DNA of 64,000 nt from Haliotis rufescens. Its lineage: Eukaryota. Shown here in pieces: positions 1 to 64,000 of this stretch. The notes under the pieces were generated by a model. That model was not told the DNA's origin. It did not search any database and saw only the letters and a list, made by a program, of their open reading frames with translations. Where the stretch lies: contig NW_025964223.1 of NCBI RefSeq assembly GCF_023055435.1, positions 7,316,001-7,380,000 on the forward strand. The letters run 5' to 3'. Positions within the stretch are counted from its first letter, which is position 1, and each line of letters begins with the position of its first letter. The position numbers and the translations under genes are program-made.

Positions 1-630
1 AAGGAAGGTCATATATACAATACACAACGCCAAGCGATCAGAGGCGCCATATCTGTGTAGTCTCTGTGCAGAATTACGTCCCTTGAGAGTGTCAGTATCC
101 GCTGATGGTGGGCTTAAATACCAGATTCCACACCAAATTGACCACTGTTCAAAGAAGCGTAAAACCAAACACACTCACTGAGCAACTGTAAACCTAAGCC
201 AAGGAATAAGACACCTTGAACCGTAACACTTATTTAACAGGTCAAAGTGTTCTCATCACCAATTGTTCGTGATTGAACACATGTCTTCGCTCGTCTGCGC
301 ATCATTTAAACGCATTGGGTTCCACTTTGTCCGTTTCCGAGTGTGTGTTTGTGTGCGAGTCATAGAGCTCGTTGACATGGGGATTACGAGTCATAGAGCC
401 CGTTAACATGGGGATGCTTGCACAGCGATGCAGGAACACTTAGGGTGATTTGAAAAGCATCTTTCGCGGACCAGATAACACGTTTATCTGTATGTTTTAT
501 AGAATGAAGATATCATGTTAGAAGCAGGAATACAGAATGTTTAACTTGTTCTCAAATATACACTTAGAAAAAGGCTTCATTCCCTCTTTGTTTTTACATA
601 TTTCGATCTTGCATGTTTCGCTGTTCAGTT

Positions 631-740
631 CGAAGACCCGGGTTTGATTCCCGACATGGGTACACTGTGTGAAGCCCATTTCTGGTGTCCGCCGCCGTGA
701 TATTGCTGGAATATTGCTAATCACTCTCTCACTCATTCAA
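631..740 (+). mobile_element. 5'-truncated tRNA-derived SINE (family A)
   Basis: B-box-like GGTTTGATTCC, then the body and tail shared with the full copies at 24963 and 50443. Confidence 0.75.
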
Positions 741-1643
741 TGTGATCATGGCAAATTCACGGTCGGGACACCAGAAATAGGCTCCACACAGCCAAGCCTG
801 GGTCATCGGCGTAACGAGACAAGGCTTAAACAACTAGGCTACTCCACCGCCTGGAAAACATATTATCATATTTGACCGCGATAAATCGGGGCTGGCTCGA
901 CAGATTGATGCATACTCAATAAATATTGTATATTGCCTTCAGCACAACGTTCAGCAAGTGAATGTTGTTTAACGCCGCAGTCAGCAATGTTGGTGTCTGA
1001 GCGAGACAAGCCAATGTTTGATACACAGGAATTCGTTATTGGTCAGTAAATGAAACTCTATATAAATGTATATTTATTGACCAATAACGAGTTCCTGTGG
1101 TTTGATATGTTGTGTAACAATCCACACTGTGGAATCCAGATGACACGTAGGCTCTTGCAAGCATGGCGTACCTGGGATCTTGCATGATCCGGAATCCTCG
1201 TATGACATGAGAACATGGCACAAGGAATAGAGGATAATAAACTCTGTTGACACTTAACGTGGGAGGTGATCATTGTCAGACTGGCGTCCCGGGTATTCTG
1301 CCAAGGGAGGTAACTCCAGTGTTCTGCAGTGTTTCCTATGCCAAGATGTTTCATATATTAAAGATTCCTAATGACATTATTCTTACAAAGGTAATTATAT
1401 TTCCATATGCTATGTTTCTACCAAGTCACCGAGTCTAACCACCCGATCCATTTAGTCTCCTCTTACGGCTAACATAGGATGCTGGGGACATTATCGTCTT
1501 TTGAAACATTAATCTTTATATATAATGAGTATTGTATTTACATGTGGGAATTCAGTCTACCTCAAGCTTATCGCAATGAGAATTTTCTTTCTTATTCACC
1601 ACACTCTACAGTAATTATTAAAGCAACTCTTTTTTCATTAAAA

Positions 1644-1649
1644 TTTATT
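1644..1649 (-). promoter_or_regulatory. Candidate poly(A) signal of the deubiquitinase gene
   Basis: AATAAA on the minus strand about 710 nt past the stop codon. Confidence 0.35.
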
Positions 1650-2359
1650 GTATTGAAACAAAAGAGTTGATGAGTTATGAATGGACACAATTTAACATAC
1701 AATTGATGAAAAACATAAAAAACAAACAATAACGACAAATCAAAATCAAATTCCCAACGGTAACAGAAGTTTGTTTTTCCACTTTTGTTTATCATGACGC
1801 CTAAATCAGATGATTGAACGGATGTCACCCGCATCCTGATCAGGACTTGCTTGATGTCTGTGTTACATCTGTGTTCAACAGTCCTCGCTAGGTGGGACCA
1901 CTTTGTGTCTCTTGTTTTGGGCCTTCAGCGTGGCAGTTACTCGTATCCCAGCATGCTGTCAATGTTCAGCCTGTGCTCCATTATAGTCTCGTTAACAAGT
2001 AAGCCTGTTCTCCATCAACTCGTGTGCCTGCTCCTCCCTTTAGGAGAAAATCTTGATGCAGCTTTCAGGCTGTAAGTGTCTCTTAGCAGACCGTGCATGC
2101 TGTTACTACCACACGTGTCCAGCCTGTGTTCAATGAGGTAGCATCAAGTGCTGGCCTTGCATGTTGAGACTACTATAACAGTGTGCATATCGTGCCCAAT
2201 CAGTCATAATCAAGCCATGTTCTGGCCTTGCTCTGAAGGAGGACAAATGCACCTCGATGTGGCCACCAGAGATCGTGTCCTTTTTCATTCTCACAGAGGG
2301 ACAGATGCACCTCAAGGTGGCTGTCATACCGAAAGTTTGGGAAGGTACTACCAGGGAAG

Positions 2360-4265
2360 TTATCCCCCTTCTGACATCGACTCGACCTTGAACCCTGTCA
2401 GCGAATACTGAGTGGGTCCTACTGCCATGCCACTGTAATAAGCCACCACTTGACTCAGGGAAGGAAACCTCAGAAGGCTCGACTTCCCATCAACGTCAGT
2501 GGCGCCTAAAATATCCTTGACATGGCTGTCGACAACCATCCAGCCACCAGCAGGGTTCTGCAGCAAGGCCGAGCTTCTGCCATCAAAGGTGATAATGGCT
2601 CCCTGGCAGTCCTGGGCGTTGACAACCCTCCCCACAGCATCCCCAAACTCCCTGAGGGGCTGGCCTGGCATCCACTCCCAGGTCAACTGACTCGTTAGGG
2701 AGTTCGAGTCCATGCTGCCAGGGTACAGAAGTCCCTGCATCTCGCAGACTCGGCCGCACCGGACAGGCCATCTCGACTGGGAGTCTTCTGGCTCCTCCAT
2801 CATCTCGTCTGCTGCCAGATGTTTGCTGAGAGGAGCCCAGCTTCCCATGGTGTCGAGGATGGCGTCATGAAGACGGTCCCCCATGACGAGGACCCCGTCA
2901 AGTGTAGCTGGAGTCCACAGACCAGCAGGAACAACTGCACTGGCAACAATGGCGGTGAATGCCACCGAGGTGCACTGGGTTCCTGGATGTCGAGATCTGA
3001 AAGAAAAGAAACAAGAACTTTTATTCACAGAAGTAACTTTTGAAAGATGAATTTCGAAGTTGTTCTCAAATAAAAAAAGTATTGTTTAAATTCCCTCATC
3101 AAAATATGCCTAAAGGGTTGACTGCAATGTTTAAGTAGTACATAATTCTCCAATATTACAAATATTTAGTTTATACACTTCACTTACGGGCTCCACACTT
3201 CTGAAATGTGGCCTTGGTGGAAGTGTCCGAGGATGGAGTGTCTGCATTCAGGCTGACCGGACACTTCCACTGTGTCCTTGACCTCTGTAGCTGACTGGCT
3301 GGACGTGGGTGGGAGTTCCCTGGCGGTCTGGGCTGTGTGCGCAGATCTTGATGGGAGAAGAGGGTGTTCCCCGGCCGGGGTGCCATATCCAGAAAGAGTA
3401 GCCCGAGGCTGTGAGCTGTAATCCCCTGGGGTGGGGGTAAGGAAGCTCCTTAAGTCCAGTATAGGCTTCTGGGACCTTCAATGTGAAGAGAGAGACGTTT
3501 AGTTTCAGTGATGGAGTATCGTATCATTATGACGTATGAAACTACATTGTTACAAGAATACTGTATCGATTTGAAAAAACAAAAGTTTACATTACTGTTT
3601 TAGTTCTGACGGCTAAAATAAACATCCGAATGGCGGGGAATAATGGCACCATAGCGTTATTGTAAAACATACTAGCTGCCCTAACCTTGATCTCTCGAGG
3701 AAAAGACAGCAGTTTATAATTTGGTCAGTTTCGTATAAGGGAGTGCGACTTACCTAGGGCTGGGACGGGTAACTCGGGTACCCGGGTCGGGTGGGTACTG
3801 AGTAGGACCCGGGCACCCACAGGACTACCCGGACCCGTGGTTAGTCACGTGATATATTGTTTAATGACCAAAATAATCTAGAACTCCATGGTTACACTAC
3901 AAATCACTAATGTTCGCATTTCTTTCTGGCTATGCACCCATATCTTCTGATTTTTCATATGATTGAATAAAGATATAACTTAATTCAACTTCAGTGTATG
4001 AATGACCAGATTGTTCAATACATGTATCTAAATACGTTTTACCAGGGCTATGCTAAAAATGTTCCCATTCGGACATTTTGAGACATCTCCTGAGACCTAC
4101 AGTGGGTACCCGGGTAGGATCGGGTAATAGGGGGGTGGGTACCCGGGTAGTAAATTTGGACTCGTCCCAGCACTTCACTTACCCATTCAGGGATCTTGCA
4201 GGAAGTTCTTTGATCTTTGTCTCTTTGTAATAATCGCCCCCGTCATCCTTCAAGTCAATTATCAT
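2360..4265 (-). CDS. Viral-tegument-like deubiquitinase (VTD / peptidase C76-like), 3 exons, about 335 aa
   Basis: Exons 4265-4183, 3475-3188, 2996-2360; GT-AG, both introns phase 2; 1008 nt open. Motifs GHFHQG, GTQC (catalytic Cys), W-x4-LDGVLVMGD and VVDSH (Asp/His). Exon 1 is the least certain. Confidence 0.75.
3755..4175. mobile_element. hAT-type MITE, 421 bp
   Basis: TIRs TAGGGCTGGGACG / CGTCCCAGCACTT; 8-bp TSD GACTTACC / CACTTACC; subterminal GGGTACCCGGG repeats; related copy at 46651. Confidence 0.8.
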
Positions 4266-6191
4266 AGTATCAGTTATCAATACTGTTACTGCTACTTGAC
4301 TGTATGCTCGGCTAATATCAGAAATGTAAAGACTACGTTGTCGTTGTTTACTGTTCGAACAGCGAGCTTGAGTCTGATATATATCACAGTATTATATATG
4401 CCATCATGGTATCATTATAAAGTATCAGTTAGTTTCAGTTGTCAAGACTGACGACTAGATCCTCTACAACATATACCACTACACGACAACTACAAATAAC
4501 AACTGGTAATGCATCGAATCCTTCAACCAATCGGTTCTCACTGTTCGAATGGTATTTGACGACGACTATTAATACTGCTGTTGAACATGGGATGAACTGT
4601 TTCTACAGGACCTGGACAAGTTGACATCTTCATTTGTGACTGTGCCACGAGGAAAATTTAAACTTTAATTTGTCAAGCGGAGACAAATAAATATATTTCA
4701 GCGTGTTACTGAGGGCTTCGTGGACTTGGAGAGACACGGGTACAAAGGTCATTAGGCAAAAAATATGGTTCGAACACGAAAGCACTAGGAAGACAATAAT
4801 ACTATGAAACCTACCGCTACTCGAAAGGTGCAGCAGAATCTCCGGGCCTGCCGAGAACACCACTTCCTGAGTCTACGGAAGTACGACTGGGGAATGTGGA
4901 TCTTACTCGCCATTGTGTCCAGGGCAGATGTACCAGTGTTTCAGAGACGTTGGGAATGCATAAAAGATATTAATTCACATACAAATATGCCAGTGGCACG
5001 CCACTCACGGCGAATCAAGAGTTGGTGTGAAGTCAAACGCCCCTCTCTTGCAACTCAGGCGACAATCGTGTGACGTCATGAGAAACAACCAATCACAGTG
5101 CGTCACTAAGTGGCTCCATACAGCGACATTTCAAAACACCATTTGGAAGAGCTGGTAAGTGGCTCAAAGTCCAAAATCAATAATCTACATTCGGTATTTG
5201 AATTAACTTTGTGTCCTTTTTATCACATCTTTAATCTTCCACAAGGTTAAAACGGTTTAGAATCTAATTAAGAAAAAATGTTCATGGAAATACGTGTAAG
5301 AGAACAAAACAATTACCCTTGAAACACGCCTTTAATATTATATTATGCACATACAATTACAGTATTACACACTACATGTAGTTCTCCACTGCAAATACAC
5401 AGAAACTATAGGGGACTAGAAATGGGCAAGTTGCAACCTATTCATTGACTCAAAATCCACTTGTTTGATAAATCAAAACTGATCACGTACATCAATCTTA
5501 CATGCATTATAGCTAAAATGGATAGAATTATCATAAAAACGCCCGCATGTTATCAGAAATGAGCGAGCCACTGTAACTTGATAATGCCCTCATATCACTT
5601 GACGACGGGCCATTATCACGCCCGTTGTTAGGTGACGTCATAGGATAGGGATAGGTGACGTAACGTTCAATAGTGACGTCATCTGGTTTGTTCTATGACG
5701 TTTCCATATTTGTAAAAGTGGGTCAGTGACATTCGTGTTGTTTGCAGTAAATGTTTCAAAATCGACATTGTTGTTTCTTTTTATTTGATAACAAATTCCA
5801 TCCATTTTAGCTATAATAACGGTAACGCTATTTTTCAGGGCATTATCATTTTGCAGAAGCCCTCGGTCTTTTCAACTGCCCTCCTTCGTCGGGCAGTTAA
5901 TGGAAGACCTCGGGCTTCTGCAAATGATAATGCCCTGGACCCGGTTGTATCAAAGCCTCATTAACTAATGGCTACATTAAACCCTAATGATACATTAAAT
6001 GCTTAATGCACCATTAGTTAATGGCATCATTAAAATCGGTTGTATCAAACGTTTATTAGCATATCATTATCTAATGATGCCTTAATGTAAGTGTCCTCAT
6101 TAAGCTGTCATTAAATTCGGTGTTTCCCCTAAATATTTCCCACAATTCCTTGACGTAAACACGTACGCGTTACTTCCGGTCGTCTGTCAAA

Positions 6192-6266
6192 ATGGCATCG
6201 TATCCACCTAAACCTAGGAATAGAAACAAGAATTTCGACAGCTCCGAAATTCAGCTATTAGCTTAA
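6192..6266 (+). pseudogene. Truncated Harbinger Myb/SANT gene stub (24 codons, then TAA)
   Basis: Identical to the first 24 residues of the ORF at 8927; the stop is created by the deletion junction. Confidence 0.85.
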
Positions 6267-6441
6267 CAGTAATAAACAAAGCTGGGAAACCATATCCCTT
6301 TGATTCAACATGAAAAGAGAAAAGTGCACGCGTTGACAAATACATACAGCGAACACTGTCAACTTATTTCTTCAGTGACAACAGATGGTATCTCTGCATT
6401 CTTCTGTATAGTTATATTAAAGCAGAGACAGTTTGACCATT

Positions 6442-8497
6442 TCAGTTAGTGAAATAGTGCCTTGTGATGTAATCACGGATGCCCCGTCCATCTTCGGGAC
6501 CTGTATATTGCCCTTCAATGTTACTGTCGTCCTCTCCATCAACATCCAGCATGGGTTCACGAAGAATTATCGCCAGATTATGCAACACAGCACAAGCACC
6601 TGTGAAATATAGTATGATTGTTTAAAGGGTTTACAGTATTGTTATCATTCGATTCTTATGTTATATGAAGGAGTGTTTCCCACTGGTGTTAGCACTGTTC
6701 CAGCTATATATATATGCGATCTTATATATCGGTTAGCTTCAAATTTATTTCATAGTTACAATGTATATTATTATCTTAAAAAGCTAACCAATGATGGTGC
6801 AAACTCTCTCTGGGCTCATCCTGATTTCACCGTGCAGAACATGGAAACGCCGTTTGAGCCACCCAAATGCTCTTTCTATGGTTGACCTTGTTCTTTTATG
6901 GGAAGAGTTGAATCGCTCTTGCTCGGGGCTAGATGGCTTTAGATACGGAGTCATCAAATACGGACGACATGCGTATCCACTGTCACCGAGAATAACGCCG
7001 TCTTGTAGAGTCGTATGGTGTGTTTCCAGGTGTTGCCGCACGTTACTCATCTTGAACACGTGGCTGTCATGCGTACTGCCTGGCCATCTCGCCACTAAGT
7101 TAGTAAATTTACCTACAGATCGAGACAAATGGGGTCAATGTTAATATAAGTCAATATTACCATCGAACTAGGTTCATATAGCAGCCACTGCCATATAGCT
7201 GAAACATTGCTGATCGCGGCATTAAACAACAAATGCTGAAATCATATCATACTATAAAGATTTGTCTCATAGCTATTTCGTTTAACAACGTGAATGGTGT
7301 CAGGGTCGTAAACATATTGTCCTTGTGACTTTGAAGGGAGGACGTGTATGCTCCATGCACAGGTTTAACAGTGACATTTGATTTGTTATTATAAAATTTT
7401 ATTTAACACACCTTGGCTGTCACACACTGCTTGAACGTTGATCGAATGGTAGCCTTTCCTGTTGACAAAGGCAGGTTCGTTGTCTGATGGTGCCTGTATC
7501 CGTACATGTGTCCCATCGATACATCCGATGACTCCAGGAAATCTAGATATATTGTAGAATTCTTTTCTAATGTCGCCTATATCCCTCTCGGACGGCCAGG
7601 TAACAAACTTGGGCACAAGTGACGCAATGGCAAGGGAAACTTTCCTCACAACTCGTGAGGCTGTTGATTTGTCTATCCCTATTGTGTCGCCAGTGATTTG
7701 CAGGAAACTTCCACTTGCAAAGAAACGTAGGGCTACCAGAACCTGATAAAATGATTATAAAGAGGCTAATGATAGGTTTGACAAATTTTCAAATATTTCC
7801 ATAATACTTATATCTACTTTGTTATTTATTTGGCTGCGTTTTCATTATGTCTCACTTAGTAAAGTGTTAATGATTGGTATAAGATGTGCATGCTTTAATT
7901 AATTAAAATGTTCTTTTGGCCGGAATCGAACTCGCAAAACTGTTCTCTTCAGTGTGCACGACACATTTAGTTTAAGTCATTAGAGTAACTTCCCCTTATG
8001 AAATTGATCATGGCTGACAACGCCAAGTTGAAAACGTATCTTTCTGGAGTGAAGTGAAAGGGATCCATGAATTTACATTACTTTCAATTGTGAAATATAT
8101 TTACAAGGTTGGTATCATTAGGCTGCACATATGACTTTACCAACACAGACCAGTGAGCTGACCCACGTAGAAGTGCGTTTCATTCATTGTAAAGATTGCC
8201 GCTATAACTTTGGCGCTATAATTATGTGTTTATTTCAAACTAGCTGAGTTTCTAGTGACGACGTGTTAATTATCAAACATTTACCTGTAGTTCAACACTA
8301 AGTGCGTGCGATCTTGAAGATTTGGGCTGTAATTCATCTCTCACAAGATCGCAGATATATCCGATGCTTGCCTTCCCAAAACGGTAGCGTGCCCTTACTT
8401 CTTCCTCGCTCATGGATTCGAGGTGTTGAGTTCGTTTTCTGAAAACACGGTCTTTCCTTGTGCGTCCTAAGCGTTCAAACAATATGTTCGCGGCCAT
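6442..8497 (-). CDS. Harbinger DDE transposase (HARBI1-like, DDE_Tnp_4), 4 exons, 341 aa
   Basis: Exons 8497-8285, 7742-7412, 7112-6789, 6599-6442; motifs [43 protein letters not shown]. Confidence 0.92.
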
Positions 8498-8926
8498 GTT
8501 TGTTTTTAATGACACGCTAATGATGCCCCAGAACCTTCATTAAGTTAATGACGCGCTAATGACACCACGACGTCATTAAAACGTTAGTACAACTGGATTT
8601 AATGATACATTAGTTAATGAAGGTTTAATGACACGTTAATGCATCATTAAAGTTTGATACAACCGGGTCCTGGACCCGGTTGTATCAAAGCCTCATTAAC
8701 TAATGGCTACATTAAACCCTAATGATACATTAAATGCTTAATGCACCATTAGTTAATGGCATCATTAAAATCGGTTGTATCAAACGTTTATTAGCATATC
8801 ATTATCTAATGGTGCCTTAATGTAAGTGTCCTCATTAAGCTGTCATTAAATTCGGTGTTTCCCCTAAATATTTCCCACAATTCCTTGACGTAAACACGTA
8901 CGCGTTACTTCCGGTCGTCTGTCAAA

Positions 8927-10930
8927 ATGGCATCGTATCCACCTAAACCTAGGAATAGAAACAAGAATTTCGACAGCTCCGAAATTCAGCTATTAGCCGA
9001 GTTGGTGGAGAAACACATCTCCATACTTAACAGTAAGTTTTGCAGCACCGTTACCCACGAAAGAAAGAATGCTATTTGGGCAGACATAACTTCCAAAGTT
9101 AACGCCCTCGGTGTTTGTCAGCGTACAACAAAAGAAATAAAAACAAAATGGACGAACATGCACCAGACGGCCAAAAGGGAATTCAGTAACAGACAGCTGG
9201 ACATGAGGAAGACCGGGGGAGGGCCCTGTATTGCCCCACTTTCCACGACGAGTGAAAAGATAGTTGACATTTACAAGGAATGTCCCAGTTTCACTGGACT
9301 CACGGGCATCGAATCGGACGATCTAGTGATGCAAATGGGTATGTCGCCTGCGTTCAATAAAATATCGATACACAAACTGTTGTAAGTTTTAAAAAGTACT
9401 TTACATGAGACAACGAACAAGTAGCCTAATCAAATCAGCTGCTCATACACGTTGAACAAGGCTATGGGGAATGGGATGTTGCACATGATTTGATGATCAT
9501 ATATCAAGAGGAAATGAAAAAACAAACATTTAACCAACCTTTTTCACAACTATACTCTTTCAGTACAATTGCCGGTTGTGATAAAATACACAGTGCACAG
9601 TTTCATATTTTTCATCAGTTCTCCGACCGGCAGCCATTGTGAAACGAGAAGGGGGGCAACTCTCATTACCCCTGTTCCTAACCCAAAAGTTCACGTTGTG
9701 TCTTTCGATGTTAAGTTCAAATCTTGACATTTTTCGTCTCCAAATGCATATTTTATGTGAAGCATTTTTACTTTTCAAGAGAGAATTTACTTATGACGAC
9801 AAAATTGGGTGAAATATATGCCTCATTATATCAAACTAATTTTTTTTCAACGTGGTTGAATAGGACATATGTTATCAAACACAAATTTAACATACAATTC
9901 TAATATATCATTTCATTTGGCTATAAGGCTAATGATAATAACACTGGTGCCAACATGAGTAAAAGAAAAACACTTATACAATCAGAATTTGTTTTTGCAC
10001 TATAGAGGGGTGAAGGTTTTTGTTGTTTTCAATCTACTATTTCATCATTTGTCATGGGTTGGGATAATTATTTCTGTAGAAACGATTTTGTTACCCGTGA
10101 AGAAAAATAAGACGACAAAAGAAAATGTATTATCGTGATCCATAGCTAATTCTCACTGGAACCGAAAAACAAATGTAATTAGTTGAGCGCAACAGAGTTG
10201 TGTCCCTTTACTGCTGGTTCGTGTAAACCGTACCTCTCCGGTTTCAACAGTGTAATCAAATATTAATTATCGTTATATAACAACTTATTTTCAAAAAGTG
10301 TGCAAATAACTTTATGTGTGTGCAGGTACGGAAGTCGCCGATGTAATTGCCACTCCTTCGACTTTACATCTGTTAGCACGGGCTTTAGAAGAAAATGTTG
10401 GCGATGTCCCTATTCAGGAAGCGTCTGTGCCGAATTGTTCCAGCTCACAGATCTACCCAGAAGGAGAATTGTCTGTCGACCCATCTGCATTACATGCCGA
10501 CATCAATACCATGGAAGAGTATGTCGTATTATTTCATACTGGGATCTATCTTCTTGCAGCAGTGCTAACATACATGAAATGCCAAGTCCTTTTCTGCACT
10601 CGCCCACCCATTAGATTGTAACACTCAAACTAATTTTGGCCTTTAACATACGCGTATACACCGTAGAATTAATTGTATATACATACGGAGACTCGCATGA
10701 CCATAATGATCAAATGATACAAAACAATATATTTTTTCAGGCCTTTGGTCCAGACTGTGTCGAAATCAAATCGTGTCACCAAGAGAAAGATCAAACAGGA
10801 TGACATCACTCGACTGCAGTATGAGGTTTTGCTTGAGCAGAAAAAAAAAGTCATTCAGCAAACTATTTACTTTGAGCTCATGAACAAGAAGCTCCGATTG
10901 GAGTTGGATAGCTTGATGCACTATGAATGA
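8927..10930 (+). CDS. Harbinger Myb/SANT-like DNA-binding protein, 3 exons, 264 aa
   Basis: Exons 8927-9338, 10326-10518, 10741-10930 (phases 1 and 2 match); NF-x3-E-x2-L, W-x2-I-x3-VN, KW and TGGG motifs; coiled-coil-like C-terminus. Confidence 0.9.
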
Positions 10931-11599
10931 AAATGACATCCTCATGTTTGAAATGTTACTAAGAGTTCATTAAAAAATATACAATTAGTTTGATAGTGTG
11001 CTACTCAGTGTTGTGTTGTATATTGTATAGCTTCAATTGAACGAACGGGAGATAACTAACAATGTCAATTTTAATAAATTGTTATCCATCTTTTACTTTA
11101 TACTATATACAAGTAACCAAACACGTATCACTTCGGTAGATTGCTGGGTGCTCTTTACGTATGTAGCTGTCAATAACGATGAGTTGATGAGATAAACCGA
11201 TCAGTTAATTCACGATTTCGATGAAATTTATATAAACCATATTCAATAAAATTAATGTGATAGACTCATTGCTAAAGATACACAAAGAACCTTACATGCT
11301 CACCGTGAAGTCTTGGCGTTGTGCAACAAATTCAAACTCATTGTATGCGTGTAGCGTTTAGCCGTATTTTTCTGAAGGGAAATGTGCACTGTACACTGGA
11401 CAATATTTACGCAGTAATCTAAATTAAAGTTAAACAAAGCTGGGAAACCATATCCCTTTGATTCAACACGAAAAGAGAAAATTGCACGCATTGACAAATA
11501 CATACAGCGAACACTGTCAACTTATTTCTTCAGTGACAACAGATGGTATCTCTGCATTCTTCTGTATAGTTATATTAAAGCAGAGACAGTTTGACCATT

Positions 11600-13655
11600 T
11601 CAGTTAGTGAAATAGTGCCTTGTGATGTAATCACGGATGCCCCGTCCATCTTCGGGACCTGTATATTGCCCTTCAATGTTACTGTCGTCCTCTCCATCAA
11701 CATCCAGCATGGGTTCACGAAGAATTATCGCCAGATTATGCAACACAGCACAAGCACCTGTGAAATATAGTATGATTGTTTAAAGGGTTTACAGTATTGT
11801 TATCATTCGATTCTTATGTTATATGAAGGAGTGTTTCCCACTGGTGTTAGCACTGTTCCAGCTATATATATATGCGATCTTATATATCGGTTAGCTTCAA
11901 ATTTATTTCATAGTTACAATGTATATTATTATCTTAAAAAGCTAACCAATGATGGTGCAAACTCTCTCTGGGCTCATCCTGATTTCACCGTGCAGAACAT
12001 GGAAACGCCGTTTGAGCCACCCAAATGCTCTTTCTATGGTTGACCTTGTTCTTTTATGGGAAGAGTTGAATCGCTCTTGCTCGGGGCTAGATGGCTTTAG
12101 ATACGGAGTCATCAAATACGGACGACATGCGTATCCACTGTCACCGAGAATAACGCCGTCTTGTAGAGTCGTATGGTGTGTTTCCAGGTGTTGCCGCACG
12201 TTACTCATCTTGAACACGTGGCTGTCATGCGTACTGCCTGGCCATCTCGCCACTAAGTTAGTAAATTTACCTACAGAACGAGACAAATGGGGTCAATGTT
12301 AATATAAGTCAATATTACCATCGAACTTGGTTCATATAGCAGCCACTGCCATATAGCTGAAACAGTGCTGATCGCGGCGTTAAACAACAAATGCTGAAAT
12401 CATATCATACTATAAAGATTTGTCTCATAGCTATTTCGTTTAACAACGTGAATGGTGTCAGGGTCGTAAACATATTGTCCTTGTGACTTTGAAGGGAGGA
12501 CGTGTATGCTCCATGCACAGGTTTAACAGTGACATTTGATTTGTTATTATAAAATTTTATTTAACACACCTTGGCTGTCACACACTGCTTGAACGTTGAT
12601 CGAATGGTAGCCTTTCCTATTGACAAAGGCAGGTTCGCTGTCTGATGGTGCCTGTATCCGTACATGTGTCCCATCGATACATCCGATGACTCCAGGAAAT
12701 CTAGATATATTGTAGAAATCCTTTCTAATGTCGCCTATATCCCTCTCGGACGGCCAGGTAACAAACTTGGGCACAAGAGACGCAATGGCAAGGGAAACTT
12801 TCCTCACAACTCGTGAGGCTGTTGATTTGTCTATCCCTATTGTGTCGCCAGTGATTTGCAGGAAACTTCCACTTGCAAAGAAACGTAGGGCTACCAGAAC
12901 CTGATAAAATGATTATAAAGAGGCTAATGATAGGTTTGACAAATTTTCAAATATTTCCATAATACTTATATCTACTTTGTTATTTATTTGGCTGCGTTTT
13001 CATTATGTCTTACTAAGTAAAGTGTTAATTATTGATATAAGATGTGCATGCTTTAATTAGTTAAAATGTTCTTTTGGCCGGAATCGAACACGCAAAATTG
13101 TTCTCTTCAGTGTGCACGACACATTTAGTTTAAGTCATTAGAGTAACTCCCCCTTATGAAATTGATCATGGCTGACAACGCCAAGTTGAAAACGTATCTT
13201 TCTGGAGTGAAGTGAAAGGGATCCATGAATTTACATTACTTTCAATTGTGAAATATATTTACAAGGTTGGTATCATTAGGCTGCACATATGACTTTACCA
13301 ACACAGACCAGTGAGCTGACCCACGTAGAAGTGCGTTTCATTCATTGTAAAGATTGCCGCTATAAATTTGGCGCTATAATTATGTGTTTATTTCAAACTA
13401 GCTGAGTTTCTAGTGACGACGTGTTAATTATCAAACATTTACCTGTAGTTCAACACTAAGTGCGTGCGATCTTGAAGATTTGGGCTGTAATTCATCTCTC
13501 ACAAGATCGCAGATATATCCGATGCTTGCCTTCCCAAAACGGTAGCGTGCCCTTACTTCTTCCTCGCTCATGGATTCGAGGTGTTGAGTTCGTTTTCTGA
13601 AAACACGGTCTTTCCTTGTGCGTCCTAAGCGTTCAAACAATATGTTCGCGGCCAT
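11600..13655 (-). CDS. Harbinger DDE transposase, 4 exons, 341 aa
   Basis: Exons 13655-13443, 12900-12570, 12270-11947, 11757-11600; 1026 nt open; catalytic D-D-E motifs intact. Confidence 0.93.
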
Positions 13656-14544
13656 GTTTGTTTTTAATGACACGCTAATGATGCCCCAGAACCTTCATTA
13701 AGTTAGTGACGCGCTAATGACACCACGACGTCATTAAAACGTTAGTACAACTGGATTTAATGATGCATTAGTTAATGAAGGTTTAATGACACGTTAATGC
13801 ATCATTAAAGTTTGATACAACCGGGTCCTGAAAAATAGCGTTACCCTTATTTTAAATGATGACGACAAATTCAATTTTTCAGTTTCACAAGCGCTAATTA
13901 CAACGTCCAGATCTGAAGTTAAAAATTAAAATTAAAAATTAATTACAACCAACTGCATGGGGCTAGCCTGATAGTGTTAATTTGCATCCGTGAAAAGACA
14001 ATTACGGCGGTCAACATTTGTTGAGCGCGTGTGCTCCGTGCGTGTGCATGTTGCTCAACTGCAGGTCTATTTGACATTCACTTACTTATTCACTCAAATT
14101 TTCAACAGACAGATTAGTATATTATTTTAATAAACAGTGTAATCAACAACGTGGATAATAGAGGGGATCGGCTTCAGTTTATTTTCTGAAAGATACAATA
14201 ATTTCATGACAGAGTTGTCTCCCATTCAAATGTTTGACATCATTAAGAGGGGCTTTGTACAGGGCTTATTGTCTGGTGGTTTTTAATTTGCACGTACTTT
14301 TGAAAATCAAAAAGCTTTTAATAGTATGTGTACAATTTGCACACAGACATGAAAGGTGTTTTAGAAAATATAACCTAATTAAACATGTAATAAAAACATT
14401 TTGATTTTTTTTCTTGGCCCTACATCAAATAACCCAGAGCTACGCTGCCAAGAGAGAGTTCATTTCACTGACTTGTTGTTTAAAGGAAAGAGTTCAAAGT
14501 GAATTCAGCATGCAGATTGTAGGGATTGGATTTCATTCGGGCAA

Positions 14545-14641
14545 ACGTTTATAAAACATGAAACGTTGGCCCTACGATATTTAGCCAGCGTTGGACCGAC
14601 GGTCAAAATAACGATGGCCCAACGTCAGACTGCTATCTGGG
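14545..14641. mobile_element. End fragment of an EnSpm/CACTA-like MITE
   Basis: Terminal TGCTATCTGGG with internal CGTTGG/CCAACG repeats; no partner end found. Confidence 0.35.
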
Positions 14642-15039
14642 CAGCTACTCTACGCTCGATGAGATTGGCCTAAGGGCTGTGCCATATTTTGCCGACCCCC
14701 ATCCTCACCCCTCGCCTTTATATAACACTATTTCACAGACACCATGACCATCCCTTCCCCCCACTCCCCACCAAAAAAAACACGTTTTCCCCAATTTTCC
14801 TGGAGCACTTTAAAAGTTTACATTCCAAGGTAATCCCTGGGATAATTTTTGCGTTGTGGTCAGACTGGGGGCTAGTCTAAGGGGGGTAACTCTGGCCTGT
14901 TTAGCTCGGAAAACGAAGTACTCATTTGTCATATACATTTCGGCGCTGTGATTACCGGCGCATGACACCACTGTCACAGGCTAATTTGCGTATCACGTGA
15001 ACGGACTTTTCTCCAGTAAACAAACGCGCTTATTCTGTT

Positions 15040-15300
15040 CTCATGGTCGCGTTCCACAAAGCGGTCGTAACTACTATCAATCTTAGTGAGATACATGTAC
15101 GTCGATTTTACAATCGTCTTGGTTTCGCTCCATTCGTCGACCTCTGTCGGCATCAAACGCGTTCGTAGCACCAACTTCACAGCAAGCGAGAGCGTTGTCC
15201 TGGTTGATGAGATGGCTGTTCACCCTTTAACTAAGAAGATTGTAAAATCTGAGTCATTGAGATGGATTGTAGTAACGATCGCTTTGTGAAACTGGACACT
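15040..15300 (+). mobile_element. Decayed relic of a second Harbinger-like family with a Myb N-terminal remnant
   Basis: KRVRSTNFTASESVVLVDEM resembles the start of a Harbinger Myb protein; TIR-like end GTGAAACTGGAC. Confidence 0.4.
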
Positions 15301-15332
15301 GATTTTATATATATTGAGGACGTTCTTCAATG

Positions 15333-15560
15333 TTTGTTTGTTGTTTAACGCCAAACTCAGCAATATTCCAGCTATATGACGGCGGTCTGTAAGTAATCGA
15401 GTCTGGACCAGACAATCCAGTGATTGACAACATCATTGATCAACGCAATTGGGATCGATGACATGCATCAATCAAGTCAGTGAGCCTGATCGCCCGATCC
15501 CGTTAGTCGCCTCTTACGACAAGCATAGTCGCCTTTTACGGCAAGCATGGGTTGTTGAAC
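15333..15560 (-). mobile_element. SINE-like retroposon family B, partial
   Basis: Reverse complement of the copy at 28827; (AAAC)n tail. Confidence 0.85.
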
Positions 15561-16347
15561 ACAACCCCAACTAATTAATGGCCAATAAATGTTCAGTCTA
15601 AATGTGAATCCACATTATCAATATATTTCAAATTAAAAAAACCAGTTGAGACATGTGAGACTGAGATCAGGGTTTAATGCGACGGACAAATGTGCGTGAT
15701 GTACATGCAGAGAATGGACGCACAGTATTCATTGTATCTACATGGTATAAAGAGCAATGATGGGTGTCTGTTATTTCATCCATCAATCATAACCACAGTC
15801 CACACGATCCATTATTCATTCCAGGATCAATATGTACAGTATACTACAACGAAGTTGGCGGGGGATATATAAATGGGTTCCTCCGTCCGTCCTTGCGTGT
15901 GTGCTGACCTGTCCCTCTTGGGACTCGTGCGTGTGAGTGGGGTACACATATCTATTATGAGTTTTAGTATTGAAAAAAATTATGTTTTTGTATTGATATG
16001 ATTTTATGTTACATTTTTAGTAATTGGTAGAATTTTCTTTGCTGTACTGTTTTTATACGTTCAAGGAGCTGAGCATATCGTGGCTTCGGGAGATCTACGA
16101 CAGATAGACTGCACTTCTTGTTTTAACTGAGCTCAGACTTGGGCATGGTCTCGACATTCCAGTAACAAATGAGCTATGGATTCAAGATGGGCATACCTTA
16201 GCATAATGCTTTTTGCGACCGAGTCTCAGGAGTAAGATGGCTACTTTCCTTTCATTTGAGTATGAGTATGGGTTTTTGTCGTCTTGGGACCATGACTTAG
16301 CCAAGGTCATCTGAAACGGATTAAGATATAAACAACACTAATAATAA

Positions 16348-16520
16348 GTGAGTGAGTGAGTGAATGAGTATGGTTTTATGCCGCTTTTAGCAATATTCCA
16401 GCAATATCACGGCGGGGGGCACCAGAAATAGGCTTCACACATTGCACCCATGCTGGGAATCGAACCCGGGTCTTCGGCGTGACGAGCGAACGCTTTTAAC
16501 CACAAGGCTACACGAGCGCC
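16348..16520 (-). mobile_element. tRNA-derived SINE family A
   Basis: A and B boxes, (ACTC)n tail. Confidence 0.88.
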
Positions 16521-18131
16521 CAACAAATAATGAGAAGTGACCTAGCTGCACATCTCGTTCTTGTTGGCTGTCAGTCAATGTACATTACAATGGGGATTGA
16601 AAATTGGGATGCACATCTTATAAGTAATGGCAATTAAGTGATTGTAGACACATACATGTCATGACCACAGGGTAGTTAGTCTTTGTAATTAGATGTTCAT
16701 TCAGACAAAGGATGTCCCAAATTGGTCGCTATGAGACCTCAATGAGCCGAAACAAAAATACACAGTCAATCCTTATAATATAATTTGACAATGAAAACAT
16801 GTGTTATCAAAAAACAGTTATATACATCAAAGCAGACAAATATGACGAGATTGATAAACATTCCAGGCGTAGAAATACATAATGTGTCATGACATGAATC
16901 AGGTGATTGTTTAATTTATGCACAGAGCTTAACACGCCCACAAAGTCAGTAGCCAATTAACATCAATATCAAACACAGTTCACAGGACCTTTCAATCAAG
17001 GCGAGAAGAACTGCAGCTATTATGATTGGAGAATTTAAGGCGGCTGACCTAATCAATGGCCGTCAGATCAACACATTAATTCCCTAAGAACTGGAAGACA
17101 CAGTTGGAAACAAATTGAGTTAGAAATGAAATAAAACTTGAAGACAGGAAATTTGTGGAACTGAGATTGTGCGATGTCTGACTTTGTGCAGTGAGTGTGA
17201 AAGATGGCGGTATTGGTGGTATGTTTGATAATGAAAAACCGCACTGAACGGTTACTAGGTCTGATAACTTCATGATGATACATGTGAGCAGACAGGGAAT
17301 TCCCCCGACAATCCGTAGTGAGGTAAGTACTCCGCTTCGGTGGGAGTGGCCTAATTTTTTACCTTCATTGGGAAATGAATATGTGCCCAATTTACCTATA
17401 GAGAATGTAGGAATTACAATGCAGACAGCGGAAATTCAATTAGTAAGTATTGATGGAATACAATGTACAGGTATAAACCTAGACTAATATCGAGTCTCTG
17501 AAATGAACATATCGTACAGAAAACAACAACAACAGTTACATTATCTTTATAAAAATATTATAAAAAGGGGCCAAGAGATCCTCTTCATTTCCTCATACTC
17601 CTGTAATCTAGACGTTTAGAAACATTATAGACTTGCATGGGCTATATTTGATAAACTTGTATCAGGGTCTGTAAGACAGACTAGTATGAACCATATTTTC
17701 TTGAGACCTGTTTGTTCTATAAGGTTAAATGTTTAACAAATAGATATGTGTCTAGGTAACTGATATATGTGCAACAAACTGTTATGGGCCATTTGTATCT
17801 GAGGCCGGTGCAGACATCTGATAATGTCAGTGGCGTGTTCAGGAGGCTCCATGGTCAAGGTCAATATGTGACCAAATATATATTTTTACTTGACCCTCAT
17901 CCAACGAATATGGGGGAAGTAATCCTGAATTGACCCTTAAACTCTAAAAGCACATTTTAAAGATTTTCAGCTTTCTAAATGAGTTCAGAGATGTAAGAGT
18001 TATCTTGAACAATTCATGTTCAAAATGTTTGCCAGACAAGTTGAAAGGAAACATACACAGTAAAACAACTTTTTCTCTGTGGGCTGTAACTTCCGGGTTT
18101 AACACTGTTAGCGGGTGACACAGTTAATGTA

Positions 18132-21100
18132 CTAAAGTCGTAGCGACCGAATGGCTGGCAAAACTATGTGAACTATTATGATGGCAATCCAATGTGTCAG
18201 GTCAGCATTTTTCGCTACAAGGAGGTCAAACACACTTTGGTGTCCACTGACAGCTGCTATCATTATGGGTGTCCGTCCATTCTGTCCTCTAGTGTTGATA
18301 TTAGAAGGTGACACAAGTTGAGATACTATAGACTTGTTACCACCCTCACAGGCAAGATGAAGTAAACTATCACCATTGTTGTCCACCAGTGACAGGTCAG
18401 CTTGCTTTGACACCAGGAGGTCAAACACACGTTGGTGTCCTTTGACAGCTGCTATCATTATGGGTGGACATCCATGCTGTCCTCTAGTGTTGATATTAGA
18501 AGGTGACACAAGTTGAGATACTATAGAATTGTTACCACCCTCACAGGCAAGATGAAGGACACTTTCACCATTGTTGACCACCAGTGACAGGTCAGCTTGC
18601 TTTGACACCAGGAGGTCAAACACACTTTGGTGTCCTTTGACAGCTGCTATCATTATGGGTGTCAATCCATTCTGTCCTCTAGTGTTGATATTAGAAGGTG
18701 ACACAAGTTGAGATACTATAGACTTGTTACCACCCTCACAGGCAAGATGAAGGACACTATCACCATCGTTGTCCACCAGTGACAGGTCAGCTTGCTTTGA
18801 CACCAGGAGGTCAAACACACTTTGGTGTCCTTTGACAGCTGCTATCATTATGGGTGTCAATCCATTCTGTCTTCTAGTGTTGATATTAGAAGGTGACACA
18901 AGTTGAGATACTATAGAATTGTTACCACCCTCACAGGCAAGATGAAGGACACTTTCACCATTGTTGACCACCAGTGACAGGTCAGCTTGCTTTGACACCA
19001 GGAGGTCAAACACTCTTTGGTGTCCTTTGACAGCTGCTCTCATTATGGGTGTCAATCCATGCTGTCCTCCAGTGTTGATATTAGAAGGTGACACAAGTTG
19101 AGATACTATAGAATTGTTACCACCCGCACAGGCAAGATGAAGTAAACTATCACCATTGTTGTCCACCACTGACAGGTCAGCTTGCTTTGACAACAGGAGG
19201 TCAAACACACTTTGGTGTCCTTTGACAGCTGCTATCATTATGGGTGTCCATCCATTCTGTCCTCTAGTATTGATATTAGAAGATGACACAAGATGTTGTA
19301 CTATAGACGTGTCACCACCCTGACAGGCAAGATGAATTATTTCATTTCCCCTTTTGTCTCTGTTTTGTGTGTGTGATATTGATTGCAATACCTTATAACA
19401 CTCATGCGATCCCATGTTAGCAGTAACCATGAGTGGAGTCATCCCTTCGTCATCAATAGAATTCATTACAACTTGCTTCACTTCATCATTATAAAGTTTG
19501 CTCTTATGTTCTTTCAGAACCTTTAGTGTATTCTTATGTCCTAGCATGCTTGCTATGTGTATAATGTTTGTCTTGTTCTCAATAGTAGTAAGCACATTAG
19601 CGCCATGTTCTATCAGATACACAAGTGTTTCAGAACTCCCAAATGCAGCAGCCAGCAAAAGCCATCTGTTCATGGTTAGAATAATGTCTGGATTTTCACT
19701 CCTGGGTATAAGCCACTTCAATACTGTCACGTTGTTGTTCATCACACAACTTTCCAGTGATTCATTGATCTCTGTTCGAGTAAATTCTCCTCCAGTTATA
19801 TTTTCTATTTCTAAGACAATCTTTGTACAGTGTCCAAGAACAGCCCAATTCAAAAAGCACTCCCCCATATCTCTTTTGTGAAACCAACAGTCATCCAGGG
19901 ATCCAACACGTAGTTTATCAAGCAGTTGAAGAGCCACCTTTTCTTGTCGGAGGATCGGGTGTGTCACTGATTTAGAAAACTGCCCCTTCTTGATTGATTC
20001 TGCAAATCGAGTTGTCAGGATATCATAATACTGTTCGGAGACAAATATTAGGTGGAGATGATCATCGATTTTGCTTTCCTCTACTGGTTGTGGCTGCACT
20101 CGCTCATATATGAAGTTGTCACTGCAGTGAGTCAGCACAAATGTTGGACTGATGTCATACAATGAACAAGCACAAGCATCATATATGGAAGAATGGGCAA
20201 ATCCAACAGCATCACCCCGTGTAAAGAATGTTCCTCTAAGACACTTTGCTGCTTCATACATCCCTAAGCGTGACGCTGATGGCATCAACTTTAAAACCTT
20301 TCTGACCATGTTGTCCATTTTCTTGTCCTTGCCGTCTGCTTCCAACATGGCCAAATCTAACTTATCCTCACATAATAGCATCAGAACTAATATGGCGGAT
20401 CGATCAGTTTTTGACCTCAGGAAGCTGTTTAGTTCTAGCCTAAGATAAGACAGTGGTGACTCGAAAATGTTCTTTGTATTTTGGAACATAGACGAAAATT
20501 CAAAATATAGTTTACAGGTGAGAGGATATCCAAATATGTTTGACTCTTTCTCCCACGGTTTGAAGTCGGGTCTATCTTTAGAAGTGTCTCTATGCAGATT
20601 CCGATGGTGCTCAAATATTGCCTGTTTCTCTGCTTGAGTATATCTGTGTTTCTTTTCAGTTGTTAAATCCACCCGTGTTGGTCCCTGGAACAGAGAGAAT
20701 CTCTCATATTGTAGCTGGCCAAGTCCATCATGGAAGTTGTAAGTCTTGGATGTGAAGACAACACGAATATCCTTTTTGGGCTGTGGTTTTCGGTCATGAT
20801 CTCTACTTGCTATATTTTGACCTCTTTTCTCAGCTTCCTGTTTCCTTGGGGATTCACGGTTCTCTGCTGACTTTTTGCAGTGTTTTAAGTGGCGATCAAG
20901 CTTATTGAGAAATGTTTTCAGCTGTGAAACATCGGTAGATAATCCAACAGTACCAAACATGTCATCTATGACCAGAAATACTCTAGGTGATGAGCTCAAG
21001 AAGTTGTCCAAGTCAAACTGTTCAATCCTGTCCACAAAGGCAAACTTGTACCCTCTTCTCTTATACTGTGAACCCAAGATGAGTGCTGCTGTTGTTTTGC

Positions 21101-24100
21101 CTTCTCCTGAAGCACCACAGATGGTGACATGGCCAAACTCCTTCAGTTTTTGTTTTATAGTCCCGAAACTCTCCGTTTCAACAAAGATTTCTTCAGCATC
21201 ACTTATTTGGATGTCAAGGGTAGCTACAAATAAAAGCAATCATTATTATACGGTTTAATTATGACATGATTTGACAGTGGTTATGCTCTGTGGTTTTGAA
21301 ACCTATTTGACTAAAGCTCCACTATCAGATCCCTATTTCCAGCATAGTTGGCTCTTAAAATTCTTCTCTGAAAGTGTTTGTTTGTATGGTTGCTGTTTAA
21401 CACCACACTCGGCAATATTCCAGATATATGATGGCAGTCTGTAAATTATCGAGTCTGGACCAGGCAATCAAGTGATTGACATCATGAACATCAATCCATG
21501 CAATTGGGTTCGATGACATGCATCAACCAAGTCAGCTAGTCTGACCACCTGATCCCGTTAGTCGCCTCTGACAACAAGCATAGTCACCTTTTACGGCAAG
21601 CATGGGATTATGAAGACTAATTATACCCCGGATCTTCATGGGCCACGCGGAGGAAGCTGAACTTTGGCATGTTTGTTTCCTCTGATAATGACATCATATT
21701 TTGTGTACATTTAGTGTCAGTTATTAGTCATCATTATTTATCATGTTTATGCAGAAGATATTAGATTATCAATGCTGACAGACCAACACTTGAGGTTTCT
21801 TTAAACCTTTTGGGGTGTTTTATGTTTCTTTTTCTGTTTTGCTTTGTTTTGTTTTTTTTCCTGTGGGGCTGTTGACATGGCTTATGTTACTTACCCTCAC
21901 CAACAGTCCCTGCAGCGGTTGGTCCAGTAAATATGTTCTGCGTCTGGACGAGGGTGATGGCTTTAGGGGCATCGCCTATCAACAACATTTCAAAGACACA
22001 AATGGATTACACGGATTAATATTTAACAAACTATCTACAAAACATCACATGGCAAAACCCCATGTAGCCATCCTTCTTGCATGTAGCTTAAAATACTGAC
22101 CGTTGTTCTTCACTGTCATGATGCCGTGTAGTGCTAGCCCACTGAGATACCATGCCGCAGTTTAACATGAATACCGAGCAGTCCTTGTTTTAGCCCCTTA
22201 ATGCCGAGCGCCAGCAGGGTAAACACAAGTACCATATTTTAAGGTCTTTTGGTATGACGCGGCCGGGGATCGATCCCGGACCTTCAGCTCTCCGGGTGGA
22301 CGCTCCGCCACTAGACCACGGAGGCGGTCGTATCAAATTCAAACTTTAATGAAACCAGTATAAGGTGTACAACAAATGTTTCCTTCTCACGCAACGCGTT
22401 CAGTTTTCATGTATTGCAACTTCAATATCCCAGTGGAGATTCCAGGTTGCAATTGGCCCTAAGCAATCAATGCTGGTCATAAGAGGCGAATGAATGGATT
22501 GGGTAGTCAGGCTTAGGGCCTAGTTGATAGAGTGCCATCATACCCTGACAATTTCAATTGTTGCTCATAATATCAATCACTGGTTTGTCTGAGGTCCAGA
22601 CTGGAATATTATGTTAAGCAACAAACAAATCTAAATAATTACTGCAATTTAACTGTCGATACGTATGTGTCATATCACAATAAAGTGTATCGTAAAGCCC
22701 TAACAATTTTACTATCTTTCCATTATGAATAAGTTCCTGTTTCCTAATATACCAATAATGAAAGGCTCTACTTGATATGGCGAGATCATCGATGCATGTA
22801 GTAGTATTTTTTTTGTATCTAATTACACACACCTACTTTAAATACATATCAGTATTGTCACTCCCCAGACAAGAATGTTTCCGAATATCCTAAATATACA
22901 TCTTACTTCAAAAGAGTAAATATGCCCTCGTAAGCCTTGTCAAATAATAAACGTTACTAAAACCGTAGTACTAAGATTATAATGATGATGTAATTTGCAG
23001 TAACATTATTTTATTGAATGGTTTATTTCTCTTTCTACACAATATACATGTGCAAGGTTCAGGTAAATCTATTTTACCATTTTTCTGTCCTTCACATTGG
23101 TGCCCAAGTTTGATTTAAGAGCGGATGATATTTAGTCTCCCATTACAAATCAATACAATCACTAAATGATTACTTTTTCAACAGTGGCTAGTCTTTGATA
23201 TTTAGCTTCATTAATCAGTTATGATTCTACCTTGACATTTTTATCCAGATGTTTCAAATCTACTTAGACCATGATCTTGCTGATTACTTCTGGGCAAAAT
23301 GCCATATCACCCACACTGCATAGCTGGACCATGTAGAGCACCAGTGCCTGTCAGCCTACATTAGACCACATGGTTTAAATTTATGCTGATGATCAGCGCA
23401 GAGAAAGAGGATCAATGAGTTGGGTTTGCTCTTTTTAAACGAAGTGAAAGAAGAGAAGAGAAAGATGGTAGTTATAGGATATGTTCACAATGTGAACGAC
23501 ACATATGAAAAGTTAAAATGTCTATTTACATTACAATAATAATATTGACATATATGTTCTATTCTGCATTAAGTGCTTTCAAAATATGTTTTCATATAAA
23601 TGGCATATCTTTTAATAGGGCCACAAATGTAAACTTTACTAAACACAGAGGTAAAAGACGCTGGCATTCCAACAGTCACATATGTGTTGAATTTGCTACT
23701 TCTAGCTTAAATATTCATAAACAATTGTATGTTAACCTCCAGCCTACAAGATAGTTCTGAATGTGACGCACTCGTTTGTGCCCTCTCTGATATTTTACAA
23801 ACCGTCAACAAATCATCAACAAAGCCTTGCAAAAATAAATCAAATGTACCAAAATGAATAATGGTATGATGTTGAATGTTAAGAGGCAAAACGTAATGGG
23901 GACGAAAAATATCAGGGTTCTAATAAGAAAACAATGTATCAATTAATAATAGGGGTCTTCTTTTGCATCACAGGAAATAAATACAAAGGTTACTCAGAAG
24001 AACACAACATGTATATAAACAAACTCAGCTGGAACAACTGGAAACCTTATCAAAACAGGAACCAATTCTGGAAACTATTAAATAATATTAGAATATATTT

Positions 24101-27100
24101 ATCCTGATCTTGAGAATCTAACAAACCACTCCAGGTATATTTACAACACTAAAAAAAGAAATATGCATATGTGAAGTCTTAAAAAACAAATAACAGCAGG
24201 CGATGATAACAAGGAATTAACTTTTAAAATCAATATATCGTACATTGATAGAGCAGTTGGTTAAACTGTTTAATGTCTTCGATAGTCGTCACTTCTCACA
24301 GAGTTTTGTCATGAACCATGACCGTAGAATATATTTATCATAAAATAAAAACCAGTCTAGATATTTGTACAAAGGCAAGTCTAGCCAGCTCCAGCTAGCT
24401 CTATTCCAATGAATTCTTGCATGAGAAGGGTGATAAGACTGACCCAAACAACTACAGGCGTTTTGCACTAAGCAGCTACTTGGGTAAACTATTTGGCACC
24501 TTCATGAATGAAAGAATAATGGTACACATGGAAAAAACTGTTTTACAAGAGCACTGTCAGTCGTAATTTTCAACATCAGATAATGGATTTGTTCTTTAAA
24601 CATTTATGTATTTCACAAAAAGTAAAAAGAAAAGAATATACAGTTGTTTTGTAGACTTTCAAAGGGCATTTGTTTCAGTTGATAGATCACTACTGCTAAC
24701 TCCTAAAATCTGAGGAAATGTATTAAAATAATATCATAACTATATAATGATATCTCTTATGAAGTTTCACAATCCTTCAACTCCAACATCTGGGTAAGAC
24801 AAGGATGCATCTTGTCTCCCGCATTATTTAATATATTTCTCAATGATCTACCACTTAATATAAATCTGAAAGTTATAATATAACATTTAATGGTCTAAAC
24901 ACTTGTCATTTGTTGTTTGCTAATGACTCAGAACTTTTTGCCGATTCCAAAGAAAACTACAAGTGAATGAGTTAGTGAGTATGTTTTTAAGCCGCTTTTA
25001 GCAATATTCCAGCAATATCACGGCGGGGGACACCAGAAATGGGCTTCACACATACTACCCATGTCGGGAATCGAACCCGGGTCGTCGGCGTGAAGAGCGA
25101 ACGCTTTAACCACGAGGCTACCCGACAGCCCCAAAACTACAAATATCACTTGATGGTCTAAGTGTATTTGGAGCAACACATAACCTAAAGACAAAAGATG
25201 ACGAAACAAAATTAATGTTAGTGAAACAAAAATACTAGTTACGGATAGATATAATTACTTAGGAATTACTTTTGAAGCAAATGGTAAACTTAAAAGTAGT
25301 GCTAAACCTCTCCTGGAAAAGGCCCAAAGGCCTACTACAAGCTTCTACATTCTCCATAACCTACAGCTCTTACTTGCAAATTATTCAAAATATTAGTCAA
25401 GCCAGTAATCCTATATAATAGTGAAATCTGGGGTATAGAATCAATCCTCCTAAACAACTATGATTCATTCATTCATTCATTCTCGAGAAACTGCAGCTCA
25501 GATTCAGTAAATCCATGAGTGAAGGATTTGCAAAGCTGATTTACCGCCAACTGGGCGTCGGACAGGTAAGGCCGGCACTCCCATACACGAACAGCAGTCC
25601 TAGTGAATAGGTAACACTGCTCATACACTGACATGCATGGTTTGCTCCGTGATGCGTCGGTTTGTCGCCGACAGTTCTCAAGGTTCAATTTCAATGTGTC
25701 GTAGTGCTTCCCGCATCTCCAATACAATAAACCTCTCCTGCCTTTAGATTGCCGCTTGTATACATGCAAACAACATCAGGGCGTGGGACGAAATCTCGAA
25801 TGTGATGCACACAACTTCAGCAAGTTATATATCTGAATTAATATATAAATGTAAGCAGCAATGGCAGGTTCCAAGTGCCGTGCGTACGTACAAACGTACG
25901 CAAAAATAGTCGGCCATATTCAAATCCTCAAATGGTTTGCTACTACCAATGCCGTCAATAGTAACGCTCTGCTTGCAGTATGTCGCTCCCATGAAATTCG
26001 CGTATGCCAGAGTGTCCCAGGGTGTTCTATATCCATTTTCGACCTCTTCCCTAATACAATTTTCAAATGGTTTGCTTGTACGAACGCCGTCAAAAGTTCG
26101 GCACCGCTTGCGCTTACATCGCCGCTACGAAATTGACGAGTGCAAGAGCATCCTTGGGTGTTCTTAACCAATTACAGACCTTGTCCATATTCTAGAAACT
26201 TCAAAGTGCACCGCGAAAGGCCTTCATGCGAATACCTAAAATGTCTCCTTTTTGCCAAAAAACCCCAATACAACACGTAGCTGTAAAGGCCTTGGATAAA
26301 GTTAGCGCTTGGGGGACAAGATGGCGCCCTATTGGCAAAATGGCTCCCGGTCGGATCTATGTATTATCGATCACGTCGCCTTGACTTGGCTCCGCCATTT
26401 TGTTTAAAACAATTGCAAGTGATATGAGAGGTGGAATAGGTCAATAGGAGGGAAATAGAAGGGACATAACTCGAGTCTGTAAATTCCAGCCTAGCATGGC
26501 AATGGTGGAAACTTGACTTTTATAGTCAGTTAACGCCCTTGCCTCGGGAAAATGTAAAAAAGAACCTTTGGTGAAAAAACGAATAGGATGGGTATACCAA
26601 CATAGTCCAATCTTAGAAATAAACATAATAATATAAGTCATTCAGATTTCCTATCACCAGCATTCAAAGAGACAATAAAGTTTAAATTAGACTCTCTCTT
26701 CAAAGACACTCTTCAGATGCTGATACAACCAAAGGCCAAGGAAACAACCTTAGGACGTACGGGGTAGTTAAAAATGAAACAAAATTAGAACCTTACCCAA
26801 GTTACTGTAAAATAAGGAAATATCGAGTGCACTTTTCTAAACTAAGATTAGGTAACCGTAAATTAACTACAGAAGTTGGAAGACATAAAAGACTACATCA
26901 GAGGCTGTGCTCAACATGTTAAACCAATCGTGTGGGTCAAGCAATGGGGAAAACCTTGTTTGTTTGTAGTAGTAACTTGATACATTCTATGGCTAGTTCC
27001 ATAATAAAAGGTGTTTGTGTAGGGTGGGAGGTGTCACACAAATTACTTGATAACACTTTAACTGCTTCTGTGAGATCCTAAAAGATAGGCACTTTTCTTG

Positions 27101-28010
27101 CATTTGGCCTAGGACTATGATGACAACATTCCGGCAAAAGAAAATATTTATTCAGATCTTTCATCTTTAATGTTGACAAATAACATGTTGCGGTTCCTAC
27201 ATTTTTACAGCAATGTATTGAAATATACTTAGAGAATGTACTGTACAATTCAGTGCCATCAACATGGTCTTACTATCTGCATCACAATACTTAGACTTCC
27301 CATCTGTAGAACCTTATGACATCATAATATTGATGTGTACTTACGAACAAAAATGTAATTTTCTCAAGGGATGTCAGTTAGAATAATGCTTACAGGATAT
27401 CTGCCTATGAGCTTTGTTATCTCATCTCACGTTGAAGAAGTTCAAGTATTATGAGGAAAATTTAGGTTTGGGTACAAAAGGCTGGCACATGTAGATAAAA
27501 ATTGATCTGCAATGGTCCTTGAATTTGCTCTTTCAACCTACTGAAAATATTAGGCTCAACCAATGCCACGTCTCTAATCTTTCCCACTATAACCAAATAT
27601 TTCGCAATTGCTTTGTCATTGTGATGTGGCACAGTGGAAATAAACTGTTTTCAATATTGAGGTTTCAAACTTCGATTCGATACCTGTAAATCCTTTAAAT
27701 TCAAAACTTCACGCTTTCTATTCCAAATACAACACAATGGAGTCTGCATTATAAGCAGTGCCTCGATGTGGGTAATACTTGTAACTTAATTCCCAGCTTC
27801 AGGTCTTTGGTGGGTCATGTTATGTTTACAAATTAGTTTTGGATTGAACCATTTATGAAACTCGGTTCATTTACTTATGCTTTGTAAGAGAACGGTAAAC
27901 ATACCTGAGTTGGCGCTCATCGTATTTTCTTCTGAGGTGATGACCTCAATCATCTGGTCATCCTCCTCCTGTGGCAATGACACACGTGTGACATCACTTG
28001 AACTGGCCAT
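18132..28010 (-). CDS. nSTAND3-type P-loop NTPase plus ankyrin-repeat protein (NLR-like architecture), about 1092 aa
   Basis: Exons 28010-27905, 21975-21895, 21223-18132 (both introns phase 1); Walker A GASGEGKT, Walker B FLVIDD, FGYPLTC, FAHSSIYD; many ankyrin repeats. The large exon is secure; the two small upstream exons are predicted. Confidence 0.85.
18196..19340 (-). repeat. Coding tandem repeat, 195-bp unit (two ankyrin repeats), about 6 near-identical copies
   Basis: The CCTCTAGTGTTGATATTAGAAGG landmark recurs with a 195-bp period (18286, 18481 and onward). Confidence 0.95.
21385..21645 (-). mobile_element. SINE-like family B
   Basis: Matches the family B body. Confidence 0.85.
22125..22328 (-). 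mobile_element. tRNA-headed SINE family D (Meta-domain-like), partial
   Basis: On the minus strand, CGTCATACCAAAAAGAC..ATGGTACTTG..GGCGCTCGGCATTAAGGGG; same family as 51723. Confidence 0.75.
24963..25132 (-). mobile_element. tRNA-derived SINE family A, inserted in the LINE
   Basis: TSD AAAACTACAA; A and B boxes. Confidence 0.9.
26360..26555 (+). repeat. Unclassified dispersed repeat, second copy at about 59380-59610
   Basis: Both copies share GCCATTTTGTTTAAA..AAGTGATATGAG..AGAAGGGACATAACTC..GACTTTTATAGTCAGTTAA. Confidence 0.65.
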
Positions 28011-28826
28011 CTCAGTCTTAGTTCTTTACACAGCTTCGTCATGCAGGGATGAAGTTGTCATTTTCTGGTCCATCTGAACAAAAATGCAATTTTAAGGAAA
28101 CACATTAATGCAACTGTTTATGCACTTGGGATGGTCTGGTCTTCCAGGGACTTATCTAAACCTGCCCAGAGATCGATTTTGGACAAAGGTCTGCAGAAAA
28201 ATTCAGAAAATAGTCTCAAACTGGAATTAAAAACTTCCCATTCATAATTCACACTTTGTAGTGTTTCACTTGTATCATGACCAATAAAGCAGAACATATA
28301 CGAGTGATCCGACAGGTCAGTCATGTCAATATGACCTCACAAGAACACATGCATCTCCTTGGTTATTGCGTAATCACTGACGATTAAATATGACATGTAA
28401 ACAACGTACAATTTAAAAGGACATCATTCGGACGTGTATCAACAAGATTGAACAAGATGGTTCCTCTCTTCCCGCCCTTACCAGTTCAATAGAAACTTTG
28501 ATAAATTCAGTGACACAGCCAGATGAATGTGAAGATGACTGTTCCCACTACTTTTGTCAACCACGTGTGACACCGCACAAACAGTCATAGTCAGGGTATG
28601 GTGCCCCACCAATATCTGTACTAGGAAATATATGCCAGACATGGTACCTAATAATGAACCACCTATGTTGAAACACTAAGTCCAAACCTCTTCTCCTTCT
28701 CTACGCATCAGGTCTCATACCCGACATTGATATAACCGTTTATTAAGAGGCTATTACGAGTACCTTCCAAAACAATGGCCAATATCCGTGATAGGTTTAT
28801 GTATAAGATTGTAGTTAAAACTGACC

Positions 28827-29090
28827 GACCCGTGAAGATCCGGGGTAGATTAAGTCTTCAGCAACCCATGTTTGTCGTACAAGGCGACTATGCTTGTCTT
28901 AAGAGGCAACTAACAGGATCGGGTGGCCAGGCTCGCTGACTTGGTTGATGCATGTCATCGATCCCAATTGCGTGGATCGATGCTCATGATGTCAATCACT
29001 GAATGGTCTGGTCCAGACTCGATTATTTACAGACCGCCGTCATATAGCTGGAATTTTGCGAAGTGCGGCATTAAACAACAAACAAACAAA
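28827..29090 (+). mobile_element. SINE-like family B, full length
   Basis: TSD TAAAACTGACC; starts GACCCGTGAAGATCC; (AAAC)n tail. Confidence 0.92.
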
Positions 29091-32049
29091 TAAAACTGAC
29101 CAATAAAGAAAGATTTATACGGGTACAGGAAAAGTGCCTTGTTCTCTGCATGTACGAAATTTCAAGACTATCTATTTTAAGGGAATAGGGAAAAAATGTT
29201 GATGCGAACAATATTTTAAGTTCCAATTGCATACAAATGTTACATTCATCAAGGGCGGAGCCAGCAATTTTTAAAAGGAGGGGTCCAAAACTTGGTTTTC
29301 AAAGAAGGGCTGGGTCCCGACTCCCTGGTGGCAAGGAATCCCAACACAATGTTTGTTCTGAAACCAACATCTCAAATCTGCATGTTGCTCCCAATGTAAA
29401 CTGAATATGTTTCTTCTGATAAAAAAACCAAACATAAACCATTACTTTTTTGAGAGAGCTGGGCGACTCTGTGGCCATCTTTCTGAGCATAATGTTTATC
29501 CAGAAAAACCATCATATCAGTCCGACACAGGATACTGCATAGTGACCAAACATACCCCAGAAACAATTTTAACTTCATATACTTTCTTGTGTCAGAGATG
29601 TAGAAAATGTAATTGCGACTGTATCTACATTCCATGACCTCGATTTATAATCTTTCAGTCAGTGAAAATAATTGTTTTATTCACATAAGAAAAAGAACAT
29701 TTGCTCATTAATATAAAATTCAAACTGACATTTAAATATACAACGTATTATATCATACTAATAGTGTAGCAAGAACATCTATACTCACTGTGCATTTGCA
29801 GCGGACTACGCCCAGTCCCAGCTTGCTATGATCGGAATGTGGCCAGGCAAGTTTTGTTAATATTTTGTTATGTCAGATTTTCAAATGTAAAGATTTGTGA
29901 AACTCACCGCCGATAGTTGAATGTGGCTCGTGTACAGCTCTGGGCAATAATTCACAAGTTCCAGGCACAATGATAAACATCCAACCAGGTCAAGCATTAT
30001 GACCACCAGCTTGTCTGGAAAGAATCAGATACTGGGATACACAAGGCTGAATCGGTGCAGCTATCCGGTTACTATGAAATGCAGCCAAACAGGTTATATC
30101 ACCAGCGGCTTCAACGAAACGCACATAGGCAGTGCAGCCATCCGTTACTATCACATGCAGCAAACCAGGTCACACATCGTAAGCACCCCATGTTCAAGTG
30201 GCCTACTAGGAACAAAGTATACCCTAAAAATCACCATGATATCATATTTAAAAATCCTTTGGAAATAGAAATGATTATAATATACATGTAAAGGAACATT
30301 CACCAAAGAATATTTGAATAAAATTTCATTAACATACGTACATGTCTGAATGATGAGATGTGATGGGTTCACGTGATCCTGATAAAGTACGATGTTTACC
30401 TTGGAGGGGAATATTTTTTTTCAAGGAGCGAATAAGTCCCTTACATCCGCTACGAGCAATGTATGCGTCCCTCGTTAGGTTTTATGCCACTGGTCTACCC
30501 GGACCCTTGGTAAATCACGTGATGTATTGTTTAATTAAAGTAACAACATGAGTAGCTTATGTTTGCATTTCTTTCTGACTTTATACTTTTAGTAAAGATA
30601 AAACATCAGTCAGGTTCGTTTTATACGTGTATCCAAATAGCATTTGCCATTACTCTGGTGACACGAATCCCAATCAGACATTTTGCATCCAGCTCTTGAG
30701 ACCTACAGAGTATAGCCGTGTACTCATACTCATTGAACATGCTTTCTGCACCTGATGAAATACATCTTTTCGGGGAACGAGTAGTCCACAAGCTGATACA
30801 TCTGAACACTCATCAGATTTAATGATTTAATTTGGCAGGCTTATGTTAGGGAGCATCCATTTGATTTGAGGGTAGGGTTTAGAACGAGCTTTTTCAAACA
30901 AGCTATTTATTTACTGAGCACCATCAAACAATGTATTCATTTTCACTATAAACACAATTGTTTTACGTTTGTGTATTTTTTCACAAAACGAACTATTCAT
31001 AAGATACATGAAAAGTTTCAGAATATTGTTTCATATTCTTCATGAAGGTTAACCATTAAAATAGTTTTCAATGAAAACATAAATGATTCAAGTAGTTGGC
31101 AAACATTATATGAAGTCATAATCTCACCGATAATGTTTTCCAAATGCTGTTGAAATTCACGAAATGTATCCCGTATTCCACACGACCTTCAGAACTTTTA
31201 CCACCTCAACCCTATACTGTGATATACCACCGAAAATGGTCTTATAGAAATAACCGTCCCCTTTACGGTAAACCATGTTTAAGTTACAGTACCCTGCTTA
31301 GATATAATACGTTAGTGTGTACTCTGAAAATAATGTGGGCCCACATCCGGCTGTATGTATGGTGGGACACTCGTTGTACTGACTGTCCTAGATGGGAACA
31401 ATACCTCACGTATTCCTTGTCCTTGCGTGAATATTGGCTGCTGCTTTGGGAGACTTATTCACGATGTGGGTCATCTGTGTTGAAAAATGTTTTATCATTT
31501 TGAAAATTGTTTCGATGTAAACTATTCACTTAGCTTGATTGAATTGGAATGTCGCCCTGACTAGTTTTTTCCAAAATTCCAAGTTTTCTCTTTATGTTGA
31601 ATGGCTGAGGGAGTGGAATTTCCCTCTGAATAGTTTATCTGAAACACATTCTATCTAGACTGAAGGTGTGACCCGCCAAGCACGCAGACTTGTCTCGTTT
31701 GGGGTCAGCCGTGTTGAAAAAAATGTTTCACCATTTTGTAAATTTTCGTTTCTAAATAGCCCTGCGGCATACTATTTCACACATTTACAAATCTCTATAT
31801 TTTTTAATATAACATGCGAAGGGAAAGATATACATAACAAACAAACAAATGTGTGTTCCATGATAAAAGTAGTTTTATTCAAAGCACGTTTTAAAACTAA
31901 TATGTTTTAAAGTTGGTTGATGACATGTGTTGTCACAAAAGTTTGAGAGAACAGTGTGTCAGTCACAACTAATAAAGACTAACAACGTCCAACAATAAAA
32001 GAAGTGTTTTTCTCCTATTGGTAGTCTTGGTCACTCATTTCACTACCAG

Positions 32050-32320
32050 GACCCGTGAAGATTCCGGGGTAGAATAGCTCTTCAGCCCATACTTGCCGTA
32101 AAAGGCGACTATGCTTGTCGTAAAATGCGACTAACGGGATCGGGTGGTCAAGCTCGCTGACTTGGTTGATACATGTCATCGATCCCAATTGCGTGGATCG
32201 ATGCTCATAATGTCCATCACTGGATTGTCTGGTCCAGACTCGATTATTTTACAGACCGCCGTCATATAGCTGGAATATTGCTGAGTGCGGCGTTAAACAA
32301 CAAACAAACAAATAAACAAA
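32050..32320 (+). mobile_element. SINE-like family B, full length
   Basis: Same 5' start and tail as 28827. Confidence 0.9.
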
Positions 32321-32339
32321 CATTTCATCACCAGCATTA

Positions 32340-33930
32340 TCAGATTCAGAGTCACTTTCTTCCCCGTCATATCGACATGTCTTTCATGACTGGCTTCATG
32401 AGAACTTGAATTTTGTCTTCGATCACTCTTTGATCTGTGGTAGGATCCATGTCACTTCAATCTATCTGGTATAGAACGAAACAACGGTACCTCTGAGAAA
32501 TAGGCAGTAAATTCGAGGATAGATTTCAATGTATTGACAAACATGTCTTCCCATGCTATTTTCAGTTTCCTATCAGTCCACGGCTCTGATTTTCCTGGCT
32601 GTCGATACGTTTTCCGTTTAAGTTTCATGTCCTCTCGATATATATTATACACACGATCCCACACGCGTTGCGGGCCGACGTTGCCATTCATTTCCAGTTG
32701 GGTTATGTGCAGTTTGGCCTCTGCCTCCTTTCTAGATAGGCACGTCTTCATTGTCGTCGTCGCTGTCCTCGTCATACCGCGCACGTTTTCTTAACGACTT
32801 CCATTTGTTCTCGGGGCACCACGTCCTGATATGATGCTGTAGGTCTTGCTTGTTGCCTTTCAAGACTCCACAATCGGTACAAGCAGTAGCCATGACGTGG
32901 GAACTAGTGTCGTCGTCATAAGATTCGCTTGTTATGGCATCAAAAATTATCACTGTTGAAGTTCTGGCTTGTATGAACGTTCGCCTCACGTGCTGATGTA
33001 GTGGTGTGATGTTGGTGATAGTTTCCATACATCGGAGTGCTACTTGGTTGAATCAGCGCTTTTACAACACTGTTGTTACGGGTCAAATCGGTTGTGTTGG
33101 CGGTTTTGACTGCTTTTTGTTCAGATTCATTGTTAAAATATTAGGTTGTAGTCGTTCCTTTTCACTATTGTAAGGTCTTAGGTCTACAGTTAGATTCCAA
33201 TAAGGGTGTTGCACTGCTTCGTTATATAATGACATGAAATTTTCTGAATTAAGAGGGGGCACGGGTGGCCCAGTCGTCTAAGGCGCCGCGATTCGCTGTG
33301 CAGAGTTGCGTCCCTTGGGCAAGCCAGAAACCTATGATTGTGGGTTTGAATCCTTGTTCGCCCCGATTATGTTTCTAGGTTTGTCAGCACCATACCCATG
33401 CTTGTTGGTTACACCGAAGTGGTAAACGTCTGAGACCTGCATCACTTCGGGCTTTCTTCCCACATTAAGCTGACACGCCGTGATGTAACTGGAATACTGT
33501 TAAAAGCAGCGTTAAACCAAACTCACTCACTCTGAATTTTGAGGATTAAGGAGTCTGGCAAATAAGTTCACCTGTTGTCTATCGACTTGAGAATTGAATA
33601 TAGTCACATCATGAGAGTTCAGAGCAATGTCACGTGACTCTTTACCTCTAGGAAACGGGTTTCGCAATAACAGAACATTAATCACATTTTTGTGATGGGA
33701 GGTACGTGTAAACAGTTGAGATATGCGTTTATCATCTTTTGTCTCGGACATCAAGTCATCTAAAACAATCATGTTGATCCGGGCATTAAACAAAGGAGGA
33801 GGAGGAGGGGTGTGAGGAGGAGTAGGAGGAGGAGGGTGAAGAGACTGATGCATCTCTCTTCTGTGTCTCATCATATTATCATATCTGGAAACGTGTTACC
33901 TACATTCTGGACAAGATGTTGACTCCATGT
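32340..33930 (-). pseudogene. Decayed Polinton/Maverick-like genes: packaging ATPase C-terminal half and zinc-finger ORF remnants
   Basis: IVLDDLM..LFTRTSHH..GKESRDIALN..DRQQV continues past the SINE as FMSLYNEAVQHPYWNLTVDL; also CTDCG..DLQHHIRTWCP; intronless, with frameshifts and stops. Confidence 0.75.
33255..33530 (+). mobile_element. tRNA-derived SINE family C interrupting the ATPase
   Basis: TSD-like TCTGAATT; A box GGCCCAGTCGTCTAAGG, B box GGTTTGAATCC, (ACTC)n tail. Confidence 0.88.
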
Positions 33931-34622
33931 TGACTACTGTGACACTGGGTCTCAGTAAGACGTGTCTGCTATTTAGGATAGTGCTGGTAGTGATAGTGGC
34001 AGATGAACAGTTGTCTTATGTCTGAGCATGGCATGGCATCTCAAAATTAATTTCTACACGCAGAGTATGGTACCGCCTACTCTATGATGCCTCACAGATG
34101 CTTTTCCCCAATATCATTACGTCTTTTCATCGGATCTTCTGAAGGACAGATTGCATCGTAGATTTTACTTTAAATATAGCTTGTCCTGGGGTTGAATTCA
34201 CTTTTGTTTGTTTTGTCTTCTACATGGTATTTCTATTCTTCTGTCTAACTTTTTAATTTGCTCGTCTTTTTAGTTTGGCTGTACACTAGTTGCAAATATA
34301 TCTCAGGACAGATAACTGGAGTTTTACCCATGTCCATCTTAAGGCGTCCTCCCCTCACAACTTCTTCCGCTGAAAATGGTTTGAATAAATGTGTTTTCCA
34401 TGTTTTATTGTCCGTCGTCATTAGAAAACATGAGTATGTGTATGCTGATTGAATAGTTTATACCTCAATACATGACAGAAACATAGAACTCTTTGATAAC
34501 AGTTTATTGAATACGATGGGCATTTGAAATAAGGTGGCATCTCGAACACATCCAAACTCGATGTTAAGCTTCCTTAGTCAGTCTTTCTCAGTCAATACAG
34601 ACATTATGGATCAACAAATATA

Positions 34623-36143
34623 TACTAGCCACATAAAGAAACTGTGCACGGAGAAAATATATTCTGGATTGAAATACAACACAGCAAGAACAAAATGATG
34701 CAGACGCTGTAGCAGCTGAATGATCGGACCATAAGAAAATGTCAACGGGACCTGAACAACATCTGTTACGATGACGTCAGAAGATCAAAATGGAGTAGGG
34801 GGTCATACGACAAAGTCACAAAGTCAATAACGGGTATGACCACCCTGTGCGGGAATCATAGCAGTGCATCGGCGACGCATGGAGTCCACCAAATTGGCAT
34901 GGAAGGCCTGGGGAATGACCTGCCATATCCTCCTCAAATCCTGTGCCAAGTCACGGACGTTATCTGGAGGATGTGGAAGACGACGAAGACGGCGCTCCAT
35001 TTCATCCCACACATGCTCTATTGGGGAGAGATCTGGAGAAATTGCAGGCCATGGCAGTAACATGACATTGTTATGGTGAAGGAAATCCATTGCGACCCTA
35101 GCCGTGTGAGGACGAGCGTTGTCCTGTTGAAAAGTCAATCCCGGGCCATGACGTTGCAGGAAAGGAATGACCACAGGCCTCAGAATCTGATCTCTGTAGC
35201 CAACACCGGTGAGATTGCTCTGAACATCCACCAAAGGGTTGCGGTGCCTTGCTGTTATCCCACCCAAAATCATCACAGAGCCACCTCCAAAACGATTCCT
35301 CTCCACAATACAGTTGCGTGCATAACGTTCTCCCAAACGCCGGTAGACACGTTGGCGCCCGTCACTGAGGGAAATGTTGAACCTCGATTCATCTGTAAAG
35401 ATAACATTTCTCCACCATATTCGAGGTTGGCGAACACGATTTCGACACCATCTTAGACGGTTGACTCGATGACGGTGTGTCAGGATGGGACGTATGGCAG
35501 GGCGTCGTGGTCGAATCCCGTACTGACGTAAACGATTCCTGACAGTGTTGGGATGGATACGGCGCAGTCCAGGAATTGTCTGGGACTTCGTTACTGCCGT
35601 TTGGAACCTGTGTCGGAGATGTGTAACTCGAATCCATCTGTCCTGTCTTGGCGTCGTTACTCGGGGACGTCCTGAACGTGGGTGGTCGGCAACGTCATTT
35701 GTGTTCTGATAACGCCTCACCAATGCCGATATCGTGTTACGATGGCATTGGAAATGTGTTGCCACCTGTTGTTGCCTCATTCCCGCTCGGATCATTCCAA
35801 TGGCTTCATGACGCTGTGCAGCTGTCAATCTTGGCATGATTTGCTTGTGATATGCCTGTGTCAGCGCCTGAGAAGTTTTGAATTTTTGAATGACCACAGA
35901 TCATGCTTTCCAAAGTGACAGCGAATTTTGAGTTGCACATGCTGTGTACAGCTGCACAGGATGCACGTGCAGTAACACATTGCACGTCCATAGGCCCCCA
36001 TCAATGACGTCATTTCGCATGGCACGTGCATGAGCGTTTGAATATCTCCAATAATTGCTGTGTTCAAACCTATATTTCATATATGGACGGTGTGCCCTTA
36101 TATCTATATTTTCTCCGTGCACAGTTCCTTAAAGAGGCTAGTA
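34623..36143 (-). mobile_element. Tc1 transposon, 1521 bp
   Basis: 38-bp TIRs TACTAGCC..TGTGCACGGAGAAAATAT with about 4 mismatches; TA TSD. Confidence 0.95.
34824..35837 (-). CDS. Tc1 DD34E transposase, 337 aa, uninterrupted
   Basis: MPRL.., GRPR, FTDES, FQQDNA, SPDLSPIEHVW; 34 residues between the second D and the E. Confidence 0.93.
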   Translation of the reverse strand: MPRLTAAQRHEAIGMIRAGMRQQQVATHFQCHRNTISALVRRYQNTNDVADHPRSGRPRVTTPRQDRWIRVTHLRHRFQTAVTKSQTIPGLRRIHPNTVRNRLRQYGIRPRRPAIRPILTHRHRVNRLRWCRNRVRQPRIWWRNVIFTDESRFNISLSDGRQRVYRRLGERYARNCIVERNRFGGGSVMILGGITARHRNPLVDVQSNLTGVGYRDQILRPVVIPFLQRHGPGLTFQQDNARPHTARVAMDFLHHNNVMLLPWPAISPDLSPIEHVWDEMERRLRRLPHPPDNVRDLAQDLRRIWQVIPQAFHANLVDSMRRRCTAMIPAQGGHTRY

Positions 36144-36269
36144 TATAAGCAATAATCACAAAACAATCAGACAGTGATCAGAAGAGTATTTTATACATGT
36201 AAACACTGTAAAGCGATGATCCGCTTGGTTGCTTCCACATCGTCATGGAACTTGGTCTTAGCATCTACC

Positions 36270-36399
36270 CACAGGAGTCCGTATCTAAAAATAGACGCCC
36301 TCATGCATATTCATGACCACCTCCACATCTTCGGGCTCGCGTGTGGAGATGGTCATGAATATGGATGAGGGCGTCTATTTTTAGATACGGACTCCTGTG
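36270..36399. mobile_element. 130-bp foldback MITE with a 7-bp TSD (P/Galileo-like)
   Basis: Near-perfect palindrome CACAGGAGTCC..GGACTCCTGTG flanked by ATCTACC on both sides. Confidence 0.85.
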
Positions 36400-36554
36400 A
36401 TCTACCACACATTGGTCGCTTTCTTGCAACTATTGAGGGGATTGCACAACAACTGTTTCGTTGAGGTGATCTGCTGCTCGCAACATATTTCCACGGGTAA
36501 AAGGTGGCCTTTTCAGTGGTCATTCTGTACAATGCAACAAATATTTTCTGACAT

Positions 36555-36750
36555 GATAATGTCTCTGACTTCCATTTATATTTTTCCCTAATAAATTATC
36601 TCCACTCCATTTCGATTGAAATACAATGTTCGAGTCATGTGGAGATAGTCCAACACCCCATCGCCTATCATAAGGACTAGCCTCTACAAGAATTCCAGGA
36701 TAATAATTGATCAGAATGTCTTTTAAATAAGCAGACTGACGATATTTTGC
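36555..36750 (-). pseudogene. NADAR (YbiA/DUF1768) domain fragment
   Basis: KYRQ..LK..LVEASPYDRRWGVGL..WSGDNLLGK, then a frameshifted MEVRD; 5' part missing. Confidence 0.8.
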
Positions 36751-36774
36751 ACACACACACAACACACACACAAT

Positions 36775-36995
36775 CACGGGGTGTCAGCTTAATGTGGGAG
36801 GAAAGCCTAAAGTAATGTAAGTTTCCGAAGTTTACCACTTTGGTAAACCTCACAAGCATATGTATACTGTTGACAAACCTAGAAACATAATCAGGTAAAC
36901 CCAGGATTCGAACCCATGATCATATGTTTGTGCGTTGCCAAGGGGTGCAACTCTGCAAAGTTAATTAAGTCGCATAAGACGACTGGGACTCCCAC
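36775..36995 (-). mobile_element. SINE family C, degenerate
   Basis: Matches the family C body. Confidence 0.75.
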
Positions 36996-37134
36996 TGATC
37001 ATCCATAACCATGGACTGGTCACAATGATTGGGACTACTAAACTAACAATGGTCAGGATCCAGAAGTAGACATGGCCTCTGAGAAAAGACGGCTCTCCCT
37101 AACTATATGCCAATATAGTGGGGGTAAAAACGAC

Positions 37135-37362
37135 AGATCTGTGAAGATCGGAGTTAGAAAATAGGTCTTCAGCAACCAATGCTTGTCATTAGAGGTAACT
37201 AACGGGACCGGGTGTCAGGATCACTGTACTTGGTTGATGCATGTCATCGATCCTTATTGAGTGGATCGATGCTCATGATATCATGATATCAATCACTGGA
37301 TTGTCTGGTCCGGACATAAGGCTGGAATGTTGCTGAGTGCGGGATTAAACAATGAACAAAAC
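37135..37362 (+). mobile_element. SINE-like family B, degenerate
   Basis: Family B body and tail. Confidence 0.8.
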
Positions 37363-37872
37363 AATCATAAAAATGACATGCTAAAATGTTTGATTGTTGG
37401 TCTAAAACCGATTTATTTTATATAAATGCATTCACATAAGATCATTTAAACAATGAAATATCTGATTCATTATCAGTGTTGTTGAGGTAATTGCCAAAAT
37501 GCCCTTCCAACATTCACTATTTGTATTTCACGTCAAATCCTTTCACACAACATGACTTAAACATTAAACAAAGCTGGTGAAGAAGCAGGACGAGATGTAA
37601 TGATACACAATTACAGACTTTATGTGAGGTCAACACCTGTCTTTATCGACCAGAAAAAAAGCAATATGGACAACTTCTGGGTAAATCCCATTCTATTTTT
37701 AGTAACACAAGTCAATACTACAAATTATCTTACCTGACTTCACATGTGACCAATGAATGTGGCAGAAATATTTGTATTATATAAAAATACAGCTTCTTGT
37801 TGCACCATTCAAACCTCAAGAGTAATGTCGTGGTAACATACACAAAAACTCAACACGAGACTTGTTGAGAGC

Positions 37873-37956
37873 AAATCTCATTAAAATCAGATCTTTGTTC
37901 TGGCTTCTGCTTTGTTTAGCGGTAGCGAGAACTAAGGCCTGATTTTAATGAGATTG
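37873..37956. mobile_element. 84-bp minimal Mutator-like MITE
   Basis: Ends AATCTCATTAAAATCAG / CTGATTTTAATGAGATTG; 9-bp TSD GTTGAGAGC / GTCGAGAGC. Confidence 0.75.
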
Positions 37957-38334
37957 GTCGAGAGCCATTTGCATTGTCAAAGGAAATGAATAGCAGCCAG
38001 ATAAAAACATACATTGGTTGATTTGAGTCAACTAAATGAAACAATGGATAGAGCCCTCTTATACAGACAAACAGAATAACAATAAGCCATCATATAATTT
38101 TCCTTCATACCATTTAAAAAGTCACCCATATATAATATATAACCCTGTATCACTGTTGTATACTTGTATCGTTTTGTATCAATCCATGACCTACGGATAC
38201 AAATACTCGTATCGTGGCACCAAAGGTTTGGTGAATTATTACACAGCCAGGCAGTTTGGTGTAGCAAGCACACATAATATTCAACTTTTCATTTGGATAA
38301 TCAGTTATGGCAGATATATTTAAGCATACAGTTG

Positions 38335-38606
38335 AGTGAGTGAGTGAGTTGGGTTTAACGCAGCTTTTAACATTATTCCAGTCATATCACAGCGTGTCAG
38401 CTTAATGTGGGAGGAAAGCCCGAAGTGATGCAGGTCTCAGACGTTTACCACTTCAATGAAACCCACGAGCACGGGTATGGTGCTGACAGACCTAGAAACA
38501 TAATCAGGGAGAACCAGGATTCGAACCCACAATCATAGGTTTCTGGCGTGTCCAAGGGACGCAACTCTGCACAGCAAATCACGACTACTGGGCCACCTGT
38601 GCCCCC
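38335..38606 (-). mobile_element. SINE family C, putative source of the chimera at 52.1 kb
   Basis: TSD ATACAGTTGAG; (ACTC)n tail. Confidence 0.9.
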
Positions 38607-39646
38607 AGTATACAGTTGAGAATCAGCGTTGTGTATCATGGAAAGACAAATATCCCTATCTAAAGTGGAGCAGTATATAAAAGCCCAGTTCCCCAGTAAA
38701 TCACATAGAATGTGTATAAAATACCTGATACTAAAGTAGGTAGCATACTGCAGTATTCACTGCTACCAATATGATATGATGACATAATCACGGTATGCTG
38801 TTGAGGTAAACAGTTTCACAAGTCTCACAATGGCTCCTGCAATACTAAATACTCTCAAACCTCGAAGTGTCAGCATAAACTCAAGGACACCTTAAACATG
38901 CTTCATTTCTGTATTGTATCATAGTCAGAGATTTCAAGCACTGTTGATCAGTTTGTTCAACTTTGCAGTACAGAGTGTTGCCAAAATGGACATCCTTTGG
39001 AGTGCAATAGCAATACATTTTGCAGCATTGTTAGGCTTAAGCTTAAAAAAATACAAGAATTGGTTCTCAGGCAATGACTTTTGAAAATATAGTGCGGGTG
39101 GGTGGTGGTGTTTTATTTCGCTTGTTAAAACTAGTATGTAAACAAAATAAACCTGGGAAAAGGCCTCCCAACATAAACAAGCATACAAACTCCTATTGAC
39201 CATAGCACAAGATGCGCATTAAAGCAGTGCGATTGTAAAGTAACTGCATGCTATGCTATATTGGACTACAATGTTTTCAAGTTTTAGGATATTTTTTTAA
39301 TGGAGAAAACAAACATGCAGCAGACTTTATGATGATGCGGGCGTGCCTGAGAACCAAGTAAAAAATTTTAAGCCTTAAAACCATACCATCAAGATATCAT
39401 GGGGAAGAACAAAGGACCCAAACAAAACATTTATATTGATTCAATAAAACTAACAATGGCTTGAGTCCGTTTCACATGTTCTTCAAACACACAGTTTGTT
39501 TGAGAGGCCAGGGAGCTCAACTTCTATATTGATGGAAGCTTTTATACCCGTCAATCAGACAACCCTCTCTGCCATACTTGCCTGGTTTGAGTAAACTGAG
39601 CAAACTGAGAGAGATGAGGTGTATCTTCAGGGTTACAATCATGTCA

Positions 39647-39905
39647 TGTGAAGAACCAGGGTAGAATATGTCTTCAGCAAGCCATGCTTGCCGTAACAGG
39701 TGACTATGCTTGTCATGAGAGGCGACTAATGGGATCGGCTGGTCAGGCTCTCTGACTTGGTTAATACATGTCATCGATCCAGATTGTGTGGATTGATGCT
39801 CATGATATTAATCACTGGATTGTCTGATCCAGACTTGATTATTTACAGACTGCCGTCATATAGCTTGAATATTGCTGAGTGCAGCGTTAAACAACAAACA
39901 AATAA
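39647..39905 (+). mobile_element. SINE-like family B in the NT5DC1 3' region
   Basis: Family B body and tail. Confidence 0.85.
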
Positions 39906-40171
39906 ATCATGTGATCATGAGTGGTCCTTGCTGGGTGGAGAATGATCATATGGACCTGGTATTCCAAGGTGCAATGTGGAGACTTGGTATTGAAGTATTC
40001 ATGGAAATGGTTCAATTCAGGGTGGATATGGGTCCATATACATGGTATTTGAGGATGCAGGTTGGACAGTGGTATTTGATGATTCTTGTCAGCGACCAAT
40101 GGCTCAGTATATGGGTATTTGAAGATGTAGGTAGATTGATATATCCTGAGTATCAAACGGCATTCAGTTGA

Positions 40172-43100
40172 TCAGAGCAAGGATGCAGGTTTGCCAGGAT
40201 GGAAGCCCCCCGTAGCGTCACTCTTGGCACCAAAAGATTCAAATTTGTGGTCCAGTGGCACACCTGAGAATAAAATCATTCAAAGTTGTAAGTGAGTTCG
40301 GTCTAACGCCTCTTTAAACAGTATTTCAGTTACATCACAGCATGTCCGCTTGATGTGGGAGGAAAGCCCAAAGCATGGGTATGGTGCTGAAAACCCTACA
40401 AACATTCAATCTAGGGATTCGAACCACGATGATAGATTCCTGGCAAGACTCTGCCGAGCGAATTGTGGAACCTCAGACGAACAACCTGTGCCCCTAGAGG
40501 TTTTAACTTTAAACCCCGATACATTGCAAAGAGCACCCCCATCTGAATGTTTATATTCATCATGCAAACCTCCCAAACCTCCCAATGAAGGTAAAAATTC
40601 AGAATCCCGCTTTAAAAATCATGGAATGGAAAATGGCCGAGACAACTAAACGTACCCGCCAGGTACTCCAGACTGGGGACCGTGATGTCGCTGTACTGGC
40701 TGATGACGCTCCCCCACAGCGTGTTCATCACCTTGTCTGAGGCCCCCTCGGGCCCGTGGTACAGGAAGGGCCCCCATACATCCGAGATCAAGTACTCCAT
40801 TTCCTCATGGGTCACCAGAGAACTGTGCTGGAAAAGTAAGCAAACTCCGTCAGTTGTTTCATCCTGTCTTATGTCAAAATGCTGCACGCAGAGAAAATTG
40901 AAAACAGACACAAATAATTAACAAGTACATCCAATGAGATCCAGAAAATTTGCCCCACCAGGATTCCAGGTTGGAACTGTCCCGTGATTCTCACAATCGA
41001 TCTGGGCACATGCCAACATCCAACATCAGGTTGGAAATTCCATGTATTACAGTGCCAAAGACACGGTTACAACTGGAATGGTACTGTCAAAATATGTTCC
41101 TGGTTCCTGGAGGGCACACTTTGGAATCATAGTTTTTAGCCAAAATGGAAAACAAAGCCATTGATGAATGTACTTTCACAAACGTAAACTGGAGGACCAC
41201 ATGGAACTTAAACCTATAAACATATCCTCATGGACAGCTGAACTCACAAAACAACAAGAAAACAACATTATCACTATTCCCAGCCAGGGGGCACATGAGA
41301 ATTTTGTTTGTTCATATAATAATGAACAAAAACTTTAAAAAAAAGTCCTACAAAGCCTTAAGAAGAGACAGACCCTTGGGTCACCTTATATCATCAGAAA
41401 AAAAGATTTAGCGTGAAATAAATACACAGTAAGGACCCTTTTATGGAAAAAATAACTCTCAGCTAACTTCAGTAGTTTCTGAGAAAACCTGTCCCCACTG
41501 CAGACACTATGCACTAAGTAAAAATAACATGGATCAAGGGATGTAACTCTGTAAAAATAATTTACAGGACCAATGTTCAAACAGTCTTGACTAGTATCTC
41601 TTAGATAGGCATGTACACTTTCATTCCTGTAACTTCAGTAGTTTATGAGAAAATTGGTCCCCATTTCATGCAGTATGCACTATGCAAGGTCCATAAGTTC
41701 CAAACTCATTTTAAATCATGACCAATTACATCAGCGTGTAAAAGTTCCTTTCTTTGACTAAAACAGTTTTTCGAAAAATGTCCCCTTTGAGAAGCGAACA
41801 GACGGACGGACGGAATAACTCTGTGGTGGGGGATAATAATGGGTATTCTGACACTGACATGATTTCAGAGGGTTTTATCAATTTCATTGAATGGGAAGAG
41901 CCAAGCCCGCTCACGGTGACATGACATTTGCCGACTTCAAAGATGGATCAAAATTATTGTTCAAGGTGGCACCCTTGAGTTCCTAACAAGGTCATTAAAA
42001 TCAGATATTGGTTCTTGCTACTGCTAAACAATGACCTGAGGACATCCCATTACAGGTCATGTCAGAATGAGCTTCCATCTGATCAATCACAGCCTCTCAG
42101 AGCCACATCAGGAAAGTGACAGTCAGAATGTGTTTTCTAATCATGAACCTCGATAAGGCCAACAAGGGGGTATTCCGAACGACAGTTACAGGCTCATTCC
42201 ATCGAAATCATCATCTTTTTCTCGCTTGAACGGGATAAATATTTGAACAGGAGAGACTTTCCATAGGCCATGGGAAGTACTACCATACAATCTCAGCCAT
42301 CTATTACACATTCCAGAATTTCATTTGTTCAGTTTTAAAGTTTTGAATCAATATTTTTCAACCGTAGTCTGAAGTAGGAAGTCGCCAGTTTGAAACTAGT
42401 GCTGTAAAGCTCGAGAAAACTACTTTCTGACTGGGTAAAGTTCACTTCTTTTTAGCAATAATTATTGGTTGGTCAAAGTTCGCGAAATGTCCTTCTGATG
42501 TGACCTGTTGAGGGATGTCCTCAGATCTTTGTTTCGCGGAAGTAAGCAGTAAGATCTGAGTTTAAATGAGATGGATTCCCAAAGGTACATCTGAACATCA
42601 TTACGAGTGGCCTGTGGCACACCTGAAACACTACATGTCTATCCCTGGATATACAGAAAACATACAGGAACGATATTCACCTCTATCCCTGGATATACAG
42701 AAACATACAGGATCTATATTCACAGGATTTATATTCACCTCTATCCCTGGATATACAGAAAACATACAGGATCTATATTCACCTCTATCCTGGATATACA
42801 GAAACATACAGGATCTATATTCACAGGATCTATATTCACCTCTATCCCTGGATATACAGAAAACATACAGGATCGATATTCACCTCTATCCCTGGATATA
42901 CAGAAAACATACAGGATCAATATTCACCTCTATTCCTGGATATACAGAAAACGTACAGTATCTATATTCACCTCTATTCCTGGATATACAGAAAACATAC
43001 AGGATCTATATTCACCTCTATCCCTGGATATACAGAAAACATACAGCACCTATATTCACCTCTATCCCTGGATATACAGAAAACATACAGGATCTATATT

Positions 43101-46100
43101 CACCTTTATCCCTGGATATACAGAAAACATACAGGATCTATATTCACCTCTATCCCTGGATATACAGAAAACATACAGCACCTATATTCACCTCTATCCC
43201 TGGACATACAGAAAACATACAGGATCTATATTAACCTCTATCCTGGACATACAGAAAACATACAGCACCTATATTCACCTCTATCCCTGGATATACAGAA
43301 AACATACAGGATCTATATTCACCTCTATCCTGGACATACAGAAAACATACAGGATCTATATTCACCTCTATTCCTCTTCGCCGTTTCTTTTGTGACGGCT
43401 CATCCTCCTGTTGTACAGTTCCATCATCACATGCATACCCTTCCGCGTCCATCTCCTCCAGCAGCAGTACCGTGTCCCAGTCCGCGTACATCTTAGACGG
43501 GAAACAATCGGCACAGATGTTGTCTCCAAAATACACAATCTGAAACAAATAAAATATTTATAAAAATGCATGAAAGTCTTCAAAACAAATAAGATACATA
43601 AATGAGAGACTTTAATATTACTGTCAGATTGTATCTGTGAATGGTTACCATGGTTATGGAGTTGCACGTAGGAAAAATAAAATGACTTAAGGCAAAAAAA
43701 AAGGTTTCTGGCCTCTTGGTATGGCTTAAAGTGATGTGCATCCTCTCATCGCACACACACACAACCAGCACAGACACAACATGGGTCATGCATCGTGTGC
43801 AGTTGGTTATTTGTATTTTGGGGAAAGCGTTTAGAATTGTGGTGTGAGGGTGGGAAAATGATGCGGATTGGGACCTGAAACATATTTTTTTCTTCAATTT
43901 ATAAAATAAAACAAGCACATGGCACAATTAAACTTGAATATTTAAGGAGTCAAATATCATCATCAAACCCCACCTTAAACATATTGTCAAGTCAGGGCTT
44001 TGCAGCTCAAGAAATCAAGCTATATATGTAGTTTCATGTGAAATTAAATATTACATTCCAATATATCTATGGAATTTATTGCTGAAAACACTGAAAAAAA
44101 ATGCCAAATATAATTGAGCGCAACAAATTTCATAAATACTGTCCATATTTTACGCTATATGTATACACACACCTCATGTTGATAACACAGCAGACAGGAA
44201 ATAAAACAAATAAATACAGCTTCATAACAAATCTCAATGCACTTGCTGTGTGAACGCATTAAGTATCAATTTCCATGAGACATGCATGCACTGGTCCAGT
44301 ATGTAAAACAGACAGTCCAAGGGAGGTAACTCTCCTTACATCGAGGTCTGGCACATTGAACAGTCTTGCAATATGGTTCAAATGAGTCCCTACTCCCTAT
44401 CTAAAACAGTACAAGCTTTAGAATATTATACGCATGCAGCCTTACATGATAAAGCAGTGCCTTGAGAAATATACATCTGGCAAAAAGTTAAACATCACCA
44501 GAAAATCTTAATCACTGTCGCGAGACTGCAAATCCAACTGGCAAAATAATTTTGGTAAAGACACAAACACCTATGCATTACTAAGATGTGCATGTTTGCT
44601 AGTGCTTCTGACGTGCAAAGCATGTGCACAATGCACTTGCAACAAGCCACTCGCAACTTGTTAAAAACACAACTTGTCAAAAACATGAGAACTGGCAACT
44701 TGAAATTATTCTGAGCTGCAGTTCTAATCATTATTCAACATGGCTTATAGGAGATTATCTGACAGCAGATGCATAAATGTCCTACAAAGCTGTTGGTCGT
44801 AATAAGTAAACAATGGTCATCACGGACAAGGTGAAATTGACCCAGACCAGCAGGTTAGAAGTCAAAGAGGGCGATCAAGCATTCCATGCTGTCAGACAGT
44901 CATCACAGAGACTATTTGGAGCGGCGTTGGTCGAGATTGAACCTGAGGACATGGTCAGATGAGAGAAGGGTTTTTTTGCGTTTCATAGACGGGTGTATTC
45001 AGGTCAGCAAAGAAACATGAAATACTCGCACAGAAACATTTGACGAAAAGCCCTAATTTGTGATATAACACAAGCACTGCACCGAGCGTGACACAAGCAC
45101 TGCACCGAGCGTGAGACAAGCACTGCACCGAGTGTGATACAAGCACTGCACCGAGCGTGACACAAGCACTGCACCGAGCGTGATACAAGCACTGCACCAA
45201 GTGTGTCACAAGCACTGCACTGAGTGTGTCACAAGCACTGCACCGAGCGTGACACAAGCACTGCGCCGAGTGTGGCACAAGCACTGCACTGAGTGTGGCA
45301 CAAGCACTGCACCGAGCGTGGCACAAGCACTGCACTGAGTGTGGCACAAGCACTGCACCGAGTGTGGCACAAGCACTGCACCGAGCGTGGCACAAGCACT
45401 GCACTGAGTGTGTCACAAGCACTGCACCGAGCGTGGCACAAGCACTGCACTGAGCTTGACACAAGCACTGCACCGAGTGTGGCACAAGCACTGCACCGAG
45501 TGTGACACAAGCACTGCACCAAGTGTAACACAAGCACTGCACCGAGCGTGGCACAAGCACTGCACCGAGCGTGACACAAGCACTGCACCGAGCGTGACAC
45601 AAGCACTGCACCGAGCATGGCACAAGCACTGCACCGAGCGTGACACAAGCACTGCACCGAGCGTGACACAAGCACTGCCTCAAGTGTGACACAGCCTACC
45701 ACAGGAATGCATCAAAGATCTCACTGGAGGCATGTGAAGGAGGATTGAGGCAGTCATTTGGCACGTGGCAGCTACACTAAGCTACTGATGATCTTGTGAC
45801 AGTCATGTTGGGCCCACAATGGTCATTCTCAGCAACAACGACAGTTGTGGCTGTTCCATATTTAAGGCACGTGCCAATTTTCTCAATAATACACAATGAA
45901 ATGCCCATCAATATTATAAATACCACTTCCCAAAATGTTGACATTCCGATTATCGATCTTTTTAGCGATTTTTTTGTCGACAAAGAATTGCTCTTTCAGG
46001 AAATGATACATATTCTGGTTTCAGGATTTGGGACTAACACAGTCTTTCAAAGCTTATGGCCAAAATAGCAGGGAGTGCTTCACATTTTTCCAAGTATTTT

Positions 46101-49100
46101 ATTAACAGCAAACCTTTGGATTCTCTTTTCCAGTCAGAGTGGCTATAAACTTTGTCAGCTCTCTTTCGTTGCCACGGTAATAGAAACCACCTTTTACCAG
46201 ATTCTTTGTTGGTTCCTTTACACTGTGTTTTTCTGTAAAATATCAAACTTATATTTATTTATAGAGTAAAAATATCATTAAACTTATCCTGACTCATACT
46301 GATTGCTAATCTCTATTTCTGAAAGGTAGTGGAATGTTTCTGAACTGTGAACCACAGAACACTAAAACAGCTCACCCGAACGCACCCATGGCCTTCGCAT
46401 GTACACCGGAAACACATGACCAAGCCAGTGTACTCGTCACTCTCATTTTCACCCCCACTGGTTGGGGAAAATTTCCTGTGCTTTTGAAATCCAAGCCATC
46501 CTATAAAATTTCACCCTTTTTCATCAAATATTTTGCTTGGATTACTATGACTCCTTTAATTAGTTGATGATACACCTGTCATTTCTTTTGTCCTAGTTCT
46601 CTCATAAATTATCAACCCACAACCATCAATCAAACCTGAAGGTATGAGTTTAGGGCTTGGACGAGTCCAGATTTACTACCCGGGTACCCGAGTCCAGATT
46701 TACTACCCGGGTACCCGACCCTATCCAGGTACCAACTGTAGGTCTCAAGAGTTGGGAACACAATGTCTAATTGGGAATAGTTTAACTGTAGCCCTGGCAA
46801 AAACTGTTTAGATATATGTATGAAACCTGAGACCATATAATATATGCATGCGTACACTGAAGTTTTGTCTTTACTCAAACATATACAAGTCTTTATTTAC
46901 TTTTCTTATTTCTACATCTTCTCAAGACTGCTGGGGGTGGTCGGGTAGCCTAGTGGTTAAAGCGTTCGCTCATCACGCCGAAGACCCGGGTTCGATTCCC
47001 AACATGGATACAAGACAATGTTACGCTTAATTTAGATACTTAGGTTCCGAAATTCGACATAACCAAGTTTGACACGAAGTTCGACTGTACAGGATTTCTT
47101 ACCTATCCGTTGAAAAGCATGCCCGTCAGTGAAGAAAGATGGTTTTCTTGCATAGAATATGTTGATGTCAAAATACGATTCCCAGTCATCGCTGCAACAC
47201 AGTAGACAGGAACATGAGTAACAATAAAACAATGTGCAGTGATGGTTGCTAGTTAACAGTGGGATGCCTGGGACAACACTCCCCGGATAATGAACAATCC
47301 AAATGTTGTACCTGGGAGCCGAAAGTCAAGGTTTTGAAACCAGGCATCCCATGATGTGTTCAAAGTATTTCATTTCACCTGCTGCAACTGTATTCTAAAA
47401 TTGCAAAGGAAGGGAAACTTGACTTGTTCATGTCCACTGATTGATAACGTTCAACCAATCACATTTTCAGTTGACATAGTTTGGTGTAGCTACAGGTAAA
47501 TATTTTGGGAAGTAGGGGGTATGATCATTTCCACAGTATCTTTCATTGGGCACTTTTAAGGACAATGCAACAGGAGGTTTTACCCTAGAATAGTTTCCGG
47601 TAGTCAGCAGTTTGTACCCTAGAAAAGTCTCCAGTAGATAGCAGTTCGTACCCTGGAATAGTTTCCAGTAGATAGCAGTTCTTACCCTAGAAAAGTCTCC
47701 AGTAGATAGCAGTTCTTACCCTAGAATAGTTTCCAGTAGATAGCAGTTCGTACCCTAGAATAGTTTCCAGTAGATAGCAGTTCGTACCCTAGAATAGTCT
47801 CCAGTAGATAGCAGTTCATACCCTAGAATAGTTTCCAGTAGATAGCAGTTCGTACCCTAGAATAGTTTCCAGTAGATATCAGTTCATACCCTAGAATAGT
47901 TTCCAGTAGATAGCAGTTCGTACCCTAGAATAGTTTCCAGTAGATAGCAGTTTGTACCCTAGAAAAGTCTCCAGTAGTCAGCAGTTCGTACCCTAGAATA
48001 GTTTCCAGTAGTCAGCAGTTCGTACCCTAGAATAGTTTCCAGTAGCCAGCAGTTCGTACCCTAGAATAGTTTCCAGTAGAAAGCAGTTCTTACCCTAGAA
48101 TAGTTTCCAGTAGAAAGCAAGTCTTACCCTAGAATAGTCTCCAGTAGACAGGAGCCGAAGTCGGAGAAGGAGCTTGTGAGGAGGAAGACACAACGTCCGT
48201 CCTGTTTCAGAGACCGCAGCCACTTCTTTATGTCATCGCTACATTTCTCAACATACTTGTTTGGATTTTTCTTTAGAGTTGGGAAAAATCCCCCCGTTTC
48301 CACTGGAGAATTGATGAAATGGAGAAATAAGAAATAATGCATTTAAGGCCACAATAACATAATCGTAATTTAGATTTTCATCGAAGTCTTTCTTGGTTGT
48401 CAGAGACCAACGATTTAATATTCACGGGAAATAATTACTTGGGTTTTCTTTACCCCATTACAGTTCAATTTATCCAGTATGTCCAGTCAAAAAAGTCTTT
48501 TGTTTTGTAAATCCCGATGACAACTTTTCTCCAGCATTTCAGGAACAAATCATGGGTTTTTATCAAATTCCAAGGCTCCCTGAGAAAATTGAATGCTGAT
48601 GCAATTAAGTTCTTGAACTTCCTGCCAGTATGGTTATGTAATTCCATAAATAGGAAAATTGAGACAGGCCTCAGTTATATATATAAGTGATTCACAACTC
48701 ATTCATTTCAAATGTGAAAACCAAAAAATAATGTGGGTAAATAAGGATCAGGGGTTATCTCCCTTGGACCACAAGACGCTACAACCACAAGGTAAATACT
48801 GATCCCCACAAACTGTTTTCTTCATCATTAATAAGTGTGTACAGTATCTCCTTCCATGTATTTGTTGTGATCAAGATATAAAAAACTCACTTTGCCAGCT
48901 TCCTCTTAAGGAAAGTATGATTGCTCACGTTCTTTGGGGCAAGTAAATAATGTTTCTGTGTTCCAATCCACACATTGCAACTGCAGGTTTTGAGACAATT
49001 ACTAATGTATTATACATGGTAAAAGGGAAATACTCACATGCAAAGTTGTGATATGTATATATATGCACAAGGGAATCTAATACATCCCCCCAGATTAGAG

Positions 49101-52100
49101 TGTAGTCTATCCTCTTAGTGGATTTTGAGTCCTTTATCTGAAAAAAAATATAAATAATAGTGAGCTACAAATTTTAGAAGTGAGTGAGTTCAATCTCATT
49201 AAAATCAGATCTTAGTTCTCGCTATTGCAAAACAAAGATCTGAGGACATCCAATTAAGGATCACGTCAGAACGACCTTTCATCCAACCAATCAGAGCGTT
49301 GCTTACCAGATCATGAAAGTGACAGTTGGAATGTGTTTTCTAATCATGCAGCCACGACATATTTAACAGGGGGTATTCCGAACGACAGTTACGGGTTTTA
49401 TGATCATATCCATACAATCTAGGCCATCTATAAGAAATTCCACAATGTTCTTCTTATCAGTTTCATTTTTTTAAATCGAGAATACGTCAAAATATGTTTC
49501 GAAGCTTAGTCGGCAGTTTGAAACTAGTGTCATAAAGCTTGAGAAAGCTGCCTTTTGATTGGCTAATGTCGATTTCTTGTCAGTCATTTCATTGGTCGGT
49601 CAAAATTCGCGAATGGTCGTTCTGACGTGACCCATAATGGGATGTCCTCAGATCTTTGTTTAGCAGTGGCGAAAACTAAGATCTGATTTTAATGAGATTG
49701 GAGTTAGTTATGTTTAACGCTGCTTTGAACAGTATTCCAGCCTATTGTGGTAGACATTTACCACTTTGGTGAAACCCACGAGCACGGGTACGGTGCTGAC
49801 AAACTTAGAAATACAAGCAGGGCGAATCCATGATCACTGGTTTGCACAGCGAATTGTGGCACCTTAGACAACTTGGCCACCTGTACCCCTAGTTTTAGTA
49901 GTTTTTGTTACTGCAATCTCATTAAAATCAGCTTTTAGTTATTGCTGCTGCTAAACATCGATCTCAGGACATCAAATTACAGCTCACATCAGAATGAACT
50001 TTCATCAGACTGACCAGGGCCTTGCTTACCAGATCAGGAATATGACAGTCAGAATGTGACAGTCAGAATGTGACAGTCAGAATGTGACAGTCAGAATGTG
50101 AGTTAGAATGTGATTGTCAGAACTTTTCACAAACTTAATCATGTGAATTTAAGGGAACACAAAATTATGGTCTTACCTTTTTCTCTTCAATGTCAATAAT
50201 TCTCGCCATGGCAACAAGGCCTGGAGTATCAAAGTAGTTCTCAAAGAAACGGAAAGTTGCTGAAAATACAACAAAAACCCAAATGACATAAAGCCAAAAC
50301 TTCCTCTCCCTTCCACCACTGAAGTTAAAGAATAATAATTCTATGCTCAAGTCTGCTAAACTTTTCATTTAAATGGGAGTATGTGTGACAGTCTCATGCT
50401 AATTACCAGCCTTGGTGTTAACATTGATATTAGTGCCTTGTGAGTGAGTGAATGAGTGAGTATGGTTTTACGCCGCTTTTAGCAATATTCCAACAATATC
50501 ACGGCGGGGGACACCAGAAATGGGCTTCACACATTGTACCCATGTCAGGAATCGAACCCGGGTCTTCGGCGTGACGAGCGAATGCTTTAACCACTAGGCT
50601 ACCCGACCGCCCCTAGTGCCTTGTGTGTAACTGAGACACTGACTCTGTTTAATACAGATATTCAGTAGCTACTTGATTGATATACAACATGAAGTGAGTG
50701 AGTGAGTGAGTGAGTGAGTGAGTGAGTGAGTGAGTGAGTGAGTGAGTGAGTGAGTGAGAGAAAAAGAGAGTGAAAAAGTGAGTGAGTGAGTGCTTTTACC
50801 AATATTCAAGCAATGTTACAGTGTGGACACTAGCAATGGGCTTCACACATTGTACATGTTAGGAATCCAACCCACGCCTTCATCATGATGACCGAACACT
50901 TCAATCACTAGGCTACTCATCAGCCCTCAGAAAGAGGATTTGACCCAGCAGACCAGCAAAGTGCCATTTGAACAACTTGAATCAAACTTGCTCCTGAGCC
51001 TAGTGTCCTTTAACTGGCATCAGGATTGTAAAGAAACATTTCCAATTGTTTTTTGGTTAGTGGCTATAGTCGACTGATTTCTAGATTATCTCCCCTTTGA
51101 AAAATCGTCTGTGCATTGCAGGTGACGTGTGTGTGAGCAAAGACGTATATAGTATATACGTCCGTGGTGTTAGTAAATGAGATTTAAACTGTGTAAGTGC
51201 CTTGTGGGAGGATGACAGAGGTTATCATGCGAATGTGTTTGGGGATGGTAAATATCCTGCATTAGGAATAAACATTGTATTTAGCAAGCTTTGGTTTATT
51301 CCTCTTTATTTATATCTCCAAAGTTGCCAAAACTTATAAAATGCCTAAGTTATGTCACAGTTAGACACTGATTTTCAGTATATTTGACTGTTCTTTTGAT
51401 AATGATAGCAATTATACCTTTAGTTTATCCAGATTCCTGATGGTTAATTCTGACTCAATCGCCGAATGACAAGGGGACGCCATGTTTGTTTATAAACACT
51501 GAAAGTAGTCCCTACGTGACCTTTGATATTTGCATCTCCATCCACATATGACCCCAATGGATATCGTTTTTATCCGTTGGCTTTATCCTGCAGAGAAACC
51601 TACCCATCATATGGTAAAACATTTTACGTTGATTGAATTAGGTCAAATATGATGCTATGGAAGCAACAAACATAATACGAACTTGAAGTTGTTGTGAGTG
51701 CATGAACAAGGATCATGTCAAGGTGAGGTGAGGTGAAATGGGGTTTAACGTCGCTAGATTATTGCACTTTTGTAGCGACGTGCATGTACGTGTGTGTGTG
51801 TGTTTGTGTGGCTGCTTGTACTAGTCCGGACTGATGCCGATTTATAGTGCTAGCTCACTGAGATACCATGCCGCAGTTTAACATGAATACCCCACTCAGA
51901 CACAATATACTGACTCCAAGCCGACCAGTCCTTGTTTTAGCCCCTTAATACCGAGCGCCAGACAGGGTAACAACAAGTACCATCTTTTAACGTCTTTTGA
52001 TATGACGCGGTCGGGGATTGAGCCCCGGACCTTCTGCTCTCCGGGTGGACGCTCTTGCACTAGACCACAAAGGCGGTGATCATGTCAAGTCTCACAAATG

Positions 52101-55100
52101 TTCAAGTGAGTGGGGGGCACGGGTGACCCAGTCGTCCAAGGTGCCGCGATTTGCTGTGCAGAGTTGCGTCCCTGGGACACGCCAGAAACCTATGATTGTG
52201 GGTTCAAATCCCGGTTCGCCCCGATTATGTTTCTAGGTTTGTCAGCACCATACCCGAGCTCGTGGGTTTCACCGGAGTGGTAAATGTCTGAGACCTGCAT
52301 CACTTCGGGCTTTCCTCCCACATTAAGCTGACACGCCGTGATATGACTGGATAATGTTAAAAGCTGCGTTAAACCCAACTCACTCACTCACTCAACTGTA
52401 TGCTTAAATATATCTGCCATAAATGATTATCCCTATGAAAAGTTGAATAGAATGTGTGCTTGCCAAACCAAACTGCCTGGCTGTGTAACAATTCACCTAA
52501 CCTTCGGTGCCACGATACGAGTATTTGTATCCGTAGGTCATGGATTGGTACAAAACGATACAAGTATACAACAGTGCATCACTTCGGGCTTTCCTCCCAC
52601 ATTAAGCTGACACGCCGCGATATAACTGGAAGACTGTTAAAAGCGGCGTTAAACCCAACTCACTCACTCACTCAAGTGAGTGAGCCTGTTTCAATGGCAT
52701 GAGCTTCATGTGGAAGGAAACACCGAAGGGATGCAGGATGTAGATGTCCCTTTGGTGAAACTCACAAGCAGGAAGATAGTCAGACCCTGGATCATAACCC
52801 ATGCAATATGTGGATCCTGGCACTCTAAAGGGACATAACTATGTAAGGCTGGAGAAAGTGATGATTTATGATTTTTACAACAACAATTGACCCACTGTTA
52901 GAGTTTTTAACTGTTTTCTTGACAGTTTCTGCATGTTTCCAAATCTGATCCTCTCCATAGGCTGCCTGTACCTCGGCCGTCTCCAGAGCCCTTGTTCCGT
53001 GAGTGGCTCTGAAACAATACGCTTCAATTACAACACTCAATCAGATTACCAAAATAAGACTCTACAGACTCCACAGGAACATCTGTCAAACAGGAACATC
53101 AGACTTTTATGACAAGGTTTTAATGTTGATACAAGAAATTGTCTGCAGCAATCTGATTGGTTGGAAAATGTTGCTAAATAGGCCTACAAAAACGACGGGG
53201 GATATAGAAACATGCTCCATCCATCACGCTTTGTTTTGCATAACTTATTCATCATTCAATATTTCTTCTTGAAACCTTGTGCTCTCAACATGTGCCTTTT
53301 GCTATTCAGGAATTTTTTTAAATATAGATATTTTTTTTCACTCTTTCAAGGCAACAATTTCAACTTTGATTCAATTGGTGCCCCAGATTTAGAGAGAATT
53401 TGACCATCGTCAAAATGTCATGACTCAGGCATTGAGCATGTTGAGCAGTGGCAATATGAAAACCTGTAAGTTTTATACTATGAACAGCTTCAATCATGTC
53501 GCTATGAAGAATTAGAGATGATCTGTCACAAGTGTACCAACAAGTCTGGAGTGTTGCCACTTTCCAAACGATATCATGCGGGACAAATAATCTGTAATTC
53601 AGAGTTGTGAGGAGGTTGTTCTGTGTTTTCTGATAAAATGAAGTGGGTCTCCCAATCACAAGTGGAGATATCAGCCCAGACAATACATCGCTGGAACACA
53701 ATCTTCCGGCTGATTGCTTTCTACTCAGACCTGGCGACCCTCCCCAATAACAGTTTCCGCCAAGGTGATGATAATGCAAACTAGAACATTTACAAACACT
53801 CTAAAACCATAACGTTTCAAGACCGATGTGGGTGAATTTCACTGAAGCAAAAATAACTTATCAATCCATTACACTCTGGAAGTAGTCCGTCAAAATCTGA
53901 CCTCAGGTCATCACCATGGAGTAGCAATTCATGGCCTGGGATTTCATCCTCCACATGTTTGATTCCAGTTATTTCAAATGGGTTTCCTACCCACACATGT
54001 GTAAGAAAAGCTGAATCCACACATTTGTTTTACAACAACTACCTTAGGATCTTGCCATCATCTGCAATCTTGAGAATATGCCCCTTCTCCATGTCCAGGA
54101 AGAGGCCCTTACAGCTGAAACAGAGAGAGGAGAACATGAGGAGATGAGCATCAGTAGGCAATGAGGAGATGAACATAAGGAGGGGATGATAAGGAGGCCA
54201 CAAGTAGATGAACATAAGGAGGGGATCATAAGGAGGCCATGAGGAGATGAACATAAGGAGGGGATAAGGAGGCCATGAGGAGATGAACATAAGGAGGGGA
54301 TAAGGAGGCCATGAGGAGATGAACATAGGGAGGGGATAAGGAGGCCATGAGGAGATGAACATGAAGAGGGGATAAGGAGGCCATGAGGAGATGAACATAA
54401 GGAGGGGATGATAAGGAGGCCATGAGGAGATGAACATAGGGAGGGGATAAGGAGGCCATGAGGAGATGAACATAAGGAGTGGATGATAAGGGGTCATGAG
54501 CAGATGAACATAGGGAGGGGGTAAGGAGGCAATGAGGAGATGAACATAAGGGGGGGGGGGGGGGGGGATTATAAGGGGGTCATGAGATGAACATAAGGAG
54601 GGGATGATAAGGGGGTCATGAGGAGATGAACATAAGGAGGGGATGATAAGGGGGTCATGAGGAGATGAACATAAGGAGGGGATGATAAAGGGTCATGAGG
54701 AGATGAACATAGGGAGTGGATGATAAGGGGTCATGAGGAGATGAACATAGGGAGGGGATAAGGAGGCCATGAGGAGATGAACAAAAGGGGGGAGGGGAAT
54801 TATAAGGGGGTCATGAGGAGATGAACATGAGGAGGGGATAAGGAGGTCATGAGGAGATGAACATGAGGAGGCCACAAGGAGATGAACATAAGGAGGGGTT
54901 GATAAGGAGGCCATGAGGAGATGAACATAGGGGATAAGGAGACCATGAGGTGATGAACATAAGGAGGGGGATGATAAGGAGGCCATGAGGAGATGAACAT
55001 GAGGAGGCCATGAGGAGATGAACATAAGGAGGGGATGATAAGGAGGCCATGAGGAGATGAACATAGGGGATAAGGAGGCCATGAGCTGATGAACATAAAA

Positions 55101-58100
55101 AGGGAATGATAGGGAGGCCATGAGGAGATGAACATAAGGAGGGGATTATAAGGAGGCCATGAGGAGATGAACATAAGGAGGGGATAAGAAGGCCATGAGG
55201 TGATGAACATAAGGAGGGGATGATAAGGAGGCCATGAGGAGATGAACATAAGGAGGGGATGATAAGGAGGCCATGAGGAGATGAACATAAGGAGAGGATG
55301 ATAAGGAGGCCATGAGGAGATGAACATAAGGAGGGGATGATAAGGAGGCCATGAGGAGATGAACATAAGGAGGGGATAAGAAGGCCATGAGGTGATGAAC
55401 ATAGGGAGGGGATAAGGAGGCCATGACGTAATGAACATAAGGAGGGGATGATAAGGAGGCCATGAGGAGATGAACATAAGGAGGGGATGATAAGGAGGCC
55501 ACCAGGAGATGAACATAAGGAGAGGATGATAAGGAGGCCATGAGGAGATAAACATAAGGAGGGGATAAGGAGGCCACCAGGAGATGAACATAAGGAGGGG
55601 ATGATAAGGAGGCCATGAGGGGATGAACATAAGGAGGGGATGATAAGGAGGCCATGAGGTGATAAACATAAGGAGGGGATGATAAGGAGGCCATGAGGAG
55701 ATGAACATAAAGAGGGGATGATAAGGAGGCCATGAGGAGATGAACATAAGGAGGGGATGATAAGGAGGCCATGAGGAGATGAACATAAGGAGGGGATAAG
55801 GAGGCCATGAGGTGATGAACATAAGGAGGGGATAAGGAGGCCATGAGGAGATGAACATAGGGAGGGGATAAGGAGGCCATGAGGTGATGAACATAAGGAG
55901 GGGATAAGGAGGCCATGAGGAGATGAACATAGGGAGGGGATAAGGAGGCCATGAGGAGATGAACATGAAGAGGGGATAAGGAGGCCATGAGGAGATGAAC
56001 ATAAGGAGGGGATGATAAGGAGGCCATGAGGAGATGAACATAAGGAGGGGATGATAAGGAGGCCATGAGGAGATGAACATAGGGAGGGGATAAGGAGGCC
56101 ATGAGGAGATGAACATAAGGAGTGGATGATAAGGGGTCATGAGGAGATGAACATAGGGAGGGGGTAAGGAGGCAATGAGGAGATGAACATAAGGGGGGGG
56201 GGGGGGGGATTATAAGGGGGTCATGAGATGAACATAAGGAGGGGATGATAAGGGGGTCATGAGGAGATGAACATAAGGAGGGGATGATAAGGGGGTCATG
56301 AGGAGATGAACATAAGGAGGGGATGATAAAGGGTCATGAGGAGATGAACATAAGGAGTGGATGATAAGGGGTCATGAGGAGATGAACATAGGGAGGGGAT
56401 AAGGAGGCCATGAGGAGATGAACAAAAGGGGGGAGGGGAATTATAAGGGGGTCATGAGGAGATGAACATGAGGAGGGGATAAGGAGGTCATGAGGAGATG
56501 AACATGAGGAGGCCACAAGGAGATGAACATAAGGAGGGGTTGATAAGGAGGCCATGAGGAGATGAACATAGGGGATAAGGAGACCATGAGGTGATGAACA
56601 TAAGGAGGGGATGATAAGGAGGCCATGAGGAGATGAACATGAGGAGGCCATGAGGAGATGAACATAAGGAGGGGATGATAAGGAGGCCATGAGGAGATGA
56701 ACATAGGGGATAAGGAGGCCATGAGGTGATGAACATAAGGAGGGGATGATAAGGAGGCCATGAGGAGATGAACATAAAAAGGGAATGATAGGGAGGCCAA
56801 GAGGAGATGAACATAAGGAGGGGATGATAAGGAGGCCATGAGGAGATGAACATAAGGAGGGGATAAGAAGGCCATGAGGTGATGAACATAAGGAGGGGAT
56901 GATAAGGAGGCCATGAGGAGATGAACATAAGGAGGGGATGATAAGGAGGCCATGAGGAGATGAACATAAGGATGGGATAAGAAGGCCATGAGATGATGAA
57001 CATAGGGAGGGGATAAGGAGGCCATGACGTAATGAACATAAGGAGGGGATGATAAGGAGGCCACCAGGAGATGAACATAAGGAGAGGATGATAAGGAGGC
57101 CATGAGGTGATGAACATAAGGAGGGGATAAGGAGGCCATGAGGAGATGAACATAGGGAGGGGATAAGGAGGCCATGAGGTGATGAACATAAGGAGGGGAT
57201 GATAAGGAGGCCATGAGGAGATGAACATAGGGAGGGGATAAGGAGGCCATGAGGAGATGAACATGAAGAGGGGATAAGAAGGCCATGAGGAGATGAACAT
57301 AGGGAGGGGATAAGGAGGCCATGACGTAATGAACATAAGGAGGGGATGATAAGGAGGCCACCAGGAGATGAACATAAGGAGAGGATGATAAGGAGGCCAT
57401 GAGGTGATGAACATAAGGAGGGGATAAGGAGGCCATGAGGAGATGAACATAGGGAGGGGATAAGGAGGCCATGACGTAATGAACATAAGGAGGGGATGAT
57501 AAGGAGGCCACCAGGAGATGAACATAAGGAGAGGATGATAAGGAGGCCATGAGGAGATAAACATAAGGAGGGGATAAGGAGGCCACCAGGAGATGAACAT
57601 GAGGAGAGGATGATAAGGAGGCCATGAGGAGATGAACATAAGGAGGGGATAAGGAGGCCACCAGGAGATGAACATAAGGAGGGGATGATAAGGAGGCCAT
57701 GAGGGGATGAACATAAGGAGGGGATGATAAGGAGGTCATGAGGAGATGAACATAAGGAGGGGATGATAAGGAGGCCATGAGGTGATAAACATAAGGAGGG
57801 GATGATAAGGAGGGCATGAGGAGATGAACATAAAGAGGGGATGATAAGGAGGCCATGAGGAGATGAACATAAGGAGGGGATGATAAGGAGGCCACCAGGA
57901 GATGAACATAAGGAGGGGATAAGGAGGCCATGAGGTGATGAACATAAGGAGGGGATAAGGAGGCCATGAGGAGATGAACATAGGGAGGGGATAAGGAGGC
58001 CATGAGGTGATGAACATAAGGAGGGGATAAGGAGGCCATGAGGAGATGAACATAGGGAGGGGATAAGGAGGCCATGAGGTGATGAACATAGGGAGGGGAT

Positions 58101-61100
58101 AAGGAGGCCATGAGGTGATGAACATAAGGAGGGGATAAGGAGGCCATGATTTGATGAACATAGGGAGGGGATAAGGAGGCCATGAGGTGATGAACATAAG
58201 GAGGGGATAAGGAGGCCATGAGGAGATGAACATAGGGGGGATAAGGAGGCCATGAGGAGATGAACATAAGGAGGGGATGAGGAGACCATGAGGAGATGAA
58301 CATAAGGAGGGGATAAGGAGGCCATGAGGAGATGAACATAAGGAGGGGATAAGGAGGCCATGAGGAGATGAACATAAGGAGGGGATGATAAGGAGGCCAC
58401 CAGGAGATGAACATAAGGGGGGATTATAAGGGGGCCATGAGGAGATGAACATAGGGAGGGCATAAGGAGGCCATGAGGAGATGAACATAAGGAGGGGATG
58501 ATAAGAACATGAGAACATAAGAGATAACATGGAGAACATGAGAAAGAAATTTTTTGTTTTGTTTGTTGTTTAATGCCGCACTCAACAACAGCTATATGAC
58601 GGCGGTCTGTAAATAATCAAGTCTCGACCAGACAATCTAATGATTGACATCATGAGCATCAATCCACTCAACTGGGATACGATAACATGCATCAACCAAG
58701 TCAGCGAGCCTCACCACCCAATCCCGTTAGTCGCCTCTTGCGACAAGCATAGTCCTATTCTACCCTGGATCTTCACAGGTCGGAAGAGATATAAGGAGTG
58801 AAGGAGAACCTGTTGAGGTAAGGAGATGACCATAAGTAGACTGAAGAGTCGGATACTTGGGACCTATTCTGCTCTCAGTCCTCATCATGTTTACAGGCAG
58901 AAACCATGGTTACCTTGGTAAAACAGTATCATATTTCTTTCATTTCTTAAAAAGGAGTCAGTGACAATTTATCATAGCATTGGCAAAATATTTGCCAGTT
59001 TGTAATTTTCTGGCAAAGAGACATGAGAAAAAGGCACTACACTGTCAGAGTGTGGCATTGCCCATGTACACCATCCTCCCAAGGCAAGGGTGATAACTGA
59101 CTATATCAGTCCAGTTTCCAGTAGGCTGGAATTCTGGAGTTACATTTTGGCTGGACTAACGTGTCTTATCAAAATCTCGTAACGAACTAGACACCTGATT
59201 CGTAAACAACATGGATTTCAACACCCAGATTCGGTCGGACTGCAGGATTTGCAATGTATGTGTACAGCCAACTGGGCATCAACAGATATTTTGCAAATCT
59301 TTTCACGTTTATAATCAAGGTGCTCAATTGATTTGATGCACTTTGCAAGGTAACACCCGTTTTATTACAAAACAGACCTTGATTATCGATCAGATTGTCT
59401 TGACTGGGTGCTGCCATTTTGTTTAAAGCAAATGAAAGTGATATGAGGGATGAAATCTTATTGGTCAGTAGGAGGGACAAAGAAGGGACATAACTCTGAA
59501 TAGCAACTTGTGCTGCTTGGGCTGAGCCTGGAAATTTTCAGCCTTGTTCAATAAGGGGGTGGAGACTGGACTTTTATAGTCAGTTAATTCCCATGTCTTG
59601 GGAAGATGTATGTCCTCTAGAACACAGCTGTGACATGCTGAGTAGTGACTTTGATACTCACATAAACTCCTTGTACTTGAACAGGTCAGACTTGATGGAG
59701 GCATCGTAGCCTTTCTTATCCACCAAGAAATCTGTTATACACGAGTATGTCAGCTAAAAAAGGATACAAAACTTGTTTAGATGCATTGGGCTGACAAAAG
59801 GTACATATTTCTCAACAAGTGAGGATGGCCAGTAGGAGATGGCGGTAGGAATTTTATATAGAAAACAAAAGTGACGCAGCAGGAACACTTTTTATGTTTT
59901 TCTCACCACATATACCATTAAACACCACTTGGCACACACTGAACCCGGACGTTTAATACCATGTCAGTTGTCAAGCACCTTATTCTATGCACAACAGAGT
60001 ACTGCTTCAAATAAACTGGAAAATTTGAAAAATATCTTTAAAAATCCATTTTATTGACACACAGAATTTAAAAGTGATCTGCCAATGCCCCCAAAACAAT
60101 TCTTTTCTTAGCCGTAAGTAATTTATACCAGTGTTGATTATATTCAAACCTGGGCCATCTATCAATCAACTGATAACAGCAAAATATGTTGGAATATTAT
60201 TTTGGTGAAAAAAACAGTTGAAAGATTGTACATTTCGTGGTTATACTGACAGCCTGAAATGTTTATATACGACAGATATTTTTCCAGAATTTAATTGCCC
60301 ATAATACAGGGTGCATATAACACACGAGTGCGTATTATACGTGAATGAATAAGTCTTGTGTACATTGATCAATCGGAAGGGGTTCTAATTAGGATTGTTC
60401 ACTAGCCAATATGTTAGCAAATATTGTTGTGGGTGCTTATTAGAGCAGTGCACTAATTACATCGAATACAGTATGTAACATGTCTCTGAGGACCAAGGAA
60501 ATGAATCTAGTCAACAGGTTTTTTAGCATATACATGCAATCAATTTGGAAAACAAAACAAAATCTGCCAATAGAAATCTGAGAAACAGAAAATCGGACAA
60601 ACTTTTAAAGCGCCATTTTTGTTACTTGACCAGCGTGTATTCTTTCGCTTCCAAAAGCGGTTTCATAGTTTTCAAGGATATTCTTTCTTAAATTTAATAT
60701 TAAGTCTTTGAATGGCATTTAGAAGTGATACACATAAGGAAGAGAATTTATGGATGTCAACTTCTTTATTATGAAGTTCACCTGATTAAGGAATAAGGAG
60801 TAAGCCTATGCTCCGAAACGTTGTGTTTCCTCATCATGCTCATAATAAAGAAGTTGACATCCATAAATTATCTTCCTTAAAGTTGATATTGTATATTATC
60901 ATCTTTATATGTATAATACAGAATTTTTATGACCCTAAATATTTTTGGTTACTTTTGTTTAGATTTTTTAAGATTTTCAAACACGAAACTATTTTTTTAG
61001 TCACAAATACAAGCGGTGGTGAACAGTCCTGTGTGTTAGGAAGGGAGAATTTACGTTTCAAGGTTTTACATTTGTAATGAAATAATTGAATTTTCCTGTA

Positions 61101-62121
61101 GACAACTACACAAAAAGTATATAATAAATAGGATATTCCATGTGTCGAGTGAAGTATCATGTTTTCTCTCACCTCGTGACAGGGTAAAAGGAGATACGCC
61201 AATTGTGAAAATATCTCCTTTCACCCCGACACTTGATGTGAGAAACATATTTCACTCGACACATGAAATATGTTCCCTCTCTCTCTCTCAAAATATGAAA
61301 ACAGAAAATCTGACAAACTTTAAAAAGACACTCAAAGCCTTTGACAAGATCAATCATGGTCTAAGCTCACTTGAGCAGTTGTTAATTGGAAAATGTGCTT
61401 TTCAAATTATTTTATTTAATTTAATATACACACACACACACATTATTGACAATGATTCTACAACCTGATTCATAAAAAATAGGCTTAGTATTACATGTAA
61501 CCAAACAAGATATCACTTTTTCTTTAGCATGTTTAGTACTAGAAGAGTATGTACGCTATGTTATCTTTATCACATAGAATAAACTACGTTTATAACGAAC
61601 ACGCTTATATCGAACTGACCGATATAACAAACTTATTTTTTAGTCCCGACCATTTATTGTATAAATGCTGTATATATGCTTATAATGAACTACAGATATT
61701 ACAAACTAAAATTTGTGGTCCCTTCAAGTTCGTTATAACCATAGTTTACTGCAGATACACACATAAATCTAGACATTACATAGATCTAGTGTCAACCACC
61801 CCAAATTGATCATGATATTTATATTATCATTGTGAAATGTTCAGAACTGTTCTCAAACTTAGTAAAATATATACAATATATTGGTCACAATTAATATTAT
61901 AGCAGTCACGCGTTAAACTAGCAAAACCATGATAACCGGCTGATTGTTAGATAACTCATCAAAGCATCACCAGCTAATCAAAGCATCACCAGCAGATCAC
62001 ACATCTCGGTTCTCACATTAAACACTTCCACTAGTTTATACTTGGCCAGGGTGTGGTCCAGATCGAAACCGTAGGCATCGTAATCCGCCAGACAAATAGT
62101 ACTTGGATGGCCCGAGCTCAT
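40172..62121 (-). CDS. NT5DC1: 5'-nucleotidase domain-containing protein 1 (HAD superfamily), 12 exons, 461 aa
   Basis: Exons 62121-62017, 59753-59662, 54114-54043, 53008-52896, 50259-50177, 49137-49038, 48302-48128, 47191-47103, 46232-46114, 43539-43366, 40827-40656, 40263-40172; all GT-AG with matching phases, 1386 nt; motifs GFDLDHTL, ENYFD, LLTSS, ARKPSFF, VYFGDNICAD. Confidence 0.93.
41250..41840. mobile_element. Possible Helentron/DINE-like (pearl-type) non-autonomous element
   Basis: Degenerate internal repeats of about 150 bp; GACGGACGGACGG run and GGGGATAATAA end. Confidence 0.4.
41990..42573. mobile_element. Mutator-like MITE, same family as 49191
   Basis: Long degenerate TIRs and a homologous interior. 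Confidence 0.8.
42638..43372. repeat. Minisatellite, 43-44-bp unit, about 16 copies, overlapping the NT5DC1 exon 10 donor
   Basis: Unit TATATTCACCTCTATCCCTGGATATACAGAAAACATACAGGATC. Confidence 0.97.
45068..45691. repeat. Minisatellite, 23-bp unit, about 27 copies (intron 9)
   Basis: Unit GACACAAGCACTGCACCGAGCGT. Confidence 0.97.
46651..46870. mobile_element. Partial hAT MITE, same family as 3755, inverted
   Basis: TAGGGCTTGGACGAGTCC start with an internal tandem duplication of about 27 bp. Confidence 0.7.
47577..48148. repeat. Minisatellite, 34-bp unit, about 16-17 copies, overlapping the NT5DC1 exon 7 donor
   Basis: Unit TACCCTAGAATAGTTTCCAGTAGATAGCAGTTCG. Confidence 0.97.
49191..49700. 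mobile_element. Mutator-like MITE, 510 bp, inserted in a SINE-C tail
   Basis: TIRs of about 85 bp starting CAATCTCATTAAAATCAGATC; 9-bp TSD GAGTGAGTT / GAGTTAGTT; another truncated copy at 49914-50110. Confidence 0.88.
50443..50613 (-). mobile_element. tRNA(Asp-like)-derived SINE family A, full length
   Basis: TSD TAGTGCCTTGTG; TAGCCTAGTGGTTAA A box, GGTTCGATTCC B box. Confidence 0.93.
50693..50927 (-). repeat. (GAGT)n microsatellite expanded from the tail of a degenerate SINE-A
   Basis: About 16 perfect GAGT units followed by a decayed SINE-A body. Confidence 0.85.
51723..52077 (-). mobile_element. SINE family D (Meta-domain-like), full length
   Basis: 12-bp TSD GATCATGTCAAG; tRNA-like head, (CACCT)n tail; partial copy at 62967-63197. 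Confidence 0.88.
52113..52671 (+). mobile_element. Chimeric retroposon: SINE-C, then about 180 bp of transduced flank, then the 3' half of another SINE-C
   Basis: Outer TSD TCAAGTGAGTG (52102-52112 and 52672-52682); the middle part matches 38151-38334 inverted. Confidence 0.85.
54127..58540. repeat. 4.4-kb purine-rich minisatellite, 36/39-bp unit, abutting the NT5DC1 exon 3 acceptor
   Basis: Unit GAGGAGATGAACATAAGGAGGGGAT(GAT)AAGGAGGCCAT; higher-order duplication of about 1.64 kb. Confidence 0.97.
58555..58782 (-). mobile_element. SINE-like family B
   Basis: Family B body, adjacent to the end of the array. Confidence 0.85.
60735..60879 (+). mobile_element. Penelope-like pseudo-LTR fragment with an inverted tail
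   Basis: 40-bp inverted repeat around CCTGA..GGAG-loop-CTCCGAAACGTT; AATAAA in the right arm. Confidence 0.65.
61575..61752. mobile_element. pogo/Tigger-like MITE
   Basis: Ends ..TTATAACGAAC / GTTCGTTATAAC..TTTACTG. Confidence 0.5.
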
Positions 62122-63534
62122 GGTGCGTCTCTGTGCTGCCAGCGTCAATATCCGTGCTGCGCTGTGCACGTGTTGTGTATTGTTGTTGATCTGACCTTGT
62201 CGCTGACGTGTCGTCACTGATTCATTTGTCCCAAGGGAAAGGCAACAGTGTTTTTTTATCCTACATCTGGATAGACATCGTATAATAAACATTCAAGATT
62301 CGCCTTGTTACTGGAACATTTATTTTGTTATTCGAAGTTATATTATACAACAGAACTTCGATCAATATTTGGAAGACAAGATCGTTTTTACCGCAATGTA
62401 AGGGAGATAAGTACGCTCTATATAGATGGAGTTAGCCTCTAAAAAAATCCACGGCGTTTCCTTTCATCATTACGTGTGGCTTAAACCGTCAATGTAGTTA
62501 CATTATCTAAGATAACATTTTATGCCATTGGTATGTTATATGAAATTGCAAGAGATGTTTTACAATTAAGATACAAAAAGAAAAACGATGCTTTGGAGAA
62601 GGGTAAGTTTCCGTGGATTTGCCGCCACATTCATTTCACCATGCTAAAACAATTGACAATTTATAAATGCCGATATAATTTTGCAAGTAAAGAAAGCTAT
62701 ATAAACACAGATATACTGTTCCTAAGCTTTATTGCTGTAATATATAGAAAATATATTTTATGGAACTAGAAATACTACAGCGCGTAACAGTATAACTTAT
62801 GAATATGATACTTTATTTATAAGGATATCATTCAAATCAAGTAACAATCAGCATCTTAAATACCTTTTAGGCATGGGGCTACGTTAGTGTCCAACCTTGG
62901 TCTGTGACTGTGTCTGTGAAGGATACATCACGCACGAGGCTTTTCAGAGACATTCATTTTTAAAATGTGAGGTGAGGTGAAATGGGATTTAACGTCGCGT
63001 CCAAGATTATTGCAATTATATAGCGACGCGCATGCACGTGTGTGTGTACTGATGTCTATTTATAGTGCTAGCTCACTGAGATACCATGCCGCAGTTTAAC
63101 ATGAATACCCTACTCAGACACAGTATACTGACTCCGAGCCGACCAGACCTTGTTTTAGCCCCTTATGCCGAGCGCCAGACAGGGTAACAACAAGTAGGCA
63201 GTGCGTATAGGGTAGCCATGTAGTTAGACCCGCTGAAGACAAAAACAAGATTCCCAAACAACAACTGATTACGAACAAGTTATTTTAAGTTTGGATGGGA
63301 GTTTTTGCTAGACAATCTTTTATCCGACATATTTTCATGTGTGATATAAATTGTATCTGATTATTACGTACACACATTGACGAGAGCATATGAATATTAC
63401 TTGTGCTGTGCTAAAAATGAACAGGGGAAATAAACACGCAATGGTTCAACTGGAAATATGTGTGACTTATTAAAAAAAGCTTTGTGTGGTTGTCTAAATA
63501 CCTTCATGTTACATAAAGATGAACAGTCTCTACC

Positions 63535-63780
63535 AGATTAGGTCTTCAGCAACCCATGTTTGTCGTAAAAGGCGACTATGCTTGTCGTAAGAGGCGACTA
63601 ACGGGATCGGGTGGTCAGGCCCGCCGTCTTGGTCGATGCATGTCATCGTATCTCAATTGAGTGGATCGATGCTCATGATATTAATCACTAGATTGTCTGG
63701 TATTGACTCGATTATTTACAGACCGCCTTCATATAGCTGGAACATTGCTGAGTGCGGCGTTAAACAACAAACCAACCAAC
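63535..63780 (+). mobile_element. SINE-like family B
   Basis: Family B body and tail. Confidence 0.85.
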
Positions 63781-63922
63781 CACACACCTCGTGACTCGAT
63801 GTTGATACTGTCTCATGCAATACCAGGTACAGAAGCCTATTGACTCGGCCCTCTGCTGTCTGTAGGTTGAATTCCCCGCCGCGGATGTTCAATTGCATTG
63901 ATTTGTTTATGTTTGATCAAAT

Positions 63923-63943
63923 CACGTGGCGAGCTATAAATAG
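63923..63943 (+). promoter_or_regulatory. Possible E-box plus TATA box of a gene starting beyond the window
   Basis: CACGTG followed by GCTATAAATAG; no transcript evidence. Confidence 0.3.
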
Positions 63944-64000
63944 CACGGCCTCAGAAAGACAACATAGAGCAACACACGCACAGACAGCGACATCACAGAC

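Follow-up and report, generated by a model that had tools for sequence, protein, structure and literature searches.

VTDs are a recently defined class of deubiquitinases, and why animals repeatedly keep them is posed as an open question in the part of Erven et al. (2022; PMC9741609) available to us. According to the same part of that paper, all characterised VTDs cleave ubiquitin and two VTDs from Helitrons cleave NEDD8. C322, D451 and H453 are essential in the zebrafish enzyme DrT1-VTD2 (PDB 8ADD), where D376 and E377 hold the tail of ubiquitin, and the K6-specific VTDs (Wc-VTD1 and those of fungi and Naegleria) bear an extra C-terminal helix, alpha-9. The host-retained animal VTDs named there come from insects, from nematodes (male-specific) and from cnidarian fusion genes, and the molluscan VTDs listed there lie only in Helitrons. 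Here we describe LOC124116573 of Haliotis rufescens (RefSeq XP_046333913.2, 362 aa), which is encoded on the minus strand of the window (the whole 64,000-nt stretch of DNA that was analysed), together with the abalone family to which it belongs. From structural modelling and sequence comparison, we consider it likely that the members of this family are active host deubiquitinases of the viral/Helitron type, encoded by spliced paralogues, helix-anchored, tuned by a conserved motif, and directed at K48, K63 or K11 linkages or at NEDD8. What is new is a molluscan variant of domesticated VTDs with an added N-terminal module; because VTDs were known before to have been domesticated, the surprise is limited.

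Gene structure and splicing of LOC124116573

A first-pass annotation of this DNA had proposed a gene of three in-phase exons encoding 335 aa. The pieces 4265-4183, 3475-3188 and 2996-2360 (minus strand) indeed splice in phase, and the resulting 335-aa frame is open and contains HQG, GTQC and DSH; the GT-AG introns between the pieces measure 707 and 191 nt. The joins, motifs and splice borders of that model are thus retained, but it missed the first coding exon, as the RefSeq gene has four exons and a model in which 4913-4815 is joined to 4247 is identical to XP_046333913.2 at 362/362 residues. The HQG exon was correctly placed in a frame that the open reading frame list misses (it is shorter than 100 codons, and the list has a threshold of 100 aa). 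As exon 1 splices to 4247 in the RefSeq model, the ATG at 4265 falls in intron 1; it is also in frame in the tandem sister copy and in a paralogue at 7.74 Mb, and not in the C1 paralogue. The parts of the gene are as follows.

4815..4913, minus strand: coding exon 1, residues 1-33, an amphipathic helix of basic character (+9) and, after it, a Cys pair (Cys27/28)
4248..4814, minus strand: intron 1, GT-AG with a weak acceptor, kept unspliced in RNA-type contigs matching the locus
4263..4265, minus strand: upstream in-frame ATG, 6 codons before exon 2, the candidate start of a helix-less 335-aa form
4183..4247, minus strand: coding exon 2, residues 34-55, a variable linker with 5/22 columns invariant among six proteins
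3188..3475, minus strand: coding exon 3, residues 56-151, with an LDL..P..DY..CxC..HP motif, a disordered linker and the first VTD strand with HQG (Gln142 at codon 3216-3214)
3385..3393, minus strand: codons 83-85, CxC in the family and here, in the window copy only, Ser and Tyr
2997..3187, minus strand: intron 3, phase 2, between HQG and GxQC, at an identical position in the six intact copies examined
2360..2996, minus strand: coding exon 4, residues 152-362, the VTD core, with Cys159 at 2974-2972, Asp214/Glu215 at 2809-2804, Asp307 at 2530-2528, His309 at 2524-2522 and the stop at 2362-2360

Splicing was followed in contigs from four coded runs with four organism labels, which are presumed to be RNA-derived, none being recorded as RNA among the listed runs. 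The stretch 2997-3187 is skipped at GT-AG ends in three of the four runs and 3476-4182 in all four, so that both joins of the earlier model are seen spliced, but in contigs from relatives rather than from the window copy itself. These contigs carry 11-20 changes across 620-1000 nt of exon 4 relative to the window, and all four runs read Cys at codons 83 and 85 and Ala at codon 310, which shows that they are not transcripts of the window copy. The 4815/4247 joint is seen in none of the four runs in one contig set and is not among the joints listed (15 of 80) in the other. In two runs exon 1 is joined at 4815 to exon 2 of other paralogues, indicating that this donor position is in use within the family. 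Assembled contigs tend to lose rare transcript forms.

Intron 1 is retained in several contigs. A single 2,521-nt contig from run X4 spans 2000 to 5194 and matches the locus; contigs from runs X1 (4181-5492) and X7 (4181-4383) are unspliced into or through intron 1, and a single 1,242-nt contig from run X10 extends from 5232 into exon 3 with intron 1 unspliced. In relatives, contigs that match the intron 1 of this locus, a sequence present in two copies, have introns 2 and 3 spliced out. In each of the four copies compared, the acceptor of intron 1 is equally poor in pyrimidines (0.50-0.55; introns 2 and 3 have 0.68 and 0.77). In the form that retains intron 1, the 1.25 kb preceding 4265 contains 25 ATGs. 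Because locus-matching contigs run unspliced through 4248-4814, the start at 4265 may be used, and both the 362-aa and the 335-aa form are possible for the window copy.

Predicted fold, catalytic residues and N-terminal module

An AlphaFold2 model of the window protein, built from a 99-row alignment, has a pTM of 0.78 with a core mostly at pLDDT >90, and the protein is predicted to adopt the alpha-beta-alpha papain-like VTD (C76) fold, in agreement with the identity first assigned to it. Foldseek returned six matches at E<=0.001, all of them chains of 8ADD (1.4e-12), M48 (2J7Q, 8.8e-12) or Wc-VTD1. VIA aligned 203 residues of the predicted model to 8ADD at Z 22.6 and rmsd 2.5 Å, followed by M48 (Z 20.1, rmsd 2.7 Å) and Wc-VTD1 (Z 16.3), with the first non-VTD at Z 10.8; the model of paralogue P0016 gave Z 25.1 against 8ADD (rmsd 2.5, 198 aligned). 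The fold match is partly transitive, since the AlphaFold2 alignment contained many generic VTDs, and the identity of the window protein to solved VTDs is 15-17%. A profile made of ten abalone sequences ranked 8ADD first in the PDB at E 0.0067, aligning QC, the acidic pair (D376/E377) and DSH with it. The same abalone-only profile gave 647 matches at E<=0.001 among 1.84 billion representatives, and 34 of the best 46 of these carry PF04843 at E<=0.001. The top ESM Atlas match is a PF04843 cluster, at 0.94. At the curated Pfam cut-off of 25 bits, PF04843 was matched neither by the window's exons nor by five close homologues, P0016 reaching 23.6 bits (E 4.5e-5), and a single-sequence phmmer search of the PDB misses 8ADD and gives chance matches only (cytochrome c oxidase, E 0.016).

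C159, D307 and H309 line up with the QC and DSH of 8ADD and do not vary in any family row covering these positions, and the intact catalytic set noted in the first reading is therefore present. D214/E215 align to 8ADD chain positions 79/80, which are D376/E377 by counting, and occur in 11/11 family rows. The 137 other VTD domains used for comparison were picked for QC and DxH, and conservation of these motifs there is by construction. By analogy with DrT1-VTD2 and M48 (PMC9741609), Cys159 would attack the bond after the C-terminal glycine of ubiquitin as part of a triad with His309 and Asp307, and the RxR tail of ubiquitin would be gripped by Asp214/Glu215. The C-terminus of the model consists of strand 346-357 and five further residues, without the alpha-9 helix of K6-specific VTDs, and K48/K63/K11 or NEDD8 cleavage is for this reason the better guess.

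These enzymes might instead be proteases for a target other than ubiquitin, be it NEDD8, another ubiquitin-like modifier or a specific protein, or modules that only bind. Such a role would suit the long stem branch of the family (0.59-0.7 changes per column), the low identity to solved VTDs, a low-confidence insertion at about residues 245-268 of the model, and the cleavage of NEDD8 by two Helitron VTDs. We nevertheless regard it as quite improbable: ubiquitin is cleaved by every VTD characterised in the portion of PMC9741609 seen, the acidic pair for its tail is kept throughout the family rows, and conservation of the full triad argues against a binding-only role.

Upstream of the VTD core lies an N-terminal module for which no look-alike appeared in the searches run; residues 1-135 gave no usable match in the ESM Atlas. 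Residues 1-33, encoded by exon 1, are invariant at 22/33 columns in six proteins, compared with 158/227 in the enzyme core; their net charge is +9, their hydrophobic moment over 18 residues is 0.71 (shuffle p=0.03), and residues 9-27 form a predicted helix before a Cys pair (AlphaFold2). The C112 type, which is 35% identical, also opens with a basic helix and cysteines, its moment not being significant (p=0.14), and the annotated C223 type has no such basic-helix start. We infer that the exon 1 helix and Cys pair form a putative membrane anchor, possibly palmitoylated, which would tether the enzyme to a membrane. A mitochondrial presequence was also considered for exon 1, which is Arg-rich and has no acidic residues; it was ranked below the anchor because the C112-type start has acidic residues and Cys-x-x-Cys.

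A second conserved element, the motif at residues 60-92, is common to the C445, C1, C223 and C112 types. It is modelled at pLDDT 89 in the window protein and 93 in a 35%-identical paralogue, and this confident modelling in two independent models suggests that it packs on the catalytic domain. The first-pass annotation had described the N-terminus as disordered and rich in Ser/Pro, which fits residues ~80-124 (pLDDT <50) but neither the helix at 9-27 nor residues 61-70 (pLDDT 89). In both models the alignment to Wc-VTD1, as judged from its range ends only, starts inside the motif, at Wc-VTD1 residue 283. This residue lies upstream of a helix implicated in proximal-ubiquitin binding, which is a hint. 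His92, Cys132 and Cys231 are present in 10/10 aligned family proteins, and Cys83/Cys85 in 9/10, the window copy being the exception. In the 137 other VTD domains, the five most frequent residues at position 132 do not include Cys, nor do those at 231. The C57 paralogue, read by eye, has neither the motif nor Cys132 and Cys231, and this co-occurrence of motif and cysteines suggests a candidate metal site or disulfides. A complex prediction of the motif (residues 55-104) with the catalytic domain and zinc, run without alignments, scored 0.02 and is given no weight here. In the proposed mechanism, the motif would dock on the catalytic domain, possibly via a metal site of Cys83, Cys85, His92, Cys132 and Cys231, and so adjust the activity or the chains that are chosen. 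The window copy, which lacks Cys83/Cys85, may also be made without the helix.

Paralogue family, Helitron context and the window copy

A homologue search retained five proteins out of 286 candidates, all from Haliotis, and the last exon has 12 genome matches on five contigs (55 candidates scored). Six of these span nearly its full length, namely the window copy, its tandem sister, the copy at 7.74 Mb, C1 (85%), C223 (49%) and C112 (47%), so that the gene is not single-copy. The C57 match extends to a seventh copy with three exons and an open 224-aa frame. At least five intact paralogue lineages exist, and the phase-2 intron between HQG and GxQC is common to all six intact copies. The VTD domain is under purifying selection (dN/dS about 0.2): for residues 131-356 the NG86 ratio is 0.21 (p=3e-10) in the comparison with the C1 paralogue and 0.18 (p=0.003) with the one at 7.74 Mb, values that compare paralogues within one genome and not, as had been proposed, related species. 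On the same within-genome basis the ratios for exon 1 are 0.20 (p=0.024) and 0.18 (p=0.07) against these two paralogues, and exon 2 is not distinguishable from neutral.

Besides H. rufescens, the family has homologues in H. rubra, H. asinina and H. cracherodii. In the tree, the window's lineage has H. rubra and H. asinina as a pair apart from H. rufescens and H. cracherodii, and H. rubra also carries the C112 type. Because these homologues span the split between east and west Pacific Haliotis, dated at 36.4 Ma in the part of bioRxiv 10.1101/2024.09.16.613283 available to us, this date is a minimum age for the family. Two trees were used, a quick one of 149 rows and a careful one of 50 rows, both built after leaving out domains without QC or DxH and near-duplicate isoforms. 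In the 50-row tree, the 13 family rows (including the 47%-identical P0017) form one branch with support of 99/95, apart from eight Helentron-locus rows. A single clade of the family with the Helentron VTDs of the same genome was rejected (AU p=0.012; 13 family and 7 core Helentron rows of the 50).

The family likely descends from an ancient transposon-borne (Helitron) domain; as support for its sister group is 55/81, we infer this from PMC9741609 and from the best structural match. An origin from a virus or from an old vertical lineage would agree with a family that is not nested in the abalone Helentron VTDs and whose nearest tree neighbours are weakly supported. We find such an origin doubtful, given that the Helitron VTD outranks M48 and Wc-VTD1 in the structural comparison, that most non-viral VTDs, molluscan ones included, are Helitron-borne in the part of PMC9741609 seen, and that a two-pattern scan of IMG/VR, a weak test, found no relative.

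Descent from a Helitron domain is distinct from present mobility, and the window gene is a host gene, not Helitron cargo. The genome holds more than 20 loci (a lower bound) in which PF04843 and Helitron_like_N occur together, most of them uninterrupted ORFs of 2,500-3,300 aa. The nearest Helitron_like_N match on the window's contig is 26 Mb away. As the first-pass annotation had stated, no Rep/helicase is nearby: tblastn with four Helentron proteins over 134 kb around the window matched only the VTD exon, and the same four proteins gave no Rep/helicase match within 20-50 kb of the other full-length copies. Probes from intron 1 and the 3' flank match two loci only, the window and its tandem sister, and the other paralogues have in common exons and short adjacent stretches only. 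One could still propose that the gene is cargo of a non-autonomous Helitron or Helentron whose copies arose by transposition, pointing to the 12 matches on five contigs, to the VTD-bearing Rep loci in the genome, and to the homology of three copies, which stops at one point, 66 nt past the stop codon. This is very unlikely in view of the probe and Rep/helicase results, the shared and diverged introns of the family where Helentron ORFs are uninterrupted, the purifying selection and the separate clade; the common 3' end fits a conserved 3' UTR stretch with gene conversion. No Helitron-type end was seen by eye at this boundary (2294), and a search for longer fused forms (637-2000 aa), again a weak test, found none. 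The host retention first suggested for this gene is accordingly upheld by its position outside any multi-copy Helitron and by purifying selection. The three findings that the earlier annotation had set against its own reading, namely a missing C76 fold, missing spliced reads and a multi-copy Helitron at the locus, were each looked for, and none was found, with the spliced sequences coming from contigs of relatives.

The window copy itself shows signs of being a young tandem duplicate that is diverging. The relevant features are listed here.

1..30897 of the window, starting 8.4 kb before it, no strand: part of a tandem duplication unit of ~39 kb holding the VTD gene and an nSTAND3-ankyrin gene
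3754..4171, no strand: high-copy MITE in intron 2, which we take to be hAT-like, bounded by short terminal inverted repeats, its 8-bp target duplication being a near-perfect repeat of the splice donor
5511..13854, no strand: insertion nest of two small inverted-repeat elements and two adjacent Harbinger-type copies (DDE_Tnp_4 nuclease and Myb/SANT ORF)

The blocks of the tandem unit are mostly 88-97% identical. The sister VTD copy is broken: a 134-bp deletion has removed the HQG segment together with its donor, and the donor of exon 1 is changed from GT to GA. Its RefSeq entry is a 135-aa product. Both the MITE and the 8.3-kb insertion nest are missing from the sister copy; the nest lies 600 nt ahead of the ATG, immediately past the 5' end that contigs of relatives reach. 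Only the window copy has lost Cys83 and Cys85, which make up two of its six private amino-acid changes; codon 276 also carries an allele private to it. Over 321 codons, private changes number 6 nonsynonymous and 7 synonymous in the window copy, and 7 and 4 in the broken sister. Val310, directly after the catalytic His, is found in one of 11 family rows, and the sister copy also has it.

It is therefore possible, though we lean against it, that the family is functional and LOC124116573 a decaying or silenced duplicate. The recent duplication with an already broken sister, the private cysteine losses and Val310, the MITE in intron 2 and the Harbinger nest upstream would all suit decay, as would retention of intron 1, which brings a stop 9 codons into the intron besides the many upstream ATGs. 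Against this, the frame, every splice site and all catalytic residues are intact, the private changes compare favourably with those of the broken sister, and contigs with the intron 1 shared by these two copies are spliced at introns 2 and 3 in relatives. The probabilities that we attach to the various alternatives are not mutually exclusive in every case, and an active host deubiquitinase family remains the reading that we favour.

A more specific proposal, which we consider unlikely in its full form, is that an independent molluscan domestication made a membrane-anchored, self-regulated enzyme out of a transposon deubiquitinase, and that a motif specific to the lineage, held on the catalytic domain by a Cys/His metal clamp near the proximal-ubiquitin side, would set chain specificity or autoinhibition. 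Paralogues would then diversify by dropping modules, with the window copy losing the clamp by mutation and the helix by intron retention. If this were true, the family could take part in ubiquitin control in the germline or against transposons and viruses, in a host with many intact VTD-bearing Helentrons.

Comparison with known VTD systems

A literature search, with subscription journals and supplementary figures outside its coverage, found no paper on these abalone genes, and the terms Haliotis, mollus, gastropod and abalone had no matches in three text supplements of PMC9741609. The presence in one genome of intact VTD-bearing Helentrons and of an intact intron-bearing family that spans a split of ~36 million years makes the tamed and the mobile enzyme directly comparable, in a farmed mollusc. 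The family also provides a third case in which the male-germline pattern can be examined, and the window copy is a natural mutant of the N-terminal module.

The closest structural relatives are the VTDs of Helitrons and Helentrons, exemplified by DrT1-VTD2, which resemble the abalone protein in fold, in the Cys...Asp-x-His arrangement, in the acidic pair and in having no K6-type helix. The abalone protein differs from DrT1-VTD2 in being 17% identical to it and in not being fused to RepHel, OTU or endonuclease. In contrast to the Helitron enzymes, its gene has four exons with an intron inside the domain, an N-terminal helix and Cys/His motif of its own, and host purifying selection. The herpesvirus tegument deubiquitinases (M48, BPLF1 and UL36; C76, PF04843) are alike in fold and in the order of the triad, whereas the abalone enzyme is the product of a cellular, spliced 362-aa gene that falls under the Pfam cut-off and the viral enzymes are the N-terminus of a virion protein of 2,000-3,000 aa. 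Drosophila ms(3)76Ca and the single-VTD genes of C. elegans, as far as the part of PMC9741609 available describes them, are like the abalone genes in lying outside transposons with a single VTD and all catalytic residues. According to the same part, they form a very divergent subfamily that is expressed in the male germline and whose coding sequence comprises the VTD alone, whereas the abalone family falls into the Helitron-like sequence class and has the extra N-terminal module. Finally, the multi-copy iVTD proteins of insects, which are among the top profile matches, likewise hold a Helitron-like domain outside a transposon; they contain up to seven mostly inactive domains, whereas the abalone proteins have one domain with its triad intact.

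The MITE insertion and the co-duplicated neighbour

Intron 2 of the VTD gene carries a MITE, and a second gene was duplicated together with the VTD gene.

Window 3754-4171: MITE, inserted exactly at the splice donor
Window 18132-21239, minus strand: nSTAND3 NTPase and ankyrin-repeat gene, single frame, 1,035 aa

The MITE insertion duplicated the splice donor, with the functional donor retained upstream, and the sister copy of the tandem duplication represents the empty site. The nSTAND3-ankyrin gene contains a 195-bp tandem array, and its frame extends to 1,425 aa in the sister unit as against the shorter frame in the window; its product is possibly an immune-type STAND protein of variable repeat number.

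Relatives of the VTD gene in the genome

Further members of the intron-containing family lie on contigs C445, C112 and C57.

C445:7737736-7740384: paralogue LOC124110332 (L018)
C445:7146000-7183300 and C112:7832000-7834500: broken VTD-family fragments
C57:11709000-11711745: paralogue (L057)

The helix-encoding first exon of LOC124110332 is present as two alternative copies, which match RefSeq isoforms X1 and X2. Exons 3-4 of this paralogue are 96% identical to those of the window gene, whereas exon 2 is 73% identical, a disparity in sequence that suggests gene conversion. The broken fragments include three pieces of the last exon in tandem, as well as a C112-type copy with a frameshift. The C57 paralogue, the most divergent of the family, has a basic, Lys/Arg-rich N-terminus and one additional intron within the domain; its QC and DSH motifs are intact, and the CxC motif is absent.

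More than 20 Helentron loci on many contigs (L033-L055) encode one or two intact VTDs together with Rep domains in ORFs of 2,500-3,300 aa, and an OTU-like start is also present in one examined locus. Near-identical copies among them suggest recent activity.

Other elements of the window

Window 5937-13830: two adjoining Harbinger-type copies, nuclease and Myb/SANT ORFs
Window 34824-35900, minus strand: intact Tc1/mariner transposase frame, 358 aa (DDE_3, HTH_Tnp_Tc3_2)
Window 54132-58505: purine-rich minisatellite, 4.4 kb, 36/39-nt units
Window 42638-43375: further array
Window 45068-45693: further array
Window 47581-48148: further array
Window 33527-33895, minus strand: short frame
Window 32452-32790, minus strand: short frame

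The Harbinger-type copies, 99% identical across 2.4 kb, are arranged head to tail within a small inverted-repeat element. The minisatellite exhibits extreme GC skew and AT skew. Neither short frame has a significant match in Pfam or PHROGs; that at 33527-33895 may resemble, in its motifs, a fragment of a Polinton/adintovirus packaging ATPase.

What the first reader, a model, noticed from the sequence alone, without database searches (positions are those of the whole stretch)
18132..21223. NLR-like nSTAND3-ankyrin protein with a homogenised repeat array that varies at a few positions
Seen: about six 195-bp units are nearly identical at DNA level, yet differences cluster at a few codons (QNGWT/QHGLT/QNGLT/QHGCP/QNGRT; DNNGDSLL/VNNGESVL/DNDGDSVL; HQS/HQR) and recur in mosaic combinations. 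Established: these positions lie largely in the ankyrin beta-hairpin and first helix, the binding face, and fungal NLRs diversify by shuffling highly conserved repeats. Inference: a candidate invertebrate intracellular immune sensor whose specificity is rewritten by unequal crossover within one exon.
Basis: partly seen in the sequence, partly recalled or inferred. Interest (0 to 1): 0.7.

Follow-up and report, generated by a model that had tools for sequence, protein, structure and literature searches.

The report
Abalone NLR-like gene with reshuffled ankyrins
This abalone gene joins a switch-type ATPase to six near-copied ankyrin units, and it belongs to a large family whose arrays are copied and recombined while their predicted binding face diversifies, so it likely works as a rewritable intracellular sensor of non-self, as some fungal immune receptors do.

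Summary
Confirmed and larger than reported. 18132-21223 (-) is the last exon of a three-coding-exon red abalone gene (RefSeq LOC124137298): nSTAND3 ATPase, degenerate ankyrins, six 195-bp two-ankyrin units. All 13 variable codons among inner units are nonsynonymous; 7 fall in 12 literature-defined binding positions (p=0.001). The genome gives 161 STAND matches. In 43 genes (518 inner units) binding positions have pN/pS 1.56 (1.35-1.81) against 0.55 elsewhere, but a conservative event count gives only 1.09-1.16, so positive selection is likely, not proven. Paralogs 99.9% identical in the STAND part carry 13 versus 17 units, with a block duplication; four-gamete conflicts rise from 13% to 42% with distance. 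This is the regime of fungal HIC NLRs (HET-E/NWD); a 2026 survey already reports HIC-plus-ATPase proteins in animals, and abalone ankyrin expansions are in print without the STAND being mentioned in the passages read. No effector domain is present; exon 2 weakly resembles a RHIM amyloid motif (unresolved). Immune function and variation between individuals are untested. The scan holds two notes on other ankyrin genes of this genome, none on this feature.

The parts
27904..28010 (-). coding exon 1 (ATG at 28010; acidic, low-complexity, residues 1-36 of the 1092-aa product)
   Evidence: tblastn of annotated product P0002, 100%; GT donor visible
21895..21975 (-). coding exon 2 (81 nt); carries a 13-residue beta-prone motif with weak RHIM likeness
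   Evidence: splice joint in run X7; RHIM tests
18132..21223 (-). large last coding exon (STAND module, ankyrins, tail)
20865..21185 (-). nSTAND3 nucleotide-binding domain, first part; Walker A at 21093-21116, Walker B acidic pair intact
   Evidence: Pfam PF20720 E 5.7e-18; invariant columns
19908..20675 (-). helical domains after the ATPase core (GxP-type and winged-helix histidine-type motifs; motif names recalled); boundaries approximate
   Evidence: conserved G228/P230 and F338/H340 in alignments; confident model, mean pLDDT 90
19362..19880 (-). degenerate, non-homogenised ankyrin repeats; boundaries approximate
   Evidence: model and structural matches spanning model residues 445-765
19167..19361 (-). 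unit 1 (divergent edge unit)
18387..19166 (-). units 2-5, homogenised (94-97% identical), 13 variable codons, none synonymous-only
18192..18386 (-). unit 6 (divergent edge unit)
18132..18194 (-). hydrophobic-then-basic C-terminal tail, read from a shifted frame of an old seventh unit
   Evidence: hydrophobicity

Best explanation
The gene encodes an nSTAND3 ATPase followed by an ankyrin array that is homogenised and reshuffled by recombination between units, and it likely acts as an NLR-like intracellular sensor whose ligand specificity would be set by the variable hairpin and helix-1 residues. Shown: architecture; single-exon array; within-gene homogenisation; unit gain, loss and block duplication between close paralogs; amino-acid change concentrated on the binding positions with purifying selection on the framework. 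Inferred: unequal crossover or gene conversion in the germline as the mechanism; diversifying selection by pathogen or other non-self ligands; ligand binding releasing autoinhibition, nucleotide exchange and oligomerisation as in other STAND proteins. Most speculative: since no death-fold, TIR or enzymatic effector is present, output would run through the short N-terminal motif (perhaps RHIM-like amyloid seeding) or through a partner protein.
For: nSTAND3 over cut-off; bacterial nSTAND3 clusters are the next look-alikes by features, 0.93-0.95, and the bacterial defence protein Avs5 carries nSTAND3 (10.1101/2025.07.08.663546, passages). 161 matches in the genome. 41 of 46 genes with three or more indel-free 65-codon units have mean unit identity of 80% or more; the nearest unit lies in the same gene for 399 of 571. 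Within-gene unit pS 0.13, window 0.008, against STAND-region dS 0.27-1.35 to 11 paralogs. L061/L062: 99.9% identical over 1500 nt, 13 versus 17 units, with a multi-unit block duplicated; L067/L068 99.7%, 5 versus 20; window/L031 97.5%, 6 versus 12. Four-gamete incompatibility 13% to 42% with distance, p<=0.05 in 15 of 30 genes. Edge units more divergent than inner ones: 35 and 28 against 19 differences, medians of 43 genes. Binding positions 2,3,5,10,13,33 (PMC4308713): pN 0.251, pS 0.161, ratio 1.56 (1.35-1.81); rest 0.55; 0 of 20000 random column sets reach it; outer-helix control pN 0.081, pS 0.119. A distant 68-codon subfamily (9 genes, 166 units) peaks at the equivalent positions, 2.6-5.8 times pS. 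Relatives carry CARD, SAM, HEPN_DZIP3 or DUF4559 domains.
Against: The minimum-event count gives a ratio of only 1.09 (19 representative genes, p 0.38) and 1.16 (43 genes, p 0.03) at binding positions, against 0.51-0.52 elsewhere; relaxed constraint is not excluded by that count. Pairwise counts and paralogs are not independent. The window gene's pre-array region against its closest paralog has pN/pS about 0.9 (42 N, 16 S). No effector domain in Pfam. RHIM: no Pfam hit, profile-profile probability 0.4%. 15 of 30 genes show no significant recombination signal. No ligand, infection or allele data.
Confidence: 0.65

Rival explanations
1. Mostly neutral repeat turnover: recombination homogenises any exonic tandem array, the framework is held by folding, and the concave face is simply free to drift in redundant duplicates with no sensing role.
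For: Event-count ratio near 1 at binding positions; broken copies exist among the matches (stops in several rows).
Against: Equally exposed outer-helix positions are constrained (pN/pS about 0.7); single positions reach 2-3 times pS and up to 5.8 times in a distant subfamily; STAND region under purifying selection, omega 0.22-0.47 in 11 of 11 comparisons; stop-free frames up to 3355 codons.
Confidence: 0.13
2. A variable recognition protein serving allorecognition, symbiont control or gamete or tissue self-recognition rather than pathogen sensing.
For: The best-studied HIC NLRs act in fungal allorecognition (PMC13449251, passages); some paralogs have a signal peptide, cysteine-rich ectodomain and transmembrane segment before the STAND domain (P0045-P0057, read from sequence).
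Against: A very large multi-locus family fits a pathogen race better than a few recognition loci (inference); an unidentified ankyrin transcript was higher in abalone resilient to summer mortality (PMC5405107, passages; not shown to be this family).
Confidence: 0.12
3. The family is as described, but this copy is a young duplicate losing function.
For: pN/pS about 0.9 against its closest paralog; framework-type changes in some units (threonine to proline at ankyrin position 6 in unit 5, aspartate to valine at position 1 in units 3 and 5); fewer variable binding residues than the paralog L031.
Against: Intact frame and Walker motifs; a spliced contig covers the exon 2-3 joint (one run, RNA status guessed, could come from the 97.5% identical paralog); counts are small.
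Confidence: 0.08
4. Unit numbers are assembly artefacts.
For: The array could not be checked with spanning reads (one search gave only short contigs).
Against: All units of the window gene differ from each other; arrays stay in frame; annotated proteins of three other abalone species have the same domain families.
Confidence: 0.02

Closest known systems
Fungal HIC NLRs (Podospora HET-E/HET-D/NWD WD40 family; NACHT + HIC ankyrin proteins of Dikarya), PMC13449251
   Same: STAND ATPase plus near-identical repeats with a few hypervariable positions, gain, loss and shuffling of repeats, concerted evolution.
   Different: nSTAND3 instead of NACHT or NB-ARC; two-ankyrin unit; animal host; no recognised cell-death effector or shown amyloid motif; allele polymorphism and function not shown here.
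Bacterial Avs5 (Sir2-nSTAND3-TPR/Sel1/PPR), 10.1101/2025.07.08.663546
   Same: Same Pfam ATPase family with C-terminal helical repeats as a sensor; a tested immune role.
   Different: Sir2 NADase effector, repeats of other classes, prokaryotic; no homogenised array mentioned in the passages read.
Abalone ankyrin-repeat gene expansion (PMC12627906; Picone et al. 2015 seen only as cited there)
   Same: Duplicated ankyrin or 'serine/threonine phosphatase' genes clustered on haplotype-variable chromosomes, linked speculatively to defence; the same annotation names appear.
   Different: The terms NTPase and NACHT occur 0 times in that paper; repeat homogenisation and site-specific diversification do not appear in the passages read. 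That these are the same genes is my inference from names.
RHIM/PFD-bearing STAND receptors (fungal NWD2; amphioxus BF82280), PMC4262963
   Same: Short motif in an unstructured N-terminus ahead of STAND plus repeats; motifs sometimes in tandem copies.
   Different: The window motif lacks the canonical core tetrad (recalled), misses Pfam RHIM, and no partner with a close copy of the motif was found.

Membership tests
nSTAND3 (PF20720) | Score over Pfam cut-off | tested here: met
   65.5 bits against 27.2; paralogs P0025, P0040, P0045 cover profile 1-152/154 of 155
STAND NTPases | Walker A and B, then helical domain with GxP motif and winged helix (features recalled) | tested here: met
   G33, G36, G38, K39 invariant in 87 rows; D84, P230, F338, H340 in 90% or more; model
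STAND NTPases | Structural match of the module to solved STAND proteins | tested here: inconclusive
   Fold searches were filled by ankyrin hits; sequence search gave only P-loop-level matches, among them Roq1 and an RPW8 NLR at E 0.01-0.04
NLR-like tripartite receptors | C-terminal superstructure-forming repeats | tested here: met
NLR-like tripartite receptors | N-terminal effector or signalling domain | tested here: inconclusive
   No Pfam domain; 62-residue N-terminus with a weak RHIM-like motif
Canonical metazoan NLR | NACHT domain plus LRR | tested here: not met
   Pfam gives nSTAND3 and ankyrin, neither NACHT nor LRR
HIC NLR regime | Repeats 80-100% identical to each other | tested here: met
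   94-97% for inner units; T-REKS Psim itself not run
HIC NLR regime | A few hypervariable positions under diversifying selection | tested here: inconclusive
   Hypervariable positions are clear; ratio 1.56 pairwise but 1.09-1.16 by minimum events
HIC NLR regime | Repeat gain, loss and shuffling | tested here: met
   between close paralogs
HIC NLR regime | Length polymorphism among alleles | not testable with these tools
   Only short contigs of other individuals
NLR-like receptors | Ligand-induced oligomerisation and immune output | not testable with these tools
   needs experiment
RHIM | Match to the RHIM profile | tested here: inconclusive
   No Pfam hit for exon 2 at E<=1; not among the 11 genomic RHIM matches; hhalign 0.4%; PSSM rank 2 of 1080 windows, shuffle p 0.017; 13 of 62 upstream windows of distant relatives at p<=0.05 against 2 of 58 controls. 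A scan of isolated motif fragments was not run.

The most novel reading that the evidence does not exclude
Abalones run a natural DARPin library: a family of order a hundred nSTAND3 receptors whose single-exon ankyrin arrays (4 to more than 40 units) are rewritten by unequal crossover between alleles and paralogs, and which signal through an N-terminal RHIM-like amyloid motif on its own small exon, an animal counterpart of the fungal NWD2/HET-s system built on an ATPase family otherwise known from bacterial Avs5.
Probability: 0.25. Interest if true: 0.85.

Novelty: new variant of a known kind. Interest (0 to 1): 0.62.

Why it matters
How invertebrates without antibodies keep a diverse set of intracellular receptors is an open question. 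This family gives a countable, testable case: 12-15 codons per 195-bp unit carry the variation, and long-read amplicons can type whole arrays. Standard NLR surveys that look for NACHT or NB-ARC would miss it, and its members are named as phosphatase subunits or ankyrins. It is also a candidate marker set for disease resistance in farmed and declining abalone, and a natural parallel to engineered ankyrin binder libraries.

Tried and rejected
Single-sequence fold of the whole protein failed (pLDDT 38); replaced by an 87-row alignment. Fold searches did not test the STAND part, as ankyrins filled both lists. PADLOC: only P-loop-region matches (PDC-S73 in 36 of 36, mad8 in 16 of 36), not taken as membership. 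No listed run is on record as RNA; one guessed-RNA run gave a spliced contig. Short contigs cannot give unit number, so variation between individuals stays open. A tail-anchor reading of the C-terminal tail: the tail is shared by 10 fetched frames including the window's, but it is no more hydrophobic than the shifted frame of an ordinary unit (1.2-2.8 against 2.1), it is short, and some copies hold charged residues in its middle; it may be a capping helix. Adjacent units are hardly more alike than distant ones (0.94 against 1.07 of the mean), so simple end-to-end growth is not the pattern. A search of the genome with exon 2 found 21 matches, all on the contigs and near the places of family genes, and no separate partner gene. 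My first position set (2,3,5,13,14,33) was recalled from DARPin design; I repeated the test with a set read from PMC4308713 and got the same result. PMC9327721 (virus-selected blacklip abalone) has no mention of ankyrin, NLR or NACHT.
Full report
Observation. The frame 18132-21239 (-) is stop-free for 1035 codons. A 195-bp array of 5.7 copies with 94% matches lies at 18220-19336. Pfam finds nSTAND3 (E 5.7e-18, over cut-off) and ankyrin repeats. The database holds the product as a 1092-aa protein named LOC124137298 of Haliotis rufescens; its first 62 residues map to two upstream exons, 27904-28010 and 21895-21975. One contig from a run guessed to be RNA joins 21895 to 21223 with canonical ends; it could also come from the nearest paralog.

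The array. Each unit is two ankyrin repeats. Units 2-5 differ by 5-12 nt, units 1 and 6 by 17-32 from them. Among units 2-5, 13 of 65 codons vary and none is synonymous-only (chance about 0.017 given a 27% synonymous site fraction); 7 of the 13 fall in the 12 columns that match ankyrin positions 2, 3, 5, 10, 13 and 33 (p 0.001). These positions form the continuous binding surface of designed ankyrin libraries (PMC4308713, passages). An alignment-based model (87 rows, pLDDT 90, pTM 0.80) places 11 of the 13 in hairpin loops or first helices and two at the start of the outer helix. Two sites show all four combinations among four units.

The family. A search of the genome with the STAND region gave 161 matches, a lower bound; some genes match twice and some small contigs may be alternative haplotypes. 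I fetched 60 of these loci. 45 of the 60, plus the window, have three or more indel-free 65-codon units (571 units); 9 more have a 68-codon unit; the other 6 were not used for unit counts. Unit counts run from 4 to 41 in the 46. All 56 hits of the word-indexed search were Haliotis (four species). A profile search found 2797 cluster representatives at E<=0.001. Of 20 looked up, 17 had names, all molluscs: Haliotis, Gigantopelta, Littorina, Saccostrea, Mytilus, Tegillarca, Potamilus, Sinanodonta. In 27 scanned relatives all had nSTAND3 and 25 ankyrins; single ones carried CARD, SAM, HEPN_DZIP3, DUF4559 or PTB domains. Long homogenised arrays were conspicuous mainly among the top-scoring relatives (output partly cut), so the extreme form may be an abalone speciality; this was not tested systematically.

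Concerted evolution and shuffling. The nearest neighbour of a unit lies in its own gene for 399 of 571 units; many of the misses fall in clusters of very recent duplicates. Synonymous divergence among units within genes averages 0.13, and 0.008 in the window gene, far below the 0.27-1.35 between the window's STAND region and 11 paralogs. Against its nearest paralog L031, about 39 kb away and 97.5% identical in the STAND part, the window gene has 6 units versus 12, no inner unit is closer than 15 nt across genes, and four sites are fixed or nearly fixed between the arrays. L061 and L062 (99.9% over 1500 nt) share units 1-5 in order, then L062 has a duplicated block of three to four units and new chimaeric units. 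Incompatible site pairs rise from 188 of 1409 at 1-10 nt to 824 of 1978 at over 100 nt, significant in 15 of 30 genes. Edge units are the most divergent, as unequal crossover predicts (the prediction is established knowledge, recalled).

Selection. In 43 genes with four or more inner units (518 units; first and last units and units with indels left out; a few indel-bearing units are shifted by one residue and add noise), pairwise pN/pS is 1.56 (bootstrap over genes 1.35-1.81) at the 12 binding columns and 0.55 at the other 53; 19 chosen representatives give 0.244/0.168. With the recalled DARPin set the ratio is 1.25-1.58 for kappa 1-3 (observed kappa about 1.8), and pN there exceeds the gene's pS in 41 of 43 genes. 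Outer-helix surface columns give 0.081/0.119. The 68-codon subfamily, about 30% identical in the STAND part, peaks at the equivalent hairpin and helix-1 positions. Against this, a minimum-event count that ignores recurrent change and favours synonymous paths gives 1.09 (p 0.38) and 1.16 (p 0.03), against 0.51-0.52 for the rest. The fair reading: framework purified, binding face at or above the neutral rate, positive selection likely at several sites.

Mechanism. Shown: the anatomy and the evolutionary regime. Inferred from STAND biology (PMC13449251 introduction passages; Avs5 preprint passages): an autoinhibited ATPase that oligomerises when the repeat domain binds a ligand. The output is the weak link. 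The 62-residue N-terminus has no known domain. Exon 2 holds a 13-residue stretch that lines up without gaps with the genome's own RHIM matches: it ranks 2 of 1080 windows in P0002 with shuffle p 0.017, and first or second in most of its closest paralogs, but is not significant in most other subgroups. Among distant relatives, 13 of 62 upstream windows scored p<=0.05 against 2 of 58 control windows; these proteins are partly related and the idea was formed after seeing the data. Pfam RHIM does not hit exon 2 and hhalign gives 0.4%; ten or so of the distant proteins were scanned whole only at E<=1e-6, too strict for a 22-position model. One paralog has this exon in eight tandem genomic copies. 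PMC4262963 (parts 1-2 of 4 read) notes that RHIM profiles lack power and that an amphioxus STAND protein has an N-terminal RHIM. I put the RHIM reading at about 0.3. Another subgroup instead has a signal peptide, a cysteine-rich ectodomain and a transmembrane segment, so N-termini are swapped in this family. The C-terminal tail is an old unit read in a shifted frame, shared by 10 fetched frames; its role is open.

Comparison with print. PMC13449251 (abstract, passages, sections 12 and 20; Figure 8 not visible, supplement unreadable) describes the same regime for fungal HIC NLRs and reports that HIC plus ATPase proteins, nSTAND3 included among the ATPases scored, occur in animals too; 'mollus' and 'Haliotis' occur 0 times in its main text, but its supplement may list such proteins. 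PMC12627906 (passages) reports ankyrin-gene enrichment on a haplotype-variable abalone chromosome without mention of an NTPase. PMC8195603 (passages) notes STAND, HEPN and ankyrin domains in bivalve immune expansions. PMC5405107 (passages) found an unidentified ankyrin transcript raised in resilient abalone. PMC8683736 (passages) gave no position numbers. Searches listed no paper whose title or abstract start describes this family as STAND receptors with homogenised arrays; 'nSTAND3' occurs in 5 papers. The library lacks most subscription journals.

Verdict. A real feature and a good entry into an under-described family. It works like a fungal HIC NLR; it is a member of nSTAND3, not of canonical NACHT-LRR NLRs. 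New variant of a known kind; interest 0.62.

Noticed in passing
G000:C583:50881088-50898411: The motif-bearing small exon of one paralog is present in eight tandem genomic copies about 2.5 kb apart; the annotated product P0025 has five.
   Followed up: partly
P0045-P0057 (paralogs; e.g. loci on C19, C46, C56): Subfamily with signal peptide, cysteine-rich EGF-like ectodomain and transmembrane segment in front of nSTAND3-ankyrin: a receptor-like STAND architecture, read from sequence.
   Followed up: no
window 18132-18194 and L031-L034, L039, L042, L044, L060: Shared frameshift turns an old ankyrin unit into a conserved hydrophobic-basic tail; the old frame has stops in several copies.
   Followed up: partly
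L091-L099 (G000 contigs C35, C68, C101, C594): Several good RHIM matches in this abalone genome, five over the Pfam cut-off; their genes were not identified.
   Followed up: partly
G000:C2:23.5-23.9 Mb (L045, L061-L070): Tandem cluster of near-identical paralogs (97-99.9% in the STAND part) with 5 to 32 units; the best place to read crossover history.
   Followed up: partly
P0097 cluster (Haliotis rubra LOC124266880): A distant nSTAND3-ankyrin gene with 33 annotated isoforms of different length and a 33-aa period, suggesting repeat shuffling by alternative splicing.
   Followed up: no
window 21425-21706: Very high-copy interspersed repeat in intron 2 (depth in the millions); the same 22-bp duplicated word recurs at 15504, 28868, 32092, 39684 and 63556.
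   Followed up: no
window 7389-7754, 8894-9385, 12547-12912: DDE_Tnp_4 fragments and a Myb/SANT-like frame, likely remains of Harbinger-type transposons (element name recalled).
   Followed up: partly
window 34824-35900: Tc1/mariner-type transposase frame of 358 codons (DDE_3, HTH_Tnp_Tc3_2).
   Followed up: no
window 54132-58505: 4.4-kb purine-rich minisatellite (36-39 bp period) with long open frames on the minus strand; other minisatellites at 42638-43375, 45068-45693, 47581-48148.
   Followed up: no
window 2360-3085: 241-codon minus-strand frame in a GC-richer stretch with no Pfam match.
   Followed up: partly

Follow-up and report, generated by a model that had tools for sequence, protein, structure and literature searches.

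A 44-nt minisatellite spanning the intron 10 donor of an NT5DC1-like gene in the abalone Haliotis rufescens

The window analysed here, 64,000 nucleotides of Haliotis rufescens contig NW_025964223.1, carries an NT5DC1-like gene whose tenth coding exon runs directly into a tandem array. The features on which the argument depends are as follows.

40172..62292, minus strand: NT5DC1-like gene, whole coding span; 12 coding exons, 518 aa
43366..43539, minus strand: exon 10; 174 nt, phase 0/0, ending KKRRRGIE
43360..43368, minus strand: authentic donor of intron 10, GAG/GTGAAT; first intron base 43365
42638..43375, minus strand: donor-spanning minisatellite at the start of intron 10; 44-nt unit, about 16 units
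43279..43365, minus strand: in-frame 87-nt extension that use of the donor copy at 43278 would add; 29 aa
42638..42646, minus strand: end of the array, AGGGATAGA, which forms the intronic half of a 9-nt near-repeat; putative slippage seed
40828..40860, minus strand: true 3' end of intron 10, where CTGAC resembles a branch point, with a pyrimidine tract and CAG
40656..40827, minus strand: exon 11; 172 nt, starting HSSLV

The 12-exon chain, with the 43366 to 40827 junction that the initial annotation had proposed between exons 10 and 11, reproduces protein P0001 letter for letter, although P0001 probably represents the annotation made at this locus itself and is hence not independent. Intron 10 is about 2.5 kb long.

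TRF gave the array a period of 44 with 93% matches. A repeat of this kind is far beyond chance, and its unit copies count as one observation rather than 16. Each 44-nt unit joins 8 nt of exon tail to 36 nt of intron head, the last 8-10 nt of exon 10 being the seed and the edge of the first unit; 43-nt variants, two 15-nt partial duplications, an 87-nt higher-order repeat and distinct, patterned unit variants are also present. The motif GT[G/T]AAT occurs 18 times on the minus strand of the array: as the authentic donor, as 15 copies preceded by AG (14 GTGAAT, one GTTAAT), and twice within the 15-nt partial duplications, where CCT precedes it. With 15 donor copies and 16 acceptor-like CAG sites, the count agrees with the earlier description of most units as carrying both the authentic donor and a CAG. 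The CAG is followed by GGATAGAG at nine of the 16 sites, by GATAGAG (7 nt) at three, by GAATAGAG at two, by GGATAAAG at one and by GGATAGAC at the final site. CAG and GT thus lie 7-8 nt apart, a micro-exon size (30 nt or less) as a motif only.

The ends of the array are informative about its possible origin. The exonic counterpart of the 9-nt word at the array end is AGGAATAGA, at 43375-43367 on the minus strand; exon 10 terminates in AGGAATAGAG and the array in AGGGATAGAC, and within the array two junctions are of the exon type and nine of the intron type, of 16. The array was probably born by microhomology slippage between these two near-identical words, which lie 44 nt apart, and would have grown by unequal exchange. 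Seed repeats of the 9-nt type are also found at 18 of 198 other donors. Origin from a dispersed repeat family or transposon was rejected, the array unit having one locus among the genome matches listed, which is a lower bound.

What the donor copies could produce is constrained by the reading frame. Between the true donor and the copy at 43278, which is 87 nt (43+44) downstream, there is no stop, as had been noted, and use of this copy would yield exactly the 29 residues then quoted; it is in frame because one unit lacks a G. The other 14 of the 15 pseudo-donors lead to a premature stop, as does a single micro-exon of 7 or 8 nt through a frame shift, and all these stops lie at least 149 nt upstream of the last junction. 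At the protein level, KKRRRGIE-HSSLV is found in all five Haliotis proteins, from four species whose annotated proteins use the first donor, and E-HSS occupies the same place in other gastropods. RNA-like contigs, one per run from the 4 of 24 runs that were aligned to 40100-40900, join exon 11 to exon 12 in four of four; each ceases to match at the exon 11 acceptor, and they confirm this acceptor but not the donor. Three raw-read runs, all of them miRNA libraries, were left out. Flat contig depth over exon 11 was not accepted as proof that no other forms exist, there being one contig per run.

The likely reading, in our view, is of a 44-nt minisatellite that copies the exon 10 donor, probably born by slippage, from which the spliceosome takes the first donor so that the array leaves with the intron. 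By analogy with human F7, the choice of the first donor could result from exon definition or from 5'-to-3' scanning, and leak products would be cleared by nonsense-mediated decay; to judge from two human precedents, +43 or +87 may be used at a low level. The initial annotation saw in the array a substrate for alternative donors. This holds insofar as the unit copies the true donor and the +87 site is the sole productive alternative, but the idea that the micro-exon plus micro-intron shape of the unit signifies use is not supported: duplication at a short direct repeat around a donor would give that shape by itself.

By its sequence anatomy the intron 10 array belongs with the 37-bp VNTR of human F7 IVS7 and with the lancelet "mirages". 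Two features by which arrays of this F7 and mirage type are recognised are found here: the first unit spans the exon-intron border, the array beginning within exon 10 at 10 nt from its end, and the donor signal is reiterated into the intron, with 15 copies in AG/GT context. In F7, according to PMC1557585, the first unit likewise lies across the border (4+33, against 8+36 in abalone), identical donors are reiterated into the intron and in-frame pseudo-sites are present, yet only the first of 5-9 identical donors is used, even where later ones stay in frame. The abalone, a mollusc, has 16 donors against these 5-9, and its units add an acceptor-like CAG. That the first donor alone is used was shown for F7 (PMC1557585); for abalone it is inferred. 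The lancelet mirages in Adh3 and in the globins BflGb6 and BflGb9 are also minisatellite-like border duplications in an invertebrate, on the donor or acceptor side, with units of 10-160 bp and several loci per genome, and they leave regular splicing undisturbed (PMC3087553). They differ in phylum and gene, and in abalone the seed is visible at both array ends; PMC3087553 calls the mechanism that generates mirages unclear. A third comparison is provided by the 31-bp VNTR of human CBS IVS13 and the minisatellite in intron 2 of 6-16, donor ladders of 15-25 copies in which two pseudo-donors are active in addition to the true one, 6-16 being interferon-inducible (both as described in PMC1557585).

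These last two genes lend some weight to the idea that the abalone donors leak, with +43 (decayed by NMD) and +87 used at a real minor level and +87 giving a protein of 547 aa with 29 residues added after KKRRR. The copies are identical to the true donor over -3..+6, the +87 frame is open and escapes the 50-nt rule, and the insertion would fall at residue 431, outside the core of residues 67-414 for which solved cN-II structures can be aligned, beyond its end and beside a stretch with indels among gastropods; CBS and 6-16 use their first pseudo-donors (PMC1557585). The AlphaFold model (mean pLDDT 48.8; residues 377-518 below 50) is uninformative on the insertion. We nevertheless think appreciable leakage unlikely. 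The +87 frame is owed to the single unit without a G and its use requires +43 to be skipped, folding predicts the +87 donor to be the least open of the 16 (0.018, against 0.127 for the first), and the in-frame pseudo-sites of F7 are silent (PMC1557585). A 547-aa form is absent from all five cluster members and three homologue hits, which weighs little since annotations omit minor forms. The folding z of -3.2 over the first units was not accepted as a sign of selection because repeats inflate z.

The initial annotation further proposed 7-8-nt micro-exons. The pieces between CAG and GT might be included singly, with frame shift, NMD and a tuning effect on expression, or two together, one of 7 and one of 8 nt. 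Sites were scored with a weight matrix built from 129 distinct donors and 192 distinct acceptors mapped locally, those of the gene itself among them. The donor copies reach 8.9 (72nd percentile); the unit acceptors range over 7.4-9.6, the real acceptor of exon 11 having 8.9. Median-strength motifs flank each piece, and the comparable score makes the acceptor-like site real as a motif. A 7+8 pair would keep the frame and add five residues (523 aa), and TGC stands upstream of the AG in 3 of 16 units. TGC in that position has a role for SRRM3/4, whose micro-exons mostly preserve frame, whereas here only pairs of 7- and 8-nt pieces do so. The eMIC domain is of early bilaterian origin (PMC12992808). 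Against this, inclusion of one piece alone would disrupt the frame and bring in a premature stop, and extra residues at the exon 10/11 junction were seen in none of nine aligned gastropod proteins, annotations of which can miss micro-exons. An acceptor-like site near a donor is not rare: an AG scoring at least 7.4 lies by chance within +22..+66 of 11 of 203 donors (about 5%, the exon 10 donor counted) and one scoring at least 8.9 near 3 of 203.

Intron length is a further obstacle. From the first donor the first two unit acceptors would require introns of 36 and 79 nt, below the 90-nt minimum among 216 mapped introns (of which 167 belong to myosin heavy chain paralogues; the aligner permitted 25 nt or more), in agreement with the earlier opinion that 36-nt introns are too short to splice alone; the third and later acceptors would give at least 123 nt, within the local range (5th percentile 111 nt). 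Human ultra-short introns offer a likeness in having a GT...AG intron-like unit of less than 66 nt, but those in PMC4463651 were screened at 37-65 nt and are mostly G-rich and conserved, while the abalone unit is 36 nt and not G-rich. Of the 16 unit acceptors, two have a YTNAY motif between -45 and -15, the real acceptor having CTGAC, although this motif discriminates poorly (134 of 204 real windows against 116 of 204 controls). In the units the pyrimidine tract has a predicted openness of 0.003-0.038, compared with 0.183 for the real acceptor and a median of 0.082 over 94 real sites. The unit CAG is predicted to be weak in use because most units (14 of 16) have no branch-point motif, the tract is predicted to be paired and a donor stands 36 nt upstream. 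It would seem to have been present by chance in the old intron head and to have been duplicated with it. Micro-exon inclusion, unsupported by these results, is very improbable.

Stepwise removal of intron 10, with unit acceptors and donors as a ladder of intermediate sites, found no better support and is more improbable still. Acceptor-like and donor motifs do alternate, and an AG/GT contact with an acceptor score of 9.2 lies just beyond the array at 42622. Recursive splicing has the acceptor directly before the donor, in AG/GT contact, and is known from introns much longer than 2.5 kb. Within the units there is no such contact, the gap from AG to GT being 7-8 nt in every one, so that nucleotides would remain in the mRNA after every step, and the 42622 site is without a branch-point motif. 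That the assembly has created the array or got its size badly wrong is hardly credible given its patterned variants and higher-order repeat, its unique flanks and single locus among the genome matches listed, and the local frequency of such arrays.

The NT5DC1-like gene has another array of the same kind.

47581..48148, minus strand: second, unrelated donor-spanning minisatellite, in intron 7 of the NT5DC1-like gene; 34-nt unit, 17 donor copies

Here the 7-nt word CTCCTGT is repeated exactly one unit (34 nt) apart, and this same seed logic supports the slippage model. Further splice-site arrays were found in two myosin genes and at a DGCR6-like exon. In the 464 kb around the window there are 75 arrays, which together take up 81.8 kb; a second myosin region (L087-L096), with exon edges that are poorly mappable, was left out of the counts. 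The two cases in the NT5DC1-like gene hinted at enrichment of arrays at splice sites, but the wider count gave this no support: the intron 10 array excluded, 4 of 20 intronic arrays in mapped genes straddle a splice site where 2.6 are expected (P=0.25) and three straddle a donor where 1.3 are expected (P=0.13), a test of 20 arrays only against a rough geometric null. Our literature search, most subscription papers being outside its reach, found neither published abalone junction-spanning arrays nor VNTR alternative donors in long reads.

Because an acceptor and a donor are present together in each unit, the array might be regarded as a splice cassette tunable by copy number, with a regulated +87 isoform or poison micro-exons of 7/8 nt, and the many similar abalone arrays, at some 1-2 per 100 donors in a small sample, as a standing source of new splice variation. 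This is improbable, although somewhat less so than micro-exon inclusion. As a single locus the array is of small weight, its class being already described in humans and lancelets; frequency is the useful part, and the visible seed words suggest a concrete birth mechanism for mirages. If the ladder rate, from a small and non-random sample, were to hold genome-wide, abalone would possess many natural F7-like loci, in which first-donor scanning outside mammals could be tested with existing RNA-seq. Among the 216 donors mapped across three gene sets, three have a ladder of this sort, the intron 10 array excluded, and a fourth candidate lies in adjoining DNA. When 150 array ends were scanned ab initio, four gave high scores, against 0.5-0.8 expected. 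Two of these are the NT5DC1-like gene's own arrays, themselves part of the training set, and another, which abuts the donor of a Bcl-2 exon without repeating it, was discounted; one new case remains.

The 44-nt minisatellite spans the exon 10 donor of a 5'-nucleotidase gene on the minus strand. Twelve GT-AG exons, chained from 62292 to 40172, recovered the annotated protein P0001 letter for letter (518 aa; source name 5'-nucleotidase domain-containing protein 1-like, Haliotis rufescens), and exon 10 matches P0001 at 100% and Pfam 5_nucleotid weakly.

43539-43366, minus strand: exon 10, from the exon chain matching P0001
43365-40828, minus strand: intron 10, 2538 nt
42638-43375, minus strand: donor-spanning array of 44-nt period, from the tandem repeat call
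47581-48148, minus strand: second donor ladder, in intron 7, with a 34-nt unit and 17 donors

The first 10 nt of the array are exon 10 sequence. The array holds the true donor and 15 copies of it in AG|GT context, two further bare donor copies inside 15-nt partial duplications, and 16 CAG sites, each followed by a piece of 7 or 8 nt. Copies score about as well as the true donor, and unit acceptors as well as the real exon 11 acceptor, on matrices trained on locally mapped junctions, those of this gene included, in a set weighted to myosin paralogues. The initial annotation, which had seen in most units the true donor and an acceptor-like CAG, is borne out, and for the copy at 43278 the distance of 87 nt from the true donor and the 29 residues, in frame and without a stop, were reproduced. 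Just beyond the array, 42630-42612 (minus strand) resembles the acceptor and start of exon 12, with 13 bases identical and a few further matches, and includes an AG|GT contact of acceptor score 9.2; this likeness is either chance or a remnant.

Probably the array is a neutral or nearly neutral minisatellite across a splice junction, born by slippage, from which the first donor would be chosen and the remainder lost with the intron, any leak products presumably being decayed. The last bases of exon 10 read AGGAATAGAG; those of the array read AGGGATAGAC, beyond which the intron is unique. When the array is collapsed, two 9-nt words with one mismatch flank the donor 44 nt apart, and slippage between them would give exactly the 44-nt unit; both possible junction forms are present inside the array (two exon-type, nine intron-type). 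The array thus appears to have arisen by slippage, and the CAG of the units would then simply belong to the sequence in which the second word sits. Seed words of this kind are frequent, being present at 18 of 198 other donors, and an acceptor-like AG matching that of the first unit in quality lies near 11 of 203 donors, that of exon 10 counted. The same logic applies to intron 7, in which a 7-nt word is repeated 34 nt apart and the unit is also 34 nt.

The sequence KKRRRGIE-HSSLV is found in five proteins from four Haliotis species, and E-HSS at the equivalent place in Patella and Gigantopelta. The exon 10-11 protein junction is kept in these gastropods, and the first donor therefore marks an old, conserved junction; this is no test of donor competition, because P0001 is probably the annotation of this very locus and other species may lack the array. 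Spliced contigs of all four runs aligned (three studies; RNA by guess) skip intron 11, and their genome match ends at the exon 11 acceptor, which does not reveal the donor. We infer that the first donor of intron 10 is the one chosen.

The main alternative, minor use of the donors 43 and 87 nt downstream, is unlikely. With 14 of the 15 pseudo-donors a stop arises 149-722 nt before the last junction, and the general 50-nt rule of nonsense-mediated decay, assumed to apply to abalone, was the criterion by which leak products would be removed. Only the +87 donor escapes a premature stop (547 aa), and its insertion might be tolerated, as it falls outside the core aligned with solved cN-II structures; the AlphaFold model is too poor to judge further. 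Against this, the longer form occurs in none of five cluster members and none of three homologue matches. That the array acts as a splice cassette tunable by copy number seems improbable. Use of the 7-8-nt pieces as micro-exons is more remote: one alone leads to a stop, and the frame survives when a 7-nt and an 8-nt piece are included together. Joining the first donor to any unit acceptor from the third onwards would remove at least 123 nt, an intron of normal size here, and this counts against the reading of the array as a neutral minisatellite. Two soft arguments oppose use of the unit acceptors, namely that their pyrimidine tracts are predicted to be paired and that a branch-point motif, itself a poor discriminator (134 versus 116 of 204 in controls), occurs in 2 of 16 units. 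Stepwise removal of intron 10 is scarcely credible. As had been proposed, 36-nt introns of one unit seem too short to splice alone; these and two-unit introns (79 nt) fall below the 90-nt minimum of 216 mapped introns (11 from the NT5DC1-like gene, 38 from myosin VIIa, 167 from myosin heavy chain paralogues). In human, the ultra-short introns of a published screen measured 37-65 nt, most of them being G-rich (PMC4463651).

The array is a real feature of a class already described in human and lancelet, both structural features of which it shows. In the F7 IVS7 37-bp VNTR the most upstream donor alone is used, though some later ones are in frame; the list in the same report gives the authentic donor only for LMNB2 and PDGF, and two pseudo-sites besides it for 6-16 and CBS (PMC1557585). 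Lancelet mirages, minisatellite-like duplications of exon-intron borders, are described as including both border types and leaving splicing intact, their origin being termed unclear (PMC3087553). By the features tested, the abalone array does not belong with regulated micro-exons, with ultra-short introns or with recursive sites, and literature searched under abalone or Haliotis yielded no abalone case.

Nor is the array special in this repeat-rich genome, in which it is ordinary: in the 464 kb surrounding the window, 81.8 kb consist of arrays (period at least 12, at least 3 copies). With the intron 10 array left out, splice sites (three donors, one acceptor) fall within 4 of the 20 intronic arrays against 2.6 expected (P=0.25), and for donors alone 3 against 1.3 (P=0.13), the null being a single unit placed at a random position in each array-collapsed intron; one extra myosin VIIa intron had been added by hand after its donor ladder was noticed. 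Both border types occur, because in myosin VIIa a 39-nt array repeating a donor about 13 times has as its neighbour one repeating an acceptor (L083:5689-6212 and L083:6543-7574, minus strand). An ab initio scan gave one more candidate, at a DGCR6-like exon (weak match, E 0.036, under the family cut-off), whose donor is repeated in a 40-nt array of about 37 copies (L062:5134-6631, minus strand).

In the intron 7 ladder the first donor is GTAAGA and most copies are the weaker GTACGA; every tested in-frame copy meets a stop, the protein ending at 304 aa. Most copies are likewise unlike the first donor in a myosin heavy chain paralogue (L100:8222-9499, plus strand), where an array of 36-nt period and 35 copies spans the donor. 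Together these hint that in older arrays the copies drift away from a working donor, though homogenisation alone could produce the difference.

Elsewhere, a Bcl-2-like exon has directly after its donor GT a 96-nt array whose units do not copy that donor (L056:5517-6317, plus strand), and a 54-nt array of 29 copies nearly fills a myosin VIIa intron with AT-AC ends, which we take to be U12-like (L082:890-2469, minus strand). About 15 clustered myosin head genes, whose homologues point to the muscle myosin heavy chain type (G000:C113:13.92-14.29 Mb), have short introns, with a single array among the 167 mapped. Most of intron 2 of the nucleotidase gene is a 4.4-kb array (54132-58505; 36-39-nt unit, pyrimidine-rich on the gene strand) ending a few tens of bases short of the exon 3 acceptor, and intron 11 carries at 40300-40420 a high-copy interspersed repeat, with hundreds of contigs matching it in each run. 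Further reading frames of the window encode an nSTAND3 NTPase with ankyrin repeats and a 195-nt coding repeat (18132-21239, minus strand), a Tc1-like DDE transposase (34824-35900, minus strand) and a Myb/SANT-like domain (8894-9385, plus strand).
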